A DNA stretch of 64,000 bases from Trypanosoma brucei (Eukaryota), in assembly GCA_000002445.1 (NCBI GenBank), contig CP000066.1, positions 320,001 through 384,000 of the forward strand. The letters are read 5' to 3'. The position numbers were made by a program, and so were the translations under genes. The number at the start of each line of letters is the position of its first letter. The first letter of the stretch is position 1. Below the pieces are notes generated by a model. The model worked only from the letters and a program-made list of their open reading frames with translations. It did no database searches and was not told the DNA's origin. Shown piece by piece: positions 1-64,000 of the stretch.

Positions 1-703
1 CAGTAACGGCTTCTGCTGTGAAGGAGTCAGCACGGCGGTTGACGGAGCGTGGCTTTCTCGAGAGGGGTAATACAAATGAATATATATATATTTCGTAGCG
101 CCCACTCGCGCTTTTAAAAAACTGACTTTCACAGCTTTTGGGAGGCAGTGGCCTCGCCCACCCTTCATAGTGCGGTAGTGGCGATTGGGAGAACGATGGA
201 TGCACGTTGGGTGTACAAGCGTCACTCAAGAGAGCGGGGGGGGGCCGTTAAAATGTAACTGGTTGTGCTGAGGGTTAAGGGACGGAGATTGTTATATCGT
301 TCACCGAAAGTAAATATCATATATACATTCTCCCCTCTGCGTATCTACTGGGTTTGTACATGTGGATTACGATCGTGCGCTACTTACTGTGGCAAATAAA
401 TTTTTATCTTTTCGCTTTTTCTCATCTTCTGCCCTTGCCTCAACTGAACGCTACCGCAGGGTAGTTGCTCCTTCGTTGAATCAAAAAGAATAGGTGAGTG
501 CTGTAAAAGCGGTCTCAGTGTTTGGTTGAACACCTTTCTCGGAGTCGGGGCAAGAAGGGGGAAAGTGCTTCGCAAAAAGTAACAGAATAATATCACATAT
601 CTATACATTTGTTTCCTTGTGAGCATTTAACCACACTTAACGCGTGTGTAAAGTGCCACGTGAGAAAGGAGGGTTAGCAGGCGTGCACTGTAGTTCGTGA
701 ATT

Positions 704-1954
704 GTGCCACGTCTGTCAGTCATGTGGTTCACAAACATTACGAAGGATATTGGAGAGATTACTAGCAGCTTTGTGGAGGATACGCGGAACCTCGCTAATA
801 TCGTAACCCGCTTTGCCACTGAAGTAACCGGTGGCAATGTTCTCATTGCTGGTGATGAAGACTCACGCCTTGCGCAGCAATGCCCGCTTTCTGACACGGA
901 TATTGCATCATTCCAGCGGAATAGCATGGTTTTTCTTGACGATATTTCGGAAGATGAGAAGGCGTCATTTGATGTATGGGCAAAGGAAAGTGAGTTTAAA
1001 TCACAGCCACTGCCTCAACGACGAGAAGGGCATGCTGAGCTTTTACCAGGTAGTCGGTATGAGAAGTTAGCAACTTTCCGCCAACAGTTGTTGGATACCA
1101 ATCCGTTCGTGAAGAAAAGGTATGCGGCGTTTGTGTTAAGCGACGAGCGGCGCCACCAAAAGGGGGGTGCGGAGGCCATTGAACATAAAAGAGACGAACA
1201 GGTTGATACAGCTGCCGAACACATGGAAAAAGATGAAATTGCTCCACTGGATGAAACCCTGCGCATTACGGAGGATGTATTTTTTGACCGTTATTTTTTT
1301 CGCCTTTCTCAGCTTCGTCTCCGCCTTGCGGCAGAGCGAAAACAGCGTGAGGAAGCCACTAAAAAGGAGGAGTTGGAGGTCAATGGAGTCGATCAGTGGA
1401 GTAAGGGGGGCCTCAAAGCATTTACCCAGCGTATTGTTGAAGCAGCAGATGGTTTGATCAACTGGGATGACGAAAACAGAGAACGAAGCGGTGAGTCGCA
1501 GCGCACGAAATCAGAGTGCGAAACTCAGGAAAATACTATAGCAGCATTGCAGTCAGTAGTGCAAGCACTGCAGAGTGAGCTGTGGAGTGAAAAACGAAAA
1601 TTAGCGGCCGTGCTGGAAGTGGCGCGTAATTGTGGACTTAGCGAGGAGCAGCAGCGGCTGCTACGTGAGGCGGCACAGAATGAGGAACATAGTGGCAACG
1701 CACCAGTGAGATCTTCCGTCTGTGAGTTGGAGTTGACAGGAAGTGGGCGAAAGTCAATGTCAGTGCGGTCAAAGGGGGGAGATAAGGAAAGTAGGGGAGG
1801 TAGTGTTGATTGCAAGGAGTCAAGGAAAAATGAAGATGGGGCGGATGGGAATGTAAAGGTTTCATCGAAGGCGGCGAGTGAGGGAGATAATAATGAGTCC
1901 AGTTCAGGTGTTCAATTTTTCGTTGACAATGATGGTTGGACAAATGTAAAGTAG
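704..1954 (+). CDS. Hypothetical acidic, coiled-coil-rich protein of 416 aa. The first in-frame ATG may not be the true start; MWFTNITKD at ~722 is an alternative.
   Basis: Long + strand ORF in the same orientation as all neighbours. Charged, heptad-like central region (KQREEATKKEELE…, QALQSELWSEKRKL). No recognisable catalytic motif. Confidence 0.4.
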   Translation: MPRLSVMWFTNITKDIGEITSSFVEDTRNLANIVTRFATEVTGGNVLIAGDEDSRLAQQCPLSDTDIASFQRNSMVFLDDISEDEKASFDVWAKESEFKSQPLPQRREGHAELLPGSRYEKLATFRQQLLDTNPFVKKRYAAFVLSDERRHQKGGAEAIEHKRDEQVDTAAEHMEKDEIAPLDETLRITEDVFFDRYFFRLSQLRLRLAAERKQREEATKKEELEVNGVDQWSKGGLKAFTQRIVEAADGLINWDDENRERSGESQRTKSECETQENTIAALQSVVQALQSELWSEKRKLAAVLEVARNCGLSEEQQRLLREAAQNEEHSGNAPVRSSVCELELTGSGRKSMSVRSKGGDKESRGGSVDCKESRKNEDGADGNVKVSSKAASEGDNNESSSGVQFFVDNDGWTNVK

Positions 1955-2977
1955 GTGGTAGTGTGCTGTTCACTGCTTGTACTGATTTAACTACCACTGC
2001 TACGACGTCAATTTCACTGTTATTAGTATTTTCACCTGTCGTTTAAAAAAAAAAAAACTTCCGTCATTAGATGTGAAAACTCCTCACTGTGTTGCCTGGT
2101 TCCTTTTTTACCGAATTGGCATCGTGAAAAAAAAATACTCTTGCGCGTGTGAATTTACAAATTTGTGTTGGATCTTGCGAGTGCGGAGCGTTTGAATGTT
2201 ACGACTCTTGTCGTTTTGTTTGTTCATCCGTGTGTGCTCACGCGAGTTCAGTGGAGAAGTACGTGCGGTCGTTTATTTATTTGTATATGCAGTTCCCTTC
2301 CGTTATGCAGATGGCGTTAATATACGTGCTTTGAAGGAGTTTGACTGAACGATGTGGTGACGGGGGAAATTATGGTGTTGTTGGTGTCTCCAAGCTTTTA
2401 TAATCTTTGTTTTGATAACTTTTACTCTGAGAGAGAAGAACACAATAAATGGCTGTATTTAGTCACTGGTCTAAAAAGAAAAGAAGTGTTTACCAACTGG
2501 CAGTGAGGATGTTTTGTCGAGTCACGACCTGTTTTATCATCATTGTGAGGAGCGGAGGTTCACTATTCTCAGGCGCGGAACGCAATAATTATTGACTTTT
2601 CCGTCTAGCCGTGGTCCACACAAAGTGTTAAGTGCATGGTTTGTGTTGTACAGTGCTTTTTTTTTTTAACCATTATTGTTGATACTGACTTTGTGGCCTT
2701 TTGCCAGGTGCTGCCGATTTCTTTTTATTTGTCTCTTCCCCTTTGGTATACACTGAGTTGGTGCCCTAGCCATCTTTCGATGCATGAGCGCAAATAGAGG
2801 CGCGTGTGTGGGGGGGGGGAAGTAGAGAAAGTGGGGGAAACCGGTGAGTTTTTTAAAAAAAAGAAAGATTTTAAATATGTCCAGTGGTTGTGCGTGTGTT
2901 CATGTACAGGTTCCACTTGTAGACGTTTCGTACAAAAGAAAAAGGGCATGGAAGTAATTTATGTGGGATCATAAGAG

Positions 2978-2982
<5 letters not shown>

Positions 2983-3025
<43 letters not shown>
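2983..3025. repeat. (TA)16 followed by a (GT)6 microsatellite in an intergenic region.
   Basis: Direct reading: tatatatatatatatatatatatatatatatatgtgtgtgtgtg. Confidence 0.95.
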
Positions 3026-3334
3026 AAGTGTCTGTAACGCATACGTGCTTGTAGGTGTATTTGTGTGTGTTGTTATAGGGATGATATGAAATAATAACAG
3101 ATGTACGGGTGTTGCCAATATCCCCCTCCTTCACCTTTTCACGATTTGTATTTGTTTTGTTTCTTCATCCCTTTATTGAGCGTGTTTGTTCCGCTTTTTC
3201 TTTTCAATTTGCAAGGGAGAGGCGGCTCACCTGGACGTGAGCGTAGGCACGTAGGTGCGAGTATATTCCCAGGGGTTTAATAAAAGTGTGTTCCCCCTCC
3301 CCGTTAAGAAGATACACTTCAGTTATTTTTAGTA

Positions 3335-6300
3335 TTGTCACGCATTGTCGCCTCTGGAGAAATGTTGCTTTGCAAGCAACCAGGGGACACTACCATATTT
3401 GCCACTGCCACAGTAGACCATATCAGCCTTTACAATCTTTCTTCTGTTTCGCCTCTTGCACGGGAGTTGTCGGTAACCCCAACTCCAGACAGGCAACACG
3501 TTCGCATTATTGATTCGACCAATGAGGCCGCTGCCGACCTTTCTCCTTACGGGAATCAACCCTGTTCTGTAATTAACACCATTGTACACAATGCGTGTCG
3601 ACGACCATTTGTTCCAATATGGAGAGTCCCATTCTCGCAGGTGCGCGGTAGCGGCATTAGCGGCGGTGAAGATGAAGCGAACAGATGCACACCGCTTTCG
3701 CTTGCACTTAGTTGTGCTGGGGGCGCGCAGAGGCTATTTGTGTCCGAAAGCGGTAGTGGTGCATGGGTGGGCGAAGGGATGTCATTCTCCGCACTGTCTG
3801 TCCCCTCCGAAATTGTTACAACGAGTGCGTATGTTGACAGAGATACCAGAGCAGAATCAATACAATACACTAAAAGCGGTATTCAAGGGAATGATATTGT
3901 CACATCCGGCTGGGCGTATCGCGACCCAACATTACTTGCCATTGGTCGACATAGGGGTGTTGTGCAACTTCTGCGCGTAGAAGGTAGCGGCTCCCATCCC
4001 TCTCTTCACACCACAGTGGTTCAGGAACGTGTTCTTCAGGGAAGTGTAACTTCTCTCGATTGGGTTCCAAACAGTGACATTCTCGTCGTGGCGGCGCGAC
4101 GGCGAGATGAGTATGGTTGCTTTGCGGAGGTGATGGATTTTCGGTCTCGAGAAGTAGCTATTCGCTACCTCGGTGCCCCACCAGGCGTTACTCCCACTTC
4201 TTCACGCGCTTCGAGGCAACAACAACCCCTGCGCTGTGGTGTTGGTATTGCGTCTACGGGTGCATTATGCTTTGCAGAGGCTATTGCCTGTGACATGTCG
4301 CAGAAGTACGTCGCGGCTGCCGGCAGCAACAACCGCCATGACGTACTTCAACTTTGGGATCTGCGGATGAGCTCAAGGCCAGTTAGTGCGCACGTTCACG
4401 CCAGCCTGGGATACACGTCTCTCAGCTGGGTGTCGTGTGCAACTCCTACTGTAGTCAGCACCACCCGAAAAAGGGGGCTATGGATGTATACGTTTACAGA
4501 TTCGCAAAGTCAAGGTGGTGATGATAGTGATGATAGCGGTGAGGAAAAGGAAAGACGACAACGTTTGCTCCCTTCGGAGGACCGGTATCGCTTACATACC
4601 CGGGTGCCAGCAGCATGTGCTGCATCATTGGGGGGAGACCAAGCTGTTACACCGACTACGGGTGTTGAAACGTCACAACCGGGTGTAGCGGCGTCTCCTC
4701 ACAAGGGAAGTGCACACCATAGAGCAGGCAAATGCGACCAAGTGCAGAATGGGCAACATCTCAAGTTGCCGTGTCTTGTTCTGCTCGATGCCGCTTCGGG
4801 TGAGTTGTACCCACAAGTGGCTCTTCCGAGAAAAACAATGGTCACAATGATCAATGACATCCCTGTGTGGAGCGCGGGACCCAATGTATTTCGCTTTCAT
4901 CGTGATATTAATGAGCTGCTCGACGATATGGAGGATGACAGTAATTTGCAATTACGAAAACAGAAGGACCAGCACATACCCGACACTATCGCTAAGGAAC
5001 CTTCTGCCAGTGCCGGTAGCCTTAGCGAGGGGGAATTTGAAGAAGAGAGCGGTGAGGCGGAGCGCACTGGTGGAAACCTTTTAGACCTGCTGAAAGCATC
5101 AGTGTTCATGAACACAGATTACGACGAAACGACCCTCGCCTCTCTGTCCACGACATTACCGGCTGCAATAAAGGAACGGCCAAATATTCCTACTGTTAGG
5201 CGCCCGTTATTGTCGTTGAGGCGTCTCCGCGAGGGATTCGTGCCTTACTCACATCAAGTTTTTTCTGTGCTGTCACACGAAATGGCAGATCGTGAGGCTT
5301 ATGCTCTGTTCCGCTACGGGTGGTACATGCAACGACACATTCACAAGGGGAAAACAATTACCCCGGCATCTTCTGTTGTTCCCAGCTTACTGGAACTGCT
5401 CCGGAAAAAGCCACAGGTGCAAGTAACTAAAGTCATTCTCCGCGCAATGGGGTGGTGCATCGATCGAGATGAGGAGGCACTGATGCTGCAGCCGTTAGAC
5501 TCCCCAACAACTGTTAGGGAGAGCAGCAGGATCGGTGTTTTATCACCAAACATCGTACCGCAGACGACACACCAGGTATCCGGTCGATTTCATGGCCTTC
5601 CCCTGTATTGCCATCAGAGACCGTTGGCATCTGAAAAGGGAAGCACCATGTTTTCGTCTCCCTCAGCATCGTCCGAAAGTACAGAGTACGCGGCCGATGT
5701 GCTCTCTCAGAACTCTCTACCGCCGTTTGAAAGTCAGGTGGCGCCCTCTCCTGAGGTTGAGTTCTGCGACCGCGTTGGCGCCGCCTCACCGGAGGATGCA
5801 GTTGAACGGCGTGTTGCTATTCATGTTTGCATGGGTTATCTGAGTGAGGCGGCACGACTGCTCTCTCATTACAGTGACCTGCGGCCTTCCTACGCGAATG
5901 TCGCCCTTATACTAGAGTCAGCTGCACAGGGTCATTTTCCGGTTGCAAATATCGTTGCGCCTGCGGGCTGTAGTTACTGGATGCATTTGTGCGTTGAGCT
6001 GTTGGGGATGTATGCACATCATTCGTCCATAGGAGGCGCCGATCAAGGGAACGGCGAGCGCGAGCGACCAGGGTCAGGTTGGTCAAGCGCTTCATCACAC
6101 GTGGCAGGGCGCAAGTTCTTTACGTGTTTCACGAGGCGATACCCTCAAATGCCCCTCCCGGACCAAGTAGCCCTGGCCACAGTTCTGTTATTCCCATACG
6201 CATCAGCCGATTCGCAGGAACAGCTAGCCTCCGGCGATAATAAACGCGAGGAATCGTGGGAGGCCCTAGGTGATATACTTCAAGAGATGACGATGATGCA

Positions 6301-7123
6301 GTTTGATTCTTCTCTAGGTTGCAGTTGCTCCCTTTTCCTTTCGGCGGCTGTCGAGCCACTTGATAGCGAATACACTTCTGTACAACGTTACGTTGATGAA
6401 ACGGGTGACGTGCAAACTCCGGTGGTATACTTTGCACTATATGGGTCTACAAAGAGCAGGAGTTGGCGTTTGTGGAACGATGCCTACCGCACTCAGTTGA
6501 ACAATGGTGGCCATTCAATCCTCCGCAGTATCCACGATCTCGCGTGCTCAAAAATGTCGCAGATGCGTGAAAAGGTAAACGAGAATTTCAAGAGCAGTGA
6601 ATATAATAATTCTATGTCGTTCCCACTCGCTGGCCGGGACGGTGTAGTGCCACTCGCATCAAATTTCGTGGGGAGGACATTTAGTGGTTTCGTGGGAGCG
6701 CCGACGGCTTCCGTAATTTCTGGCACTGAAGGCAGGCCGAAGTCAAAGAGACTAACGGGAACGGGAGGTGTGGTGCTGAGATGCAAATGCGGATGTCGCG
6801 TACCCACATTTCCTGCCAATGCCGAGGGGGATGCGGTGGAACCAACATCAACGGCTATTAAGACAGCGTCCATGGAAGGGAGCCAACAGTCACTGTGCAA
6901 AATACCTGACTGCCTAACACCCATGTGCGTAGTATGCAGCGAGCCGGTATTCCGTCAAAAATCTGGTTATACGTTCGAGGAGTCTTTTACGTGGTGCACC
7001 GTCTGTCTACATGGAGGCCACTGGATGCACTTACGAGAGTGGTTTGTGAAGCATCGAACTTGCCCTGCTGAGGATTGTTCCTGTCGTTGCTACTACCCTT
7101 TAAATGAGCGTTGTGGTGTGTGA
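3335..7123 (+). CDS. Large WD-repeat/RING protein of 1262 aa with a C-terminal GATOR2/SEA-type zinc finger (MIOS/WDR24/WDR59/Sea4-like).
   Basis: C-terminus reads CVVCSEPV…WCTVCLHGGHWMHLREWFVKHRTCPAEDCSCRCYY. This matches the C-x2-C…C-x2-C-(G/L)HGGH-x2-H-x3-WF-x2-H-x2-CP-x-GCGC-x-C signature of GATOR2/SEACAT RING subunits. WD-like strand motifs lie upstream (LQLWDLRMSSRPVSAH). A pyrimidine tract precedes the ATG. Confidence 0.55.
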   Translation: MSRIVASGEMLLCKQPGDTTIFATATVDHISLYNLSSVSPLARELSVTPTPDRQHVRIIDSTNEAAADLSPYGNQPCSVINTIVHNACRRPFVPIWRVPFSQVRGSGISGGEDEANRCTPLSLALSCAGGAQRLFVSESGSGAWVGEGMSFSALSVPSEIVTTSAYVDRDTRAESIQYTKSGIQGNDIVTSGWAYRDPTLLAIGRHRGVVQLLRVEGSGSHPSLHTTVVQERVLQGSVTSLDWVPNSDILVVAARRRDEYGCFAEVMDFRSREVAIRYLGAPPGVTPTSSRASRQQQPLRCGVGIASTGALCFAEAIACDMSQKYVAAAGSNNRHDVLQLWDLRMSSRPVSAHVHASLGYTSLSWVSCATPTVVSTTRKRGLWMYTFTDSQSQGGDDSDDSGEEKERRQRLLPSEDRYRLHTRVPAACAASLGGDQAVTPTTGVETSQPGVAASPHKGSAHHRAGKCDQVQNGQHLKLPCLVLLDAASGELYPQVALPRKTMVTMINDIPVWSAGPNVFRFHRDINELLDDMEDDSNLQLRKQKDQHIPDTIAKEPSASAGSLSEGEFEEESGEAERTGGNLLDLLKASVFMNTDYDETTLASLSTTLPAAIKERPNIPTVRRPLLSLRRLREGFVPYSHQVFSVLSHEMADREAYALFRYGWYMQRHIHKGKTITPASSVVPSLLELLRKKPQVQVTKVILRAMGWCIDRDEEALMLQPLDSPTTVRESSRIGVLSPNIVPQTTHQVSGRFHGLPLYCHQRPLASEKGSTMFSSPSASSESTEYAADVLSQNSLPPFESQVAPSPEVEFCDRVGAASPEDAVERRVAIHVCMGYLSEAARLLSHYSDLRPSYANVALILESAAQGHFPVANIVAPAGCSYWMHLCVELLGMYAHHSSIGGADQGNGERERPGSGWSSASSHVAGRKFFTCFTRRYPQMPLPDQVALATVLLFPYASADSQEQLASGDNKREESWEALGDILQEMTMMQFDSSLGCSCSLFLSAAVEPLDSEYTSVQRYVDETGDVQTPVVYFALYGSTKSRSWRLWNDAYRTQLNNGGHSILRSIHDLACSKMSQMREKVNENFKSSEYNNSMSFPLAGRDGVVPLASNFVGRTFSGFVGAPTASVISGTEGRPKSKRLTGTGGVVLRCKCGCRVPTFPANAEGDAVEPTSTAIKTASMEGSQQSLCKIPDCLTPMCVVCSEPVFRQKSGYTFEESFTWCTVCLHGGHWMHLREWFVKHRTCPAEDCSCRCYYPLNERCGV

Positions 7124-7423
7124 TGTCAGGGTAATTTCTCTGTCGACATGTCAATTTTATACAGTGATACAGTTTGGGCGACGGACTCTTCGTCTGTTGG
7201 CCTCCTGTTCTTGTTAGTGTATGTGTGTTTTGAGTATTCCTTTCATTCGAACCCACGCGCGCACACCTGTATATCTATTTGCTATTCATATGCTACTTTG
7301 CCTCTGTGGGGGTGTATAACCGGACTCTGACTGACTCCAAAGCTCAACTTTCCGAACACCGTTACCCTCGCTGTACATGCGTTTCTTGTGTTTGCACGCG
7401 GATAGTAGTGGGGGCCAAAAACA

Positions 7424-10400
7424 GTGGTAGGAGCGATGAAGTACTTTGCATGTCGTTTGGATGACCACAATGGCTTTGGTTTACTTATCGGTCACACACT
7501 TAGCTACTTCACTGCGCGCCGGGCCACGACGAAAGGCTTTAGCACTGCGACGCCGAAAAGCGCCGGCAGCGGTACCGATGGTGAAGACGCCTTCAACTTT
7601 CATGTGCAGTATACAGTGACGCTGCCGCATGTCTTCGGTTTTGCCCCGAAGTGTTTTAGCATGGCCAACTATTCTCTTTATGGAGTGGACATGGCAATCA
7701 TCGGCGGTAGCAATGGCGTGCTAGGTGTAGTGGTAATGCACGATGGCAGCATTGTGTATGCACCGGATCGCAGTCCCGAGGTAATGAATGCGAACAATCA
7801 AAGATCAGCGACTACAACATCCGTTTGGGCTCTATCGTGTGCGGCCAGGAGCTTACCATCTGTGCGAATGCTTGATACAGCCTCCACACTCAAGCAGGTG
7901 GCTGGTGCCACATCATCACCACCTTTTCCCCAACCAATGCCTCTTGCAGACAGAGGTGTTGGTACCGTTACTTGGATTCAAAACGACGCGTTGGTGTTCG
8001 TTGGATTTACGTCGGGTCAAGTTGAGTGGTACCGTGTCACCACCCGCATCCGCCAACCAGAAAGCAAAGAGAAGAGTTCGGAATTGATTAATATCGGTAC
8101 AGTTGGAAGGCCAACACGTTCGGGGTGTGTGACGGGAGCTTTTCCGGCGAATGGAGATATGTTTGCAGGGATGACTAATCCTAGTGGCGCGAATCATCGG
8201 ACCTCAGACAGCTTCCCACACCATCAAAGTACATGGGTGAACAGACAGAGTAGGAGAGAGGGTGCACCGCAGTTAGGTTCAAAAGAGGAGCATAAGGATG
8301 GTTGGTTTGTTGACATCTGCAGCCACTACTCAAGTAATTACTTTGCGGAAACTGGGGGTTTTGTGACAAGCGAATATTTCCCCGCCACAGGCCTTGTGCT
8401 TGCTGCAGCAGAGCGGGCGCTCTACGTGTTTACCAGAAAGCAGCCTGAGACAACGCTTTGCTGTGTGCCACGCACTGGGTGCACTTACATTTCCTGTCAT
8501 CCTTCTCTTCCTCTTGTTGCGTGCCTTGGTTGCGGAAACAAAACACCAAATATCAACGGAGATCCTGGGGAAGGTTCATGTGCTCTACAAGTGTTAGAGT
8601 GGACGGATGAGGGAGAGATGTGTCCAGTAACAGAAATTTGTGTTTTGACGCCATCTAGCGACTCAAGTGCACGCTGTTGTTCCCACCTGAATTGTTCGTG
8701 GAATCAGGGCGCCGAGCTGCAACTTGCGGTGTGCAACATGAAGGAGTGTGCCATTCAGTTGTTAAATCTCTCGCGTGCGGAGGAGTGGGTACACTGTGAG
8801 ACAGTACCAACTGCACGCCGTCGCTGGTATGAAATAATCTTCAACCGCGAACTGCACCACCCCTTGCGTTCACTCGTAAACGCAGAGTTCATATTACCGC
8901 GCGTGCTTGAGCAAGACCGAAAGTTGGCGAAACCACCAGCTTTCGCCAGTGACCCTGCCGCTGGTTGCCATGAACGAAAGGGTTCGCATCCGAGGGATTC
9001 TTTGGAAACCAAACGGGGTTCAACAGCAACCCTTAGCAAGGAGGCACCCCCCGCGTTGCTTGCACCGAATCCAGTGCAGGATGGTGAGGGGTGTCTTGTT
9101 AAGAATACAGTCGCTGGAGATGAACGAAGCACCCAGTCTCGAACCAGTGAGATCGCCCCTTGCCGTGCAGTGCCGTCAGTAAGCACTGTCCCTCACGTAA
9201 TTGTTGTGAACACTGTTGGTGAAATTGCGGTAACTCCCCTTCACACCGAGACAAAAGTCGCTTTCTTCGGATTGAACAGTATTGTTGCGGGTATCGGGGC
9301 GACTGTTTGCGCAATCAAGACACCAGCCAAGGAAACTAGCATTAGCGGCTGTTGTGCGGGAGCGCCGACTGCGACGATTACTTTAAGTGTGCCGTTTCCT
9401 TCAAGGAGTGTTCCGGTAACCGCACGTGAAGAGCAGGCCCGTGCCAGCATGGCGGACACGATTGACATCGAAGAGCACATGAGGAAGCGCCTTGCGGCTG
9501 GATTTGGAGTTCCTGCGGCAGCTAATGTGGAGGCGTTGACCAAGTTGAACGGTACTTCCGCCTACGATGTGGACGAACGTGTTCTGTTTTCGTATATCGC
9601 GATTATGGAGAAAGTGGGACTGGTGCGGTGTGATGGTCCGGTACCTAGTATCGTGGAGTTGCTCACTCTTCGTGGCGCACCGAACACTACGCAACTCACC
9701 GACATGGGTTTATTGCCGCATAATACAGCTGTTGTGTGTCGGTCATCCACTTCACAGAATGACTCCAGACGTTTGCTACTTCTTCACTTACTCAACTGGA
9801 TTCCCTCACGAAGTGAATCTCCACAGCGGAACCAGCAAACTCCTGCCACACGAGCGGACGTGGAGCGCGCTGTTGTGGTGGATGTGCTGCATCGGCAGCG
9901 TCTGCGTGCTGCTACATTTCTGCGCCAGCAACTTCACATAGACTCGAACTACAGCATCGTGGCTGGACTAATTGAAAACTATGACAAAGTGGCTAGTGCC
10001 ATGAATGATTGTGCGGGTGAGGTTCGAGAACCCTTTCTTCAGCGTTTGAGTCCTTGGCTACGAGTTGTCTTCACCTTCGAAGCTGACAAGATGGCTGTTT
10101 ACAAGAATGAGGCGCTGCCGTTCTGGGATCGAGTTGCCATTGCACTCATTCTGGAGCACGACACAAAACTTCTTGTTGAATTGCTTCGTAACACTTTTGC
10201 GCCTTTGTGTAATATGGTTCAGGAACTATTGTTGTTTGGAGGTATCTCTGCAAAAACATGTCAACTTATGCAAACAATCGTTGACTGCACCGGAGACTTC
10301 CAATTAGCGGCGTGTCTCTTCGCTCGCATTGGAGTCCACGCGACTGCTACTAGGGGAACGGTCCGAGAAGGTGAATCTGCTTTCAACAGGAATGGTGTGC

Positions 10401-10879
10401 ACGATGATTCCAGCTGGTTCAAGGAGAGCAGTACTGGTCGCCGGGACGAAGTCAACACTGTGGCCAACTATTGGGCACTTTGGTCGGGAGCATATCGTTC
10501 GTTTCTTGACAATGAACGGGAATTTGTTAAGCGAGTTGTGTTTGACCAACAGTGTCAAAACTGTAGCAAGTTATTATATTCTGGCGAGCATGGGACACGC
10601 ACAAAAATAGAAGTGTTGGAGCGAAGTAACAGCACTGGACATGCAGCTGGGGGCCCCGTGACAACATTACAGTTGCCGGTTGCCAATCAGCGTCGTTGTT
10701 ATGTATGTTCTTCCTCTGTACGGCTGGGACCGCTGATGGCAAGGAGTAGTTACGCCCACTGTGCAGTCTGTGGACATGGTGGCCACATCCATCACCTTCA
10801 GGCGTGGTTCCTCGCTCACCAGAAGTGTGCAGCTGCTGGGTGTGGCTGCCACTGTGCGGTGGACGGTCATGTTTCATAG
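7424..10879 (+). CDS. Second WD-repeat/RING protein of 1151 aa with the same C-terminal GATOR2/SEA-type zinc finger. Paralogue of the upstream gene.
   Basis: C-terminus reads CYVCSSSV…HCAVCGHGGHIHHLQAWFLAHQKCAAAGCGCHCAV. This is the near-canonical CGHGGH…WF…CxxGCGCHC motif of WDR24/WDR59/MIOS. Its position immediately downstream of a gene with the same ending indicates a tandem paralogue pair. Confidence 0.55.
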   Translation: MVGAMKYFACRLDDHNGFGLLIGHTLSYFTARRATTKGFSTATPKSAGSGTDGEDAFNFHVQYTVTLPHVFGFAPKCFSMANYSLYGVDMAIIGGSNGVLGVVVMHDGSIVYAPDRSPEVMNANNQRSATTTSVWALSCAARSLPSVRMLDTASTLKQVAGATSSPPFPQPMPLADRGVGTVTWIQNDALVFVGFTSGQVEWYRVTTRIRQPESKEKSSELINIGTVGRPTRSGCVTGAFPANGDMFAGMTNPSGANHRTSDSFPHHQSTWVNRQSRREGAPQLGSKEEHKDGWFVDICSHYSSNYFAETGGFVTSEYFPATGLVLAAAERALYVFTRKQPETTLCCVPRTGCTYISCHPSLPLVACLGCGNKTPNINGDPGEGSCALQVLEWTDEGEMCPVTEICVLTPSSDSSARCCSHLNCSWNQGAELQLAVCNMKECAIQLLNLSRAEEWVHCETVPTARRRWYEIIFNRELHHPLRSLVNAEFILPRVLEQDRKLAKPPAFASDPAAGCHERKGSHPRDSLETKRGSTATLSKEAPPALLAPNPVQDGEGCLVKNTVAGDERSTQSRTSEIAPCRAVPSVSTVPHVIVVNTVGEIAVTPLHTETKVAFFGLNSIVAGIGATVCAIKTPAKETSISGCCAGAPTATITLSVPFPSRSVPVTAREEQARASMADTIDIEEHMRKRLAAGFGVPAAANVEALTKLNGTSAYDVDERVLFSYIAIMEKVGLVRCDGPVPSIVELLTLRGAPNTTQLTDMGLLPHNTAVVCRSSTSQNDSRRLLLLHLLNWIPSRSESPQRNQQTPATRADVERAVVVDVLHRQRLRAATFLRQQLHIDSNYSIVAGLIENYDKVASAMNDCAGEVREPFLQRLSPWLRVVFTFEADKMAVYKNEALPFWDRVAIALILEHDTKLLVELLRNTFAPLCNMVQELLLFGGISAKTCQLMQTIVDCTGDFQLAACLFARIGVHATATRGTVREGESAFNRNGVHDDSSWFKESSTGRRDEVNTVANYWALWSGAYRSFLDNEREFVKRVVFDQQCQNCSKLLYSGEHGTRTKIEVLERSNSTGHAAGGPVTTLQLPVANQRRCYVCSSSVRLGPLMARSSYAHCAVCGHGGHIHHLQAWFLAHQKCAAAGCGCHCAVDGHVS

Positions 10880-11260
10880 GGTGGGCAAGGGATAATTCTT
10901 CCCTTCCCTCGTTACTTTAAGCCCTGTTTTATTTCAATCTCCTAGGATTCCTGTTGTACTCTTGCATTTGAGGGGCTATATACAACGTATATACATAAAT
11001 GTCATATCTGTGTCGACTGTTGCCCTGCTCTACTTTTCCCCACTTGTTCGCTTCTGCGGGATTGGCAAGGAACACAAGAGACGCACAAAATTGCTTTCTC
11101 ACGCTGTGGTGCTTCCCCTTTCTGATTCTTCTGGTAACTGCTTGGAACATCATCGCTCCGGCTCGTTTCTGTAATATTTTCTCGATTTTATTTATTTCAC
11201 CCTTCTTCATCGACTCCACTCGGGTCGAGTGAAAGTGGTAGTACAAGTGACACACCCGCG

Positions 11261-14200
11261 TTGGCCCGCCGCGAGGCGCCACGCATGCGAGGAACTGTTT
11301 TGATCTTTGGCAGAAAATTTAGTTGGAATGCTGTGGTCGACGAGTACGGTCACCGACTTCCTCAATGTGCAGGATTGAGTTCCACGCGTAAGAGGCTCTT
11401 GCTAAAAGATTGGAGGTATTTCACATCAACTGGGAGTGAAGAATCACTGACAACATTCTTTAGAAGTGGCCATAAATGTACGAATTCTTTAGAAGATGGA
11501 GATGATGCGCACGCTCACGTAAAAGGTAATGCTGACGTCGTGTACAACGACGGTCAGCAGGGTCGAAAGATCCATCGGGCCCTCCGAGGTGTTGCAGAGT
11601 TTATTGCAGCAACCGGAACCTTTGACGATGTGTGTGCTCCGGGTGAGCGTGGCTACTCAGATGTTTCATTAGCGGTTGAGGGTTTGAAGCGTGCCCGGCT
11701 TGCTGTAGAGTACACGGGAACTGTTCTTTCGCTTTCAAACGATCGGCGGGATGGAATGCTGGCACAGGCGCTTTCTCGAAATCGCCGCAGTGACGAGGAA
11801 GTGGTCAACCAGCAACACTTACGATCTCATTGTGGCGAGGTGCTCAGCCCCTTGGAGGTTGTGGCAATAGCACAGTGGTGTGCGTGGCATGTGCGAACCT
11901 CGTTGAAGGGTGCCAAACATCACCAAGGAACCCCGACGAAGTCGCAAGGGGATGCGGAAACTGCTCGTTGTATAGTCTCTGTTTTGACGCGCTTCCTTTC
12001 CATTCTTGTTGAGGAGGGGCTCCGCCGTTGGGCCGTTGATAGCGTTGCGTGTGAACTCGAACTTAGCGACTTGGTTTGCATCGTGACAGAGGAGGCCCTT
12101 CTTGTACTCCGTGATAATAAAAAAGCGTGCACGTCGGTGAAGTTTGCAACACCTTTGCCTACATGTTCTGTTGGGTGCAGTGCCACAAGTGAACAAACCG
12201 CACTCATGGCCGAGCATTTGAAGCCTGGGATGCGGACTTGGGAAGACCTCTGCTTTGGCGTGAAGGCGCAAGAGGCATTGCTGTGCAGTCAGCGAGAGCG
12301 CTGGCAGCGCGCCCTGCGCCTGTTGCTAGATGTGCAGCGGTGGAATGTCCTCGCAACTACAAAGAACTGTACCACTTCAACGGAAGAAGTGCTGACAAAT
12401 GAATGCGAGGGGAAGTGTCAGTTGCTAGCAAGTAAAGCATTGAACATTCTCTCGATGATCCCACATGGGGTGGTCCAAACACTGCAGTACATCTTAGCCC
12501 AGCATGGGCAGTGGCGTTTGTGCATGATGCTGTGGAAAAGGGGTATTCGTCTTCCTTCCGGCGATGCTCCGACTTGTAATGAAACCGAGGAAGAGCGGCC
12601 ACCGCACTCATTACTTCTTCACCCTGCTGGCCTCAACACCGTTATCACCGCACTGGCGCTTGTCAATGGAAGGCCTTCCAAACATTCATTCACCGCGGCA
12701 ACGTCATCCTTGTTGTGCGCAACAGCAACCGCGGGCGGAACGGAGGGTGTAGATGCGAAGTTGCTGCGGCTGCTCTTGCACCTTGGTGTCATTCCACATC
12801 GCCACTTTACAGTTACCGAATTTGCCACCCTACTCAAGGATGCATTTGGTCTTCATCTCCAAAGCAGTCATGTTGACAGCATTCTATCACCTGCAGCTGT
12901 GTGGCGGTGTTCTGAAGGTCTGCCGTCTCACATGCGTGAAGTATTGTGTTTAATGTGCTTCCGTGTTGTCGCGAGAAGTGGGCTGGCCCACACGTTAATG
13001 CTGGAAGACTTGTACGTTATCATATGCCTTTCCTACCGCACTGTGCTGTCACAAATGTGCCGTCCCATGGCAGAAAGTTCCACTCCGTCAACTCAAAGGG
13101 GGAGAGAGAATATAAGTAACTGCGCTGTGCCCAATATTCAAGGTCGTTGCGAACCGTCCCGAAACGGATTATTGACAGTCGGGTTAGCTGCGGCAACGCG
13201 CAGGACGGCCGTGTTCGCAGAAGAGGACATTCGTACAATAACCGAAGCATTTCTCTCATGTAGTAGTAGGTTATTGGTCCCCTCAGAAAGGGCAAAATCG
13301 TTTCAAAGGGAGGAAGAGGTGTATGCTGGTGTGAATTATACGGATCTGCATCTCTATCGTACGCTCGTAAATGTCAGGATTGGCAGGAATGGGAGCACTG
13401 CAATGCTCTTTACAGTTTCCTCCATGTTGACGAGACTTCTCACTGTGATGCCGCACGTTTTTACACTAGGCACCGTGTGGAGAGGCGCGCTTTGTGCACT
13501 GTCGACTAACTACCAACTGGATGCTTGTGACCATCATTTGGCAGCAGCAGCATCTGTATTCGCGGAAGTGATAGTGGGAACGGCTAGGACGTCCAATAAG
13601 GATGCCCTCGTTGACACCCTCGTGTATTTGGCTCCACTTCTTTCGCCATTCGCGATAGGCCAAATTGTGAAAGGTCCTGTTGGACGTCGGCTCAGTTGGA
13701 CTCATTGCCTTGCTCTGTTACCTTATGCGCCGTGCGCTTCTGGTGCGCAAAGATTGATGTTACGGCGCATCGTAAAAGATTGTGACGTAGAAGGGATGTC
13801 GTTTGTTTACTCCTTACTGCGTATGTCCACGCCTCCGTTGCAGTTACTGCCACAAGCGTCACCGGCTGTCTCAACGGACGTATGTACATTATTGTTACTG
13901 ACTGAGCGGAGTTGGATGCGGGCCCTGCAGGCGTATGGCCGATTTGATCTTCGGGTGCAACGTGCCTGCGCCCCGCACATTGTACGCCTCATCGTTACCG
14001 CTGGAGCGTGGTTGCCACACACTCACAACACCGGCGGGGACGCCAACTGTAGCCATTGCCTCAATGGGTTCGACTCGCTGCTCCATACTGCTCTTCAGGC
14101 AACTGAGGGGAGCCGTGTGGCGGAAGAGGTTCTGCAACTTAGTCTTAAACGTGGATTGTGGGCAGGTGGTCTTGCTTTTCATCAGCGTTTGCAACATGAA

Positions 14201-15562
14201 CATTCAGGTATACTTTTGGGGAATGGTCGAATTAAAACGTGCGCTGCAATGCTGTTTAAAGGACTACTCTCCCATACCGCTCTCGCGCACACAATAGCGG
14301 TTGCCCTCAAACATGCTCGTGCCGCGAGATGGGCGGAGGCTTGTATGGTTCTTCTTGAGGACGACGGTAGTCATGATGGTGCTGAGGAAAGTGGAAGTGT
14401 AACACATTTTGGTGTCACCTCTCTCCACCCAGCTCACTGGTCATCGTTGTTTCGTGACAAGGTGCCCCCACAACTGTCCCATTTAGCCCACACCGTGCGC
14501 TACAGTATGTTGTGTTGCCCTGGTTTATGGCAGCGGGCATTGAAATGGTTGCCACCTCAGGCGCTTCCATTTCCGGTCCATCACCAACTATTGCTTGCTC
14601 GCGTTTCCGGTTTGCCAATTGGTGTGGCAGCCGCGTGTGACGCGGTAACGCCGAAGGTGGAAACGACAACGCCACTTGTTGGCCCACCCCTATCACCCAT
14701 GTCGCTTGTGCAGGTAGCGTTGCAGGAGAAGTTGCGCTGCAGCAAGGCATCGGCGACGGTGGCATCTCAGGCGGAAGTTGAGCGCACACTCCGCGTTTTG
14801 CGTCAACGCGGACAGTGGGAACAAGCAGTCTTGGTTTACGAGCATTCGCTTGCTTGCCGTTGTTTTCCGCATAGTGCAAGTGCCACCGTTGTTGGTGCTT
14901 GCCTGCCTTCGTGGCAGGCGTCCCTTAGTTGCTTTGCGCACATGTCTCAGCGTATGCGTCCCGATGTGGCAACCGCTTCATTAGCTTTGCAAGCTTGCAG
15001 GCGTGGTAGAAAATGGAAGATTGCTCTACGTGTCCTTCAGCAATGCGTGCTTACATCTGCGTCCCGCTCGGCAGGTGAGGTTGTAAGAACTGCACCACAG
15101 TTGATAAATTACGCAATACAGGCGGTTTTGGGTGCCGGCGTTTGGGACGCCGCATTAAATGTGGTTCGCCAATATGGTCAGACAATGAGTCCCTTGCTAG
15201 CAAATACCATTCTTCTGACGTATGTGCGTGCGGAACGATACGATGAAGCTGTGAATTTTTTTTATGGCTGCGTTCGCCGTGGAGTGCGACTGCACGACCA
15301 GTCGCTTGATCTTGTGGTAGCAGCAAGCCAAGCAGTATCGGCAGAATACCATGATTTAGCGCGGTTTGTTGGGGTAATGGCGTCAACTTTGGAGGACTTC
15401 TGTCATGTTCATGGCGTGTTGCTGCAACACGTCCTACTTGTTTGTCGCAGCATTTCTGTTCCCCCCCACGCGTTGGTCCTCTCTTTTAGTTGTGATCAAA
15501 CCGGCGTATCCGCGAGTATGGTATCTGATGATGTCATTAATGCGACTGATTCTATTTGGTGA
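11261..15562 (+). CDS. Large hypothetical protein of 1433 aa with C-terminal PPR/TPR-like helical repeats. Possibly an organellar RNA-binding protein.
   Basis: C-terminal third has ~35-aa degenerate helical repeats (…ASLALQACRRGRKWKIALRVLQQC…, …LLANTILLTYVRAERYDEAVNFFYGCVRRGVRLHDQSLDLVV…) with a pentatricopeptide-like pattern. N-terminus is Arg-rich (MARREAPRMRGTVLIFGRKF). Confidence 0.4.
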   Translation: MARREAPRMRGTVLIFGRKFSWNAVVDEYGHRLPQCAGLSSTRKRLLLKDWRYFTSTGSEESLTTFFRSGHKCTNSLEDGDDAHAHVKGNADVVYNDGQQGRKIHRALRGVAEFIAATGTFDDVCAPGERGYSDVSLAVEGLKRARLAVEYTGTVLSLSNDRRDGMLAQALSRNRRSDEEVVNQQHLRSHCGEVLSPLEVVAIAQWCAWHVRTSLKGAKHHQGTPTKSQGDAETARCIVSVLTRFLSILVEEGLRRWAVDSVACELELSDLVCIVTEEALLVLRDNKKACTSVKFATPLPTCSVGCSATSEQTALMAEHLKPGMRTWEDLCFGVKAQEALLCSQRERWQRALRLLLDVQRWNVLATTKNCTTSTEEVLTNECEGKCQLLASKALNILSMIPHGVVQTLQYILAQHGQWRLCMMLWKRGIRLPSGDAPTCNETEEERPPHSLLLHPAGLNTVITALALVNGRPSKHSFTAATSSLLCATATAGGTEGVDAKLLRLLLHLGVIPHRHFTVTEFATLLKDAFGLHLQSSHVDSILSPAAVWRCSEGLPSHMREVLCLMCFRVVARSGLAHTLMLEDLYVIICLSYRTVLSQMCRPMAESSTPSTQRGRENISNCAVPNIQGRCEPSRNGLLTVGLAAATRRTAVFAEEDIRTITEAFLSCSSRLLVPSERAKSFQREEEVYAGVNYTDLHLYRTLVNVRIGRNGSTAMLFTVSSMLTRLLTVMPHVFTLGTVWRGALCALSTNYQLDACDHHLAAAASVFAEVIVGTARTSNKDALVDTLVYLAPLLSPFAIGQIVKGPVGRRLSWTHCLALLPYAPCASGAQRLMLRRIVKDCDVEGMSFVYSLLRMSTPPLQLLPQASPAVSTDVCTLLLLTERSWMRALQAYGRFDLRVQRACAPHIVRLIVTAGAWLPHTHNTGGDANCSHCLNGFDSLLHTALQATEGSRVAEEVLQLSLKRGLWAGGLAFHQRLQHEHSGILLGNGRIKTCAAMLFKGLLSHTALAHTIAVALKHARAARWAEACMVLLEDDGSHDGAEESGSVTHFGVTSLHPAHWSSLFRDKVPPQLSHLAHTVRYSMLCCPGLWQRALKWLPPQALPFPVHHQLLLARVSGLPIGVAAACDAVTPKVETTTPLVGPPLSPMSLVQVALQEKLRCSKASATVASQAEVERTLRVLRQRGQWEQAVLVYEHSLACRCFPHSASATVVGACLPSWQASLSCFAHMSQRMRPDVATASLALQACRRGRKWKIALRVLQQCVLTSASRSAGEVVRTAPQLINYAIQAVLGAGVWDAALNVVRQYGQTMSPLLANTILLTYVRAERYDEAVNFFYGCVRRGVRLHDQSLDLVVAASQAVSAEYHDLARFVGVMASTLEDFCHVHGVLLQHVLLVCRSISVPPHALVLSFSCDQTGVSASMVSDDVINATDSIW

Positions 15563-16029
15563 GTGCAAAAGGAGCCGCGGCGACTGGTGCTGTTGAGGGG
15601 GCTGGTGCGCTGTAATGTTGTTAAACGACAGAGCCTGTAGCAGTACCCTCGGGGACGGAGTTTGCAGCATTATAAAACACAATTTCATTGCGTCGTTATT
15701 TATTTTTTTTTTTACAATTTCTGTTCGGCAGATCTTTTTTTTTTTTTGATGATCTACCTGTTGTTCTTTTGCATGAACGTTAATTTGAACTACAAGCACA
15801 CTTACCACGTATCTCACTTTCCCTCCTTTCTTCTTTTTTTTTTTTACGAACCCATGCCTTCCATTCTATTCTTTGTATCTTAAATTAATATACAAGCATG
15901 TTACGTGCGTGGCCAACTGTGCGAATAATTACAGAGTTTTCTGTGTGTTGGGAACGGTGTAACAAACCTGCACTCGGATTGAGGTGGAGAAGCGAAGGAT
16001 AAGTCAGCGCCTTTCTGCGTGATTGCGCA

Positions 16030-16033
<4 letters not shown>

Positions 16034-16062
<29 letters not shown>
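16034..16062. repeat. (TA)14 microsatellite upstream of the RRM/CCCH gene.
   Basis: Direct reading. Confidence 0.95.
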
Positions 16063-16134
16063 CTGCTTGGTGTCCAGACACAGCACGACGAAGGACGCGG
16101 AGTACGTGTTGAAACGAGACTTGAAGGAGGAAAA

Positions 16135-17895
16135 ATGCCTCCCAGACGTTCCTTTGTTTTTATTACAAACATCCCTGATTACTTGCTGCAACCACTCGCC
16201 GTCGGCAACAATAACCACCACAATAAATTACGCGCTTCAAGAGACCCACGCTACGAGCGGCTACGGTCATTCCTCAGTACACACACATCAGGTGTCATGC
16301 ACGTGATGCATCTGGAAACGCGTGGCTATGCCCTTGCCCTCTATGCATCGGAAGAGGAAGCACTTGCGGCCTGCAAGACAACAATCACACCTAAATATCG
16401 GCAGTGTGAATACCCACCAATGGTGTTACGTATATTAGAGCGCCCGCGCCCGGCTCCCCTTCAGTCGGTTTATACACCAACAGTCACGATTGAGGGAGAA
16501 ACAATATTGAAGGAAGAATTAGCAAACACAAGAGGTCTGGAGTTGGTGTATCGCGGCCGTGCTATTGCGCGCTGGTGTCCCAATACGCTTTCTCAGCAAG
16601 ATTGCCCCTTCGGTGCTTCGTGCAACTGGATTCACAAGTGTGCCTATCAGCAGACCGTGCGAAAGAGGCCACGACTTGATCCCGTATCTCAACAACAACA
16701 ACAAAAGCAGCCCATGTCGTCGGAGGAACTGACGCGACTGCGCCACGTAACTCACAACACAAAATGCGGGGAGGAACAACTTGTACCAACCGACATGAAG
16801 TTTGACTTTTCTGTTTATGTTCCCGTGGCGTACAAGGAAGCAGTTGCTCTCGTGGACAGTGAAGGAACTGGTGGAAGTAACAGGTTGGTTGATGATGTTA
16901 TTAAGCGCGTAGAAGCAGCCTGTTCGGCGTATAGTGGGCCGTATTTTGTTAAATTTGCCTTTTGCGGCGGTGCGCCGTGGGATTGGAGCTTGCACAACAC
17001 TTCATTGGGTCTTTCTGCACTGCGCAAGAGAGCACCGTTTCCTACGAATGGCGCGCCTACTCCTCTTGAACGTGATATCTTCACGCAGCAGTTACTGTAC
17101 CACATGAATCAGATGAATCGCTTCGATACGATCGCATTAGCAGTCCATGCTCTTGCTAAAAGCCCAAAGGTTCGTCGGGCGTTACAACGTGAATTGGAAT
17201 ATGACCAATCCCTCACTTCATGCAATGATAAAGGCGACAAAGATGCAGTGTCCCTGCATCTTTGTGTACGGCCATGGCTGTTCTTGCCAACGGTAGGTGT
17301 TGAGGCTACTGTCTTCTTGGAGGGTGGAGGCGAAGTTCTGCGAGGTATTGTCCAACGGAAAGGGGCCGTGCGTCTCATGATTTCACATGCGCTTTTGCGT
17401 CAACAGGAAGAAAAACAGGGCATGGACTTCTCTCGCTTTGCCGTGTTAGGTAGCGGTCAAGACCTCGAAGCGGAATCTTACTTGGAGTCTGAGATACAGC
17501 GTATGTCGCTTCTGGTAAAGCGGTCGGCTCAAAGGCTACAACAATATATTCGTCAACAGCGGGATCGGTTTCCACCAGGTGCTGCGTGGTGCGTTCATAT
17601 TGCTGTCAGCCCGCCCCCCTTAGTGCCGTTTCGGCCCCAGCAGTACGGCAGTGGTGTGGAACAACAAAAGGGGGAGTGCAAGCAGGAAGAAAGTGAAGAG
17701 AGGGTGACGTCCAAGTGTGTAGTTCTCTCCTTACAGGAGTACCAACCAGCTTACGAGGAGCATGTAGCGCTTCATGGGGAACTGCGTGCAGGGGAGGTGA
17801 TGTGGAACACGAGGAAACATGGGTACGTTGCGCTCATTCCGCGCGAAATGTTGGAACGCCTTCGCCTGGAGTCCCAGGTGGAAGAAAAGGAGTAA
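16135..17895 (+). CDS. RNA-binding-type protein of 586 aa with an N-terminal RRM-like fold and one CCCH zinc finger.
   Basis: RNP2-like FVFITNIP and RNP1-like RGYALALYA near the N-terminus. CPNTLSQQDCPFGASCNWIH fits the C-x8-C-x5-C-x3-H pattern. A Q-rich stretch (QQQQKQ) follows. Confidence 0.5.
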   Translation: MPPRRSFVFITNIPDYLLQPLAVGNNNHHNKLRASRDPRYERLRSFLSTHTSGVMHVMHLETRGYALALYASEEEALAACKTTITPKYRQCEYPPMVLRILERPRPAPLQSVYTPTVTIEGETILKEELANTRGLELVYRGRAIARWCPNTLSQQDCPFGASCNWIHKCAYQQTVRKRPRLDPVSQQQQQKQPMSSEELTRLRHVTHNTKCGEEQLVPTDMKFDFSVYVPVAYKEAVALVDSEGTGGSNRLVDDVIKRVEAACSAYSGPYFVKFAFCGGAPWDWSLHNTSLGLSALRKRAPFPTNGAPTPLERDIFTQQLLYHMNQMNRFDTIALAVHALAKSPKVRRALQRELEYDQSLTSCNDKGDKDAVSLHLCVRPWLFLPTVGVEATVFLEGGGEVLRGIVQRKGAVRLMISHALLRQQEEKQGMDFSRFAVLGSGQDLEAESYLESEIQRMSLLVKRSAQRLQQYIRQQRDRFPPGAAWCVHIAVSPPPLVPFRPQQYGSGVEQQKGECKQEESEERVTSKCVVLSLQEYQPAYEEHVALHGELRAGEVMWNTRKHGYVALIPREMLERLRLESQVEEKE

Positions 17896-18220
17896 CTAAA
17901 AGGAGAATACGCCCTGCACATAATCGTAACAGTTTGACACCACTGAGGAAGCCTTTCCACCGGCTGATGTTGAGGAGTATGGGATGGTAGTTTCAGCGCC
18001 GTGCTTATCGTCGTTAGGGTATGATTACTGTCTGTCTTCACGATGCGCATCCGCACATATATACGTGGACTGTTTTTTTTTTTTCTTCATTCTCTCTATC
18101 TCATTACTGCTACCAATTTTACCTTTACTCGTGATCAGCCACTTTTAAGTTACCCCGTCGCCCCAGTGCCTGTCGGGGATACGGTGGGATACATTGCGTT
18201 AAGCTAGTTGAAGCAGGATT

Positions 18221-20581
18221 ATGCAACGACGTAAGCGCTCCCGCACCCATTCAGTGGGTGATGAAGTATCGAAGAACTCGGGGTCAAAATACGTGCCGCA
18301 GCCGGAGAAGATCGCTTCCGCCGCTTCAGGGGATACCTTGGAGCGGGAGGATTCAATAAAGTTGAGTAATACAGTTCTGCGTTCTTTGGCAATTGCCCCT
18401 GATGTTTCTGGTATTCGATGCGTTGCTGTGCATCCGTCAGAGCGAGAGATTGTTCTGGCTCGTGAAAATGGCTCTCTGATCTTGTACGCCATCGAACGAT
18501 TCCAAAACGTCACTCACTTCCAAATGTTGCGTTCCACTGGTGGTCGCAAGAGTCGTACCATTACGCGGTTACGTTACCTAACTCGCGGCACGGGCAATAG
18601 TAAAGGGATTTCCACTCGTACCGCTCCTCTACTACTGGCTTCTTACCTATCCGGCCAGTTCGTTGTTTACTGCGGTGACACACTTGCTCCTCTTTGTGTT
18701 CATCAGCGGACTGGTGGAGCTATTTGGGATTTCTGTATCACAGACCACACCGTCTATGCCGCAAAGGCTGACGGGTCGTGGCACCAGTTACACGTGGAGT
18801 ACAGCAGCAATGTTGCTGGTGCGGCTGGGCCTCGCGCTCCGACCGTTCCGGCGCTGACGCTCAAGCGGATCATACCAAAGGTGCCAGGCGCGGATCGTGC
18901 GATCAGTGTCTGCTGCTCACGGCAGTGGGGAATTGTCGCTGGAACAGATGACGCCGGAAATGTTGTGGCATGGCGTCTTCCCCGACCCGAAAGTACGGAC
19001 GACCGGGACGAAGAGACGATCAATCAGGACAACAGAGGAGGTGAAGGGAACACGGGAACGGCTGGGGATAGGCCGCAGAGTCTAACAGAGCATGAGGCCC
19101 TTTGGACGAGTCGCTTGCCTGAAGGAATGGCGCTTTGTTGTACCATCAGCACCAGTAGTAAAAACGCAGCTCCGGTTGTAGCGGTTGGCACTTCGGTTGG
19201 CGATGTGGTGATATTTGAAGCAACCCGTGGTCAAGCGGTGAAAACATTCACACACCACAAAGGCCCCATTAGCTCGTTGGTGAGCTGTCAGGAATACGTC
19301 AGTGGCAATCAGTGCGGGGTGATTTATGCGTCTGGTTGGCACGAGTCTCTCCGTTCGTACCGATGTAGCGTTGAGGGTGAGTGGCGCCCCGCTGAGGTGA
19401 AACGCCGCACACATCACCATGAAACCAGCGAACTGGCGCTCCTTCACCGCCATCAGATCATACTCTCTGCCTCACGGGATGCAACCGTTATGTATTCCCC
19501 AACTCAGTGTTTGTTCTCTGCACCGGCCATGTACCTTCACACCACGTGTCAGAAACTTGCTTTTGCGAAGGAGAGGAATGTCTTGCTGCAGACACGCAGT
19601 GGCCGCATCGAAGGGTTCTGTACCGATGCCGCATTACGTCGTTGGTCCCCGCTATTTGGTTACGAAGTGAAGGGTAAATTTCACTTGCAGGGACTGTGGT
19701 GCGACGATTCGCTCGGCCACATCGTTTTCTCCACAGACGAGCGTGTCTCTTTATTGTGCTGCCGCTGGCGCAATGGACTGGAGGGGAGTCTCGCGCTTAA
19801 GCGTATTGAAGAGGTGAGGAGTCTGCCTGCCAAATACGGCATTATCGACTGCTGCTTTGTCAACACCAAAACAAACAAAAGTTGCTATCTGCTTTTCGAC
19901 GACGCGATTGTTCAGATTTCCCTCACGAAAGCGTACCCAGTGGTGACCACGCAGCTGGTACAGAGGGATGGAGACCCCGATGAAATTGACATATGTCCAA
20001 CTCGTTTCATGTGGTTAGAAAATCGGGCAGATGTTGGTGAAGAGGAGGGGACTAATCATACCAAACTTATGGTGTACGGTCGCCGCGGGTGGCTTTCGTG
20101 TAGCACTGCGGTGGATGGCACCATTGACACCAGCACTTTCACGGTACACCGCGAGGTGATGCAAATGGTGGAGTCGGTACCCCATTTGTCACAATCGCAA
20201 GGAAGGGTGGAGCACACTATTGTTGCACTTGCAAATGGTGAGCGCTATGTTGCAGGTATTGGAACTTCTCAACTGCTTCAACTTCCGCGCTCACTTCCAC
20301 ACGACACGCGGTTTGTTGCTCTGTTGCCACCGAGACGCCGGCGAAACGACTCGGGCAACGAAGTTAGTGAAGGGTTGGGCAGTGGGCCTCGCTTCCTCGC
20401 CACCTTTTCACGTGGGTTATTGTGGGTTACGAGGAACTCGTGGTGCATGTTGAGCCGGTGCTCCGCAGAGGGTGCGTTTGTTTTGCGTGGAAACAAGAAA
20501 GTGCTAATTGTGGTGCGCAACCTGGAGGGAACGCTGGAAGTGTTGCCACCCTGTTGGAGGCTGCGACGCTTCGGTAACTGA
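18221..20581 (+). CDS. WD40-repeat protein of 786 aa, UTP4/cirhin-like (small-subunit processome).
   Basis: N-terminal segment VSGIRCVAVHPSEREIVLARENGSLILYAI matches the conserved start of UTP4/cirhin (PSGIRCVAY…RLAVSRTDGTVEIY). WD-type strands recur throughout (VAVGTSVGDVVIFEATRGQAVKTFTHHKGPISSLV). Confidence 0.5.
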   Translation: MQRRKRSRTHSVGDEVSKNSGSKYVPQPEKIASAASGDTLEREDSIKLSNTVLRSLAIAPDVSGIRCVAVHPSEREIVLARENGSLILYAIERFQNVTHFQMLRSTGGRKSRTITRLRYLTRGTGNSKGISTRTAPLLLASYLSGQFVVYCGDTLAPLCVHQRTGGAIWDFCITDHTVYAAKADGSWHQLHVEYSSNVAGAAGPRAPTVPALTLKRIIPKVPGADRAISVCCSRQWGIVAGTDDAGNVVAWRLPRPESTDDRDEETINQDNRGGEGNTGTAGDRPQSLTEHEALWTSRLPEGMALCCTISTSSKNAAPVVAVGTSVGDVVIFEATRGQAVKTFTHHKGPISSLVSCQEYVSGNQCGVIYASGWHESLRSYRCSVEGEWRPAEVKRRTHHHETSELALLHRHQIILSASRDATVMYSPTQCLFSAPAMYLHTTCQKLAFAKERNVLLQTRSGRIEGFCTDAALRRWSPLFGYEVKGKFHLQGLWCDDSLGHIVFSTDERVSLLCCRWRNGLEGSLALKRIEEVRSLPAKYGIIDCCFVNTKTNKSCYLLFDDAIVQISLTKAYPVVTTQLVQRDGDPDEIDICPTRFMWLENRADVGEEEGTNHTKLMVYGRRGWLSCSTAVDGTIDTSTFTVHREVMQMVESVPHLSQSQGRVEHTIVALANGERYVAGIGTSQLLQLPRSLPHDTRFVALLPPRRRRNDSGNEVSEGLGSGPRFLATFSRGLLWVTRNSWCMLSRCSAEGAFVLRGNKKVLIVVRNLEGTLEVLPPCWRLRRFGN

Positions 20582-21466
20582 GCAATTTGCACAAATACGT
20601 ATATCAACGTCTGTCTGTGGGTGCATGTTTGTGTGTTCGAATGGAGAGAGATGAAGGACCGCTGCCAAAAGCAGTGAAACGCCCGAGTATTATTCCAAAC
20701 AGTGAAGTCCCAGATGCGGATGCAGGGAGGTAAAACAGAAGAGGGGCAACATACGCTGCTACGGAAGCAATGTTTGTGGTGACAACCGTCAGCAATGCGG
20801 GTTGAAGACGAGAGCACGCGGGTGTGAGTAACATCAACGTTGCGGTATCTTTCCTTCCACTTTCTTCTTTTAGATCCCTTAAGGATAGTGCTTGTGCGAC
20901 TTCCCATTACTGCTTGAATTAGGGGAAAGCAGTACTGAAAGGGCTGGGTGATAACGGGAAGGCACCTTAGCAAGAAGAATGAGGGAAGGAGCGTAAATAA
21001 AAACCAAACGTAAACAGGTAAATAATTACGGTAGTTCGGTTAAAAGTCCCGCAGGCTCAAGAGCGGCCTGTTGTGTGGGGATTAAAAAAGGAAAAAGGGA
21101 GCGGTAATACAAAGTTTCTGCTCTGCTGGTGTTTCGCTGTTGTTCTGACCTGCAGAGGTGCAATATGCTGCGCGGCCCCCATTTCCCCACATGGCTTTAC
21201 CTTTCTCTTATCTGCTTGAATTCTGCCTCTCGTTATTTCATACACCCCGTCTCATTGTTTTCTCCGTATCCTTTGGCATTTTGTTGTCTCATATTATCCA
21301 CGGTAACATCGATGTGGAAAAGGTGGGCTGGGAGGGGCTGGGGTTGCTTCGGTGTGAGCGTACAGTAGACGTTGCGTTGGCCACTTCTTCTCAACTGCGT
21401 TCGCGTGCGCAGCTATAAAGCTACCCCGTCCCTCTTTTTTATTTTATTCGTCACAGTTACGGACCG

Positions 21467-23335
21467 TTGATGTGCTCTGTTGCACCGTTAGCTTCACACG
21501 GTACGGGATGTCCTGTCGCCGCTTGTATCGTGCGCTGCAAAAGACACCTTTCAGCTGTCGTGTGCCGCTTACGGAAGCTCAAAAGGTTGCGAAGTGGCCG
21601 CAACGTAACAACTTTCAACGCCAACTTTTACGAAGCGGTGGCTGAAGAGCGGCGCTACGGAGCATTTACGGATGGTGAACACTTTGACGACTGTACACTG
21701 CACCTGCGGCGGTGGATGTTGCGTCGTGTGACGTGTGCACCGACTTTCGCTACCTCTGTTACGGGTAGTGTAGAAACGAATGAAGTGCTAACAATGTGGA
21801 CAAAGTTGAGTGATGGTGGAGTTGTGTGGAATATTTTGCAAAAAGAGCAGCAGTGTTACGCAGTGCACTTCATAGGAGAGCTCTCATCTGATTTTGTTAA
21901 GGAGTTATTTAATTGTACCGTTGACGAATATCGCTCTGGTAGCCACAATGGTGTTGTGTTGTGTATTGTGCAGCAGTTGCGTGTGTACTCTGAAGCATGT
22001 TGTAGACCGGAGGATTTCCCACCACCTCTTTACGAGCTACGCGCTGCTGCCTTACGGACACAAGTTCTCCATCAGTGTGGCAGTGCCGGCGCGTTTCCCA
22101 CTTCTACAAAGTTGGGGAAACGGTCTGAGAATGGGTCGGACTGCTTTACGTTCTCGGAGTTGTTCGCTGGCATGGGTATGTTTCGTGTTGGGCTCGAGCG
22201 AATTGGTGGGAAGTGTGTCTTTGCGGTTGAGTGCGCACCTCACGCACGTAGTGTGTATCACGCTAACCACCATTTGCCAAGGCGTAATAGTTGTGGAAAT
22301 GAGGCATTACCAGCTACTCGTCGCCCTGTTCCACTCGTCGGCGATATCACCACTGTCCCTTCGCACTACTTCCCACACCACGATGTGTTAACAGCTGGTT
22401 TTCCGTGCCAAAGTTTCGCCAAAGCAGGATCCGCCACTGGTTTGCGCGATACAAAAGGGCAACTTTTTTATGAGGTCGTGCGAGTGATACAAAGCGCCAA
22501 GCCAAAGGGGTTCCTACTGGAAAACGTAGAAAATGTACTACATGTTGGGGGTGAAGATGGAGGCGAGGCCAACGCAAGCGAGGAATCGCAACATCACTTG
22601 AAGTTTATACTTGACGCGTTGCGGTCACCTTCGCCGGACAGTAATGAAGCGCTTACTTACGTCGTCGCGTATCGGGTTATTGATGGTGCTCTTGTGACCC
22701 CGCAGAGACGAAGACGTGCCTATTTTGTAGGAATCAGAGCTGATTTACCACGTGCAAACGCGAGGGATGTTGGTGCTGTGCTTGACGATGCTGTGCGACA
22801 GCTACGAGCATACAGAGATATGCACCCGGAAGCACCACGTTGCGTGAGGGATATCCTTGATTCCACGGGTGACACGAGCGAGATGGGGGAGTTCAATCAG
22901 TCTTTAGTATCGCTGCGTCTCACGGAGTCACAGTGGGCAGCAGTTCAGCGCAGTGTAACTTTCCGCCGATCCCCTTCGTGGCGCGTGTCTGATCTCAACG
23001 GGTTGGCACGGACTCTCATGGGAAGCTACCGCGCCAGCTATCAACTCTACTCGGAGTTTGTTCCTCTGCCTGACGGTGGGCCGCCCTTTCGCTTTTACTC
23101 AATTCGTGAATGTGCCCGACTTCAGGGCATTCCCGACTGGTTCTCCTTTAATGTTGTCTGTTATCCACTGTCTCTGGAGAAGTGCAACGGTAGGAGCGGT
23201 CCCTCTCATGGAAGTGATAAGGGCTGTGAAAGGTGTGTACCTGTGGGGGCGGTATACAAACTAATTGGAAATGCAGTGAATCCCATTGTTGTTGAGTGCT
23301 TGGGTCGTGCACTTTTAAGTCGTATCCTTAAGTAA
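21467..23335 (+). CDS. C5-cytosine methyltransferase of the DNMT6/TbDMT type, 622 aa, with a ~220-aa N-terminal extension of unknown function.
   Basis: Complete ordered motif set. Motif I FSELFAGMGMFRVGL (FxGxG). Motif IV GFPCQSFAKAG (catalytic PCQ). Motif VI LLENVENVL (ENV). Motif VIII QRRRRAYFVG (QxRxR). Motif IX RECARLQGIPDWF. Motif X YKLIGNAVNPIVVECLGRAL (GNAV). Confidence 0.8.
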   Translation: MMCSVAPLASHGTGCPVAACIVRCKRHLSAVVCRLRKLKRLRSGRNVTTFNANFYEAVAEERRYGAFTDGEHFDDCTLHLRRWMLRRVTCAPTFATSVTGSVETNEVLTMWTKLSDGGVVWNILQKEQQCYAVHFIGELSSDFVKELFNCTVDEYRSGSHNGVVLCIVQQLRVYSEACCRPEDFPPPLYELRAAALRTQVLHQCGSAGAFPTSTKLGKRSENGSDCFTFSELFAGMGMFRVGLERIGGKCVFAVECAPHARSVYHANHHLPRRNSCGNEALPATRRPVPLVGDITTVPSHYFPHHDVLTAGFPCQSFAKAGSATGLRDTKGQLFYEVVRVIQSAKPKGFLLENVENVLHVGGEDGGEANASEESQHHLKFILDALRSPSPDSNEALTYVVAYRVIDGALVTPQRRRRAYFVGIRADLPRANARDVGAVLDDAVRQLRAYRDMHPEAPRCVRDILDSTGDTSEMGEFNQSLVSLRLTESQWAAVQRSVTFRRSPSWRVSDLNGLARTLMGSYRASYQLYSEFVPLPDGGPPFRFYSIRECARLQGIPDWFSFNVVCYPLSLEKCNGRSGPSHGSDKGCERCVPVGAVYKLIGNAVNPIVVECLGRALLSRILK

Positions 23336-23636
23336 CCCTGTTGACGGTTCGTTGGTGGCAAAACACTAAATGTGTTGGATGCACCATTTCACGGAGGGTC
23401 GCCGGGTGTTGTTGTTACATTCATTCATATGGATTTGCACTACTTATCTCACTTTCCGTCGTCACCTCAACTGATGTATGTCTTACATGCATGTGGACGC
23501 ATCATACCCCTAGCGCGCAAACAATTGTCCCTCTTCCTTCATTATTTCCTCTCACTTTCCTGTACGAATACTTTAATTTGTCACTGCTGGTTATAAAGCT
23601 CCAAGTTTCTTTTCGTCGTAGCAAACTACCGCAGCG

Positions 23637-23978
23637 ATGCCACCAAAGAAGGGAGGGAAGGACACCAAGCAGGCGCCCAAGAAGGGCAAGATGGAGAACC
23701 TCAACAAGGGTGCCAAGAAGGCTGCAAAGAAGTGGTCTAAGGGCCGTACCCGTGAGGCACTTCAGAACGCCGTCATGTTCGACAAGGAAACGATGGACAA
23801 ACTCATGAAGGAAGTACCGAAGTACAAGGTTATCACACCATCCATCATCAGTGACCGTCTGAAGATCTCCGTGGCTCTTGCCGGGAAGGGGCTCCAGCAC
23901 TTGTGCAGACAGGGGCTCATTCGGTTGGTTTCATGCAGCAGCAAGTTTCGCGTTTACACGCGCGCTGCTACCGCATAA
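23637..23978 (+). CDS. RPS25: 40S ribosomal protein S25 (eS25).
   Basis: 113-aa Lys-rich protein MPPKKGGKDTKQAPKK…KWSKGRTREALQNAVMFDKETMDKLMKEVPKYKVITPSIISDRLKI, which is typical of eS25. Short pyrimidine-rich leader. Confidence 0.9.
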   Translation: MPPKKGGKDTKQAPKKGKMENLNKGAKKAAKKWSKGRTREALQNAVMFDKETMDKLMKEVPKYKVITPSIISDRLKISVALAGKGLQHLCRQGLIRLVSCSSKFRVYTRAATA

Positions 23979-24458
23979 AGAAGAGTGGATGCGTGCGAGC
24001 TGCCACTGCCACTCTTCTTTTCTCATCTGTTCATGAGCGCCTTCTCGCCCCTTGATGGCGTCTAGTCAACACTGTGAGGCCGACAAAGAAACTTGAGCAG
24101 AGAAAAGGGGTGGTAGTCCAAATTATTTTTTGGTACATCCTTTTTTCTTTTCATTTTCTCCTTTTTGTTTGACTGTCCAATAAAGAATAATGTCTTCTGC
24201 TGTTGTATGCGGAAGCACGGAGGTTTCGTGCGACTGTTTGTGGTTGACTGCTACAAACCTTTTGTTATGAGCATCACACCCATCTACTTGACCGTTTTTT
24301 TTTCACCTATTTTCTTTTTTCTGTTTGATTATCTGTGCATGTGGCACTAAACAGGTTTATTCCAGTCCTTGTGATTCTCCTCGTCTCACAAAGTAACATA
24401 TCTAGAGAAGAAGTAACCGGAGTTAATTTGTAATAATCTGTCGATAACGGACAAGTAA

Positions 24459-26042
<1,584 letters not shown>

Positions 26043-27491
26043 ATGCAGATACATTCTCTTTCTTTTACGATGCTGTTTAAAGCGTGGATGTGCGGACGTT
26101 ACTCAGACGGTGCGTGTGGTTGGGTCCAATCATTGGTTATGTTATATCTGACAGCGGAAGCCACTAAGGAGTTAAGTAATCGCACGAGGACAGGATGTTT
26201 AAAGCTTGGCTGGGGTTCGTAGGGTTAGGGTATATTAGGAAGTGGGACAAAGGAATCAGTATGCGGCGCACGTATGACAGTAGAGATGATCATTCATCGA
26301 AAAGTGTTCACGAAGGTGGTGGCACTTAAGTGAACTAATGAGAAAATGCTGGTACCTGAAGCGGAGAGCGCTAAGTTGCATGCAAGAGGGTGATGGCGGT
26401 TTATCGGCCGTGTGCGGTTTGTTGATTCCTGAGGTCTTAACGTGGATGAAGTGGGACAAAATGAGAGTGTGTAAATGACGTGTGGCGAACCGACGTATCG
26501 GATTATTTAGGACTACTTGTAGTAAAAGAAACGCAGGAAAGTGAAAGGAGAGGGATAAGCTCCGCTTGTGGCGTGCCGACATCTGAAAAAATTTGTGCGG
26601 TGTAGTGGGAACGCCAACACCATAAGCATTGTTATGTACGACTGACGGACATTGACGGTAGCGGACAATAATGGGAAAAAGAATCGCTGGGCGAATGGCG
26701 GGAAACAAAAACAAGGTTGACTGGGAAGGGCGAGCAGTTGGGAGTATTAGAAGATGGCAGGGAAGTGGACACCACAGGAGGAAGTGAGGTAATTTGTTTA
26801 CCTTCGCAGATGGTGGGAGGTTTGTCACCTCACTTCACCCTTTCTCATTTTTTAAATACTTCTCTATCATCCCGGGGCCCTCTATCTGAGCGTGAGCAGC
26901 TGGGCTTCATTCATCATTTGTTTTTGTGTTGCTGATGTGCATTAACCACTAAAACAGTGCGTACTTCTACGGGATGCTTTACTGTTTTTTTTTATGTTCG
27001 AAGGAAGTGTACTTCGCTGTTGTCGTTGGGCATGATCCATCTGCTTTGTGAGTAACCTCTTTTTCTCATGCGGCTCCTTTCTCCCCCTTTTCCTCGTTTC
27101 ATTGTTTACCTTCCCGGAATTTGCTTGCCGTTTTTTTTGGTGCTGATGCGACGCGTATTATCTTTCGGTTGCTTCGTTCATTGCTCCATTTGCTTCGCTT
27201 TGACTTTCTCTTCCCTTGTCAGTTGATAGAAGTGATTGAACCCTTATATTTGCCTGCACTGTTGGTGACGTGTAGCTGCGTTTGCAGGGGACCACAGAGT
27301 AAACACTGTGCGAAGAAAGAGAAGACATTAACTGTTCATATCTTTTAGGAAAGGATCAGTGAAGGTGCCGTCCGGGAGACATTGAAATATACAGAGATAT
27401 ACGTATATTTATTTGTGTTAGCGGCAACCGAAGGTGCAGATTTGTGTAGACGTGTGACTCTTTGAGTAATTGGTGGGAGTAAACGGTACAG

Positions 27492-28928
27492 ATGTTGAAC
27501 TGGTGGCTCATAGTACTTATCGTTGTATGTTCTCTTTTGTGCCTTGCGATCGCCATATACGTGCTTTACTACTTCTCCTCGGAGGATGATCACGAGGGGA
27601 GCTATTTAACCAAAGTGATTATAGTTTTCGGCATACTTTTGGCTATAGGAGTGGTACTTTTGCTTCCCTTTGATGCCTCTAACGCCAGGGACCCCACTGT
27701 GGGAAGTAAATACGTTAACACGCTGAATACAGACCTCATGTGGGAGATTGTCTTGTGGTCACTTGCTGTCATGGCACTGGTGGTTGTTCCTTTTACAGTA
27801 TTTTTCTACGAGGCATATGATCCCGATGATGAGAGCTTCTCCAAACAGTGCGGGCAAGCGATCACTTTAACACTCATTGTATCCTTTGTGTTCATTGTAA
27901 TAACTGCCGTCTGCTTTTTGAGTTTTGGTACGGCACTTGTTCCAGTGGAGTTATATGAGGCTCTGCCGCAGATAGTAGATGACATTGACAGAGTGTCGTA
28001 TAATACCACCAGTGACAAGGACAAGTTTGAAGTGCATGTGAGTATATTCACCTACGTTGTTGGTGAACTCTGTCTTGTTGGGTGGATTGCATTCTTCTTT
28101 TACGCTGGTGTAGGACTTGTTTCGGTTCCCGTCGATTTAATCCGTGGCTTTATAAATCGGCCGAAACCGATAAGTGGATCCACCTTTGCACAGGAGATGG
28201 CCGTTATCGCAGCAAAGGGAGACACACTGCTTTCGGTAGCGCTTGCCCTTCAGAACGAGGCGCGGGGTAAAGTTCCAAGGTCAATGCGGAATAAAATTTC
28301 ATTTCTGCGTGCTGAGACACATGTTCTGGAGGAGGAACAGGAGGAACTCATATGGAACTATAAAAAGGTGGGCGGGTCACCGTTCATCGTCTATGGAAAG
28401 CTTCTGATCGGAATTTTGTCTGTCGCCCTCAGCATTTCCTGGGTATTGCAAATATTTCTGCACAATACATTCAAAATAGTGCCATTTCTTAGTACACTGG
28501 TTACCGCGCTGGATGAGGTGTTTCCACTTTTTGGTATCATAACCTATGGTATATTTGCTTTCTACTTGGTGTGGATTACGCTAGAAGGTCAAATCCGTGT
28601 TGGGCTGCGATTTGTTTTCTTTCAGATCCATCCCATGAAACCACATGATACGACTCTTAACTCTATTGTGTTTAACGTGGGTTTGCTGCTCCTTACGAGT
28701 TATGCCATCCTGCAGTTCACTACGCGCTCCTTCAACGAATACATCCCACGGACCTCAATCAATGCCCTGATGAATCTGTACGTGATGAACCTTAAGGGCA
28801 TCGGAGTTGCCGTAGAGTGGGCGCAGTTTTGTCTTCTTGGCGTTTCATTCTTGGGACTTCTGTTTGTACTTGCATGCCCTGCGAAAAATGCGGCAGCGCG
28901 ACCCAAGAAGCCAAACTATTCAACATAA
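27492..28928 (+). CDS. Polytopic membrane protein with ~9 TM segments, LMBR1-like (LIMR family), putative.
   Basis: Nine hydrophobic segments with a central cytoplasmic loop of ~85 aa containing a charged coiled stretch (ETHVLEEEQEELIWNYKK). This architecture is typical of LMBR1-domain proteins. No enzymatic motif. Confidence 0.45.
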   Translation: MLNWWLIVLIVVCSLLCLAIAIYVLYYFSSEDDHEGSYLTKVIIVFGILLAIGVVLLLPFDASNARDPTVGSKYVNTLNTDLMWEIVLWSLAVMALVVVPFTVFFYEAYDPDDESFSKQCGQAITLTLIVSFVFIVITAVCFLSFGTALVPVELYEALPQIVDDIDRVSYNTTSDKDKFEVHVSIFTYVVGELCLVGWIAFFFYAGVGLVSVPVDLIRGFINRPKPISGSTFAQEMAVIAAKGDTLLSVALALQNEARGKVPRSMRNKISFLRAETHVLEEEQEELIWNYKKVGGSPFIVYGKLLIGILSVALSISWVLQIFLHNTFKIVPFLSTLVTALDEVFPLFGIITYGIFAFYLVWITLEGQIRVGLRFVFFQIHPMKPHDTTLNSIVFNVGLLLLTSYAILQFTTRSFNEYIPRTSINALMNLYVMNLKGIGVAVEWAQFCLLGVSFLGLLFVLACPAKNAAARPKKPNYST

Positions 28929-30390
28929 AGGCCAGTTCGTGCGTTTTTGATTGAGTGTATAAGTGGATGTGCTTGGTGTAGATATGATTCCAACCTCGTG
29001 CAAATATCACAAGTAATCAAAAGGTTTCAGTCGCTGGGTTGCAGACGGGTGTTTTTGAATGATAACAAGTGAGCGGAGCCGGGCCCCATGATGTTTGGTT
29101 TTGTTCTTTAAGCCCCACTCCCTCACTTCTCTATCCCTTTTTGTTTATTTATCTTTGTTTTTGTGGTGGGACGATGGAACCCTACGTGAGCTGTGTTTTG
29201 TTCTCTTCATGAGAATTGTATTGTGGTGGTGGAGGTGGTATGGGCCGGCGATGATTTTTTATTTCCAATGTGCTCATACTTGCCGCACTTTTTGTCTCTT
29301 TACTGACCCGCGGTGTGGCGGTCATTCATTTTGTTTGAAGAAGTGATGAATGGTTCGTTGTCGTTATTGCTAATGTTCATGCGCGGTGCCTACTTTAAGC
29401 GTTGGTTTTATTGCTCTCCACACTTCGTTCTACGCGACATTTCTTTTTTTTTTTTTCAATCCCCTGCTGCTTCCCACTTCATAGGACTCTTTGGTGACAT
29501 CTACCGATTCAAAGTTTCCCTTTGCTCTCCTCCACAAGTGCGTGGTGATGTGCTACCAAAAGGATTGCCAAGTTGTATTGTCTCTTTCCATTCTTTAAGT
29601 TTTCCTAAATATTGGTACAACCGTTATTACTTTTAGCGAGTGAAAGGGGCAGCGTTGGAAAGCATAGGGAAATGAATGTGTCGGTATGAAATTAACGCTT
29701 GGAGACAAGGTGTTGTGGCTTTTTGCAAAACGAATCCCAGAGCGCAGGTCTATCCTTGCATTTGTTTCTTATGTTTCTCTCATTACCTCAATTTTGTCTC
29801 TCTTTACTTTCTTTTTTTACTTTTTGTCGTTGTCTAATCCCTTTGTTCGCTTGAACCATCGGGAAGGAAAATTACACACAAAACATTACTAGTAGTAGCG
29901 GTTAGTGGGAGAGTCGGGGGAAAAAAAACGACAGAAAGGGGAAGAGAGAAAGCAAGTGAAGGCATCAAAAGGGGCATTTAATACGTAGCAGTGGAGGAAA
30001 AGGAAAGTTTCAAATCAATCAATCGCTGAGTAAGTTTTCACCGGGTAAACAAGCACCAGCGGTTGACAGAAGCAGCTTTGTGGTCAGAAGTGTTTGAGTA
30101 TAAAACTTGTACGACGTACAGAAAGAAAGTTGATCCATCTATATCAACTAATTAATTTATATATACATACAGACAGATAGATAGTTATATAAATCAATCC
30201 GGAATCCGAAAGGGAAGCTGCCGGAACCGAAGGTGCTGAAGTTCATTGAAAAGAGAATATTGCGTATCACACACTTTCCAAGACACGGCAATTAATCTTG
30301 GTATCGGCACCAGGTTATTATTCCACTTCTATCTATCTATCTCACTTACTTTCTCCCTTACACACGATCACTTTCGTAGCAGTCTGCACG

Positions 30391-31395
30391 ATGACCCACA
30401 ATGTGATGTGTGATGATGTGTTGCCGCAGCTAAACCTTCCAGATGGTGTAACTAGGTGGAATGCGAATTTGCTTGAGGAGGAGCGACGTCTCCGAAATAG
30501 TGACGGACATGCTGACCGAATAATATTGACAATTAATACTCTTGGGAAGCGTAGCAAGGAGGCGCAGTCGCTGAATACCATACTCACCTCCGTACCGCGT
30601 TTGCGAGAAAACAGAGACGCCCGTCTTTATTTGCTCTGCCATGGTGGCCGGGGCGTTGGAATTTTAAAGATTGGAGTGAAGAGGTTATTCGTGGTGCCGC
30701 CGTCGCACGCGGGGCTGATGGAAATTGAACCCGTGTGCGTCCTGGACTTCTTTGTTGATACCAGCAACCAGCGGCAGGGCTACGGGAAGATTCTTTTTGA
30801 ACATATGTTGGCGTTTGAGCGGCTGAGCCCAGGTGACGTGGCCATTGACCGCCCAAGTGTCAAGTTTCTAGCATTTCTGCGAAAGCATTACGGACTGGTA
30901 GAGTACACCCCTCAGTCCAATAATTTCGTAGTGTTTCACAAGTATTTCGAGCGTCACCAGCAGCAGCGGCGTGGAGTTGGAGGTTCCGGTCGCTCTGGTT
31001 ACCAGCACTGCAACGAGACTACAACACAGCAGTTGGGAACTCAAAGTGGGTTACTGGAGGATATAAATCAAACTCATCCGGCGCCTAGTTATGCCTTGCG
31101 GGGTGTTGTTATGGGTCACACCGGCCCACCATTAGATCTTACCAATGTTACCCAACAGCAGAAACCATACCATCAACCTTTCGCAACAGGGAGGAAAACA
31201 TCGTATGAATTGCAGTACGAACGGTACCTGCAAAGTCAAAATTGCCGGCCAACCGGGAATGCGGGATATGGTGGTGGGAATGGACCTGCATCTTCAGCGG
31301 AGGTGCGTGCTACAAATTGTCAGGCACGACGCCGCACATCACCAACGCGAAGTGGTGTACCGTACAATATAATCAATGGGTCTACGGGATCTTAG
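30391..31395 (+). CDS. ATAT: Alpha-tubulin N-acetyltransferase (MEC-17/αTAT1 family).
   Basis: [59 protein letters not shown] aligns residue-for-residue with the αTAT1 core ([30 protein letters not shown]…IDRPSQKLLKFLNKHYNL). Start placed at the in-frame ATG at 30391. The upstream part of the maximal ORF (from 30298) is translation of the pyrimidine tract. Confidence 0.8.
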
Positions 31396-31468
31396 TTCCA
31401 TGTGGTAGGTGTCGAGAAAGGTAACAACACCAACATCTGAAAGGCTTGTCGAGTATGTTTTTTTTTTC

Positions 31469-31480
<12 letters not shown>

Positions 31481-31516
<36 letters not shown>
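31481..31516. repeat. Compound (GT)n(TA)n(TG)n microsatellite in the 3' region of the αTAT gene.
   Basis: Direct reading: gtgtgtgtatatatatatatatatatatatgtgtgtgtgtgtgt. Confidence 0.95.
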
Positions 31517-32348
31517 AGAAGAATAAAACGGAAAAGGGAGAGTGGAAAGGTTGAAGAGAGAGAGGGAGAGAATGGAGAAAAGGAAGAGAGATTCTGCAAA
31601 TAGTTGATTTTCAGTTTTGGTTTCACTTCGTGTGGTACCGAAAGGTTTTTTTTTTATCTGAGGGCTGTGCGTCCGGGACACGTCAAAGTTATTTGAAAGT
31701 GATGTTTTTGTTTTTTTTGGTGTCCTCTTCTTCTTTCGTTTATTTACCGTTTGCCCAAAATCTGCCGCTTCATGCATGTCTTACCTTTCTCCACTTCTTT
31801 TTTGATGTTGACTCTCCTCCCCTAACCCTAACTACTATTTAATTTTGCTTTATCTTTTTTTTTGCCTGTGTCATCTCTGCGGACCTGTTGCCTCCTTATC
31901 ATTTGTTTCTTGCATTCTCTTTTAATAGTATGTGTAGCATCTTAAGGGATTGCCTGCTGGAAGGGGAAAAGAATTATTTGATGGCACACAAACTGCGGTA
32001 AGTTGAAGTGTAATCCCAATAGGGTCACGTCACCGTTATTTGTTAGCTGTAAAATTTTCTTTACATACTGTCAGTTTAAATTGACCGCTGCAGTTGTGAT
32101 TTGTAATCATATATTATAGGGGGACGAGAGGAGAGGATGTGTATTATTGTTTCTACGGTGAATGTGGGACGGTAACTTGAGTATAACCAATAGCAACAAG
32201 AAAGGATCTATTTTTTTTTGTTTTTGTTTTTGGTGTTTTATGAAGGGTCTGTAGGTTCAAGAAGACGACTTGAGCGTGGTTTCTTCTTCTTGTGCCCTTG
32301 AATTAAGTTAATGATGGTCGTGAATTGCATCGTGTGCCCTTATGTATG

Positions 32349-32368
32349 TATATATATATATATATATA
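32349..32368. repeat. (TA)10 microsatellite.
   Basis: Direct reading. Confidence 0.9.
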
Positions 32369-32869
32369 CGGGTGCTTGTGTTTGTATCAGTGAGATGCAG
32401 GGAAACCATGAAGGCGAACACAACGGAATGTCTAACTGATCCCCCTTTACGTGTAGCGTGTTTCACATTGCTCCGTCTTGTGTTGATGTTTATTGTTTAG
32501 GGGTGGCAGAACGTTGAAAGGTTATTGCATGACTTAATAACAAATAATTGAAACGAAAAGAACTAAGCTGGTGAAACGGATTAGTGGCCACTCCGTTTCA
32601 GAAACAGTGTATGACACTTTAAACTGCATTGTGTTGAGTGATGGGTGAGATGGCTTCCTTATTGTGTTACTGTGCAAGTAAGTTTTGAGTACACGCTAAA
32701 TCCGAATACATCAATCCTTTTTTTTTTCGAATTTCCCATTATGTTCACACAAGTAAACGTCTATTTCATACGCAGTTAGTTGTGAATTAGACCTTTATTA
32801 TCGCTATCAAACAATTGTTACCAAACATACATAAAGGGGGGAGGTTTATTTATTTATATATTTTGAACA

Positions 32870-33367
32870 ATGCCGCGTCCCTTTGGTGTGTGGGCTCCTG
32901 CGACAACCCTCGCGGAGTACCGCGCCCGTATTCCTGGTATGAGCAATTTTAAGCTGCGATGGGTATTTGGTGCTCGGCGAGAGGTTTATTACCACCCGGA
33001 GGCACTTGCTCACTTTAAGGACCATCAACAATATAAAGACGCTGTGGATACCGTACGTGCAATGCGCACTTCCGACAAGTTCTTCGGTGAGGGCGTCAAG
33101 TTACCGCACCACCCCCTCATTAAGATGGGTGTTATATTGTCGATTCATGGTTATTTGACGTACTGCTGCCTGCGATATTACTATGGTACGCATGTTCCGG
33201 CCAATAATCCAACATGGAGAAAAATTGTGAACAAGGAGTGGGAGGAGGCAATTAACAACTCTCCATGGGATCATATGTCGCACGTGTGGCAATACAGTGA
33301 TCAATACGCGTCGTCCATTGGCGAGGCGGCAGCCCTGGGCAGACGTAAGTTCTATATTCCTGCCTAG
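32870..33367 (+). CDS. Hypothetical small single-pass membrane protein of 165 aa. Possibly a mitochondrial respiratory/ATP-synthase accessory subunit.
   Basis: One hydrophobic segment IKMGVILSIHGYLTYCCLRYYYG flanked by Trp/Tyr-rich soluble parts. Position next to other housekeeping genes. No confident family match by eye. Confidence 0.4.
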   Translation: MPRPFGVWAPATTLAEYRARIPGMSNFKLRWVFGARREVYYHPEALAHFKDHQQYKDAVDTVRAMRTSDKFFGEGVKLPHHPLIKMGVILSIHGYLTYCCLRYYYGTHVPANNPTWRKIVNKEWEEAINNSPWDHMSHVWQYSDQYASSIGEAAALGRRKFYIPA

Positions 33368-33758
33368 TACAATATGCATGGATGTTAAATTATCTCCGTT
33401 GTCGTTCGTTCGTTTATTGGTTCCTTTGGGCTATTATTATTTTTCCTTCTTGTTTAGTAGCACTAGTAGGTAGGGTTATCGATTCGGTGAAGACGATGTA
33501 ATATTATGTTATTATAATCATTATTATTATTATTTGCGAGAATGGAGCCAAACATTAGTAAAAGAAAGTTGGAAATCAGGGGAAACATATGTGTGCATTT
33601 TCTTTTTGTATTGAAGGTCTTATGTTACACGCCAAAAACGTTCACAACTGCATTCCGTATATTTATGTTGTCTCACTTTTAATTTTTGTATTCTGTTTAT
33701 TTTTGCGATTTACATGCTTCTCCTTATCCCTCTGTATGTTTAGTGGGGGGAAAACAGA

Positions 33759-36700
33759 GTGTTAGGAGGCGCGTTTGTAAGCGCACACAACGCTCGTTTC
33801 CAAAAGAGGGACGGAAATAACGTCATTTCTTTTCCATTGAAAGAAACCTCCGCTGAAGTGCACCACCGAATGGAGGCGCCCGGGGGTCAATTAACCATCG
33901 CGCGGCTTGAAATTCGGCGCTTTTGTCTCCAACCAGAGGAATTAGTGCAGCGTTGCGCCCAGCCAAGCGCCGGTAGTGTTGGCGGTTCTGTACAGCTTTA
34001 TGTTTCATTCACCACTCCGCGTGGTGTAGAGATAAGTCTGCAAGGGGTGGCCGCCAACCAACAAACCGATGAGAAGGGCGTAAGGCGAGTTCAGTGCGCA
34101 GCAAATACAAACCTCATGGATGTTTCTTTTGTTGTGACACAACTCAAAACAGACGGGATCCAGAAAGATGGGTGTGAATCCGTAAAGAGTGTTATGTGTC
34201 AGGTTTGGTATAGTCGAGCAGAGCAGCAGGAACAAGTTATGAAAGGAGGAGGGGGAGAGGCTAAACTCCCCGTTAACAATCTCGTGGATGGAGACTGGTC
34301 GTCGTTTGAAGATTCGCCTCCTTCCTCAATAACAGCGTTGCCACATGTTGAGGACGAAGAAAAGTTGGAGGAGAAAGCACCGGCGGCAGTTGAGTCGCAT
34401 TGGGAGGTTCTTGCAGATGTCAGTCTTGAAATTATGAAATATGGTGTACAAACGGTCAATTTTGCGATGGGGGATGTGGCAAAGGAGTACACTAGCGCGT
34501 CACTGCAAGCTTCGATATTCATAGAGCCGAAGTTGCTTGCGGTAGAAATAGAGGAAGCAGCTGCTCCACTCGCAACTAAACCTCCAGTTGAGACAACGCA
34601 ACCGGGGTTACCGCCGGACAACAATCCCTTATCACTGGATCACGGGACGGCTCCCTCGACAGGATTTGCTGAGGAACGTTGTGGTGAAGCTACCTCTGCT
34701 CCTTCTGGTAGATCCACTGCTGTCGGTACCGGTGAGGCACCAGTTTGTGGAGCGGGCGTGGTAGAAGTGCCAAAGGGAAATATGGAGGCAGCCACTCAAG
34801 AACAGGCAGATACAATGGTTGTTGTGCTTGCGGAGCAGCCGAAACATATGGGAGCACGATGGCTACTACTACTAGATATGTCCCGATGGGATGATTGTGA
34901 ACCTAACGGTAGTGATGAACTTAAACAAGAAAAAGTAAATGTTGCCACCCAAGGTGCTGGTGATGCCACTAGCCGGAGTGTAGTTGAGGGTGGCATTCTG
35001 TTCCGGTTGGTGTTGTGTGGGGCGGATGCGAACGTGTTAGCGTATGGTTCTCCGTTCAGTGGGTCATTGTGTCGCACCAGTGGTTGGAGCGATGCCTTGC
35101 TGGCTGTCGGTGACGACATAGTTGCTTGTTCCGTTGTCTCTGTAAAGCTTCAGATGTTCAACCACAATGCGATGCCTAACTGCCAGACCGATGCGGAGGC
35201 GACCGCTGAACCCTTACAGCTGAATAACACGTCGCGTGAAGCGGCGAAGGCATGGGTGACAGTAGCTTCCTCTCAACTTGTGCCGATTGCTTCACTATTA
35301 GCTTCACTGAAGGAGTCCTCGATGCTCCCGATACCGTTGACTGCGGTGGACCTCCCAAGTGCCGTAGCACCCCCGACCGAGTTCGTGTCTGTGAACAGAG
35401 GGCAAACGATAAGTGCGCAAGCGAGTTTAGTTAGGGTTCCAGCTGTTGTCGGTGAAACAAAAAGTGTTAGACATTGGATGAAGACAATCAGGATCGCAAC
35501 GGACTGCTTCTTCAGGAAATCGTGTCAAACACTCGACACAGTCGCACCTCCAAGTGAGATTAGTCTGCCAAAGGAATGTGAGTGGAAACAAAGTGGAACG
35601 GGGTGGATGTGCTCCGTTGAACTGAATGTGTCTGCGGTGGTGCTACAAAAGGTGGTTCCTTACGTTGATGCGGGTGCAGCGTGGCCTGTAACAGCGCTTT
35701 CCGTTTCTGGTGGTTGCGAAATACTCCTTGAGGAAACTAAAATGAGTGATATTTTCTTCAGTGCCTACACCGACAACGAGTGGTCCGAGACCCGACGCAG
35801 TCCAGTTTCCCATTTTGACACCGTCGTTCAAGCCACGGTTAACGAGACGCATCCCGTGGTTTTAATTACGTTGCACAGTTCAGTATCACAGGAAGTGCTG
35901 TTTGGTCACGCAGTTTTTGCTCCCCTTGGGTTAAGGCAGGATGTAGGTCACGTGTGGTTACCATTACAATATAAGAACCACATTGGATACCATAAGCATG
36001 GTGAGGACGACAGTTCCCCCACTGTAGGGTGGGTTCACTGTAGTTACATTTGTGTGTTCTCTAGTGCGGGCGCCAGTTCTTCCTCTGTGACCGCGGGAAA
36101 TGAGGAGGTTCTTCAGCAACCTGTCCTGTTTCCCTCTCCATTGTCAGTGCCCAAGTACATCGCGTCCCCTTGTCTTACACCCGCTCTGCGATGGAATTCG
36201 ATAGAGGTGTGTATTGTGAAGGCAAGCGACCTGCGTATTGACGTGAATTCATCATCGCGTTGCAGTGACGGTAAGGGCGGAAACGATGGCGGCGCTGGTG
36301 GAAATGTTGAGGGTTTCCTCCACGCTAGTGTGCAGCTTCTTCCCAAGTCTGACCTCAACCCGTTTGTTACTCCCGCTGCTTCTTACGAGTACCCTCACTG
36401 GAATTCCACGTGCAGAGTAGGCATTGCGGCAGCTGCAACACATCTGATCGTGCAGGTCCTTGTTGGTGACGGACGTGGCGGCGAAGGCAAATCTGTTGGA
36501 ATTGTTGATATTACCCGCGTTGCCACTTCAGGTTTCTGGACTACAGCTTCGTGCGATGGGGTGTGGTTGCCTCTGGTTTCCAACCACTCTTCAGGTGGCG
36601 AACGCCGTTACTGCGGTTCTCTGTTTATCCGCTGGTCATTTGGCTGCGTTGGAGATCTGCCTAAAGAGGTCGTTATCGGTATGGGCGCTGCGCTGCGCCC

Positions 36701-39700
36701 TACGTGGAGCAACGTCGGCCTCCCCAGTGCCTCCACTGCCCACAACAATCGGTTTGACAGGGGCCACTGGTTACGGTTGGAACGTGTGGAGGTACAATTA
36801 CCATGGAGGTTGTGGCACATGGGGCGTCATTGTGAGGCACGGTGGAGGGAGGTTCTTGGCCTCAAACCCACGGATATGTTGCCGGACATAACTCTTCGGC
36901 TACAATCAGGAGATTTTACACACGAATCAAACTTGGTGCTGCTGTCCGCGGGTGGTTTCGGTTTTTGTCTGCGTGAAGCTGTTTTCCTTCCACTAACCGA
37001 TAACTTTAACGTGGTTGTGTGCTTTCGTTACCACGGAAATACACTTGCCTCTGAGACGCCTGGTGGAAAGACAACCGCCGGGAGTGAAATTTGTAACACA
37101 GTCACTGTGGCTGAAGGTGAATTGTCTCTTTCTGCGCAAGACCGCGTAGATCTTCTCACTTACCGTCAGCAGCAATCGTGTCGCCGCATATTCATGAGGG
37201 TACATCCCCGGTCGATTTCGCCACATTTTAATATTCCTTTTGGTTTGCTTACCGCTGAGGTTACTTCTTCAGTTATTAAACGAAACGACGAGATCCGCTG
37301 GACTTGGCCTCAACCACATATCGCTGCGTCAGTGGAATTGCAACTTGGAAAAGTTTTTTCCTTGCGGCGCCACGATTCAAAGGACTGGCTTCCCGCTACT
37401 GCGAATGCGGCGTCTCCTCGATGGATCGTAAATGTTAGAGAAACGGGGTCCGCGTGCCCGGAACAAGAGGGAAGTAATAAGGAACGGGTAACGGGTATTT
37501 TGTTCGGTGCTTCACCCAGGGCGGCTGTTCTTCGTGGTGGATGCAGCACCCGCAGTAGTGCAGTGAGTAACTTCGGCGGGCTAAGTTCCCAACACACAGG
37601 AGACGCTGCAGAGAAATTGTACTTGCATTGGCCACCCGCACCGCCGGGCGCTGATCACAGACGACGCCCGCCACCTCCGACTATCGAGCTTTTGCTTTCT
37701 CGCATAGTGGATAATGACGCTGTGGACGTTGGTGGTGACTCGAAAGCCGCACCGAAAATTGAGAAGGAAAGTACCGTGAACGTGGGGGTCGTGACGCTCA
37801 ATTTGGCCAGGTGCTTTTCAGATTCCTCTGGGTCTAGCTTATATGAATTGCACCACCCGCAAACGCCACCGACGGTGGCGGAAGGAAGACCTCCAACGAT
37901 CGGTTACGTGGAGCTGCACTACCTTCATAACTTTGCACAAGATAACAACACAAACCGTGGTGGACAGGAAACGGACAAGGTTGAGCAGGAGCAGCATGAC
38001 AGATGCAGCAGACATTCACTTCTGTTGCTGACTGTGGTTGGAGCACGATACAGGGAACGTGGGCAAATTTCAGCAGCCCCGGTGAGGTCGCAGCGTGATG
38101 GAAAGGAGGGTGTGTCGGTGAAAACGATACTAACATCCTTCGTTGTCGGCGTAGGGCACATGTCATGGCATACCTCAAAGGAAGTGGGTATGACCCCTCA
38201 CTTTGGCAGTACGATGCTGTTTGAACGTCCATATAGTCATACCGGAGAGGACGCTGATGGTGAACGCAATGTTGTAACTGTTCGACTGCAGATGCTGGCA
38301 GAATCGTCAAGTAGGGCGAAGTTAGGCTCCCCCGATCGTGAAGTGGGTGGGAAACAAAAGACATGTTTGCGAGGGGAGCAGAAAGAGGCTGAGATGCTTC
38401 CCACATCATTTGCTCTCCTTCATCTCAACTGGGACACTGTCCCTGCCGCTGTAATGGAGAGAATGAGAGGCTGTTGGCTTCCTCTGTTCACAGCTGCAGC
38501 GCAAATTGATGGCTCATACCATCTTTCCGGAGAAGTGCTCGTCCAGTGGAGTTGGTTTGATCCCTCTTACGGATTTTGGCGGTATGCGCTTCCTCTCTCC
38601 GTCAATCAAATATCACCAATGGATTGTACAATGGCAAGTGTCCCACAAATGTTGGCTGCATCGGAGGACCACGTGGAGACACCTGCATCCTCATTCCCAT
38701 CCTACTTGTCAATTTATATTGATGAATTTACCTTTTCCCATAACGTTGTTGTTGAGACACCGCGGAAAGATACACGAGTATCGCTTATCGTAAGCGTTTG
38801 CGTGAATGGGGAAAGGGGACCGCTCAGCCCGCCGTCTCTTACTGCTTCATCTTGGACGCTTCGGTGCACGGAGGGAGAGGCAGATTCCCTAAAAGTTTGT
38901 TATGGAGACTGTACCGGCGCAACTCCCTTCGAGACCGAAGGGAAACGCAGCAGGTGGAGAGAAAGATGTATACTTCCCTTTTGTTTTCCTGGCGATGCAC
39001 AGCAACAGATATCTTTTCAACTGCGTCACGGCTGGAGTCCGTTCAGTACGGTTGGCGAGGGATGGTTAAGTTGGAAGGGCACGCCATCACAGGGGACTTA
39101 TGCTGTTCCTATCTTTGTAAGCGATGCAAGCTGCCGCAACAGCAGTGACGATTACCAACGGTGCGGCGTTTTGATGGTGTCCGTTGAGCAGGGGCCGCTT
39201 CATTTGAACTCAATGCAGGTAACTACCACTGTCCCACCTCCCTCATCCAATGAGGAAGTGCAATTCGATGATGGGAAAGGCCCTCAGCGTAAGGAAAAGC
39301 ACAGTGGAAAGCATGAGGACCATCACGCGACGGTGGATGGCAATCCTTCATTCATTGTATTGGTGGATCTACGTGTGGACTCAGTTGAGGTTGACGGGTG
39401 GAACGTCCTCCCTGATGATGGTAACTGCCTGGAGTTGGTGGTTTTGGGAGATGCTCTGTATAACAACGGTAAATCAAAACAAACAGTACGGTTGGAAACG
39501 GCATGTTCTCCTTTCGACGGTGGCGCAACCGGTTGGCAAGGTCTGATTTGCGTGCAGAATTCGTCCGAGCTCGAAGTGCACCTCTACCGAAGGACTCAAA
39601 CGGTGCCGGGTAACTCTGTGGAAAAGAGTGTGAGACATCGCATGATAAGTGGTCGGTTTGTGTTAAATCTTTTGCCGTCCGAGGATGGGGGTCTCTGCAG

Positions 39701-42700
39701 CAACTCCCTCTGCGTCGAGTTGCGGCAACGTCCCATGCGCCCCATGACTGCAGACGGCAGTGGCAGTTGGAACTACCCTGTGGGGCAAATGCACGTGACA
39801 TGCCGTCCGCTCTTGCACTCTGGTGTGCTGTACGACCCGCGTAATGTGTTTTTTCAGCGACATCTGGGAGTAGAGTTATTGAAGCTTAAGGGTGTGATTC
39901 ACATGCAAACTGAAGGTGAACGTGCCCGTGGTCGTAGAAATAGTAAAAGGGGGAGAGGACCGCTTTCATATGTTAGTTTGCACTGTGGTGCGGTGACAGT
40001 GAAGTCCCTACCCTTCACTCTTCCTTCTCATCGACACGGAACCTTCAAAGATGTTGAAAGTAATGATGGAATTGATTGTAGTGGTGCATCCACTCCTCAC
40101 TTCACTGAGCGACTCGTGTGTTCTCCGAACGGTGCTACCGAAGTACGCGTTTCGTTGTATCTGGAAAACGATGCGAAGGAACGGAATGACAATGCTGTTG
40201 AAGCGTCTCCCATTCACAACCCCTCGGAGACTGGAAATGCAGAGGATGATGAGGTTTACTATACCAATGTATGTCTGCCTGTTGGTGAAGGGGCTGTGAA
40301 AATTCGTGCACCCTCACGTGACGAAGATGGGTTCAAGAGCGGGGAGGTAATTCCAAAAGATATATGGGTACCGTTCAATAGCGCAGATCCCGGGAGAAAC
40401 ATTTCTGCACTGCTACGGTATAAGTGGTTCCAAAAAGTTACATTTGGTACATGGCTTTCGTGCATTGGCTGGCGCTGCACCTCCGCACCTTTACACCGGC
40501 CATCGCTAATCTTTAGACTCCGATTTCTGGGTGGTGAGTTGTGCAGTTTGCCACTTGATTTGTTTGATCGAGATTTGCCGGAGCAGGAACCGACGTCGCG
40601 ACACTGCACTGTGGCTGCTACGGCCGTCAATGTGGTGCCTTCGCTAAGTAGTCACTGGAGTTTCTCATACATTCAACTTCCAACCATCTGGCCCTTGGGT
40701 GGTCGAGTCGAGCGTGTGGAGCTGCACGACTGTGTTACCGATGGTTTCTCGCTGTTGTTGGGGGTCCATGAGTGGGACGCGGTGGACACCCAACTCCTCA
40801 CTGAGTTGGAGGGGCCTACGGTTAGCCATGATTCCCTCGAGGCAGTTGGAAAGTTTCCCTCGGCGTCCGGTGCCGGGCATTGGCTTTCATTTGGTGAACA
40901 TGCGCTCCTCTTCGCGCGAAGCCGCCGTCCGCCAGTGCCAACGCGGTCGAAACGTTTGTTCGTGCCCTTCTGTTGGTGGCCAGTGGTTGCGGAGTTTCAC
41001 CTCGGCAGTCTCGATTGTAGTGGCGGAACGGTGGAAGCGGGAAGGTTAGCCATAAGTTGTGAGGTCATCCTCGGGCGGTGGCACAAGAACGGGTGGGTGT
41101 GGGAGGAAAATTCACCGACTACACGAGAAGCCTATGCCTCGCAAGTAACTGTGGATGCTTGCGCCGCTGCAGTTCAGGCCACTTGGCGTTGTGATGCATT
41201 TGATGAAGAAACTTTCATTCGACAGTTTTCCGTCGATGAACTGCGACAGGGACGTGAGCGTTATGCCGTACGAACGAAGCTCGTTTGTAGTGTCGTGCCC
41301 ACATGTAGATTTTCCGGCTCCGAGACTCCTTCCAGTGACGAACAACGTGAGACGCCTACTACCACTTACGTGCTTGAAGCTGTGTCGGCTGTGGATGATC
41401 ATCTCGCCAACACCAGCGGCAGGGTATCCCTGAAGTTGGCTGAATGTGGGGCCCACGTGAACGAAGCGACTGCTGGTGCAAAAGTTGAGGGTTCTCTTAC
41501 TCTCGCATGGTCTCTAAAACATGATGAATTGGCGCTTGAAGGAACAAAGGGGGAATCGACGAAAGTCGGGAGGATCCTCCACCAACGTAGCGTCTCGGGT
41601 AAGTCAAATGGTAAAGATAGGGAGGAAAAGGAAACTTCGAAGGTCACGAAGGAGTTACTGCCTGAGTGGGAAGTGGTGTCTGTCGAAGTACGTAACCTAT
41701 CCGTTGTGCAGGATCCTTCACGACAAGCACCAGAGAAACGTGAAAGTTTCGATGTGCCGGTTGTGGTCCAGTTACTCGCATCTGAGCGGAGAAGGCATAA
41801 TAGAGATGGTGAAGGTGGAGCACAAAGCCCTGAGTCACGAAAGAAGAAATCGACGTCACCCCGCGTGTCAAGTGTCTTTGCTTTAGCATCTACTAACGCC
41901 ACACCAGCGCCAGGCGTGAGGCAGTCCTTGTTAAGAGCCAACATTACACCGAATTGGCGTCTAGAGGCACACGAGTGGTCGGACCATCGGAAGGTGTTAA
42001 TGATGTCACTCTGGCAGATGCTTCCAGGAAGTGATGCTTGTGCCTATGCGCTGGGATCGTTACGGCTTGACTCCGTAGTTCGTAGCGCTTACGAGCAATT
42101 TTCTTCAGGGACGCCGGTAGCTGAAGCAGCAAGGGGTTTAAAGGAAGGAACGTCCCTGGAGCAGGACCTGGTGGTAACAGATTGGCTTCCACTCAAACGG
42201 AGCGATTTGCTGCAGGAGTATTGGGGCCTTGCGAGGCTGCAGTTGCGGCCCAATGTAAAAGCGGCAACGGTGGCTGACGCATCTGAGAAAAATATGTCGC
42301 GTGTATACGAGCACCTCCCCATTTGCATCGAGCTGCTCAGCGCGAGCATAGATTCAGCTGAAGACGTGAGTAGGTATGTACAAGAAGGTCGGCTGGGACT
42401 TCTATTTGTCCCTGGATGCAGAGACAGAAAGGAAGGACGTCCTTTGTACAGTTCGACTCTTTTATGTAAAGCAGAAAGAGAGGTCAACGCGGAGCGTGAG
42501 ATAAAGGGGCATGGGGAAAAAACAGCCGAAGGTGAAAATCAGGATGGAAACTTTTCGTGCTCTCTTATGGCGACCACGTCAATCCACACTTTGTTGCTTA
42601 GTGGAGAAGTGCAGAGTGGTCAACCTGCATCAGTTGACGGCGATTGGCTAGGGCTTTTCGTTTTCTTAATTGATCGTGCACATGAGGGTGAGAGGATAAA

Positions 42701-44648
42701 AAATAAACACTCCTCCCAGCTAGTGGAAATTGTAGGAAAGGGGGACTGGGGTGATGTCCTAGCGGTGCAGCGTTTGCATGTTGGTCAAATTCCGAAGGAT
42801 CAGCCCCGTCTGTCTCTGTTTGGGGAAAGCAAAGAAAACGCACCGACATTCCTATCTGGTGAAGTTACTGCAACGTTTAATTGCGAATCATTTAGTGTAT
42901 CGCTTCGGCTGCATATTGTTATGCTTCCCCAAGCAACAGAAGCCGTTTCGACCGGTGTTGGATCTATGTCTGATGTGGGTGGAACATCTCCACAACCGTT
43001 GAGGGGAAACTCAGTTTTTCACTGCATTGCAGAAGGACACGGAGAGGAAAACAGCTTATTAGGCAACGACGGTGTACTTTGTATGGTAGAGGGCACTGTC
43101 TATAAGATAACAGAAGACAGGACAGTTTTCATGTGGAATGCGCGGGATGTGAGCCACGTCCGTCGACCATCCTCCTGTTCCTCTGGCAATGCCGTTGCAC
43201 TTGCCGCATCACGCGGACGCCCCAGGTGGGTACAAGTCAGTGAAAGCAAGGGGTCTCCGCAACGGCACTCCGGGAAACGGGGGTACGGTCGTTGCATGGG
43301 TCTGACGGTGTGGGCATACAAGTACGGTAACGACGCATGCTTCCTCATCGCGGAGTGCGCGTCACATCACGTTATTACTCTGTCTACGTTGCCGAGGCAT
43401 GCACCCGAACCACCACCAACGGTTCAGTTACCGCGTGTGAGGAACAGACGGTCCAGGAAGAGGCGAGTCATCAGCGAGGGATCCGTTATTGCTGCTCCCA
43501 CTCCCCCTTCCTGCGGATCGCAGCTGCACTGTTACAACCTTCAGCAGCGGCGCTGGAGTGTACTAAAGACAGAAGGAAGTAGCTCTGGAGTATCCGACAA
43601 CTGTGGCGCAGCGGCCACGCCCTCGACTAGGCGCATTTTTCATTCCACCGTTGAAGTTGAGGGGAAGGTGTGGCTTTTTGGGGGTTGTAAGCTTCGTGGA
43701 GAAGTTTGTGGCGCGTCTCTGGATAGGGTTGGCATGCGTGTGGCGAATAGGGTGCTGATTGCATCCGAAGCGGCATTGTCAAATGAACTTATGTACCTAG
43801 ATCCCAGTATGCGAGTGTGGCAAAGCGTGCAACCCGTTCCATCATGGCATGATTTACCGTCTGCCGGTACCGGTCCCTTTCACGGAGTTGCAAGGGTATC
43901 GCTCGGTTTGTTGCCACCCCCTCCTGTAGCGTGCCATGCAGCCGTACACTGGATGGGACACATGTTTGTGTTCGGCGGGCTGTGTGAGTCATCTTCCATT
44001 AGTGGTAGCCTAGAACCCACTGCAGAACTCTACATGTTTCACGCAACCCACATAACTTGGTGGTCACTATCTCCAAACAAAAGTGCCGATCTTAGCGGGA
44101 GGTTTTTTGAGTGTAAGGGGAATGGCGGGTGGCCTGCTGCGCGATATGGTCACGCTGCTGCCGTCGTACCGGGCCATCCCCATGGGGCGTTTCTCATCTT
44201 GGGGGGAGCTATGAAAGTTGGAATTGAGTGCTCTTCACAACGCACTAATGCCTTAGTTGATTCAGGCCGTTGCGCCCACAGTGAACTTCTTTGGGTGTAT
44301 TACCCAGCCCTCGGTTTCTGGCAAAACATTAGTGTTCCGCTGGGCGTCCCACTGACGCGGCGGGCCTTCGCATCATTGCAAGTGGCGCAACTCTCAAGTG
44401 CCTCATGCTCCTTGTATGCCGTTGTTCTTGACGGAGGGTGTGACGCGGCCCATGTTGAAACTTGGCTGCAGCGGCGGCGTTCTGAAAAGGATGAGCAAAA
44501 TTTATTGAAGAAGAATCTAAACGGGTTACTTGGCGTTGTTTCTGCCTTCGTAAGCGCTCCATCATTAGGCACCGCGTGGATAACATTGGGGGAGGAGTGC
44601 AAGCAGCACATCCCCATGACACCCGCGGTAGACGCATTATGCGAGTAG
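33759..44648 (+). CDS. Giant hypothetical protein of 3629 aa with a C-terminal kelch-type beta-propeller.
   Basis: Uninterrupted 10.9-kb ORF. The last ~450 aa carry repeated kelch signatures (GKVWLFGG…, HWMGHMFVFGGL…, PHGAFLILGGAM…, LLWVYYPALGFWQNI). A basic cluster RVRNRRSRKRRV lies just upstream. The remainder is low-similarity Ser/Val/Gly-rich sequence. Confidence 0.6.
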   Translation: MLGGAFVSAHNARFQKRDGNNVISFPLKETSAEVHHRMEAPGGQLTIARLEIRRFCLQPEELVQRCAQPSAGSVGGSVQLYVSFTTPRGVEISLQGVAANQQTDEKGVRRVQCAANTNLMDVSFVVTQLKTDGIQKDGCESVKSVMCQVWYSRAEQQEQVMKGGGGEAKLPVNNLVDGDWSSFEDSPPSSITALPHVEDEEKLEEKAPAAVESHWEVLADVSLEIMKYGVQTVNFAMGDVAKEYTSASLQASIFIEPKLLAVEIEEAAAPLATKPPVETTQPGLPPDNNPLSLDHGTAPSTGFAEERCGEATSAPSGRSTAVGTGEAPVCGAGVVEVPKGNMEAATQEQADTMVVVLAEQPKHMGARWLLLLDMSRWDDCEPNGSDELKQEKVNVATQGAGDATSRSVVEGGILFRLVLCGADANVLAYGSPFSGSLCRTSGWSDALLAVGDDIVACSVVSVKLQMFNHNAMPNCQTDAEATAEPLQLNNTSREAAKAWVTVASSQLVPIASLLASLKESSMLPIPLTAVDLPSAVAPPTEFVSVNRGQTISAQASLVRVPAVVGETKSVRHWMKTIRIATDCFFRKSCQTLDTVAPPSEISLPKECEWKQSGTGWMCSVELNVSAVVLQKVVPYVDAGAAWPVTALSVSGGCEILLEETKMSDIFFSAYTDNEWSETRRSPVSHFDTVVQATVNETHPVVLITLHSSVSQEVLFGHAVFAPLGLRQDVGHVWLPLQYKNHIGYHKHGEDDSSPTVGWVHCSYICVFSSAGASSSSVTAGNEEVLQQPVLFPSPLSVPKYIASPCLTPALRWNSIEVCIVKASDLRIDVNSSSRCSDGKGGNDGGAGGNVEGFLHASVQLLPKSDLNPFVTPAASYEYPHWNSTCRVGIAAAATHLIVQVLVGDGRGGEGKSVGIVDITRVATSGFWTTASCDGVWLPLVSNHSSGGERRYCGSLFIRWSFGCVGDLPKEVVIGMGAALRPTWSNVGLPSASTAHNNRFDRGHWLRLERVEVQLPWRLWHMGRHCEARWREVLGLKPTDMLPDITLRLQSGDFTHESNLVLLSAGGFGFCLREAVFLPLTDNFNVVVCFRYHGNTLASETPGGKTTAGSEICNTVTVAEGELSLSAQDRVDLLTYRQQQSCRRIFMRVHPRSISPHFNIPFGLLTAEVTSSVIKRNDEIRWTWPQPHIAASVELQLGKVFSLRRHDSKDWLPATANAASPRWIVNVRETGSACPEQEGSNKERVTGILFGASPRAAVLRGGCSTRSSAVSNFGGLSSQHTGDAAEKLYLHWPPAPPGADHRRRPPPPTIELLLSRIVDNDAVDVGGDSKAAPKIEKESTVNVGVVTLNLARCFSDSSGSSLYELHHPQTPPTVAEGRPPTIGYVELHYLHNFAQDNNTNRGGQETDKVEQEQHDRCSRHSLLLLTVVGARYRERGQISAAPVRSQRDGKEGVSVKTILTSFVVGVGHMSWHTSKEVGMTPHFGSTMLFERPYSHTGEDADGERNVVTVRLQMLAESSSRAKLGSPDREVGGKQKTCLRGEQKEAEMLPTSFALLHLNWDTVPAAVMERMRGCWLPLFTAAAQIDGSYHLSGEVLVQWSWFDPSYGFWRYALPLSVNQISPMDCTMASVPQMLAASEDHVETPASSFPSYLSIYIDEFTFSHNVVVETPRKDTRVSLIVSVCVNGERGPLSPPSLTASSWTLRCTEGEADSLKVCYGDCTGATPFETEGKRSRWRERCILPFCFPGDAQQQISFQLRHGWSPFSTVGEGWLSWKGTPSQGTYAVPIFVSDASCRNSSDDYQRCGVLMVSVEQGPLHLNSMQVTTTVPPPSSNEEVQFDDGKGPQRKEKHSGKHEDHHATVDGNPSFIVLVDLRVDSVEVDGWNVLPDDGNCLELVVLGDALYNNGKSKQTVRLETACSPFDGGATGWQGLICVQNSSELEVHLYRRTQTVPGNSVEKSVRHRMISGRFVLNLLPSEDGGLCSNSLCVELRQRPMRPMTADGSGSWNYPVGQMHVTCRPLLHSGVLYDPRNVFFQRHLGVELLKLKGVIHMQTEGERARGRRNSKRGRGPLSYVSLHCGAVTVKSLPFTLPSHRHGTFKDVESNDGIDCSGASTPHFTERLVCSPNGATEVRVSLYLENDAKERNDNAVEASPIHNPSETGNAEDDEVYYTNVCLPVGEGAVKIRAPSRDEDGFKSGEVIPKDIWVPFNSADPGRNISALLRYKWFQKVTFGTWLSCIGWRCTSAPLHRPSLIFRLRFLGGELCSLPLDLFDRDLPEQEPTSRHCTVAATAVNVVPSLSSHWSFSYIQLPTIWPLGGRVERVELHDCVTDGFSLLLGVHEWDAVDTQLLTELEGPTVSHDSLEAVGKFPSASGAGHWLSFGEHALLFARSRRPPVPTRSKRLFVPFCWWPVVAEFHLGSLDCSGGTVEAGRLAISCEVILGRWHKNGWVWEENSPTTREAYASQVTVDACAAAVQATWRCDAFDEETFIRQFSVDELRQGRERYAVRTKLVCSVVPTCRFSGSETPSSDEQRETPTTTYVLEAVSAVDDHLANTSGRVSLKLAECGAHVNEATAGAKVEGSLTLAWSLKHDELALEGTKGESTKVGRILHQRSVSGKSNGKDREEKETSKVTKELLPEWEVVSVEVRNLSVVQDPSRQAPEKRESFDVPVVVQLLASERRRHNRDGEGGAQSPESRKKKSTSPRVSSVFALASTNATPAPGVRQSLLRANITPNWRLEAHEWSDHRKVLMMSLWQMLPGSDACAYALGSLRLDSVVRSAYEQFSSGTPVAEAARGLKEGTSLEQDLVVTDWLPLKRSDLLQEYWGLARLQLRPNVKAATVADASEKNMSRVYEHLPICIELLSASIDSAEDVSRYVQEGRLGLLFVPGCRDRKEGRPLYSSTLLCKAEREVNAEREIKGHGEKTAEGENQDGNFSCSLMATTSIHTLLLSGEVQSGQPASVDGDWLGLFVFLIDRAHEGERIKNKHSSQLVEIVGKGDWGDVLAVQRLHVGQIPKDQPRLSLFGESKENAPTFLSGEVTATFNCESFSVSLRLHIVMLPQATEAVSTGVGSMSDVGGTSPQPLRGNSVFHCIAEGHGEENSLLGNDGVLCMVEGTVYKITEDRTVFMWNARDVSHVRRPSSCSSGNAVALAASRGRPRWVQVSESKGSPQRHSGKRGYGRCMGLTVWAYKYGNDACFLIAECASHHVITLSTLPRHAPEPPPTVQLPRVRNRRSRKRRVISEGSVIAAPTPPSCGSQLHCYNLQQRRWSVLKTEGSSSGVSDNCGAAATPSTRRIFHSTVEVEGKVWLFGGCKLRGEVCGASLDRVGMRVANRVLIASEAALSNELMYLDPSMRVWQSVQPVPSWHDLPSAGTGPFHGVARVSLGLLPPPPVACHAAVHWMGHMFVFGGLCESSSISGSLEPTAELYMFHATHITWWSLSPNKSADLSGRFFECKGNGGWPAARYGHAAAVVPGHPHGAFLILGGAMKVGIECSSQRTNALVDSGRCAHSELLWVYYPALGFWQNISVPLGVPLTRRAFASLQVAQLSSASCSLYAVVLDGGCDAAHVETWLQRRRSEKDEQNLLKKNLNGLLGVVSAFVSAPSLGTAWITLGEECKQHIPMTPAVDALCE

Positions 44649-44806
44649 CAATTTATGTGCAACGGCAGTGCGGTAGGACATCAGCACGCCTATATACATA
44701 TATAGAGAAAAAGTGAGTGGTTTATCCTCTGACCATAGATAACACGTGCCGTTTGTTTGTTTGATACATTTTGCTTTACAACTTGAATCACTTTCTTTTA
44801 ACTTCG

Positions 44807-44810
<4 letters not shown>

Positions 44811-44842
<32 letters not shown>
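44811..44842. repeat. (TA)16 microsatellite downstream of the giant gene.
   Basis: Direct reading. Confidence 0.95.
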
Positions 44843-44846
<4 letters not shown>

Positions 44847-45343
44847 ATTCCAGGGTATGGCTTTCGTGCGTCTTTTTCCAGTAGTTTGCTCCGCCAGGAA
44901 AAGGAAGCAGGGCGCAACTTCTTGGTGTAAGTTGTTACAAATTATACAATTTTTGAGGGACGTATGTATTATGTTTCGTGTTCAAGGAATCGTGATGGCT
45001 TTTCACTCAGTGCAAACTATATTTGTTCTCTCTCCTTCTTCTGTTTTTTTCTTTGAGGGGTGAGGTGGTGTGTGCGTGTGTGGAGTTATTAGTTGGTTAT
45101 AGCGAGTTAATTTTGCCACAAGAAGAAGGGCTAGCGCTGATTCTCGACCTACCGATACCCGACGCCGGTAACCTTCCGTAACTGCACGGAAGAGTGGAGG
45201 CGAGAAGAAAGGGAGGCATAGTTTTCACTTTTGTGAGTGTGTTGGACAACACAGCGCCAGTGAGTGAGTTGAAGGCAGGCCTTTCATCCTTCCTTCTCAT
45301 TTGTTTGCCCTGCGCAGGCGCAAGGGACGCCGCGCATTTATCG

Positions 45344-45345
<2 letters not shown>

Positions 45346-45377
<32 letters not shown>
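45346..45377. repeat. (TA)16 microsatellite immediately upstream of the DnaJ signal-peptide start.
   Basis: Direct reading. It lies inside the maximal ORF but upstream of the plausible ATG at 45422. Confidence 0.95.
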
Positions 45378-45379
<2 letters not shown>

Positions 45380-45421
45380 GCTGGGTATAACTGGTATACG
45401 TGTATTTTAGTTGCTTTGGGG

Positions 45422-46573
45422 ATGCGCTGCACAATGTCTTCGCCCCTTTTCCGACTCACTCGACTAAGCGTTGTCATAACCATTGCTTTTTTCCGGAATG
45501 TACATGCCGAAGAGGAGGATGATTACTATCGAGTTCTTGGGCTTGATGCGGAGCACGAAGACGTGAGTGAGCGTGATATCAAATCAGCATGGCGTAAACT
45601 CTCAAAGAAGCACCACCCTGACGTGGCGGGGGAATCGCAGCGCGTCATGTACCAACGTATTCAGCGCGCGTACGAAGTGCTTGGAGACCGCAGGAGGCGA
45701 AAGATATATGATATACTTGGTACCGAGGGGTTGAAGAAGTATGAAAAACCCCAAGAACAGGGAAGACATCAGAGCATCTTTGATACATTTTTCTCCTTTA
45801 TTGGCGGAGAATCAGGTGGTAACGCAGACCGTGGGTCCGATGAAGAGTTGATGTTGCTTGTGACCCTTGAAGACATGTATAAGGGTGCCGCCCACACCGC
45901 TAAGTTACCGCGCATAAAAATATGTCGCAAATGCCGTGGCACAGGAGCACGAAGCAAAGACGACTACGTTAAGTGTCCCCACTGCGGGGGCGGTGGGCGC
46001 GTTGTTCGGAGAGTCCAAATTGCACCGGGATTCATACAACAAATTGAACAGGTATGTGGGCAGTGTGGTGGTGGTGGCCGCGTTGTTAGGAGAAAGTGCC
46101 CCGTCTGTGGTGGGCATCGGCTAGTTCGCGGCAGCTCCTCAGTGAGCATTGATATTGAGCAAGGCACGCCCAATGGGTACAAAATGACGTATGAAATGGA
46201 GGCTGACCAGCAACCAAATAAAATGCCAGGTGACCTTATTTTTACAATAGTAACCATTCCACATCCTGAGTTTGCGCGCATGAGCAGCGGCAAGGAGGGC
46301 GTTCCCGACGACCTTTCAACGGCAGTGGAACTCACGCTTAAAGAGGCCTTGTTGGGATTTAACAAAACACTGAAGCACCTTGATGGTCGCGTGTTGTCGT
46401 TGGTAGAGACGGGTGTCACCAAGTTTGGACAAATCCGCAAATATGCGGGTGAAGGGATGCCACGCCATCATGTGCCGTCGGAGCGGGGGAATCTTCTGGT
46501 GCTGTACACGGTGGAGCTCCCAAAGATTCTTACGGAGGAACAGAGAAAGGCTATTGAAAGGGCACTCGACTGA
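45422..46573 (+). CDS. Type I DnaJ/Hsp40 chaperone with an N-terminal signal peptide (ER-lumenal ERdj3/DNAJB11-like).
   Basis: J-domain YYRVLGLDAEHEDVSERDIKSAWRKLSKKHHPD. Cys-rich zinc finger with CxxCxGxG repeats (CRKCRGTG…CPHCGGGG…CGQCGGGG…CPVCGGH). Hydrophobic leader MRCTMSSPLFRLTRLSVVITIAFF. The maximal ORF begins at 45194 but runs through a (TA)n repeat, so the start is set at 45422. Confidence 0.85.
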   Translation: MRCTMSSPLFRLTRLSVVITIAFFRNVHAEEEDDYYRVLGLDAEHEDVSERDIKSAWRKLSKKHHPDVAGESQRVMYQRIQRAYEVLGDRRRRKIYDILGTEGLKKYEKPQEQGRHQSIFDTFFSFIGGESGGNADRGSDEELMLLVTLEDMYKGAAHTAKLPRIKICRKCRGTGARSKDDYVKCPHCGGGGRVVRRVQIAPGFIQQIEQVCGQCGGGGRVVRRKCPVCGGHRLVRGSSSVSIDIEQGTPNGYKMTYEMEADQQPNKMPGDLIFTIVTIPHPEFARMSSGKEGVPDDLSTAVELTLKEALLGFNKTLKHLDGRVLSLVETGVTKFGQIRKYAGEGMPRHHVPSERGNLLVLYTVELPKILTEEQRKAIERALD

Positions 46574-47078
46574 AGGGAGTGAAGTTGGGGAAAGAGAAGA
46601 GCAATATAAGTGAGGACTTACAAAATTGCACTTGCACCAATGCACGTTTGCGCCCACTTGTACGCACTCGCTACAGTATATGTTATGTGTGTGTATGCGT
46701 TTGTGTGTCAGGGGGGAAGGTCATTACCGTGACATGAAAAGTATTGAAATGTGTAGGTAGCTTTACCTTCACATGCACTCACATTGCAATAACTGCTGGT
46801 ATTCTCCGTTTGCCTTTCCCATCTGTATGTTGGTGCTTCTTCTTATTGGCGTTTCCGTTTGTTAATTTACTTGCATTAGATGTGTTGCCACCTTCCGCGC
46901 AAAAATTTGCGGAGTATATAGGAAGGTAGCGGTTGTGGCACCAGACAATCCACACGATTTTTCCTGGTTTTGTCGGCTATAATAGAGGGCAATTTCAAAT
47001 ACTAAAATCAGATCCACAGAACTAAGTTCCAAAAGAAGGAGGGGACGGAGACGGGAATTTCGTTTCTACAAAAATTCG

Positions 47079-47099
47079 TATATATATATATATATATAT
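47079..47099. repeat. (TA)10 microsatellite abutting the first ATG of the AAA ATPase ORF.
   Basis: Direct reading: …gtatatatatatatatatatatATGggtcgc. Confidence 0.95.
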
Positions 47100-49542
47100 G
47101 GGTCGCCACCATGATGTGTCAACGGCAACTGTTAGTGCATCCTCTAAAGGTCCTCTCTTCTCGCTTACGGGAAGGGGTGGTGAAGTTAAACGGGCCCGTG
47201 AGTTGATTGCCTCCATTGGGGGCACTGTTACTTCAAATGATAACAAGGCGGATTACCTCGTTGCTGTAAAGGGCGCAGGGCGGCGTAAGGTGGAGGATTT
47301 TTGCAACGCAAGGCAAAATAATTCTCCCACTGACAGTGGAAACAAGGTGGTCCTTCTGGACATGTTGGAAGAGTGGAGCAGTAATGGTTCTCTGCCTAAG
47401 CGACGTGTAAGAATGGAAGACGCGGAGTTAACGAATTTGTTCAGCGCAGCCGCGAACGAACGTGCACGGCGCTCGTATGAAGTTCCTCCTAGTTTTCTGA
47501 AACGGTCCCGCGTAACACTCGATGCGGAGGGAAGCGTGGTGGATGAGTCAGACAACGCTGTGCTCCTTAAATGCGGCCCAACCCGGTCTCAGTTAGGGAA
47601 GATGACGCCGTCACCCTCCTCAGCTGCTACAGTGGAAACTGTACGTTGCAACGACCGAACGTCTCCTGTGAAGAATGGAAAGGCAGCTGGGACTACGCGC
47701 TTCCGACCACTACTTCTTGATGACGAGAGTCCTGACGATCAACCGAGCCGGCATCAAAAGATGGCTACTGAAATGAGTGGAAAGGTGAATCCGATGCGAT
47801 TAGCTTTCCGGCAGCGCCCTAAGCCCGACTGGGACACATATTTTTCGGATCCTTCTGTAGATTGCGGCGTATTAACCACTGAGGGAAGCACCACATCAAC
47901 AACGTTTCACCACCCAGCTTGCTCGTCAAAAAGTATTGGGTCGCAGCCCAAGGTGAAGCATACCCGTAACGAAGCTATATCTGATGGAAATATCGCAAAA
48001 CAGAAAAAAAATGGTGTCCTGTTACTGTTTGACACTAACAAGGTAAATTCCAACGGTCGGTCTTCTGTGCCTCCCAAAAGCGGCCAACGGCAAAGGGGGA
48101 CTGCAAGTATTCACAGTTGTAGTGTTGGTACAAAAACCGCTTCGGTATTGAGTAGGAGTGCAGGGAGTGCCAAAATACCTCCGCGACAGTTGTCGACAGT
48201 ACAGCAAAAAAAGAAAGAAGAGCAAAGCATCAGCCACGCAAGCAGAAACGCACCGGAGGGGGATCGAGGGCCACGCATCGAGTGCCCGACTGGCACATCT
48301 GCATCACTCTGCCGAGTCGTGCCAACAGTCCGCAGAGCCAACGAAGACAGTGCGAGCAGCAAGAAGGCGGCAACCAGTGGGGCGTCTCGAATGCCACCAT
48401 CACTTCCCCCTCGTCTCCAGGCCGCCTCAAAATCCTCTCGGACTGACGGAGTCGTCACAACTACGGACGGAGCGGTACCCCCGTCTACCCGGCAGTCCTG
48501 GAACTCACGGCCATCGTCGGCACCCGCAGCGCCCGCCAAACAAACTGGTGTTGCTGCCCGACGTTCAACGTGTTCGGATCCATTGCTAAAGCGCGTCCGC
48601 CAGAGCATATACTGCGAGGGCATTTCCGAGGAGGCCTGTGCAGCGGTGCTTCAGCAGGTTGTGGACCGCGCGTGCCCCGTCAACTTTGACAGCATCGCTG
48701 GCTTAGACACGTGCAAGCGTATTCTGCAAGAAACCATTATTCTTCCGGCGAAATGTCCACAACTGTTCACAGGTCTGCGCCGGCCTTGCAGTGGGTTGCT
48801 GCTTTTCGGGCCACCAGGAAACGGTAAGACATTATTGGCGAAAGCAGTGGCCAACGAGTGCAACACAACCTTTTTTAGCATCTCCGCAGCGGCGATTACT
48901 AGTAAATGGGTGGGTGAAAGTGAAAAGATGGTACGGGCGCTGTTTTCGGTTGCGCGCGCTCTTGCACCTAGCACAATATTTATTGATGAGGTCGATTCGT
49001 TGTTGCAAGCCCGTGGGGCTGCGCAAGAGGGTGAGGGGTCGCGTCGAATGAAAACGGAGTTTCTCGTGCAGATGGATGGAGCTGGGAACGACACGCAGAT
49101 GGCACGCGTATTGGTTATGGGGGCCACAAACCGACCATTTGACCTAGATGAAGCGGTAATTCGCCGGTTCCCGAAGCGAGTGTTCGTCCCACTCCCCGAT
49201 GCCCCCGCGCGGGCACAAATTCTACAAAAACTACTTAACACGGTGGAAACTCCAAATACTTTGAGCTCAGAGGCGTGGGAGAGGGTCGTCAAACTTACTA
49301 GTGGCTACAGTGGGCACGATTTGAGGCAACTCTGCGAAGACGCAGCGATGATTCCTGTGCGGGAGCTTGTGGCAGAGAAGCTACGAAAGGGGGAGAACTT
49401 GGCGGAGCACGCACACAACGCACTGTTGAGGCCGTTAACGCTCACTGATGTTGAAGCCTGTGTTAGTGGAATGAACCCCAGTTGTTGCCCGAAGCTATTA
49501 AATGCGTTGGAGGAGTGGAGCAAAACTTTCGGAAGTAAGTAG
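47098..49542 (+). CDS. Meiotic-clade AAA ATPase (fidgetin/katanin-p60/spastin-like) with an N-terminal BRCT-like domain.
   Basis: Walker A LLFGPPGNGKTLLAKAVANE. Walker B IFIDEVDSL. Arg-finger region and a Vps4_C-like tail. N-terminal LFSLTGRGGEVKRARELIASIGGTVTSNDNKADYLVAVKG…VVLLDMLEEW resembles a BRCT fold. Long Ser/Pro-rich linker. Confidence 0.8.
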   Translation: MGRHHDVSTATVSASSKGPLFSLTGRGGEVKRARELIASIGGTVTSNDNKADYLVAVKGAGRRKVEDFCNARQNNSPTDSGNKVVLLDMLEEWSSNGSLPKRRVRMEDAELTNLFSAAANERARRSYEVPPSFLKRSRVTLDAEGSVVDESDNAVLLKCGPTRSQLGKMTPSPSSAATVETVRCNDRTSPVKNGKAAGTTRFRPLLLDDESPDDQPSRHQKMATEMSGKVNPMRLAFRQRPKPDWDTYFSDPSVDCGVLTTEGSTTSTTFHHPACSSKSIGSQPKVKHTRNEAISDGNIAKQKKNGVLLLFDTNKVNSNGRSSVPPKSGQRQRGTASIHSCSVGTKTASVLSRSAGSAKIPPRQLSTVQQKKKEEQSISHASRNAPEGDRGPRIECPTGTSASLCRVVPTVRRANEDSASSKKAATSGASRMPPSLPPRLQAASKSSRTDGVVTTTDGAVPPSTRQSWNSRPSSAPAAPAKQTGVAARRSTCSDPLLKRVRQSIYCEGISEEACAAVLQQVVDRACPVNFDSIAGLDTCKRILQETIILPAKCPQLFTGLRRPCSGLLLFGPPGNGKTLLAKAVANECNTTFFSISAAAITSKWVGESEKMVRALFSVARALAPSTIFIDEVDSLLQARGAAQEGEGSRRMKTEFLVQMDGAGNDTQMARVLVMGATNRPFDLDEAVIRRFPKRVFVPLPDAPARAQILQKLLNTVETPNTLSSEAWERVVKLTSGYSGHDLRQLCEDAAMIPVRELVAEKLRKGENLAEHAHNALLRPLTLTDVEACVSGMNPSCCPKLLNALEEWSKTFGSK

Positions 49543-49858
49543 TACCGCCGAGCGACTCCACAAACTATGTGCACCCTGCGTTCCCCGTGACATAACCTGA
49601 AACATTTTTGTCAAGCTATTCTCCTCATCAACATGTTCTCCGCGTTCCCACAACATCTGCGCACTTTAAACAGTTTTGGACGGAACGGTTACAACACGTG
49701 TCCCGCCTCGCTGCCTTCGGTTACCATGTGGAGATGCCATCATGTAAACTGTTGGGAGGTGACGAAGTTGTCCCTGCAACGGGCACTCTTAATTGTATCA
49801 TTTGCCCCTTTCACAATTATGTCAGTCAATCACTTCCTTAATGAGTTCTTGTGTGCGC

Positions 49859-49886
49859 ATGTGTGTGTGTGTGTGTGTGTGTGTGT
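49859..49886. repeat. (GT)14 microsatellite downstream of the AAA ATPase gene.
   Basis: Direct reading. Confidence 0.95.
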
Positions 49887-50123
49887 CTTTCCATCATTTC
49901 TTCTTTTGGGCGATTGATTGCATGTGATGTATCGCGACGCTTGTAGCGGCCAATGTTTCCATTGCGTCAAGCGCCAGCGTATGTGTGTCCCACCCACCTT
50001 TTCCTAATTTCTCTGTGAGTTGGAAGTGTTTAAGTAAGTAATCGTAAGCCATTTACTTTCTTCAAACACAACAAGTGGTACTGAAGGTGTGAAACTTACC
50101 ACAAGTACGAAGACACTGATTAG

Positions 50124-51329
50124 GTGCGTGCAGATTCATACGTTGTGGCAATGCCGTGTGCCACTAAAGGAGAGGCTTCACCTCCCGTAACCACACCAGT
50201 GGGACGTGACGGGTGCCTTTGTGTCGTTACATGGCAGACTGCAGGGCGCATGTCACTACAAACATGTGCTTTGGAATCTGCTGCAGATGCACTAGTTTTC
50301 TTACGCAACAACTTACCGGGAATTGCACTGTGTGGTTTATGGGTGGACATGCAGAAGTGCAGTGAAGAAGAGCATCGGCAAGTTTTACAGCTGCTTTACC
50401 CAAACATGCAGCCGAGTCACGTGGAGGCTGTGCTTGCAAATGATATGTACGACGTGGTGGAGTTGCAACCTACGGAAGGTGAGTATGTTGTTGGCTGCCT
50501 TTCGTGTTCCCCGAGCCACGGCGGACCGTTTCCTGCTGCAACCGCTATGTCGCGCACTGAGTTAGGTTGCGAGGAAGGGGTTTTGTGCTCGTTTGTGTGT
50601 AGTGAGCGTGTACTACTGACGCTGCATACAGCACCGTTTGCCGGTCTCGCGGAGTTATTTCGTCATGTTCTGAGGGACAACTCCCAGTGGCCCATGAGTA
50701 TGTCGGCTATCCTTTGCACCCTCGTGTGTTACACATGCGAATTGAGCCTTCCCGATCCTACGGCCCTAATTGGGGAGGTGGATTGTATCGACGAGATGAT
50801 GCTGTTGGTTGCCCCGGGAAAGCGCGACCAAACGGATATGCTCCGACGGGTAGCTTTACTTCGCCGCCACCTTTCGGCATTGAACCGAAAGCTACAAGAA
50901 AAAGCGAAACTTATCTCAGAGATGACTGGTCCTGCAATGCGTACGACTTTTGTGTCACGTGAGTTGCATTTGGGTTATATGTATCGGGAGGCGCTTGAAG
51001 GACTTTCGCAAGTGCTGTCACGCCTCGAGTGTGCACAAGATACACTGGATCATGCAAACCTCAACTTTATGTACGCCATAACAATGCGGATGTCGCAGAC
51101 GTCAGCGGGTTGCGATCGCCAAGTTATGATTGTTAACAAGATTGCCACTATTTGCCTTCCAGCCATTCTGGTGGCCTCCTTGTTTGGAATGAACTGCAAG
51201 GTGCAGTGGGTGGCAGACGACTGCGACAGTCTTTACCCATTTTGGACTATTGTTGCTCTCATGATAGTTTGGATGGCTGCTCTCCTGTTTCAACCGGTCC
51301 GTGACCTCATCAGGGAAAAGGGTGGATAA
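50124..51329 (+). CDS. CorA/Mrs2-type Mg2+ transporter-like membrane protein.
   Basis: C-terminal two-TM hairpin with the signature IATICLPAILVASLFGMNCKV (F/Y-GMN motif at the end of TM1). This is followed by FWTIVALMIVWMAALLF (TM2). Large soluble N-terminal domain. Confidence 0.6.
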   Translation: MRADSYVVAMPCATKGEASPPVTTPVGRDGCLCVVTWQTAGRMSLQTCALESAADALVFLRNNLPGIALCGLWVDMQKCSEEEHRQVLQLLYPNMQPSHVEAVLANDMYDVVELQPTEGEYVVGCLSCSPSHGGPFPAATAMSRTELGCEEGVLCSFVCSERVLLTLHTAPFAGLAELFRHVLRDNSQWPMSMSAILCTLVCYTCELSLPDPTALIGEVDCIDEMMLLVAPGKRDQTDMLRRVALLRRHLSALNRKLQEKAKLISEMTGPAMRTTFVSRELHLGYMYREALEGLSQVLSRLECAQDTLDHANLNFMYAITMRMSQTSAGCDRQVMIVNKIATICLPAILVASLFGMNCKVQWVADDCDSLYPFWTIVALMIVWMAALLFQPVRDLIREKGG

Positions 51330-52818
51330 GCCACGAGGGTATCGTTGTTTTGTGCTTGAGGTTGAGATTAAAAACTCATCATTGAACGTTCTAACGGGTG
51401 TCGATCCTCGACTTGGGTGTAGTTTGCGATGTGTCCGGTGTGCCCCAAAGGGCGAGTGTGTAAAGTCACTTCATCATTTTGTTAATCTGTTGCTGTCCCC
51501 ATTTGTATGATCCGCACTTCCATGTGGTTGGCGGAGTTTCCCTAGCGCAGAAAGCGCTTAATTGAGTACCTCGTCTTTTCCTAAACCTTTGAAAAGGGGG
51601 AAATTGTGACCATATACGGAAAGCATACATTTAAAAGAAGGTGGAAAATGCGTCTTTCGGTCGAAAAGGAAAGTGTTGGGGGGCGAAGGTATGTTATTGT
51701 TCAGTGGAAGACCCTTCATCCTACCGGCGGGCTCACAAGTGATCGGCACCACCGCTACCACAAATGAAACCACTGATGACTATAACGTTTCACTCTTGTC
51801 GTACGAAATGTCTTGACGAAACTTATACTTCGTTTGATTCTGAATTATTTATTCCTTCCTTCACACCCTATCATTCGTCGCCCCTTATTTACTCTTTCCG
51901 TTGGAACAATGATGTGAATCTATCTGTGCAAATGACACCTCTAGTCTGAAACACAACATGACGCGAGCACAAATACAAGTTATCCCTGGCTGAGTAATCC
52001 AACTCCATTCTCTGTCCCTTCCCTAAGCAATTCATATCGAGTTCTCTACTGAGAGAATTCGCATATATTTTTTTTATTTCCCATGTAACAAGGTGTCTGA
52101 CGCCTTATTATATGCTGCTCAAGGCTGGTGTTACTCGTGAGTTTGCTCCCCGACGGCAACTTAAATTTTACCATAACACTTACGGAACTGTGTCTGTTGG
52201 TTGTTGACAGTGCCGAAGTTCAGTGCTCTTCCCTGATGAGTGTGAAGGTAAATGTCGCTACTTTCCCTCCGGTTGCTGAAACGGAGGTGCCAACGGGACT
52301 TGAGAGTGTGTTTAGATGGTTTCTTCCTTCAGTGGTGGGATACACTGCAGAGAAACTTGCAAAAAAATTTAACAGTATCTAAAACAATTTCATGACAAAG
52401 TTGACAATAAACAACTTTACGCCCATCCTTTCCCCGCCCCTGCTGGTGTTGCACGCAATGTTGTCGTTGGAGGGCTTTATGTCTTTCTGTTACAGAAGAA
52501 TGTCTCGCAACTCCTTTTCTCCACACTTCCCTGCGTATTTAATCGGGAACTAAAAGGATCACGGGGTTGCAGTAAGAGAAGACGTCGTTTCCATAAAGTT
52601 TGGGTCGAGGCGAGAGCAGCAGCGACATGTGGAGACAGAGTTTAAACAAATAGCACCAAATTATTAATTCTTCACTAAAGTCTTTAAAGTTCACTTACAG
52701 GTTTATACAAAGTGAAGAAATATGGCACGAAATAAAAAGCCATTGGACCACCATCTAGACAAACGGATTACCTGTAGGTTTTTGGAGGGATATTAACGCG
52801 TTCCGTTTCCCGCTTTCG

Positions 52819-53349
52819 TTGCCGCACATAATATGCCGGAAAAAATCCATGTTGAGTTACCACCGGATGGTCTTCTTTGCATATTTTCTCTCTTTAATTT
52901 TTGAGTCTTCTCCTTCTCCTCCTCCAATCACAAGCCTTCGTCTTTTTGAAAGTGCATCTCAGTGTGTAGGCAAAATGAGTTATATAATTGGCCATGTAAT
53001 GAAAAAGACGGTTTTTGTGCTAGTGTTTGCGATTGTTGCGGCATCCAAAAGTGATGAAGATGATAATGATGATGATTTTCGAGTACCCACATGTGAGCAA
53101 TTACTCCCACGGTGGCGGGACGATTTGATGTGCTGTGCTGAGAAGGTACGGGATAAAAACACTTGGTGTTGTGTCAACAACGTGTCAAAAAGCATGTGGA
53201 CTGCTTTAGAGGAATGTGCCAAACAATCCCCGCGTGATTTTACCACATACCCGTGTAGTTGTCTGTCGCAACAAATGATAGAAGCAAATGGTTGGACTGA
53301 AGAAAAGGAAAGAAGCATTAAGAATGCGGAGGAACGGGAATCGCAATAA
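52819..53349 (+). CDS. Hypothetical small cysteine-rich, probably secreted protein.
   Basis: Internal Met followed by a signal-peptide-like MKKTVFVLVFAIVAASKS, an acidic DEDDNDDD run and 8 Cys (CEQL…CCAEK…WCCVNN…CAKQ…CSC). ORF boundaries uncertain. True start may be at ~52975. Confidence 0.3.
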   Translation: MPHIICRKKSMLSYHRMVFFAYFLSLIFESSPSPPPITSLRLFESASQCVGKMSYIIGHVMKKTVFVLVFAIVAASKSDEDDNDDDFRVPTCEQLLPRWRDDLMCCAEKVRDKNTWCCVNNVSKSMWTALEECAKQSPRDFTTYPCSCLSQQMIEANGWTEEKERSIKNAEERESQ

Positions 53350-54531
53350 AACATCAAGTGAGCTGGCAGCTGAAGAGGAAATTGTGGATTGAAAAGCGGA
53401 ACAAGCAATAAAGGAAGTTAGCTCGGCAACCTAGTTAGGCACACGTTTGGGAGTAAGACCAACCTCATGAAAAGAATAATCCTTACAGTAAGCAAATGAG
53501 AAGATGAAACAGATACATCAGTATCAAAAAAGGAGAGTCTGTCCCCCCCTCCCTTTACATTTGGTGACACCACTTCTCTTTATTGCTTTTACTTCATTAC
53601 TTATTTTATTTTAAGGTTTATCCATTGTGGGTTGTTTCTAGTTGCTATTTCACGATTTGTTTCATGCCAAACATGTACATGTCCCTTCGATAAGAAACAA
53701 GGTTTTCGAGTTGCAATGTTCATGTTGTTGCATGTGTATAAAGTTGGGCACTATTCCCTTTTATCCGCATCCGCAACTTCATCACTGTTTTGTGCAAGGA
53801 GGGGAGGGGAGGTATTTTAGCAAATTCTTTTCAGAATAATGTGAAACATAATTGGGAAACGCAATAAAACAAGGTAATGATGGGACGATGTGATGTGATG
53901 TTTTTGTTGTTGTTTTTGTTATTCTCGATTGTAGTTGATACCGCTAATTTTTTTTAACTTTTCAATACGGGGATGCATACATTTGATCGCTTTGCCTCCT
54001 TGATGTTGTGTACCTCTTATGAAATTATGTGTAGCATATCCTCCATGGGCTTTAATTCTTTTGATAGTAGTTGGTTGTCCCCCATTTGTAAAGTGTTGTC
54101 CACAAGATTTCTCCACAATAGATTTTGATCTGCTTGAAAACACGTTTTTTTTTATATTATGGTACAATAATATGTCACTCTTACAAACGTCACCTACAAA
54201 CGCATTACCATTATTAGTTGTTGAATATGTTTGCCCATTAGGCGAAGTGCTGGAGGTGCAAATGATAGTGAATAAACGGATTGAATTTTTGCACATTTAT
54301 GCTGAAGTAGATTATATTATGCGTAAATGAGTGTGTTTGGTTATTGGTGATTCCCCTTGTGAGGGGAATGGAAAAATTACGCTTAAGTTACATGCGGTGC
54401 TGGTGGAAACTTTAGTTTCCGTAATAAAGGCCACCATCGGTAACTTGGCTTACTTTCTTCTTTGTATTATGAAATTGGTGTGTCTGTGCTTTTACTTTTG
54501 ATTTTTCGAAAAAGGACAAAAGAAATAAAGG

Positions 54532-55629
54532 ATGCGGATATATTTCTCATTTATTGTCGTATTGTTGACTGGGACAGTGGAAAGTTCAAAAGCAGGAAAG
54601 AAGGGTTCACAAATATTGAATGAAAACGAGTTTAAAACATTATGTGGATTTGTCAATCTGACGTTTGAAATACAGAAATTGGCGAGTGAAGGAAAGCCAA
54701 CACTTGGAGGATTGAAACCTGAAAGTGTTAACGAGTCCGTGAATACCATTTTGTACGGCAACAAAGGCAGCACCGAAATTGGTTTCGAAGGCGAAAACGA
54801 CAGGAAAGATTACTGCGGGGACAGGCAAAATCGAGCCCACAAATATGCGGGGAAAAGCTTAATAAAGGATATTTTGTGTCTATGTAAACCCCACAGAAGG
54901 CAGGGCCAAAACGGGGCTGGTGCAGAAGATCTGTGTTTTAGCGGTAACAAGTGGTACAAGGGCGGTGAGGTGTGGAGCAATAAAGAGCAAGCTAAGCAGC
55001 ATTGGGAGAAAATAAGGTTGCATTGTAACCAACTTCCGAAACGGGAGCAACATATACAAAATCAATTATACCACTTAAAGGAAAAAGTTCAAGCAGTACT
55101 GAGAACAGCGACAGAAAAGAAGGGAAGGGAATCAGATCAAAACATACGACTCGGGGGTCATCAGGCAACAGAAGTGAAGCAATGCTCAGCAACCACTGGA
55201 AAGGGTAATTCGGTGTGTTTGATGTATAACATCACTTCCGGCACACTCACCAACCATAGCATCCCCTGGTTAAAGCATCTTGAAGAACTTGCCGAGAAAA
55301 TACCGAATGATACACGAACCAATTTGGGCACGAGTGAAAACGACGTCGAAACCGTTCCAAATGGAGTTGGAGATGCCGCACCTTCAACGGACCGAAAGAT
55401 TAACGAAGGCATTCGCACTAATGATGATAATAACAATAATAATGATAATGATAATATTAATTACAAGCACAATGATGGTAATAACACTGAATATAATCTA
55501 GAAGATCCACTAATGAATGAAAGCGGAACTAATACATCCGCAGAACCACAAACACGACCACTTTGGTCAGTAAATGGGAACCCTAACCCTAACCCTTTAA
55601 AAATACTTCTTTTACTGCTCTTAAATTAA
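54532..55629 (+). CDS. VSG-related or other surface-glycoprotein-like protein with a signal peptide and a C-terminal hydrophobic GPI-signal-like tail.
   Basis: N-terminal signal MRIYFSFIVVLLTGTVESS, multiple Cys pairs (LCGF, DYCGD, CLCKP, LCFSG, LHCNQ), several N-glycosylation sequons, an Asn/Asp-rich low-complexity stretch and the C-terminus …NGNPNPNPLKILLLLLLN. It is the last gene before an ORF-free gap. Confidence 0.4.
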   Translation: MRIYFSFIVVLLTGTVESSKAGKKGSQILNENEFKTLCGFVNLTFEIQKLASEGKPTLGGLKPESVNESVNTILYGNKGSTEIGFEGENDRKDYCGDRQNRAHKYAGKSLIKDILCLCKPHRRQGQNGAGAEDLCFSGNKWYKGGEVWSNKEQAKQHWEKIRLHCNQLPKREQHIQNQLYHLKEKVQAVLRTATEKKGRESDQNIRLGGHQATEVKQCSATTGKGNSVCLMYNITSGTLTNHSIPWLKHLEELAEKIPNDTRTNLGTSENDVETVPNGVGDAAPSTDRKINEGIRTNDDNNNNNDNDNINYKHNDGNNTEYNLEDPLMNESGTNTSAEPQTRPLWSVNGNPNPNPLKILLLLLLN

Positions 55630-58600
55630 AAATATATGCATATAAATATTAAAACTATTATATTTATGATGAGATACATGGGTTTTTTTAATACCGTCGG
55701 AAAAATTAATCAAATGTTTCTGTTTCAATATGTGCTTCCCTTTGGATGGCATAAAATATAATGGGGGGTGTGCAAGGTGTAATGTAAACATTTTTAGTTT
55801 TCGCTGTGGTGGCAGATGCTTACATATATTAAAATGATTTTATCGTTTCAGTGCCTAAGCCGTTTCTGCTTTGATGTCGGTGAGTGCCGAGCGAATTCGC
55901 GGATGATGTGCTGTACGAGTGGGGGATTACGTAAATAATTGATTTTTCGACTTATGTAAAGAAACGTATTTCGACATGCTTAAGATATTTTAAGTTAGGG
56001 AAATGTATACCCTTAAATGCATGCGGAGAGCGGCGGCAGGTGCTGTCGTCCACATTTTCCACAACGCTGAATACGACAGTACAGGCGAAAAAATTGCGAC
56101 AACATTCGTGAAGTGGGGGACTTGTATGTAAAGGTCCGAGAATTAAAAAAGTGTGGGTAAGCTTATGCAGATTAGGTCCCGAGTCCCCGTGACTCCTTTT
56201 CTATCAAATCTAGTGCATGCTGCGAGGACACCTTTTTGAGGTACTCCGACGCTGCGTTTTTAACGTCATTAATATCATTTGGGAATTTGAGCAATGAGGT
56301 AAGCGGTTGAGTTAGTGGGTAAGAATATTGCTTACTGGTAAGTGTGTTCTTAGGTTCAACTTACCAAATCAGGTAGATGTTGCCGATGTGTATGCCGGAG
56401 GGAGGTGGAAATGCAAGAGAGGGAGCCACTTCATTATTACATTTTTCGCGGATATGCAAGACGGTCACCTGCAAAGAATTTTGCTACGCGACTGAAAACA
56501 GAGAAAACAGAGTGTGTATAGGCTGAAGTATCAAAAAGGGGAGGCAAGTTCCCAGGGGGTGTTCTAGTATAAATGGCCCGAAAATTGAGAAAAAAAAGAT
56601 CGGGTACTGATTATCCAGTTAATGGCCTAAGACTGCTTGTGGTTGAGGTGTCTGTGTTTTCCCTAATTCATTCTCCTCTGGAGATGCAAATAAATTCATG
56701 TTTGGTGGTGTACTATATGACCGAAAGTTGTGTTCTTTGAGAATAATAAGGCGGTTGTATGCGGCTTCGTTTATGAGGAGCCGTAACGATTTGGGGCGAC
56801 TCTCCGCGATGGAGCGATGAGGGAGTTCACCGCCACCCGAGGGGGTTTTGGTCGATTTTGGAGATTTTGTAACATTGGGGCAGGGGCGAGAGAGTACTGA
56901 GGATATGTTAAGTATCCTTTCTCATAATTTGACTTAAAAGCGAAGTCTTACGTGGGGAGGAACGAGAGGTTACGTTGAACTTGTGCGTGCTTCCAGTTAG
57001 TATTCTGCTGGCTGTGTGGATGCACAACTTGAACCTGACTTACTTTTACCATATGCGGGAGACGGCGTATTCATGTCGACGAAATGTGGTGGTATCTGGG
57101 TATTGATCATATTGCCCGTTTGGCGCATCTACGATAACAATAGTGATGAGAGAGGTGTGCTGATTGCGTACGATGGTGCAACGTTATTTCAGGGGCAGTA
57201 TCGAAGTTGTATAATTTCATGTGCAGGCGAGTAGGATTGCTGGGAAGGAGAGTTTGTGTATGGTGCGTGTGCGAGAGTAAGGGCTATACGGCACCATAGC
57301 GAACTAAAGTGACTGAACTTATTTTCTCATTTGGTGCAAGGTCGCAGCGCAAACCAGCCACGAGTGGCACTCCCATAATAGGCGGCTCGTCGATACGTCA
57401 TGTGTATACTTCCAGAAAAAGTGCTCGTGCGGAGTAAGCAAAAACGTCATGTATATGGTTAGTGTTCACACGTTGGGAGCACAGTGTTTTATACCGAGAA
57501 GATATGGGTAATATTGCATATACAGTGGGTTTTTTTTAGCAAAGTAAGGAGTAACTTAGCAAACGGGTTGTGTGAAATGGCGTCTTTTTTCGGTGATGCC
57601 ACAATCGTCTGTGATGGCGAGGGAGGGAGGGTTGACATCAACGTAACCAATGTGAGTGTCTTCTGGACTGATGTGAGGAGCAGTGGAGTTCTGCTATTTG
57701 GAAGGATAACGAATGACAGGTATATTAACGTTCACAGAGGTAGACTAGATGCCAGGCTGCTTCTATTTCTCGTTCCTTCCTCGTGGTGACCGCGCCGCCG
57801 TTCTGCCCACAAATATGCATTACGTGTAAGTGGTGGTAAAGAAAGGGGGGATTGTTTACCTATCCCTCATGAAAGGACGTGTTAAAGGCGAAATGGCTTC
57901 TCAAAAGTGCAGAGAATGTTTTCTAGGTGGAGCACCGTCTTTCTGAGAACCGCGAGCAAGGGCTCACCCAGTTTGGTCAAGTGTTGTCTGCTTCATTTTC
58001 TATGCTTTGGTGTACCTCGCCTTTACAGTTTGAGGTGAAAGGGGAACATAATTAACTTAACCGCCCCCGCTCATTTGCACTCTGACTTCCGCAGTATGTG
58101 TTGTTTCTGCGTGGGCGTAGAGGAGCTGTTAGGCGAGTGGTGCCTTCACATTACGGAGGGATGAAATAACGAATGACAGACTGCAGTTTGTTTTTAACGT
58201 AACATGCATCTTTCTTTAGGTAGCGGACGTTGAACCCGCAGAAAGTGTGTTATTGTGACGTTAGAGGAAGAGGCAAGTCAAAAGATAAGCGGATACTAAC
58301 TAAACACTTTCGAGGCCGCCTGCATGGATAAATGGATAAATCAAGAGAAACAACAGATAAAACACGAGAATTACCTTTTATCGCGCGTCGCTCCTGCAGT
58401 AGGACGACCTTCTTCAGAATTCCTGGGCACAACTGCTGTCAGTACGTCCAGCAGGCTAGCTCGGGAAGAAAACTTAACCATAGTCTTCAACATACGCGCA
58501 TAAGTTCCTTTTGATTAAACAACCGGGTGGGATGGTTTTCCATCGTTTCCAGTCTACCAAGGGCAAATAGAAAAGCGGCAGCACCGCATTCATAACGCGA

Positions 58601-59404
58601 TTCATGCAGTGAGGACTCCTTCCTCGCCATCCGCGGCATGCCTTTTATACAATAAGGATCGCGCGACTCCGTGCTGCCTCCGCAGCCAAATAATTTTATC
58701 GTCGGCACCGTTTTGGTTCTACAGGGAAGGAGTGCCAGGCTTCAAACAAGTGCGGACATTTTGTGTTTGGGAAAGTGCTTTGTACCCCCGTCCCACACCA
58801 CCACCACTTTATGATTGCAGCAGAAAACATTCTTGAGGGGCCCGCCCACCTAGTGTCGAAAGTTGAGGGAACAGCACTTTCTTTACTCCTTGTAACGGTT
58901 GCAATTCTGAATTTCCTTCCGGTAAGTGACCTAATGGTAACGGGCAAGGTGCTGTCGCTTTCCTTGCTGCACTGGAAGGTGTCGAAAAGGGGGTGTCCTT
59001 CCTGTTGTCGGCACAGAAGTGGCATGGGTGAAGGTGGAAACAAAATGTGGGGAGAAGTATCAAACTTCAGTCAAAGGGCCTGTGCGTTGTTTGCATTGGT
59101 GGTACACGATGCCTGGAAGGTAAAAAAAAAGCGGCACATCGCGATTGGGAGCACTACTTGACCATTTGCGGTGCGGCGTGTGTAACACTAAAATATAAAA
59201 CAGTGATCGTGGGTAAGCAACAAACGACTGAACAGATTTATTATCTGGCCTCGCCTACTTGTATGTTGTGGTCCCTCGCTTCTTTTCCAATGTTCTTACC
59301 CACTCATCACTTCATATCATGCGTGGCTGAGTGTGAATTTCCCTACGTTCTATTGATACTGTCTTTTTCATTCTCATGTAGTCGCGTGTGCGGGACGCGC
59401 AAAC
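55630..59404. other. ORF-poor 3.8-kb gap between the VSG-related gene and the LRR gene array. Candidate degenerate/pseudogenic or transcription-boundary region.
   Basis: No ORF above ~136 aa on either strand, in contrast with dense coding elsewhere. No obvious microsatellite. Mixed-composition sequence without long pyrimidine tracts. Confidence 0.3.
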
Positions 59405-60307
59405 TTGTTGGATCTGAAAATGACGAGTGCTTCAAAAAAATCAACGGAAGAAAATAGTGAGGAAGTGGAATGTACCAATAGCTCCAGGAAACGGCGGATG
59501 AGACAGAGGGAACGGAACATATACATCTCGGAATGCCATGGAATAAAGGAGCTATCGTCGCTCGTACGTCGCGGGTTCCAGCAGATAATGACGGCGAGAG
59601 GGTTGTTTATATCTGGGTGCCCTGATCTCGTAAAACTGGATGATGGGACCAGTGGGGAAGAAGAGGGGGGAGAATATTACAGGCAGCTGGAAGAAGTCCA
59701 AGTTAGCAGGTGCCCTCGACTCACCGATTTAAGCGGGTTGGGGAAGTGCAAGTACTTGAAGGTGGTTGATATTTCTGACTGCCGAAAACTGGAAAACATA
59801 GGGGAACTTAAAAGTTGTCGAACACTGGAGAAACTCGCGCTCTCACGGTGCACAGGCTTGGTGGATGTGAATTTGAGGGGATTTGGTAAGTTGTTATCTT
59901 TCGATATTTTCAAATGTGCGAACTTGACAAAGATATGCGGACTTTTCGGATGCCCCATACTAGAAACATTAACCGTTGAGGAGTGTGGAGACGTGAAAGA
60001 AATGGAGGTACGAACTATACGAGGACGGGTGGAAACGCTGAGAATTGCAGGGAAGAGGGCTATGGAAAATGTGGGATTTTTGTGCCTCTTCACCAATATG
60101 AAAAAGCTCGCACTATGTGGGTGTGTTGGGACTGTCGCGGAGGTACTCGGAGAGGAGGCCGGTGGGCTTCCCCGTCTAAAATGGTTGGAGTTGATTGGCA
60201 TCCGCATGGAAAGGCAAATGAAGGATAAGCCTGGAAATGGTGTTGCAGCGACTGAGGAAGGAAATAACGCTAAACGGGTATTACCAATGATTGTTCAGAA
60301 CGAATGA
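59405..60307 (+). CDS. Leucine-rich repeat protein (LRRP/ESAG8-like), short form.
   Basis: Tandem ~23-aa cysteine-containing LRRs (LxxLxLSxCxxLxDxxxLxxCxxL): VSRCPRLTDLSGLGKCKYLKVVDISDCRKLENIGELKSCRTLEKLALSRCTGL…. Confidence 0.5.
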   Translation: MLDLKMTSASKKSTEENSEEVECTNSSRKRRMRQRERNIYISECHGIKELSSLVRRGFQQIMTARGLFISGCPDLVKLDDGTSGEEEGGEYYRQLEEVQVSRCPRLTDLSGLGKCKYLKVVDISDCRKLENIGELKSCRTLEKLALSRCTGLVDVNLRGFGKLLSFDIFKCANLTKICGLFGCPILETLTVEECGDVKEMEVRTIRGRVETLRIAGKRAMENVGFLCLFTNMKKLALCGCVGTVAEVLGEEAGGLPRLKWLELIGIRMERQMKDKPGNGVAATEEGNNAKRVLPMIVQNE

Positions 60308-61469
60308 TCACCATCTTGACTAGCTGGTAAACTCATCGACAGTGATATGGGGCTGAAAACTATCACAGTCTCTCTTTGGAACAGCCTTTCTCGCACGCCA
60401 GATGGATATTACCACAGCGGGGTTTGTCATGTAATTACAGTGTGTATCTGAGTTTGAACGCGAGAATGGCCGGAAATTTTGTAGTTGTTGGTGTTTGTGG
60501 TTTCCTACGCAGGAAACCTTGTGATGGCGACAATTTCTTTAAACCAGTGCAAGTAGGCAGGAACACTGAACTGATTCAGTGCCACCTCAAAGTTGTTGAA
60601 AAGGTAGCCTGCGCCCAATAAGACCTTAAACAGACTTGCTATACGGTTCCTTTCGAAGTGGAAAACACGTTGTAGAGAGTAACTGTTAGTAAAAAAAAAC
60701 ACTATTACGAGATGACTAGGCGTGTGTGTGTGTGCAGGGGTGGTATTAAATTCTTATGTGTACTTGGGTGTTGTAGGTGTCTCTTATGGGAATTTCAAGA
60801 GTGGTCACTTGTTTGCCAGCGCGTGTGAGTGAGAAAAGGTTGTCGAGTGGGACGGCTTTTAAACTGCTTTATGAAAATGTGTATGTGGAAAAGTGTGCAT
60901 GGTGGGTAGTTGGTGCGATCCAACTTCAGGAAGTACCCGGTGACAATCAGCCATGTGGCGTGGGCGACCAAAAAAAACAAAGTTGGCAGATATTTTTTGT
61001 ACGTGGGGGAGTTGGGTTATGGAAAAAGCATATCATCAGCGCCATCGGGGGTTGGGAGGAGGCTGATAAAGTGAGAAGTGGGAGCGTTTAGGCTGTCTCC
61101 GGTGGTTTGTTTCACTTACAGTGGAAGTTGTCCGCCTTCTACCGATATTATGAGAGCCATGATAAACGCAGAGAAAGCAGTTGTCCCACCTATGCTTATA
61201 GGTACGTCGTTTCTATTGGCACACAACTGGAATACGTAAAGAGTTATGTGTTTTATAAACTCACGCGCATTTGTCGAGGAGATTGAAAAATTATGCAGAA
61301 AAGAAAACAGGGTAGTAATGTGTTGAATTTTATTCTGAAGACATACGTGTATGTCTACGACGGCTGTTAGTTGCGAAGAGCTGGTTGTTTTTCTCTGCTA
61401 TTGTCTCTGCTGCTTTACCTACCGTTTTTCCTTGATTTTCCTTGAAGCGTGTTAGGGAAAGTTCCATAG

Positions 61470-63920
61470 ATGGCAACACAGTTAAATAGTGATACGGTGA
61501 CAGACTCGTTTCCGAAAAGTGGGGAACAGCAATCGCGGTCAGACAGCGGGCTTGGTGAAAGGATGAACGCGGCAAGAAACAAAGGATGGAAAGAATTAGA
61601 TATATCCTATTTCAAGGAGGTGGAGGATGTGGGGAACCTCTGTGAAGTGGCAGGTTTGTTCTTGGAGGACCTAAACTTTAGCTGGTGCACGAACATCCGC
61701 ACAACTGGGTTGGAAAAAATATGCACAGTTGAGTGCTTTCCGAGTCTGCAAAGGCTGTATCTGAACGGCACAGGGACAAATGACAGATGCATCGACAAAC
61801 TCAGCCGTGGGAATCTAAGAGTTTTGGAGTGCGGGTATTGCAGAAACATTACGGACGTTAGGCCCCTTGAAAGGAATGAAACGCTGGAAGTACTTTCGCT
61901 TCGAGGGTGCCAGAACATCGTCCATGGGTTGGAGGATGTTTGCGGTCGGTGGCTAATAAATTTGAGAGAATTGTACTTGAGCGATATGGTAGCCGTCACG
62001 GATGCGTGCATAGAAGCTATCGGTAATAGTAAAAAAAGCCTGGTCCGCTTGGAATGTGAAAATTGTGAAAGAATCACAAACGTCAGTGCGTTGGGAAACG
62101 TCAAGACATTGAAGGTATTGTTGCTCAATCACTCCAAGAACATCGCAGAAGGAGTTTCTAATATCTTCGAAATATCGGAGCTTCAAGACTTAGGCTTCCG
62201 TGGTTTTGCTAAAATTACGCAAGTAAATTTGATGCCGTGGCAGCGTTGTGCGAGTTTAACAACCCTTGATCTCTCTGGATGCAAAAAAGTAACGAACTTG
62301 AATCTGGGTGGGGAGTGTAGAAAACTCGTGTGCCTTAAGCTTTCAGAGTGTCCGCAGCTGCGGGAAGTGGATATCACCGGGTGTGAAAGTTTGACTGCAC
62401 TAAATATTTCCGGACGTTGGCATCTTAAAGTTGTGAAATTGAATGGATGCAAGGAGTTGAAGTCGATTGATCTTTCCGTGTGTCCGCACCTTGAAGACGT
62501 ATATGGAGTATGCGACTGCAAAAACTTGGAAATTTTTAACCTTTGTTTTTGTTCACGACTCACAAAATTGGAACTGGTTGAGCTTGAAAAGTTAAAAATG
62601 TTGAATCTTTGCGGGTGTAAGGACCTTGAAGATATCGGAAGTCCAAGCAGGTGGGGCAAAAACTTGGTGGAGCTTAATGTTTCAATGTGCCGGAAGCTTA
62701 ACTACATGGATTTAAGCGGAAGAGTGAAGCTGGAGAAACTTAACCTTTCTCAATGCGACAGCCTTGTAGAGGTGAATTTAAGTGGGTGCCAAAACCTCTC
62801 TTCTTTACTTGATCTTTCAAACAGCAGGGAGCTCGAAATCTTGAATTTGTGCAACTGTGGGGAGTTGCCGGCGCTTAACGTTGACGGATGCGTGAATCTG
62901 CAAATACTGATTCTGAGCGGATGCCGCAGTCTGTCGACCATGAAACTTTCCGAATGCAACAACCTCAGGGAGACAGATTTTAGCGGCTGTGCGAAGTTGT
63001 CGGCTATCAAACTTTCCAGTAGAAGGGGGATAAAGTTAGTTAAATTGGACGGTTGTATAGATTTGATGTCTCTGGATTTGTCAGAGTGTGTGAGCCTTAA
63101 GGATTTGATTGGAGTAAGTGGCTGTACCCAACTCAAGTCACTCAATCTCTCAGGTTGCAGCAGGCTCGCTGATGTCGCCGCACTAAAGGACCTCAAGGGG
63201 CTGGTGAGGCTCAACCTTTCCAGGTTGGTGGAGGTTGTGGACCTGAGCATGCTGACTGGGCACGAGGATCTGGAGGAGCTCAACCTATCTCAATGTAACG
63301 CACTTGCCGATATAAGCGGACTGAAGGGCGAATGCTCGACAAAACTGATATCTTTGAATGTATCATGGTGCAGGAGCCTTTCGGCTATCTGTGTGCTGAG
63401 TGAGTGTTGCCGTAATTTGACCACGCTGGATATTTCAGGTTGCTGGAACCTCGATGATATGAGCGTGTTGGGGTCGTTAAAGAGCTTGAGTGTTCTTAAT
63501 CTTTCTTGGTGCAGTCAACTGACCGACATAAATATGTTAGCGGGTTTGAACTGCTTGGCTGTTCTTAACCTTTCTTGGTGCAATCAGCTGGTTGATGCGA
63601 GTGTAGTGAGCGAGTTGGAAAGTATAGCCATTCTTAACCTTTCATATTGTTGTGAATTAGCGCGTTTAAATTTGAGCGGATGCATAAAACTAAAGTGCCT
63701 TGATATCTGTGGATGCGTATCCCTCAAACATTTAACTGGATTACGCAAGTGCACGAATTTAGAATCACTCTTCGCTTGCGGATATCGCGACGCGGCAGAA
63801 GACGTTCGTGACGAGTTCCTGAACATTCCATGCTCCGCTACGTTACATATCGATGAAAGCACGGACCGGGAGGTAATACAGGAACTCATGGGTTGGGGTG
63901 TTAGAGTCAAAACAATCTGA
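61470..63920 (+). CDS. Leucine-rich repeat protein (LRRP/ESAG8-like), 816 aa, with ~28 cysteine-containing LRRs.
   Basis: Highly regular repeats across ~700 aa (…LNLSGCSRLADVAALKDLKGLVRLNLS…, …LDISGCWNLDDMSVLGSLKSLSVLNLSWCSQLTDINMLAGL…). No C-terminal RING seen. Confidence 0.65.
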   Translation: MATQLNSDTVTDSFPKSGEQQSRSDSGLGERMNAARNKGWKELDISYFKEVEDVGNLCEVAGLFLEDLNFSWCTNIRTTGLEKICTVECFPSLQRLYLNGTGTNDRCIDKLSRGNLRVLECGYCRNITDVRPLERNETLEVLSLRGCQNIVHGLEDVCGRWLINLRELYLSDMVAVTDACIEAIGNSKKSLVRLECENCERITNVSALGNVKTLKVLLLNHSKNIAEGVSNIFEISELQDLGFRGFAKITQVNLMPWQRCASLTTLDLSGCKKVTNLNLGGECRKLVCLKLSECPQLREVDITGCESLTALNISGRWHLKVVKLNGCKELKSIDLSVCPHLEDVYGVCDCKNLEIFNLCFCSRLTKLELVELEKLKMLNLCGCKDLEDIGSPSRWGKNLVELNVSMCRKLNYMDLSGRVKLEKLNLSQCDSLVEVNLSGCQNLSSLLDLSNSRELEILNLCNCGELPALNVDGCVNLQILILSGCRSLSTMKLSECNNLRETDFSGCAKLSAIKLSSRRGIKLVKLDGCIDLMSLDLSECVSLKDLIGVSGCTQLKSLNLSGCSRLADVAALKDLKGLVRLNLSRLVEVVDLSMLTGHEDLEELNLSQCNALADISGLKGECSTKLISLNVSWCRSLSAICVLSECCRNLTTLDISGCWNLDDMSVLGSLKSLSVLNLSWCSQLTDINMLAGLNCLAVLNLSWCNQLVDASVVSELESIAILNLSYCCELARLNLSGCIKLKCLDICGCVSLKHLTGLRKCTNLESLFACGYRDAAEDVRDEFLNIPCSATLHIDESTDREVIQELMGWGVRVKTI

Positions 63921-64000
63921 GACCGGCATGATTGCTCGCCAGGTGGTGTAAGCAGTTGTGTGGCCGAAGCTGATCTTTACACATTTTTTTTGCGCGCGGC

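What the first reader, a model, noticed from the sequence alone, without database searches (positions are those of the whole stretch)
3335..10879. Tandem pair of large paralogues ending in the GATOR2/SEA-type RING zinc finger
Two adjacent + strand ORFs of 1262 and 1151 aa both end in C-x2-C…C-x2-C-(L/G)HGGH-x2-H-x3-WF-x2-H-x2-C-x4-C-x-C-x-C (…CTVCLHGGHWMHLREWFVKHRTCPAEDCSCRC… and …CAVCGHGGHIHHLQAWFLAHQKCAAAGCGCHC…). By established knowledge this signature is essentially diagnostic of the WD40–RING subunits of the SEACAT/GATOR2 nutrient-sensing complex (MIOS, WDR24, WDR59; yeast Sea2/3/4). At least one also has WD-like strands. A head-to-tail pair of such subunits in a kinetoplastid would point to a conserved SEA/GATOR module, or a lineage-specific derivative, that has little or no functional description in trypanosomatids. 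Both proteins are much longer than their opisthokont counterparts and carry low-complexity insertions.
Basis: partly seen in the sequence, partly recalled or inferred. Interest (0 to 1): 0.6.

Follow-up and report, generated by a model that had tools for sequence, protein, structure and literature searches.

The report
Two MIOS-like GATOR2 subunit genes
Two neighbouring Trypanosoma brucei genes both encode divergent relatives of MIOS/Sea4, a scaffold protein of the GATOR2/SEACAT amino-acid-sensing complex.

Summary
The window is T. brucei TREU927 chromosome 3. The two + strand genes are XP_843725.1 (ATG 3362..7123, 1253 aa) and XP_843726.1 (ATG 7436..10879, 1147 aa). Both end in the quoted C-x2-C…C-x2-C-x-HGGH…WF…C-x4-C-x-C-x-C finger.

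The GATOR2/SEA reading is supported and can be sharpened: both proteins are MIOS/Sea4-type, not WDR24- or WDR59-type.
- Family profiles against PDB sequences: ORF1 scores MIOS 1e-8 and WDR59 0.5; ORF2 scores MIOS 4e-18 and WDR59 1e-4.
- hhalign against 44 eukaryotic MIOS proteins gives 100% probability for both (E 1e-47 and 4e-44).
- Foldseek with low-confidence AF2 models ranks MIOS chains first for both.
- The ORF1 N-terminus matches the MIOS WD40 propeller. The ORF2 N-terminus is predicted all-β but has no sequence signal.

The two genes are ancient paralogues. They share no DNA similarity, and each is closer to generic MIOS than to the other. Both families occur across Trypanosomatidae, usually adjacent.

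UniRef already labels both proteins as carrying the MIOS zinc-ribbon domain. Faktorová et al. 2023 catalogued Sea2/3/4 in T. brucei. No functional study of either gene in T. brucei turned up. Interest is low to moderate.

The parts
3362..7123 (+). ORF1 coding sequence (1253 aa, XP_843725.1), a MIOS/Sea4-family protein
   Evidence: Exact match to the public protein. ORF listing. Family profile hits MIOS at 1e-8 and Sea4 at 4e-6 against PDB sequences. hhalign against a 44-sequence MIOS profile: 100% probability, E 1.1e-47.
3896..4492 (+). ORF1 residues ~179-377: the best-modelled part of the N-terminal WD40-like β-propeller. β-strands are predicted from residue 12 to 503.
5219..6601 (+). ORF1 residues ~620-1080: α-solenoid, interrupted by a disordered insert at about 712-799
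   Evidence: AF2 helices with pLDDT 70-84. MIOS motifs are present: RLRxGF, ERRVA, LPxxDxxAxA, QRYVDETGDVQT, WRLWNDAYR. The first part of the solenoid aligns with MIOS only weakly (E 0.0015).
6782..7090 (+). ORF1 residues 1141-1243: Cys4 zinc ribbon (C1141, C1143, C1179, C1184) followed by the RING-like finger (C1189…C1243)
   Evidence: All Cys/His positions are invariant in 7 Trypanosoma orthologues. Aligned with the MIOS segments RCxFC…CPxC…C-x2-C…WC-x2-C-x-HGGH. Pfam PF17034 E 3.2e-5, 24.6 bits against a cut-off of 27. Coordinates.
7124..7435 (.). 312-nt intergenic spacer between the two genes
   Evidence: Sequence read. There is no repeat or coding similarity across the pair.
7436..10879 (+). 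ORF2 coding sequence (1147 aa, XP_843726.1), a MIOS/Sea4-family protein
   Evidence: Exact match. Family profile hits MIOS at 4e-18, Sea4 at 3e-13, WDR59 at 1e-4 and WDR24 at 1.5e-4. hhalign against the MIOS profile: 100% probability, E 3.7e-44 over 491 columns. Foldseek places a SEAC chain and the MIOS chain 7uhy_A first, with further GATOR2-entry chains to rank 16, E 1.5e-14 to 5e-7.
7472..9319 (+). ORF2 residues ~13-628: all-β N-terminal region, probably a highly divergent propeller. The last strands (587-628) align with the MIOS segment between propeller and solenoid.
   Evidence: AF2 secondary structure, with pLDDT reaching 60-80 only in patches. Foldseek also hits WD40 propellers at E ~1e-4. 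hhalign finds no sequence similarity to MIOS WD40 (E 0.05). Residues 587 onward lie inside the significant MIOS alignment.
9422..10330 (+). ORF2 residues ~663-965: α-solenoid
   Evidence: AF2 helices with pLDDT 70-87. phmmer aligns ORF2 766-964 with human MIOS 472-677. hhalign.
10697..10855 (+). ORF2 residues 1088-1140: RING-like finger only. The upstream Cys4 ribbon of MIOS is not conserved in this family.
   Evidence: Regular-expression match. Invariant Cys/His in orthologues. Pfam PF17034 E 1.3e-4 and PF17120 E 1.3e-3, both below cut-off. Orthologues reach 2.5e-10.

Best explanation
Both genes encode divergent members of the MIOS/Sea4 family, the scaffold subunit of the SEACAT/GATOR2 complex. 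Each protein has an N-terminal β-propeller, an α-solenoid and a C-terminal zinc-binding domain. ORF1 has a Cys4 ribbon plus a RING-like finger. ORF2 has the RING-like finger only.

By analogy with the solved human and yeast complexes, the solenoids and zinc-finger domains would act as structural junctions. These junctions tie the RING-bearing subunits and a Sec13-type propeller (TbSec13.2 in trypanosomes) into a cage. That cage controls the GATOR1/Iml1 - RagA/RagC - TORC1 branch of amino-acid sensing.

Shown here: homology, domain order, conservation of the metal ligands, and conservation of both genes across trypanosomatids. Inferred: that the two proteins sit in one complex, which partners they bind, and any effect on TOR signalling. 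The two genes are ancient paralogues, not a recent tandem copy.
For: Sequence:
- Pfam PF17034 is the best hit for both proteins and for all 14 orthologues scanned.
- PDB sequence searches return only GATOR2/SEAC chains, with MIOS and Sea4 far ahead of WDR24 and WDR59.
- hhalign against a 44-protein MIOS alignment gives 100% probability for both.
- An ORF1-family profile searched against 1.84 billion representatives found 677 proteins at E<=0.001. A 51-protein sample of hits of 700-1250 aa taken from the listed top 150 (three or four of them kinetoplastid-type or intermediate) all carried PF17034; 43 carried MIOS_a-sol and 39 carried MIOS_WD40.

Structure:
- AF2 gives a β-then-α architecture for both proteins.
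- Foldseek places MIOS or other GATOR2/SEAC-entry chains first for both models, with alignments of about 950-1200 columns.

Conservation:
- Zinc ligands are invariant.
- Both families occur in Trypanosoma, Leishmania, Porcisia, Leptomonas and Phytomonas. The ORF2 type also occurs in Bodo saltans.
- The genes have adjacent locus tags in T. grayi, T. conorhini and T. rangeli. They are adjacent on an independent trypanosomatid-like contig.

Context from papers:
- Sec13b of the diplonemid P. papillatum pulls down two SEA RING proteins, annotated Sea3 and Sea4 (PMC10264103).
- L. donovani has RagA, RagC, Sestrin and DEPDC5 homologues, and its RagA and RagC interact (PMC7901767).
Against: - Both T. 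brucei proteins score below Pfam's gathering threshold (24.6 and 22.7 bits against 27).
- The AF2 models are poor (mean pLDDT 44 and 49, pTM 0.39). Foldseek TM-scores are 0.2-0.3, so the structural support is local rather than global.
- The ORF2 N-terminal 600 residues have no sequence similarity to any propeller.
- No experiment on either T. brucei protein was found in the library.
- Complex membership is extrapolated from a diplonemid pull-down.
- NPRL2/3 and Ragulator were not found in Leishmania by BLASTP, so the downstream pathway may differ.
Confidence: 0.8

Rival explanations
1. ORF1 is not a MIOS paralogue. It is the very divergent orthologue of Sea3/WDR59, and ORF2 is the only Sea4/MIOS. 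On this view the adjacency of the two genes is incidental, and trypanosomatids keep the canonical three RING subunits (Sea2, Sea3, Sea4).
For: Faktorová et al. report one Sea2, one Sea3 and one Sea4 per euglenozoan. They note that kinetoplastid Sea2/Sea3 fall outside the canonical clades, and that Bodo 'Sea3' retrieves Sea4 by BLAST. That pattern is what an ORF1-type protein would give. ORF1 and ORF2 are not sisters in my NJ tree (0/100 bootstraps), and each is closer to generic MIOS than to the other. This fits a split as old as the Sea3/Sea4 split.
Against: - The ORF1-family profile scores MIOS at 1e-8 and Sea4 at 4e-6, but WDR59 at only 0.5. Yeast Sea3 is not reported at E<=1.
- ORF1 keeps the MIOS-specific Cys4 ribbon and the YVDxTGDVQT motif.
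- No RWD domain is found in any of 7 orthologues or in the model.
- All sampled hits of the ORF1 profile are MIOS-type.
Confidence: 0.15
2. The pair is a recent lineage-specific tandem duplication giving two redundant copies, one of which is decaying.
For: The genes are head-to-tail on the same strand, 312 nt apart. ORF2 has lost the upstream zinc ribbon and any WD sequence signature.
Against: - There is no nucleotide similarity between the genes.
- Protein similarity is limited to the C-terminal half.
- Both copies are retained, with invariant zinc ligands, in Trypanosoma, Leishmania, Leptomonas, Phytomonas and Porcisia. The ORF2 type reaches Bodo.
- Both reading frames are intact.
Confidence: 0.03
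3. The proteins are free-standing RING E3 ligases or tethering-complex subunits (HOPS/CORVET Vps11/18/41-like) that merely share a β-propeller/α-solenoid/RING layout with GATOR2.
For: The protocoatomer layout is shared by Vps11/18/41 and others. Foldseek also lists IFT-A and nucleoporin chains at E ~1e-4.
Against: No Vps or other RING family appears in the Pfam or PDB sequence searches at E<=1. The matches to MIOS extend through the solenoid with family-specific motifs.
Confidence: 0.02

Closest known systems
MIOS (human GATOR2) / Sea4 (yeast SEACAT)
   Same: Both proteins share the MIOS order of β-propeller, α-solenoid and C-terminal zinc-binding domain. They share the HGGH…WF…C-x4-C-x-C-x-C finger and the solenoid motifs ER(A/R)xA, DRxAxA, VDxTGDxQ and WxxxYRxxL. 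MIOS and Sea4 are the best hits by sequence, by profile and by fold.
   Different: There are two distinct genes rather than the single MIOS or Sea4 chain found in each of the solved human and yeast complexes. Both proteins are 30-40% longer than human MIOS because of disordered inserts. ORF2 lacks the conserved upstream Cys4 ribbon and has no recognisable WD repeats. Seh1 is reported absent from excavates, so the β-propeller partner is probably a Sec13 paralogue (PMC8421043; PMC10264103).
WDR59 / Sea3
   Same: It has the same protocoatomer layout and a related C-terminal RING. ORF2-family profile against WDR59: 1e-4.
   Different: No RWD domain was detected. The ORF1 profile scores WDR59 at only E 0.5. 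Pfam's WDR24/59 RING model PF17120 scores lower than the MIOS model for both proteins.
WDR24 / Sea2
   Same: It has a β-propeller, α-solenoid and RING. Foldseek aligns the WDR24 propeller to the ORF1 model (7uhy_C, 296 columns, E 6e-5).
   Different: Only the propeller or the RING matches. Sequence E-values are 0.04-0.9 for ORF1 and about 1e-4 to 1e-5 for ORF2. A separate Sea2/WDR24 candidate is reported elsewhere in kinetoplastid genomes (PMC10264103; PMC7901767).
Paradiplonema papillatum Sea3 (DIPPA_06252) and Sea4 (DIPPA_21857), partners of Sec13b
   Same: These are euglenozoan SEA RING proteins. The same paper lists T. brucei orthologues, and their 'Sea3' is hard to tell from Sea4 by BLAST.
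   Different: I could not map either T. brucei gene to these entries. The supplementary table is held only as unreliable machine-read text. Physical interaction has been shown only in the diplonemid.

Membership tests
MIOS/Sea4 (GATOR2/SEACAT scaffold subunit) | C-terminal MIOS zinc-ribbon/RING domain (Pfam PF17034) with conserved Cys/His ligands | tested here: met
   PF17034 is the best Pfam hit for both proteins: E 3.2e-5 and 1.3e-4, but 24.6 and 22.7 bits against a cut-off of 27. All 14 orthologues hit it, best E 3.6e-6 and 2.5e-10. hhalign gives 100% probability through this domain. The ligands are invariant. ORF2 retains only the RING half.
MIOS/Sea4 (GATOR2/SEACAT scaffold subunit) | α-solenoid homologous to the MIOS solenoid | tested here: met
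   ORF2: phmmer aligns residues 766-964 with MIOS 472-677, and hhalign covers 587-1145. ORF1: hhalign covers 813-1246, while the first solenoid part matches only weakly (E 0.0015). The Pfam MIOS_a-sol model itself did not report either protein.
MIOS/Sea4 (GATOR2/SEACAT scaffold subunit) | N-terminal WD40 β-propeller - ORF1 | tested here: met
MIOS/Sea4 (GATOR2/SEACAT scaffold subunit) | N-terminal WD40 β-propeller - ORF2 | tested here: inconclusive
   AF2 predicts all-β for residues 13-628, mostly at pLDDT below 70. Foldseek aligns the whole model to MIOS/Sea4 chains and also to WD40 proteins at E ~1e-4. There is no sequence similarity to MIOS WD40 (E 0.05).
MIOS/Sea4 (GATOR2/SEACAT scaffold subunit) | Physical membership of a complex with Sec13/Seh1 and the other RING subunits, and regulation of GATOR1-Rag-TORC1 | not testable with these tools
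   Only indirect evidence exists: the diplonemid Sec13b pull-down (PMC10264103) and the Leishmania RagA/RagC interaction with its homologue list (PMC7901767).
WDR59/Sea3 | RWD domain between propeller and solenoid, and a WDR24/59-type RING (PF17120) as the best finger match | tested here: not met
   No RWD hit in either protein or in any orthologue at E<=0.1. PF17120 is weaker than PF17034. Family profiles against WDR59: E 0.5 for ORF1 and 1e-4 for ORF2, compared with MIOS at 1e-8 and 4e-18. The region where an RWD would sit is modelled as disordered, but at low confidence.
WDR24/Sea2 | Best reciprocal similarity to WDR24/Sea2 across propeller and RING | tested here: not met
   WDR24 E-values are 0.04-0.9 for ORF1 and about 1e-5 to 1e-4 for ORF2, always behind MIOS and Sea4. 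Foldseek aligns only the WDR24 propeller to ORF1.
HOPS/CORVET RING subunits (Vps11/18/41) | Sequence or profile match to the Vps-type RING or solenoid | tested here: not met
   No such family appears in the Pfam or PDB searches at E<=1 or in the Foldseek top 50.

The most novel reading that the evidence does not exclude
Trypanosomatids may build their GATOR2/SEACAT cage from two ancient, usually adjacent MIOS-type paralogues instead of one. There are two possible forms. In the first, an ORF1-ORF2 heterodimer replaces the MIOS-MIOS solenoid homodimer seen in the human complex. In the second, the MIOS-like ORF1 has taken over the position that WDR59/Sea3 holds in opisthokonts, with no RWD domain. 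Either way the complex would have a different subunit logic from the solved human and yeast structures. ORF2 would be a stripped-down subunit, with no upstream zinc ribbon and a propeller unrecognisable by sequence.
Probability: 0.35. Interest if true: 0.5.

Novelty: already known. Interest (0 to 1): 0.3.

Why it matters
GATOR2/SEACAT is the hub through which amino-acid availability reaches TORC1. In trypanosomatids the upstream part of this pathway is barely explored, yet in Leishmania donovani RagA is essential and a RagC variant is linked to reduced virulence (PMC7901767).

Knowing that two distinct MIOS-type scaffold genes exist gives concrete targets for tagging and knock-down in T. brucei. 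They are conserved across Trypanosomatidae and adjacent in Trypanosoma. It also gives a test case for how a protocoatomer-derived cage changes its subunit composition in a lineage reported to lack Seh1. For genome annotation, the practical result is that both 'hypothetical protein, conserved' entries can be named as MIOS/Sea4-family GATOR2 subunits.

Tried and rejected
1. Word-indexed homologue searches reached only Trypanosoma plus two unnamed distant sequences. A combined C-terminal profile returned just 4 hits. The AF2 alignments therefore stayed shallow and the models are poor.
It succeeded with ORF1 residues 170 to the end.
3. A neighbour-joining tree of 400 C-terminal columns from 75 MIOS-type sequences was unresolved. 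Bootstrap support was 21% for the ORF1 core, 53% for the ORF2 core and 0% for ORF1+ORF2. No WDR24/59 outgroup was available, so the age of the duplication could not be set.
5. The afdb50 fold library was unavailable.
6. Supplementary Table S7 of the Faktorová preprint is held only as corrupted machine-read text, with the same accession repeated for Sea2, Sea3 and Sea4. The published T. brucei accessions could not be matched to these genes.
7. Guessed Tb927.3 gene identifiers found no relevant paper. I therefore give no TriTrypDB identifiers.
8. hhalign of the segment between propeller and solenoid did not show a significant 'donated blade' in ORF1. Binding to Sec13 remains inference.
9. A recent tandem duplication was rejected.
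10. HOPS/CORVET-type RING identity was rejected.
Full report
**Where the window comes from and what is there**

ORF listing confirms two adjacent + strand reading frames at 3335..7123 and 7424..10879. Those boundaries use bacterial TTG/GTG starts. The products from the first ATG are 3362..7123 (1253 aa) and 7436..10879 (1147 aa). They are identical to AAZ10166.1/XP_843725.1 and AAZ10167.1/XP_843726.1 of Trypanosoma brucei brucei TREU927, on a 1.65-Mb chromosome. NCBI calls both 'hypothetical protein, conserved'. UniRef calls both 'WD repeat protein mio zinc-ribbon like domain-containing protein'.

The quoted finger is present once in each protein: ORF1 residues 1189-1243 and ORF2 residues 1088-1140. 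Its HGGH-x2-H-x3-WF core occurs nowhere else in the six-frame translation of the window. All other sizeable ORFs in the window are on the + strand and unrelated in function. This fits one trypanosome polycistronic unit.

**Which family the finger belongs to**

Pfam's best hit for both proteins is PF17034, the MIOS zinc ribbon (E 3.2e-5 and 1.3e-4). The WDR24/59 RING model PF17120 scores weaker. Both T. brucei proteins fall just under the curated cut-offs. Every orthologue scanned hits PF17034, 7 of 7 in each family, with best E-values of 3.6e-6 and 2.5e-10.

Against all PDB chain sequences, the only hits better than E = 0.01 are GATOR2/SEAC subunits. For the single proteins, MIOS scores 1.7e-8 (ORF1) and 6.9e-11 (ORF2), and Sea4 scores 2.9e-5 and 2.3e-8. 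WDR24 and WDR59 lie orders of magnitude behind.

With family profiles the gap widens:

| Family profile | MIOS | Sea4 | WDR59 | WDR24 |
|---|---|---|---|---|
| ORF1 | 1.1e-8 | 4e-6 | 0.5 | 0.9 |
| ORF2 | 4e-18 | 3e-13 | 1e-4 | 1.5e-4 |

No HOPS/CORVET or other RING family appears.

**The homology extends well beyond the finger**

phmmer aligns ORF2 residues 766-964 with the human MIOS solenoid, residues 472-677. An alignment of the C-terminal halves of both families is collinear. Shared motifs are RLxxGF, ERxVA, S(P/x)W, LPxxDRxAxA, VDxTGDxQ, WxLWxxAYRxxL and the finger. The same motifs form the consensus of pan-eukaryotic MIOS proteins.

Profile-profile comparison against a 44-protein MIOS alignment gives 100% probability for both:
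- ORF1 family: E 1.1e-47, residues 813-1246.
- ORF2 family: E 3.7e-44, residues 587-1145.

ORF1 also keeps the Cys4 ribbon that precedes the RING in MIOS. Its sequence LRCKCG … C-x4-C aligns to RCxFC … CPxC. The ORF2 family has lost the conserved ribbon.

An ORF1-family profile was searched against 1.84 billion representative proteins. It found 677 proteins at E<=0.001. I sampled 51 hits of 700-1250 aa from the listed top 150; three or four of them are kinetoplastid-type or intermediate sequences. All 51 carry PF17034, 43 carry MIOS_a-sol and 39 carry MIOS_WD40. RWD is not among the 25 commonest of the 31 families listed for these proteins.

**Is there a propeller?**

AF2 models are of low overall confidence: mean pLDDT 49 for ORF2 and 44 for ORF1 residues 1-1130, with pTM 0.39 for both. 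The alignments held only 7-10 sequences. Both models give a β-rich N-terminal half followed by a helical repeat region, and the helical region is the best-modelled part (pLDDT 70-87).

Foldseek against the PDB:
- ORF2: 9h5k_B (a SEAC-EGOC entry chain) is first at 1.5e-14 and the MIOS chain 7uhy_A second at 3e-13. Further chains of GATOR2 entries fill ranks 3-16. The tool gives entry titles only; from the chain counts these are probably MIOS copies. Alignments reach about 1200 columns.
- ORF1: 7uhy_B, 9lvk_A and 9lvj_L (chains of GATOR2 entries, probably MIOS copies on the same grounds) are first, E 1.9e-7 to 5e-6, about 950-1000 columns. Generic WD40 propellers follow.
- TM-scores are only 0.2-0.3, so this is local agreement, not a global superposition.

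For ORF2 there is no sequence signal at all (E 0.05 against MIOS WD40 and 0.14 against the ORF1 N-terminus). Its propeller rests on a weak model.

**How the two genes relate to each other**

- They share no nucleotide similarity. The only 'repeat' is a 22-nt chance match.
- At protein level BLASTP sees only the finger (42% over 55 aa) and a short WxLWxxAYR stretch.
- Profile-profile comparison shows homology over the C-terminal 320 columns (E 1.7e-29, score 256).
- Each family scores higher against generic MIOS (410 and 380) than against the other.
- A neighbour-joining tree was unresolved and never joined the two families (0 of 100 bootstraps).

The pair is therefore an ancient duplication, not a recent tandem copy. 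I could not date it.

Both families are retained widely:
- ORF1-type: T. congolense, T. vivax, T. cruzi, T. rangeli, T. conorhini and T. grayi; Leishmania enriettii, Leptomonas seymouri and Phytomonas.
- ORF2-type: T. grayi, T. conorhini, T. cruzi, T. vivax, T. congolense and T. rangeli; Porcisia and Leptomonas; Bodo saltans.

Adjacency is conserved in several places. Consecutive locus tags occur in T. grayi (DQ04_03321000/03321010), T. conorhini (Tco025E_03323/03322) and T. rangeli (TraAM80_00731/00730). On an unnamed trypanosomatid-like ENA contig, an ORF1-type gene ends 4.4 kb upstream of the ORF2-type gene on the same strand. In the draft Leptomonas seymouri assembly the two genes lie on different contigs, so adjacency may not be universal.

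**What is already known**

Faktorová et al. (Open Biol 2023, PMC10264103) surveyed SEA/GATOR components across Euglenozoa, including T. brucei.
- Sec13b of the diplonemid P. papillatum pulls down two SEA RING proteins, which they assign to Sea3 and Sea4, plus Sec16.
- Kinetoplastid Sea2 and Sea3 candidates fall outside the canonical clades.
- Bodo 'Sea3' retrieves Sea4 by BLAST.
- They propose that TbSec13.2 is the SEA-associated paralogue.

Their accession table is held only as corrupted machine-read text. I could not confirm that ORF1 and ORF2 are their TbSea3 and TbSea4, though that is the simplest reading.

Lypaczewski et al. (PMC7901767) list L. donovani BLASTP hits for MIOS (chromosome 25), WDR24 (chromosome 20), WDR59 (chromosome 30), Sestrin, DEPDC5, RagA and RagC. 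They report NPRL2/3 and Ragulator as absent. They also show that RagA and RagC interact and that RagA is essential. Sestrin homologues with GATOR2-binding motifs are reported for T. brucei (PMC11429811). Seh1 is described as absent from excavates (PMC8421043). I found no paper with experiments on either T. brucei gene.

**Most likely function and mechanism**

I commit to the following reading. Both proteins are MIOS/Sea4-family scaffold subunits of the trypanosome SEACAT/GATOR2 complex.

From established knowledge of the human and yeast structures, MIOS-type subunits dimerise through their solenoids. Their zinc-finger C-terminal domains form heteromeric junctions with the other RING subunits. 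A strand segment after the propeller completes the open propeller of Seh1 or Sec13.

Shown here: the domain order, the family-specific motifs and the invariant metal ligands needed for that role.

Inferred, not shown: that ORF1 and ORF2 sit in one particle with TbSec13.2 and a Sea2-like subunit, and that the particle regulates Iml1/DEPDC5, RagA/C and TOR.

The main open point is whether ORF1 is an additional MIOS paralogue or the protein occupying the Sea3/WDR59 position. The sequence evidence favours MIOS ancestry: the MIOS-type ribbon, no RWD domain, and WDR59 at E 0.5. Without a WDR59/Sea3 search of the T. brucei proteome and a rooted tree, this remains unsettled.

**Verdict**

It is not new. 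Public databases already attach the MIOS zinc-ribbon label to both proteins, and the SEA/GATOR inventory of T. brucei has been published. What this analysis adds:
- Both neighbouring genes are MIOS-type.
- They are ancient paralogues, each closer to generic MIOS than to the other.
- The pair is conserved across Trypanosomatidae.
- ORF2 is a reduced form.

This is a modest, testable refinement rather than a surprise.

Noticed in passing
window 52000-64000 (ORFs 54532-55629, 59405-60307, 61470-63920, all +): GC content falls to 0.38-0.46 here. The genes change character: a 365-aa ORF has a VSG_B domain (E 6e-31), followed by two leucine-rich-repeat proteins (LRR_4 E 1e-32). This looks like a chromosome-internal cluster of VSG-related and LRR genes at the end of a housekeeping polycistron.
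   Followed up: no
window 33759-44648 (+): A 3629-aa ORF whose only Pfam matches are Kelch/β-propeller repeats near its C-terminus, residues ~3290-3540. The remaining ~3200 residues are unassigned.
   Followed up: no
window 11261-15562 (+): The 1433-aa ORF immediately downstream of the pair has only a sub-threshold TPR_7 hit (E 7e-4). It looks helical-repeat-like and its function is unknown. I did not test for any link to the GATOR2-like genes.
   Followed up: no
window 21467-23335 (+): A 622-aa ORF with a clear C-5 cytosine DNA methyltransferase domain (PF00145, E 5.6e-45). It lies between a WD-repeat protein (18221-20581) and ATP synthase β (24483-26042).
   Followed up: no
L001 1-15597 (ENA ERZ12593162 NODE_74, unnamed trypanosomatid-like contig): The ORF1-type and ORF2-type genes are adjacent here too, but each is about 1.5-1.8 times longer than in T. 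brucei because of long low-complexity inserts. The proteins are P0027 (1848 aa) and an upstream gene product of more than 2200 aa. A 324-aa gene is called in the 4.4-kb spacer.
   Followed up: partly
proteins P0039, P0040, P0043, P0047 (Logan assemblies, no taxon names): These proteins score 2-3 times higher on the ORF1-family profile than on the ORF2-family profile, yet far below trypanosomatid orthologues. They may be ORF1-type genes from bodonids or other euglenozoans, which would push the duplication deeper. Their source organisms could not be identified.
   Followed up: partly

What the first reader, a model, noticed from the sequence alone, without database searches (positions are those of the whole stretch)
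21467..23335. Complete DNMT6-type C5-cytosine methyltransferase with a long N-terminal extension
All catalytic motifs of a cytosine-5 methyltransferase are present in the canonical order I, IV (PCQ with catalytic Cys), VI (ENV), VIII (QRRRR), IX, X (GNAV). The gene should therefore encode an active enzyme. Kinetoplastid DNMT6/TbDMT-type enzymes are unusual single-domain MTases whose in vivo substrate (DNA versus tRNA) remains debated. The ~220 aa preceding motif I (MMCSVAPLASHGTGCPVAACIVRCKRHL…), if translated, has no recognisable domain and could be a targeting or regulatory module.
Basis: partly seen in the sequence, partly recalled or inferred. Interest (0 to 1): 0.55.

Follow-up and report, generated by a model that had tools for sequence, protein, structure and literature searches.

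The report
Known trypanosome DNMT6 methyltransferase gene (TbDMT)
This is the already annotated and studied Trypanosoma brucei cytosine-5 methyltransferase gene Tb927.3.1360 (TbDMT/DNMT6); it is intact, and its long N-terminal part is translated and forms a conserved second domain that the literature has not described.

Summary
The ORF is real. It starts at ATG 21470 rather than the TTG at 21467, ends at 23335, and encodes 621 aa. The protein is 100% identical to T. brucei TREU927 XP_843730.1 (Tb927.3.1360, "TbDMT"). The window matches chromosome 3, 320001-384000.

All C5-methyltransferase motifs are present in canonical order. Pfam PF00145 matches at E=5.6e-45, and the AF2 model superposes on M.HhaI, Dcm and DNMT2.

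Published spliced-leader mapping (Kolev 2010) puts the main acceptor 166 nt upstream of the ATG. The N-terminal region aligns from Met1 in 14 kinetoplastid orthologues.

The N-terminal ~205 aa has no Pfam, PDB-sequence or significant fold match. It is nevertheless a confidently folded ferredoxin-like domain with a strongly basic first segment. A profile search of 1.84 billion proteins found it in only 35. At least 32 of these carry a C5-MTase domain or are kinetoplastid DNMT6 orthologues. The rest are short products that are fragments or unresolved. Hits include a choanoflagellate, chytrids and an ichthyosporean. So this DNMT6 type has two domains, not one.

Published work places the protein in the cytoplasm, finds no genomic 5mC, and finds no tRNA C38 methylation. 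The substrate is unknown and is probably RNA.

The gene is already known. The domain observation is a modest addition.

The parts
21195..21322 (+). Polypyrimidine-rich tract and spliced-leader acceptor region of the gene
   Evidence: The sequence is pyrimidine-rich. Kolev 2010 Table S12 gives the predominant acceptor at chr3:341304, which is window 21304, and the averaged site at 341311. The first AG after the tract is at 21321-22.
21304..21469 (+). 5' UTR, 166 nt for the predominant published site. It contains one short out-of-frame uORF (ATG 21312, 18 codons).
   Evidence: An in-frame TAA at 21416-18 prevents any longer N-terminus.
21470..23335 (+). Coding sequence of Tb927.3.1360 (TbDMT / DNMT6), 621 aa plus a TAA stop
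   Evidence: The protein is identical to XP_843730.1 and SCU69919.1.
21503..21628 (+). N-terminal domain, first core segment (aa 12-53): a beta strand, a helix, and the basic motif RLRxxxRLKxGxNVTxF. Net charge is +10.
   Evidence: P15, R35, L40, V46, T47 and F49 are invariant in 14 kinetoplastids. pLDDT is 77-95. Mean identity is 41% and net charge +10. The segment is shared with a chytrid and a choanoflagellate.
21629..21844 (+). Variable, kinetoplastid-specific insertion within the N-terminal domain (aa 54-125), predicted as beta hairpins
   Evidence: Mean identity is 14% and length varies. It is absent from the non-kinetoplastid homologues. pLDDT is 50-80.
21845..22084 (+). N-terminal domain, second core segment (aa 126-205): the 'AVHxxG' strand, a helix, the 'LRxxSxxC' strand and a long helix
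   Evidence: A131, H133, G136, R171 and C177 are invariant. pLDDT is 83-94.
22085..22144 (+). Low-confidence, non-conserved linker (aa 206-225)
   Evidence: pLDDT is below 50 at aa 209-219. Mean identity is 12%.
22145..22744 (+). AdoMet-binding and catalytic half of the C5-MTase domain (aa 226-425). Motif I is at 22163-22177, IV (PCQ, Cys313) at 22403-22411, VI (ENV) at 22520-22528, and VIII (QRRRR) at 22703-22717.
   Evidence: phmmer matches Dcm (3me5/3lx6) and M.HhaI at E~1e-23 to 1e-24. Foldseek matches M.HhaI at E=5e-20 with a target-normalised TM-score of 0.75.
22745..23089 (+). Target-recognition region (aa 426-540) carrying the DNMT6 signature LTxxQWxxVxxSxxFRxxPxWR...ARTLMGSYRxSYQLYSEFVP
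   Evidence: It is highly conserved among kinetoplastids, at 46% mean identity, and in the chytrid and choanoflagellate proteins.
23090..23332 (+). C-terminal part of the MTase domain: motif IX (RECARLQG, 23105-23128), a variable low-confidence insertion (aa 557-592, 23138-23245), and motif X (GNAV, 23267-23278)

Best explanation
The locus is the single-copy T. brucei gene Tb927.3.1360 (TbDMT, the kinetoplastid DNMT6). It lies inside a + strand polycistronic unit between a WD40-protein gene and the RPS25 and ATP-synthase-beta genes.

Shown here or in published data:
- The mRNA is trans-spliced about 150-170 nt upstream of ATG 21470, so the whole 621-aa ORF is available for translation.
- The protein has two folded parts. 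The first is an N-terminal ferredoxin-like domain of about 190 aa (aa 12-205, core about 120 aa plus a kinetoplastid-specific insertion). It occurs almost only in front of this type of methyltransferase, in several eukaryotic supergroups. The second is a complete Dcm/M.HhaI-like cytosine-5 methyltransferase domain with every catalytic and AdoMet-binding residue intact.
- Tagged protein is cytoplasmic, gives no chromatin signal, and bisulfite sequencing finds no genomic 5mC.

Inferred:
- The enzyme works by the standard C5 mechanism. Cys313 attacks C6 of a flipped-out cytosine, Glu351 protonates N3, Arg414 and Arg416 hold the base, and the methyl group comes from AdoMet bound by motifs I-III and X.
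- Its substrate is a cytoplasmic nucleic acid, most likely an RNA, and not tRNA position C38.
- The basic N-terminal domain helps to bind or select that substrate.
For: Identity: the protein is 100% identical to XP_843730.1 and SCU69919.1. Start coordinates for Tb927.3.1360.1370 and .1380 equal window coordinates plus 320000.

Catalytic competence:
- Pfam and NCBIfam matches are well above their cut-offs.
- All motif residues are invariant in 44 homologues.
- The AF2 model has pLDDT 83 and pTM 0.88.
- It superposes on M.HhaI, Dcm, M.HaeIII and DNMT2 at E down to 5e-20.

N-terminus is translated:
- The SL acceptor is 166 nt upstream, and the gene is absent from Kolev's Table S1 of internal acceptor sites.
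- A TAA stop lies 51 nt upstream of the ATG.
- The only in-frame Mets before motif I are 1, 83 and 109.
- Met1 and blocks at aa 15-49, 131-136 and 171-177 are conserved in 14 kinetoplastids.

N-terminus is a family-specific domain:
- pLDDT reaches 95.
- The profile search found 35 hits in 1.84e9 proteins.
- 21 of the 25 sequences scanned (21 newly found hits plus 4 from the first search) carry PF00145; the 4 without it are among the 149-372 aa products in that set, on contigs from about 1 kb up to 562 kb where recorded, or a transcript ORF.
- Named members come from Stephanoeca, Irineochytrium, Cladochytrium, Creolimax and Telonema.
- The chytrid and choanoflagellate proteins share both the N-terminal block and the TRD signature.

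Substrate and location:
- The protein is cytoplasmic with N- and C-terminal tags and gives no ChIP signal.
- WGBS found no 5mC in Leishmania or T. brucei, and the Leishmania knock-out is viable.
- T. brucei tRNA m5C is at C12, C34, C48-50 and C60 but not at C38.

Basic surface: aa 12-53 have net charge +10 with no acidic residue.
Against: - No experiment has shown methyltransferase activity of this protein on any substrate. The RNA-substrate idea is inferred from localisation and from negative DNA data.
- Militello et al. 2008, as cited, reported low-level 5mC in T. brucei nuclear DNA.
- The known tRNA m5C sites can largely be assigned to NSUN/Trm4-type enzymes.
- The published predominant acceptor coordinate (window 21304) is not preceded by AG in this sequence.
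- I could not test whether the stramenopile and haptophyte DNMT6 proteins that define the family carry the N-terminal domain.
Confidence: 0.72

Rival explanations
1. It is a genuine nuclear DNA cytosine-5 methyltransferase that deposits sparse 5mC in the trypanosome genome, as originally proposed for TbDMT.
For: The domain is closest in sequence to bacterial DNA methyltransferases Dcm and M.HhaI, and all DNA-MTase motifs are intact. Militello 2008 reported 5mC in T. brucei nuclear DNA, as cited.
Against: Whole-genome bisulfite sequencing found no credible 5mC in T. brucei or L. donovani, including overexpressor and knock-out lines. The tagged protein is cytoplasmic in bloodstream and procyclic forms and gives no ChIP-seq signal. 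Reviews now treat DNMT6 as not being a DNA methyltransferase.
Confidence: 0.1
2. The annotated start is wrong. The N-terminal ~220 aa are 5' UTR or are translated only from an internal Met, so the extension is an annotation artefact.
For: Trypanosome start codons are often misannotated. Kolev 2010 devotes a whole table to such cases. One T. b. equiperdum gene model (RHW73599.1, 608 aa) has a different N-terminus.
Against: The mapped SL acceptors lie about 150-166 nt upstream of ATG 21470, and the gene is not in the misannotated list. Met1 and three sequence blocks are conserved across 14 kinetoplastids and beyond. The region folds with pLDDT up to 95 and the full-length pTM is 0.88. There is no in-frame Met between residue 109 and motif I.
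Confidence: 0.03
3. The protein is a catalytically silent relic or has a non-enzymatic role, for example a nucleic-acid-binding or scaffold function.
For: No substrate has been found. The Leishmania knock-out is viable and no DNA methylation is seen. T. cruzi apparently lacks a DNMT6.
Against: Every catalytic and cofactor-binding residue is invariant across kinetoplastids and distant eukaryotic homologues. This pattern is expected under selection for catalysis and not for a scaffold.
Confidence: 0.1
4. The basic N-terminus is an organellar (mitochondrial or kinetoplast) targeting sequence, and the enzyme acts on kinetoplast DNA or mitochondrial RNA.
For: Residues 12-53 are strongly basic with no acidic residues.
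Against: The C-terminally tagged protein, which leaves the N-terminus free, is cytoplasmic and in the flagellar cytoplasm in TrypTag. The basic stretch is part of a confidently folded strand-helix-strand unit that is conserved in non-kinetoplastid eukaryotes.
Confidence: 0.03

Closest known systems
TbDMT / Tb927.3.1360 (T. brucei DNMT6; Militello 2008) and LdDNMT6 of Leishmania donovani (Cuypers 2020)
   Same: The sequence is identical to the T. brucei reference protein. It is 38% identical to the L. donovani protein, which is labelled 'DMMT6' in the database. The architecture is the same from Met1 to motif X.
   Different: Nothing differs at the gene level. What is added here is that the N-terminal region is a conserved folded domain, which the DNMT6 literature I could read does not describe.
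Bacterial Dcm (3me5/3lx6) and M.HhaI cytosine-5 DNA methyltransferases
   Same: These are the best sequence matches among solved structures, at E=2e-24 and 2.5e-23 over motifs I-VIII. The fold is the same (Foldseek E about 1e-19, target-normalised TM-score 0.65-0.76). Motif order and catalytic residues are the same.
   Different: There is no restriction or Vsr partner, because the gene sits in a eukaryotic polycistron. The TRD did not align with Dcm or HhaI by phmmer. The eukaryotic N-terminal domain is unrelated to the ~95-aa N-terminal region of the closest bacterial homologues (hhalign probability 0.04%). No DNA methylation is detectable in vivo.
DNMT2 / TRDMT1 (tRNA-Asp C38 methyltransferase)
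   Same: It has a DNA-MTase-like fold and is a candidate for a DNA-to-RNA substrate switch. It is cytoplasmic and has no chromatin domains. It is a structural neighbour (S. pombe Dnmt2, E about 4e-15).
   Different: No DNMT2 chain is among the 16 PDB sequences matched by phmmer at E<=0.001. DNMT2 and DNMT6 are not monophyletic. C38 is not methylated in T. brucei tRNA. DNMT2 has no N-terminal domain.
Stramenopile, haptophyte and green-algal DNMT6 (Ponger and Li 2005; Huff and Zilberman 2014; Hoguin 2023)
   Same: Published trees place them in the same family. No Pfam companion domains are recognised.
   Different: Funabiki et al. call the trypanosomatid proteins 'Euglenozoa variants of DNMT6'. 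Whether the diatom proteins carry the N-terminal domain was not tested. None of the named hits to the N-terminal profile is a diatom or a haptophyte.

Membership tests
Cytosine-5 methyltransferase superfamily (Pfam PF00145 / TIGR00675) | Profile match above the curated threshold | tested here: met
   PF00145 scores 154.6 bits against a cut-off of 22. TIGR00675 scores 151.9 bits against 100.65.
Cytosine-5 methyltransferase superfamily (Pfam PF00145 / TIGR00675) | Motifs I, IV (PCQ with catalytic Cys), VI (ENV), VIII (QxRxR), IX and X (GNxV) in canonical, non-permuted order | tested here: met
   The positions are aa 232, 312, 351, 412, 546 and 600. All are invariant in 44 homologues.
Cytosine-5 methyltransferase superfamily (Pfam PF00145 / TIGR00675) | Two-lobed M.HhaI-like fold | tested here: met
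   The AF2 model (pLDDT 83) matches M.HhaI at Foldseek E=5.4e-20 with a target-normalised TM-score of 0.75.
Cytosine-5 methyltransferase superfamily (Pfam PF00145 / TIGR00675) | AdoMet-dependent methyl transfer to C5 of cytosine | not testable with these tools
   This needs biochemistry. I found no published activity assay for this protein in the papers I could read.
DNMT6 (eukaryotic C5-MTase subfamily) | Placement in the DNMT6 clade of DNMT-domain phylogenies | tested here: met
   I built no tree. However, the protein is sequence-identical to T. brucei XP_843730.1 / Tb927.3.1360, which published trees place in DNMT6 (Cuypers 2020; Funabiki 2023). The L. donovani homologue among the hits (38% identity) is labelled DNMT6.
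DNMT6 (eukaryotic C5-MTase subfamily) | No chromatin-reader or other recognised companion domains | tested here: met
   PF00145 is the only Pfam family that is significant or above its curated cut-off. The N-terminal 221 aa have no Pfam hit at E<0.04 in any of 14 orthologues. Even so, an unrecognised conserved domain is present.
DNMT6 (eukaryotic C5-MTase subfamily) | Nearest outgroup is Dcm-like bacterial MTases | tested here: met
   The top PDB sequence hits are Dcm (3me5, 3lx6) and then M.HhaI. This agrees with Cuypers 2020.
DNMT2 / TRDMT1 | Sequence-level membership of the DNMT2 family | tested here: not met
   Solved DNMT2 structures exist in the PDB and appear as fold matches, but no DNMT2 chain is among the 16 sequences matched by phmmer at E<=0.001. 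DNMT2 and DNMT6 are not monophyletic.
DNMT2 / TRDMT1 | Methylation of tRNA C38 | not testable with these tools
   In the literature, bisulfite sequencing of T. brucei tRNA found m5C at C48-50 and other positions but not at C38.
Bacterial restriction-modification / Dcm-Vsr methyltransferase | Prokaryotic gene context with a cognate endonuclease or Vsr | tested here: not met
   The neighbours are eukaryotic housekeeping genes on one strand: CBP66, a WD40 protein, RPS25 and ATP synthase beta. The mRNA is trans-spliced.

The most novel reading that the evidence does not exclude
The N-terminal ~120-aa ferredoxin-like core is an ancient, eukaryote-wide module specific to DNMT6. It is marked by the basic RLKxGxNVTxF motif, then AVH, then LRxxSxxC. 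In this reading it recognises the enzyme's still-unknown cytoplasmic RNA substrate. It would be the structural basis of a second DNA-to-RNA substrate switch in the C5-MTase superfamily, independent of DNMT2. It would also contradict the current statement that DNMT6 'consistently lacks companion domains'.
Probability: 0.3. Interest if true: 0.55.

Novelty: already known. Interest (0 to 1): 0.3.

Why it matters
The gene is already annotated and has been studied in several ways, including localisation, ChIP-seq and genome bisulfite sequencing, with knock-out and overexpression done on the Leishmania orthologue. Rediscovering it adds nothing.

The useful residue is that DNMT6 remains the only DNMT in most trypanosomatids and has no known substrate. 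This analysis shows three things. The full ORF is expressed. The catalytic machinery is under strong constraint. The enzyme carries a previously undescribed, conserved, basic N-terminal domain shared with opisthokont and other protist homologues.

That gives concrete constructs for finding the substrate: full-length versus a deletion of aa 1-205, a Cys313Ala mutant, and point mutants of R35, T47, H133, R171 and C177. It also corrects the view that DNMT6 is a bare catalytic domain.

Tried and rejected
- **Known domain in the N-terminus, by sequence.** Pfam scans of 14 orthologous N-terminal segments gave only noise (best E=0.041). A profile search against all PDB sequences gave one chance hit at E=1.4.
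- **Foldseek against AFDB50.** The library was not available.
- **Bacterial origin of the N-terminal domain.** The closest bacterial Dcm-like homologues have their own ~95-aa N-terminal region with an 'LTHYLHN...VPFPxP' signature. MAFFT superficially aligned this with the 'AVH' block. Profile-profile comparison shows no relationship (probability 0.04%).
- **Other SL-mapping sources.** The supplements of Nilsson 2010 do not list the gene, and those of Siegel 2010 are not held. The Militello 2008 and 2014 primary papers are not held, so they are cited only through other papers.
- **RNA genes in the window.** There are no tRNA genes and no Rfam families, so nothing suggests a linked RNA substrate.
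- **Organism of the large marine metagenome clade that carries the N-terminal domain.** Contigs reach 2.2 Mb and encode eukaryotic genes such as an F-box protein and RPS23. No taxon name was available. Micromonas is only a guess.
- **dN/dS on the N-terminus.** I did not attempt it. The nearest non-brucei orthologue, T. vivax, is only 50% identical, so synonymous sites would be saturated.
Full report
**1. Observation**

The window has one long + strand ORF at 21467..23335. The tool uses the bacterial code, so it starts the ORF at TTG 21467. The organism is a trypanosome, so the real start is the adjacent ATG at 21470. This gives 621 aa followed by TAA at 23333-35.

An in-frame TAA at 21416-18 closes the frame upstream.
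- I, FAGMG, aa 232-236
- IV, PCQ, aa 312-314
- VI, ENV, aa 351-353
- VIII, QRRRR, aa 412-416
- IX, RECARLQG, aa 546-553
- X, GNAV, aa 600-603

Pfam PF00145 matches aa 226-562 at E=5.6e-45. NCBIfam TIGR00675 'dcm' matches at E=3.2e-44.

**2. Identity**

The protein is 100% identical to T. equiperdum SCU69919.1 and to T. brucei brucei TREU927 XP_843730.1. The published T. brucei chromosome 3 coordinates for Tb927.3.1360.1370 and .1380 (acceptor site plus 5'UTR length) equal 341470, 343637 and 344483. Each is exactly the window start codon plus 320000. The window is therefore T. brucei TREU927 chromosome 3, about 320001-384000, and the gene is Tb927.3.1360. This is the 'TbDMT' of Militello 2008 and the 'DMT' of Staneva 2021.

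All ORFs of at least 200 aa that look like genes lie on the + strand. The immediate neighbours are CBP66, a WD40 protein, RPS25 and ATP synthase beta. This is one polycistronic unit of housekeeping genes. No tRNA gene or Rfam family is present in the window.

**3. Is the N-terminal extension translated?**

Kolev et al. 2010 (PMC2936537, Table S12) list a predominant acceptor for Tb927.3.1360 at 341304 with a 166-nt 5'UTR. The averaged site is 341311, with a 158.6-nt UTR and a dispersion of 8.6. The gene does not occur in their Table S1, which lists ORFs whose acceptor site maps inside the ORF. That file is held uncut and was included in the search. So the mRNA begins upstream of ATG 21470.

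Sequence evidence agrees with this:
- The only in-frame methionines before motif I are residues 1, 83 and 109. Any enzyme that retains motif I must therefore carry at least 120 extra residues.
- Alignment of 14 kinetoplastid orthologues starts at Met1 in all of them. They include T. vivax, Leishmania, Leptomonas, Phytomonas, Herpetomonas, Strigomonas, Novymonas and Porcisia.
- That alignment shows invariant P15, R35, L40, V46, T47 and F49, then A131, H133 and G136, then R171 and C177.

A non-coding leader would not keep frame and motifs across this range of species. One caveat remains. The window has GG, not AG, immediately before position 21304. The first AG after the long polypyrimidine tract is at 21321-22, which would give a 147-nt UTR. 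I leave this unexplained. Possible causes are a strain SNP, a trimming artefact or a non-canonical site. Every candidate site is still at least 147 nt upstream of the ATG. With the 166-nt UTR there is one 18-codon out-of-frame uORF, starting at ATG 21312.

**4. What the N-terminal region is**

It has no Pfam match in any of 14 orthologues and no PDB sequence match. It is, however, a domain.
- AlphaFold2 on a 44-sequence alignment gave mean pLDDT 83 and pTM 0.88 for the full protein. pLDDT is 77-95 for aa 12-60 and 83-94 for aa 120-205.
- The isolated N-terminal model gave the same secondary structure.
- The topology is beta-alpha-beta ... beta-alpha-beta plus a long C-terminal helix, that is, ferredoxin-like.
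- A poorly conserved insertion at aa 54-125 is predicted as beta hairpins. It has 14% mean identity, against 41% for aa 12-53.

No homology can be claimed from these fold results.

**5. Distribution of the N-terminal domain**

A profile of the N-terminal region was searched against 1.84 billion representative proteins. It found only 35 proteins at E<=0.001. Fourteen of these are proteins from the first homologue search: 13 kinetoplastid-type DNMT6 and P0026, a marine-metagenome protein.

I scanned the remaining 21, together with four further hits from the first search, against Pfam. Of these 25, 21 carry PF00145. The four without it are among the 149-372 aa products in that set, which sit on contigs from about 1 kb up to 562 kb where recorded, or are a transcript ORF. 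Most look like fragments, but I did not resolve each one.

Named members come from several lineages:
- the choanoflagellate Stephanoeca diplocostata
- the chytrids Irineochytrium annulatum and Cladochytrium tenue
- the ichthyosporean Creolimax fragrantissima
- Telonema subtile
- an MMETSP transcriptome
- an abundant marine picoeukaryote clade, on contigs up to 2.2 Mb

BLASTP shows that the chytrid and choanoflagellate proteins share three things with the T. brucei protein: the N-terminal block, the catalytic motifs, and the distinctive target-recognition signature ARTLMxSYxxxYxLxSEFVP. In these organisms the kinetoplastid insertion is absent, leaving a compact core of about 100-120 aa.

The closest bacterial homologues have a different N-terminal region that is unrelated by profile-profile comparison. 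Within the limits of detection, the domain is eukaryotic and found essentially only fused to this methyltransferase. This qualifies published statements that DNMT6 'consistently lack any companion domains' (Sarre 2025) or are 'mostly homogeneous' without extra signatures (Hoguin 2023). Those surveys relied on known domain models. I could not test the diatom and haptophyte DNMT6 proteins. None of the named hits is from those groups.

**6. Mechanism**

*Shown.* All residues needed for the textbook C5 mechanism are present and invariant across 44 homologues. They are the AdoMet pocket (F232-x-G234-x-G236, plus N601 and V603 of motif X), the nucleophile Cys313 within P312-C313-Q314, Glu351 of ENV, and Q412, R414 and R416. 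E254 and D292 are also conserved: D292 is invariant and E254 at least 90% conserved across the 44 homologues, and both are invariant in the 14 kinetoplastids. I assign them to motifs II and III by position, but I did not test that assignment. The fold superposes on M.HhaI, Dcm, M.HaeIII and DNMT2. By sequence the nearest solved relatives are Dcm and M.HhaI, not DNMT2, DNMT1 or DNMT3.

*From the literature.*
- YFP-tagged DMT is predominantly cytoplasmic in bloodstream forms.
- In TrypTag, both N- and C-terminal tags are cytoplasmic in procyclic forms.
- ChIP-seq gives no signal.
- Whole-genome bisulfite sequencing found no credible 5mC in L. donovani (wild type, overexpressor and knock-out) or in T. 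brucei.
- The Leishmania knock-out is viable.
- T. brucei tRNAs carry m5C at C12, C34, C48-50 and C60 but not at the DNMT2 site C38.

*Inferred.* The enzyme is a functional methyltransferase acting on a cytoplasmic nucleic acid, most plausibly RNA. The N-terminal domain contributes to substrate binding or selection. Its first segment has net charge +10 with no acidic residue, and the high pTM suggests, but does not show, a defined position relative to the catalytic domain. I put about 0.5 on RNA as the substrate class and about 0.3 on the specific role of the N-terminal domain. No direct evidence exists for either.

**7. Rival explanations**

- A true nuclear DNA methyltransferase. This is disfavoured by localisation, ChIP and WGBS.
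- A misannotated start. This is essentially refuted.
- A catalytically silent relic. This is disfavoured by the invariant catalytic residues.
- An organellar targeting peptide. This is disfavoured because the C-terminally tagged protein is cytoplasmic, and because the basic stretch is part of a folded domain conserved outside kinetoplastids.

**8. Comparison with known families, and novelty**

The gene is the T. brucei reference member of DNMT6, so the finding is already known. It works like a Dcm/M.HhaI-type enzyme at the catalytic level. It resembles DNMT2 only in the likely loss of DNA as a substrate, and it is not a DNMT2 family member.

The incremental result is a DNMT6-associated N-terminal domain shared across Discoba, Opisthokonta and other protists. 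The DNMT6 papers I could read do not describe it. It gives a handle for finding the substrate. I score interest at 0.3.

Noticed in passing
window 21300-21325: The published predominant spliced-leader acceptor for Tb927.3.1360 (chr3:341304, window 21304) is preceded by GG in this sequence, not AG. The first AG after the polypyrimidine tract is at 21321-22. The same table's coordinate convention checks out for the next gene, where AG at 23597-98 precedes site 23599.
   Followed up: partly
window 21312-21368: An 18-codon upstream ORF (MWKRWAGRGWGCFGVSVQ) lies in another frame within the 166-nt 5'UTR. It would be excluded if the AG at 21321-22 is the acceptor.
   Followed up: no
window 21470-23332 (aa 115, 235, 273, 343, 347, 400, 522, 569, 610): The TREU927 / T. 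equiperdum OVI allele differs from T. b. gambiense DAL972 at 9 residues. Eight of them are in the methyltransferase half. They include M235 in motif I, where 11 of the 13 other kinetoplastid orthologues aligned and gambiense have Ile, and A522 in the TRD signature, where most others have Thr. Only one difference (D115G) is in the 225-aa N-terminal part.
   Followed up: partly
P0065 (RHW73599.1, T. b. equiperdum), relative to window 21470-21560: This 608-aa gene model starts 'MSCRRLYRALQRHLSAVV...' and then rejoins the normal sequence. It looks like a frameshifted or misassembled 5' end in that assembly and not a real alternative N-terminus.
   Followed up: no
Bacterial homologues P0031, P0035-P0037, P0042, P0044-P0046 (N-terminal ~95 aa): The closest bacterial Dcm-like methyltransferases carry their own conserved N-terminal region with an 'A-x-LTHYLHN' motif and a 'VPFPxPE' motif just before motif I. 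It is unrelated to the eukaryotic DNMT6 N-terminal domain (hhalign probability 0.04%). I did not identify what it is.
   Followed up: partly
window 23138-23245 (aa 557-592) and 22544-22597 (aa 359-376): There are two low-confidence, lineage-variable insertions inside the methyltransferase domain. One is Cys-rich and lies between motifs IX and X (…CYPLSLEKCNGRSGPSHGSDKGCERC…). The other is an acidic Gly/Glu-rich insertion after motif VI, found in full only in T. brucei and shorter in T. vivax.
   Followed up: no
window 52000-56000; ORF 54532-55629: This AT-rich stretch (GC 0.38-0.41) contains a 365-aa ORF with a VSG_B domain (E=6e-31). It is a chromosome-internal VSG-related gene. Leucine-rich-repeat protein genes follow at 59405-60307 and 61470-63920.
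   Followed up: no
window 3335-15562 and 33759-44648: Three consecutive large ORFs (1262, 1151 and 1433 aa) have no Pfam match at E<=1e-5. A further ORF of 3629 aa was not scanned.
   Followed up: no
whole window: Every gene-like ORF is on the + strand, and cumulative GC skew rises monotonically from 0.2 to 3.4. This is consistent with one polycistronic transcription unit. No tRNA genes or Rfam families were detected.
   Followed up: partly
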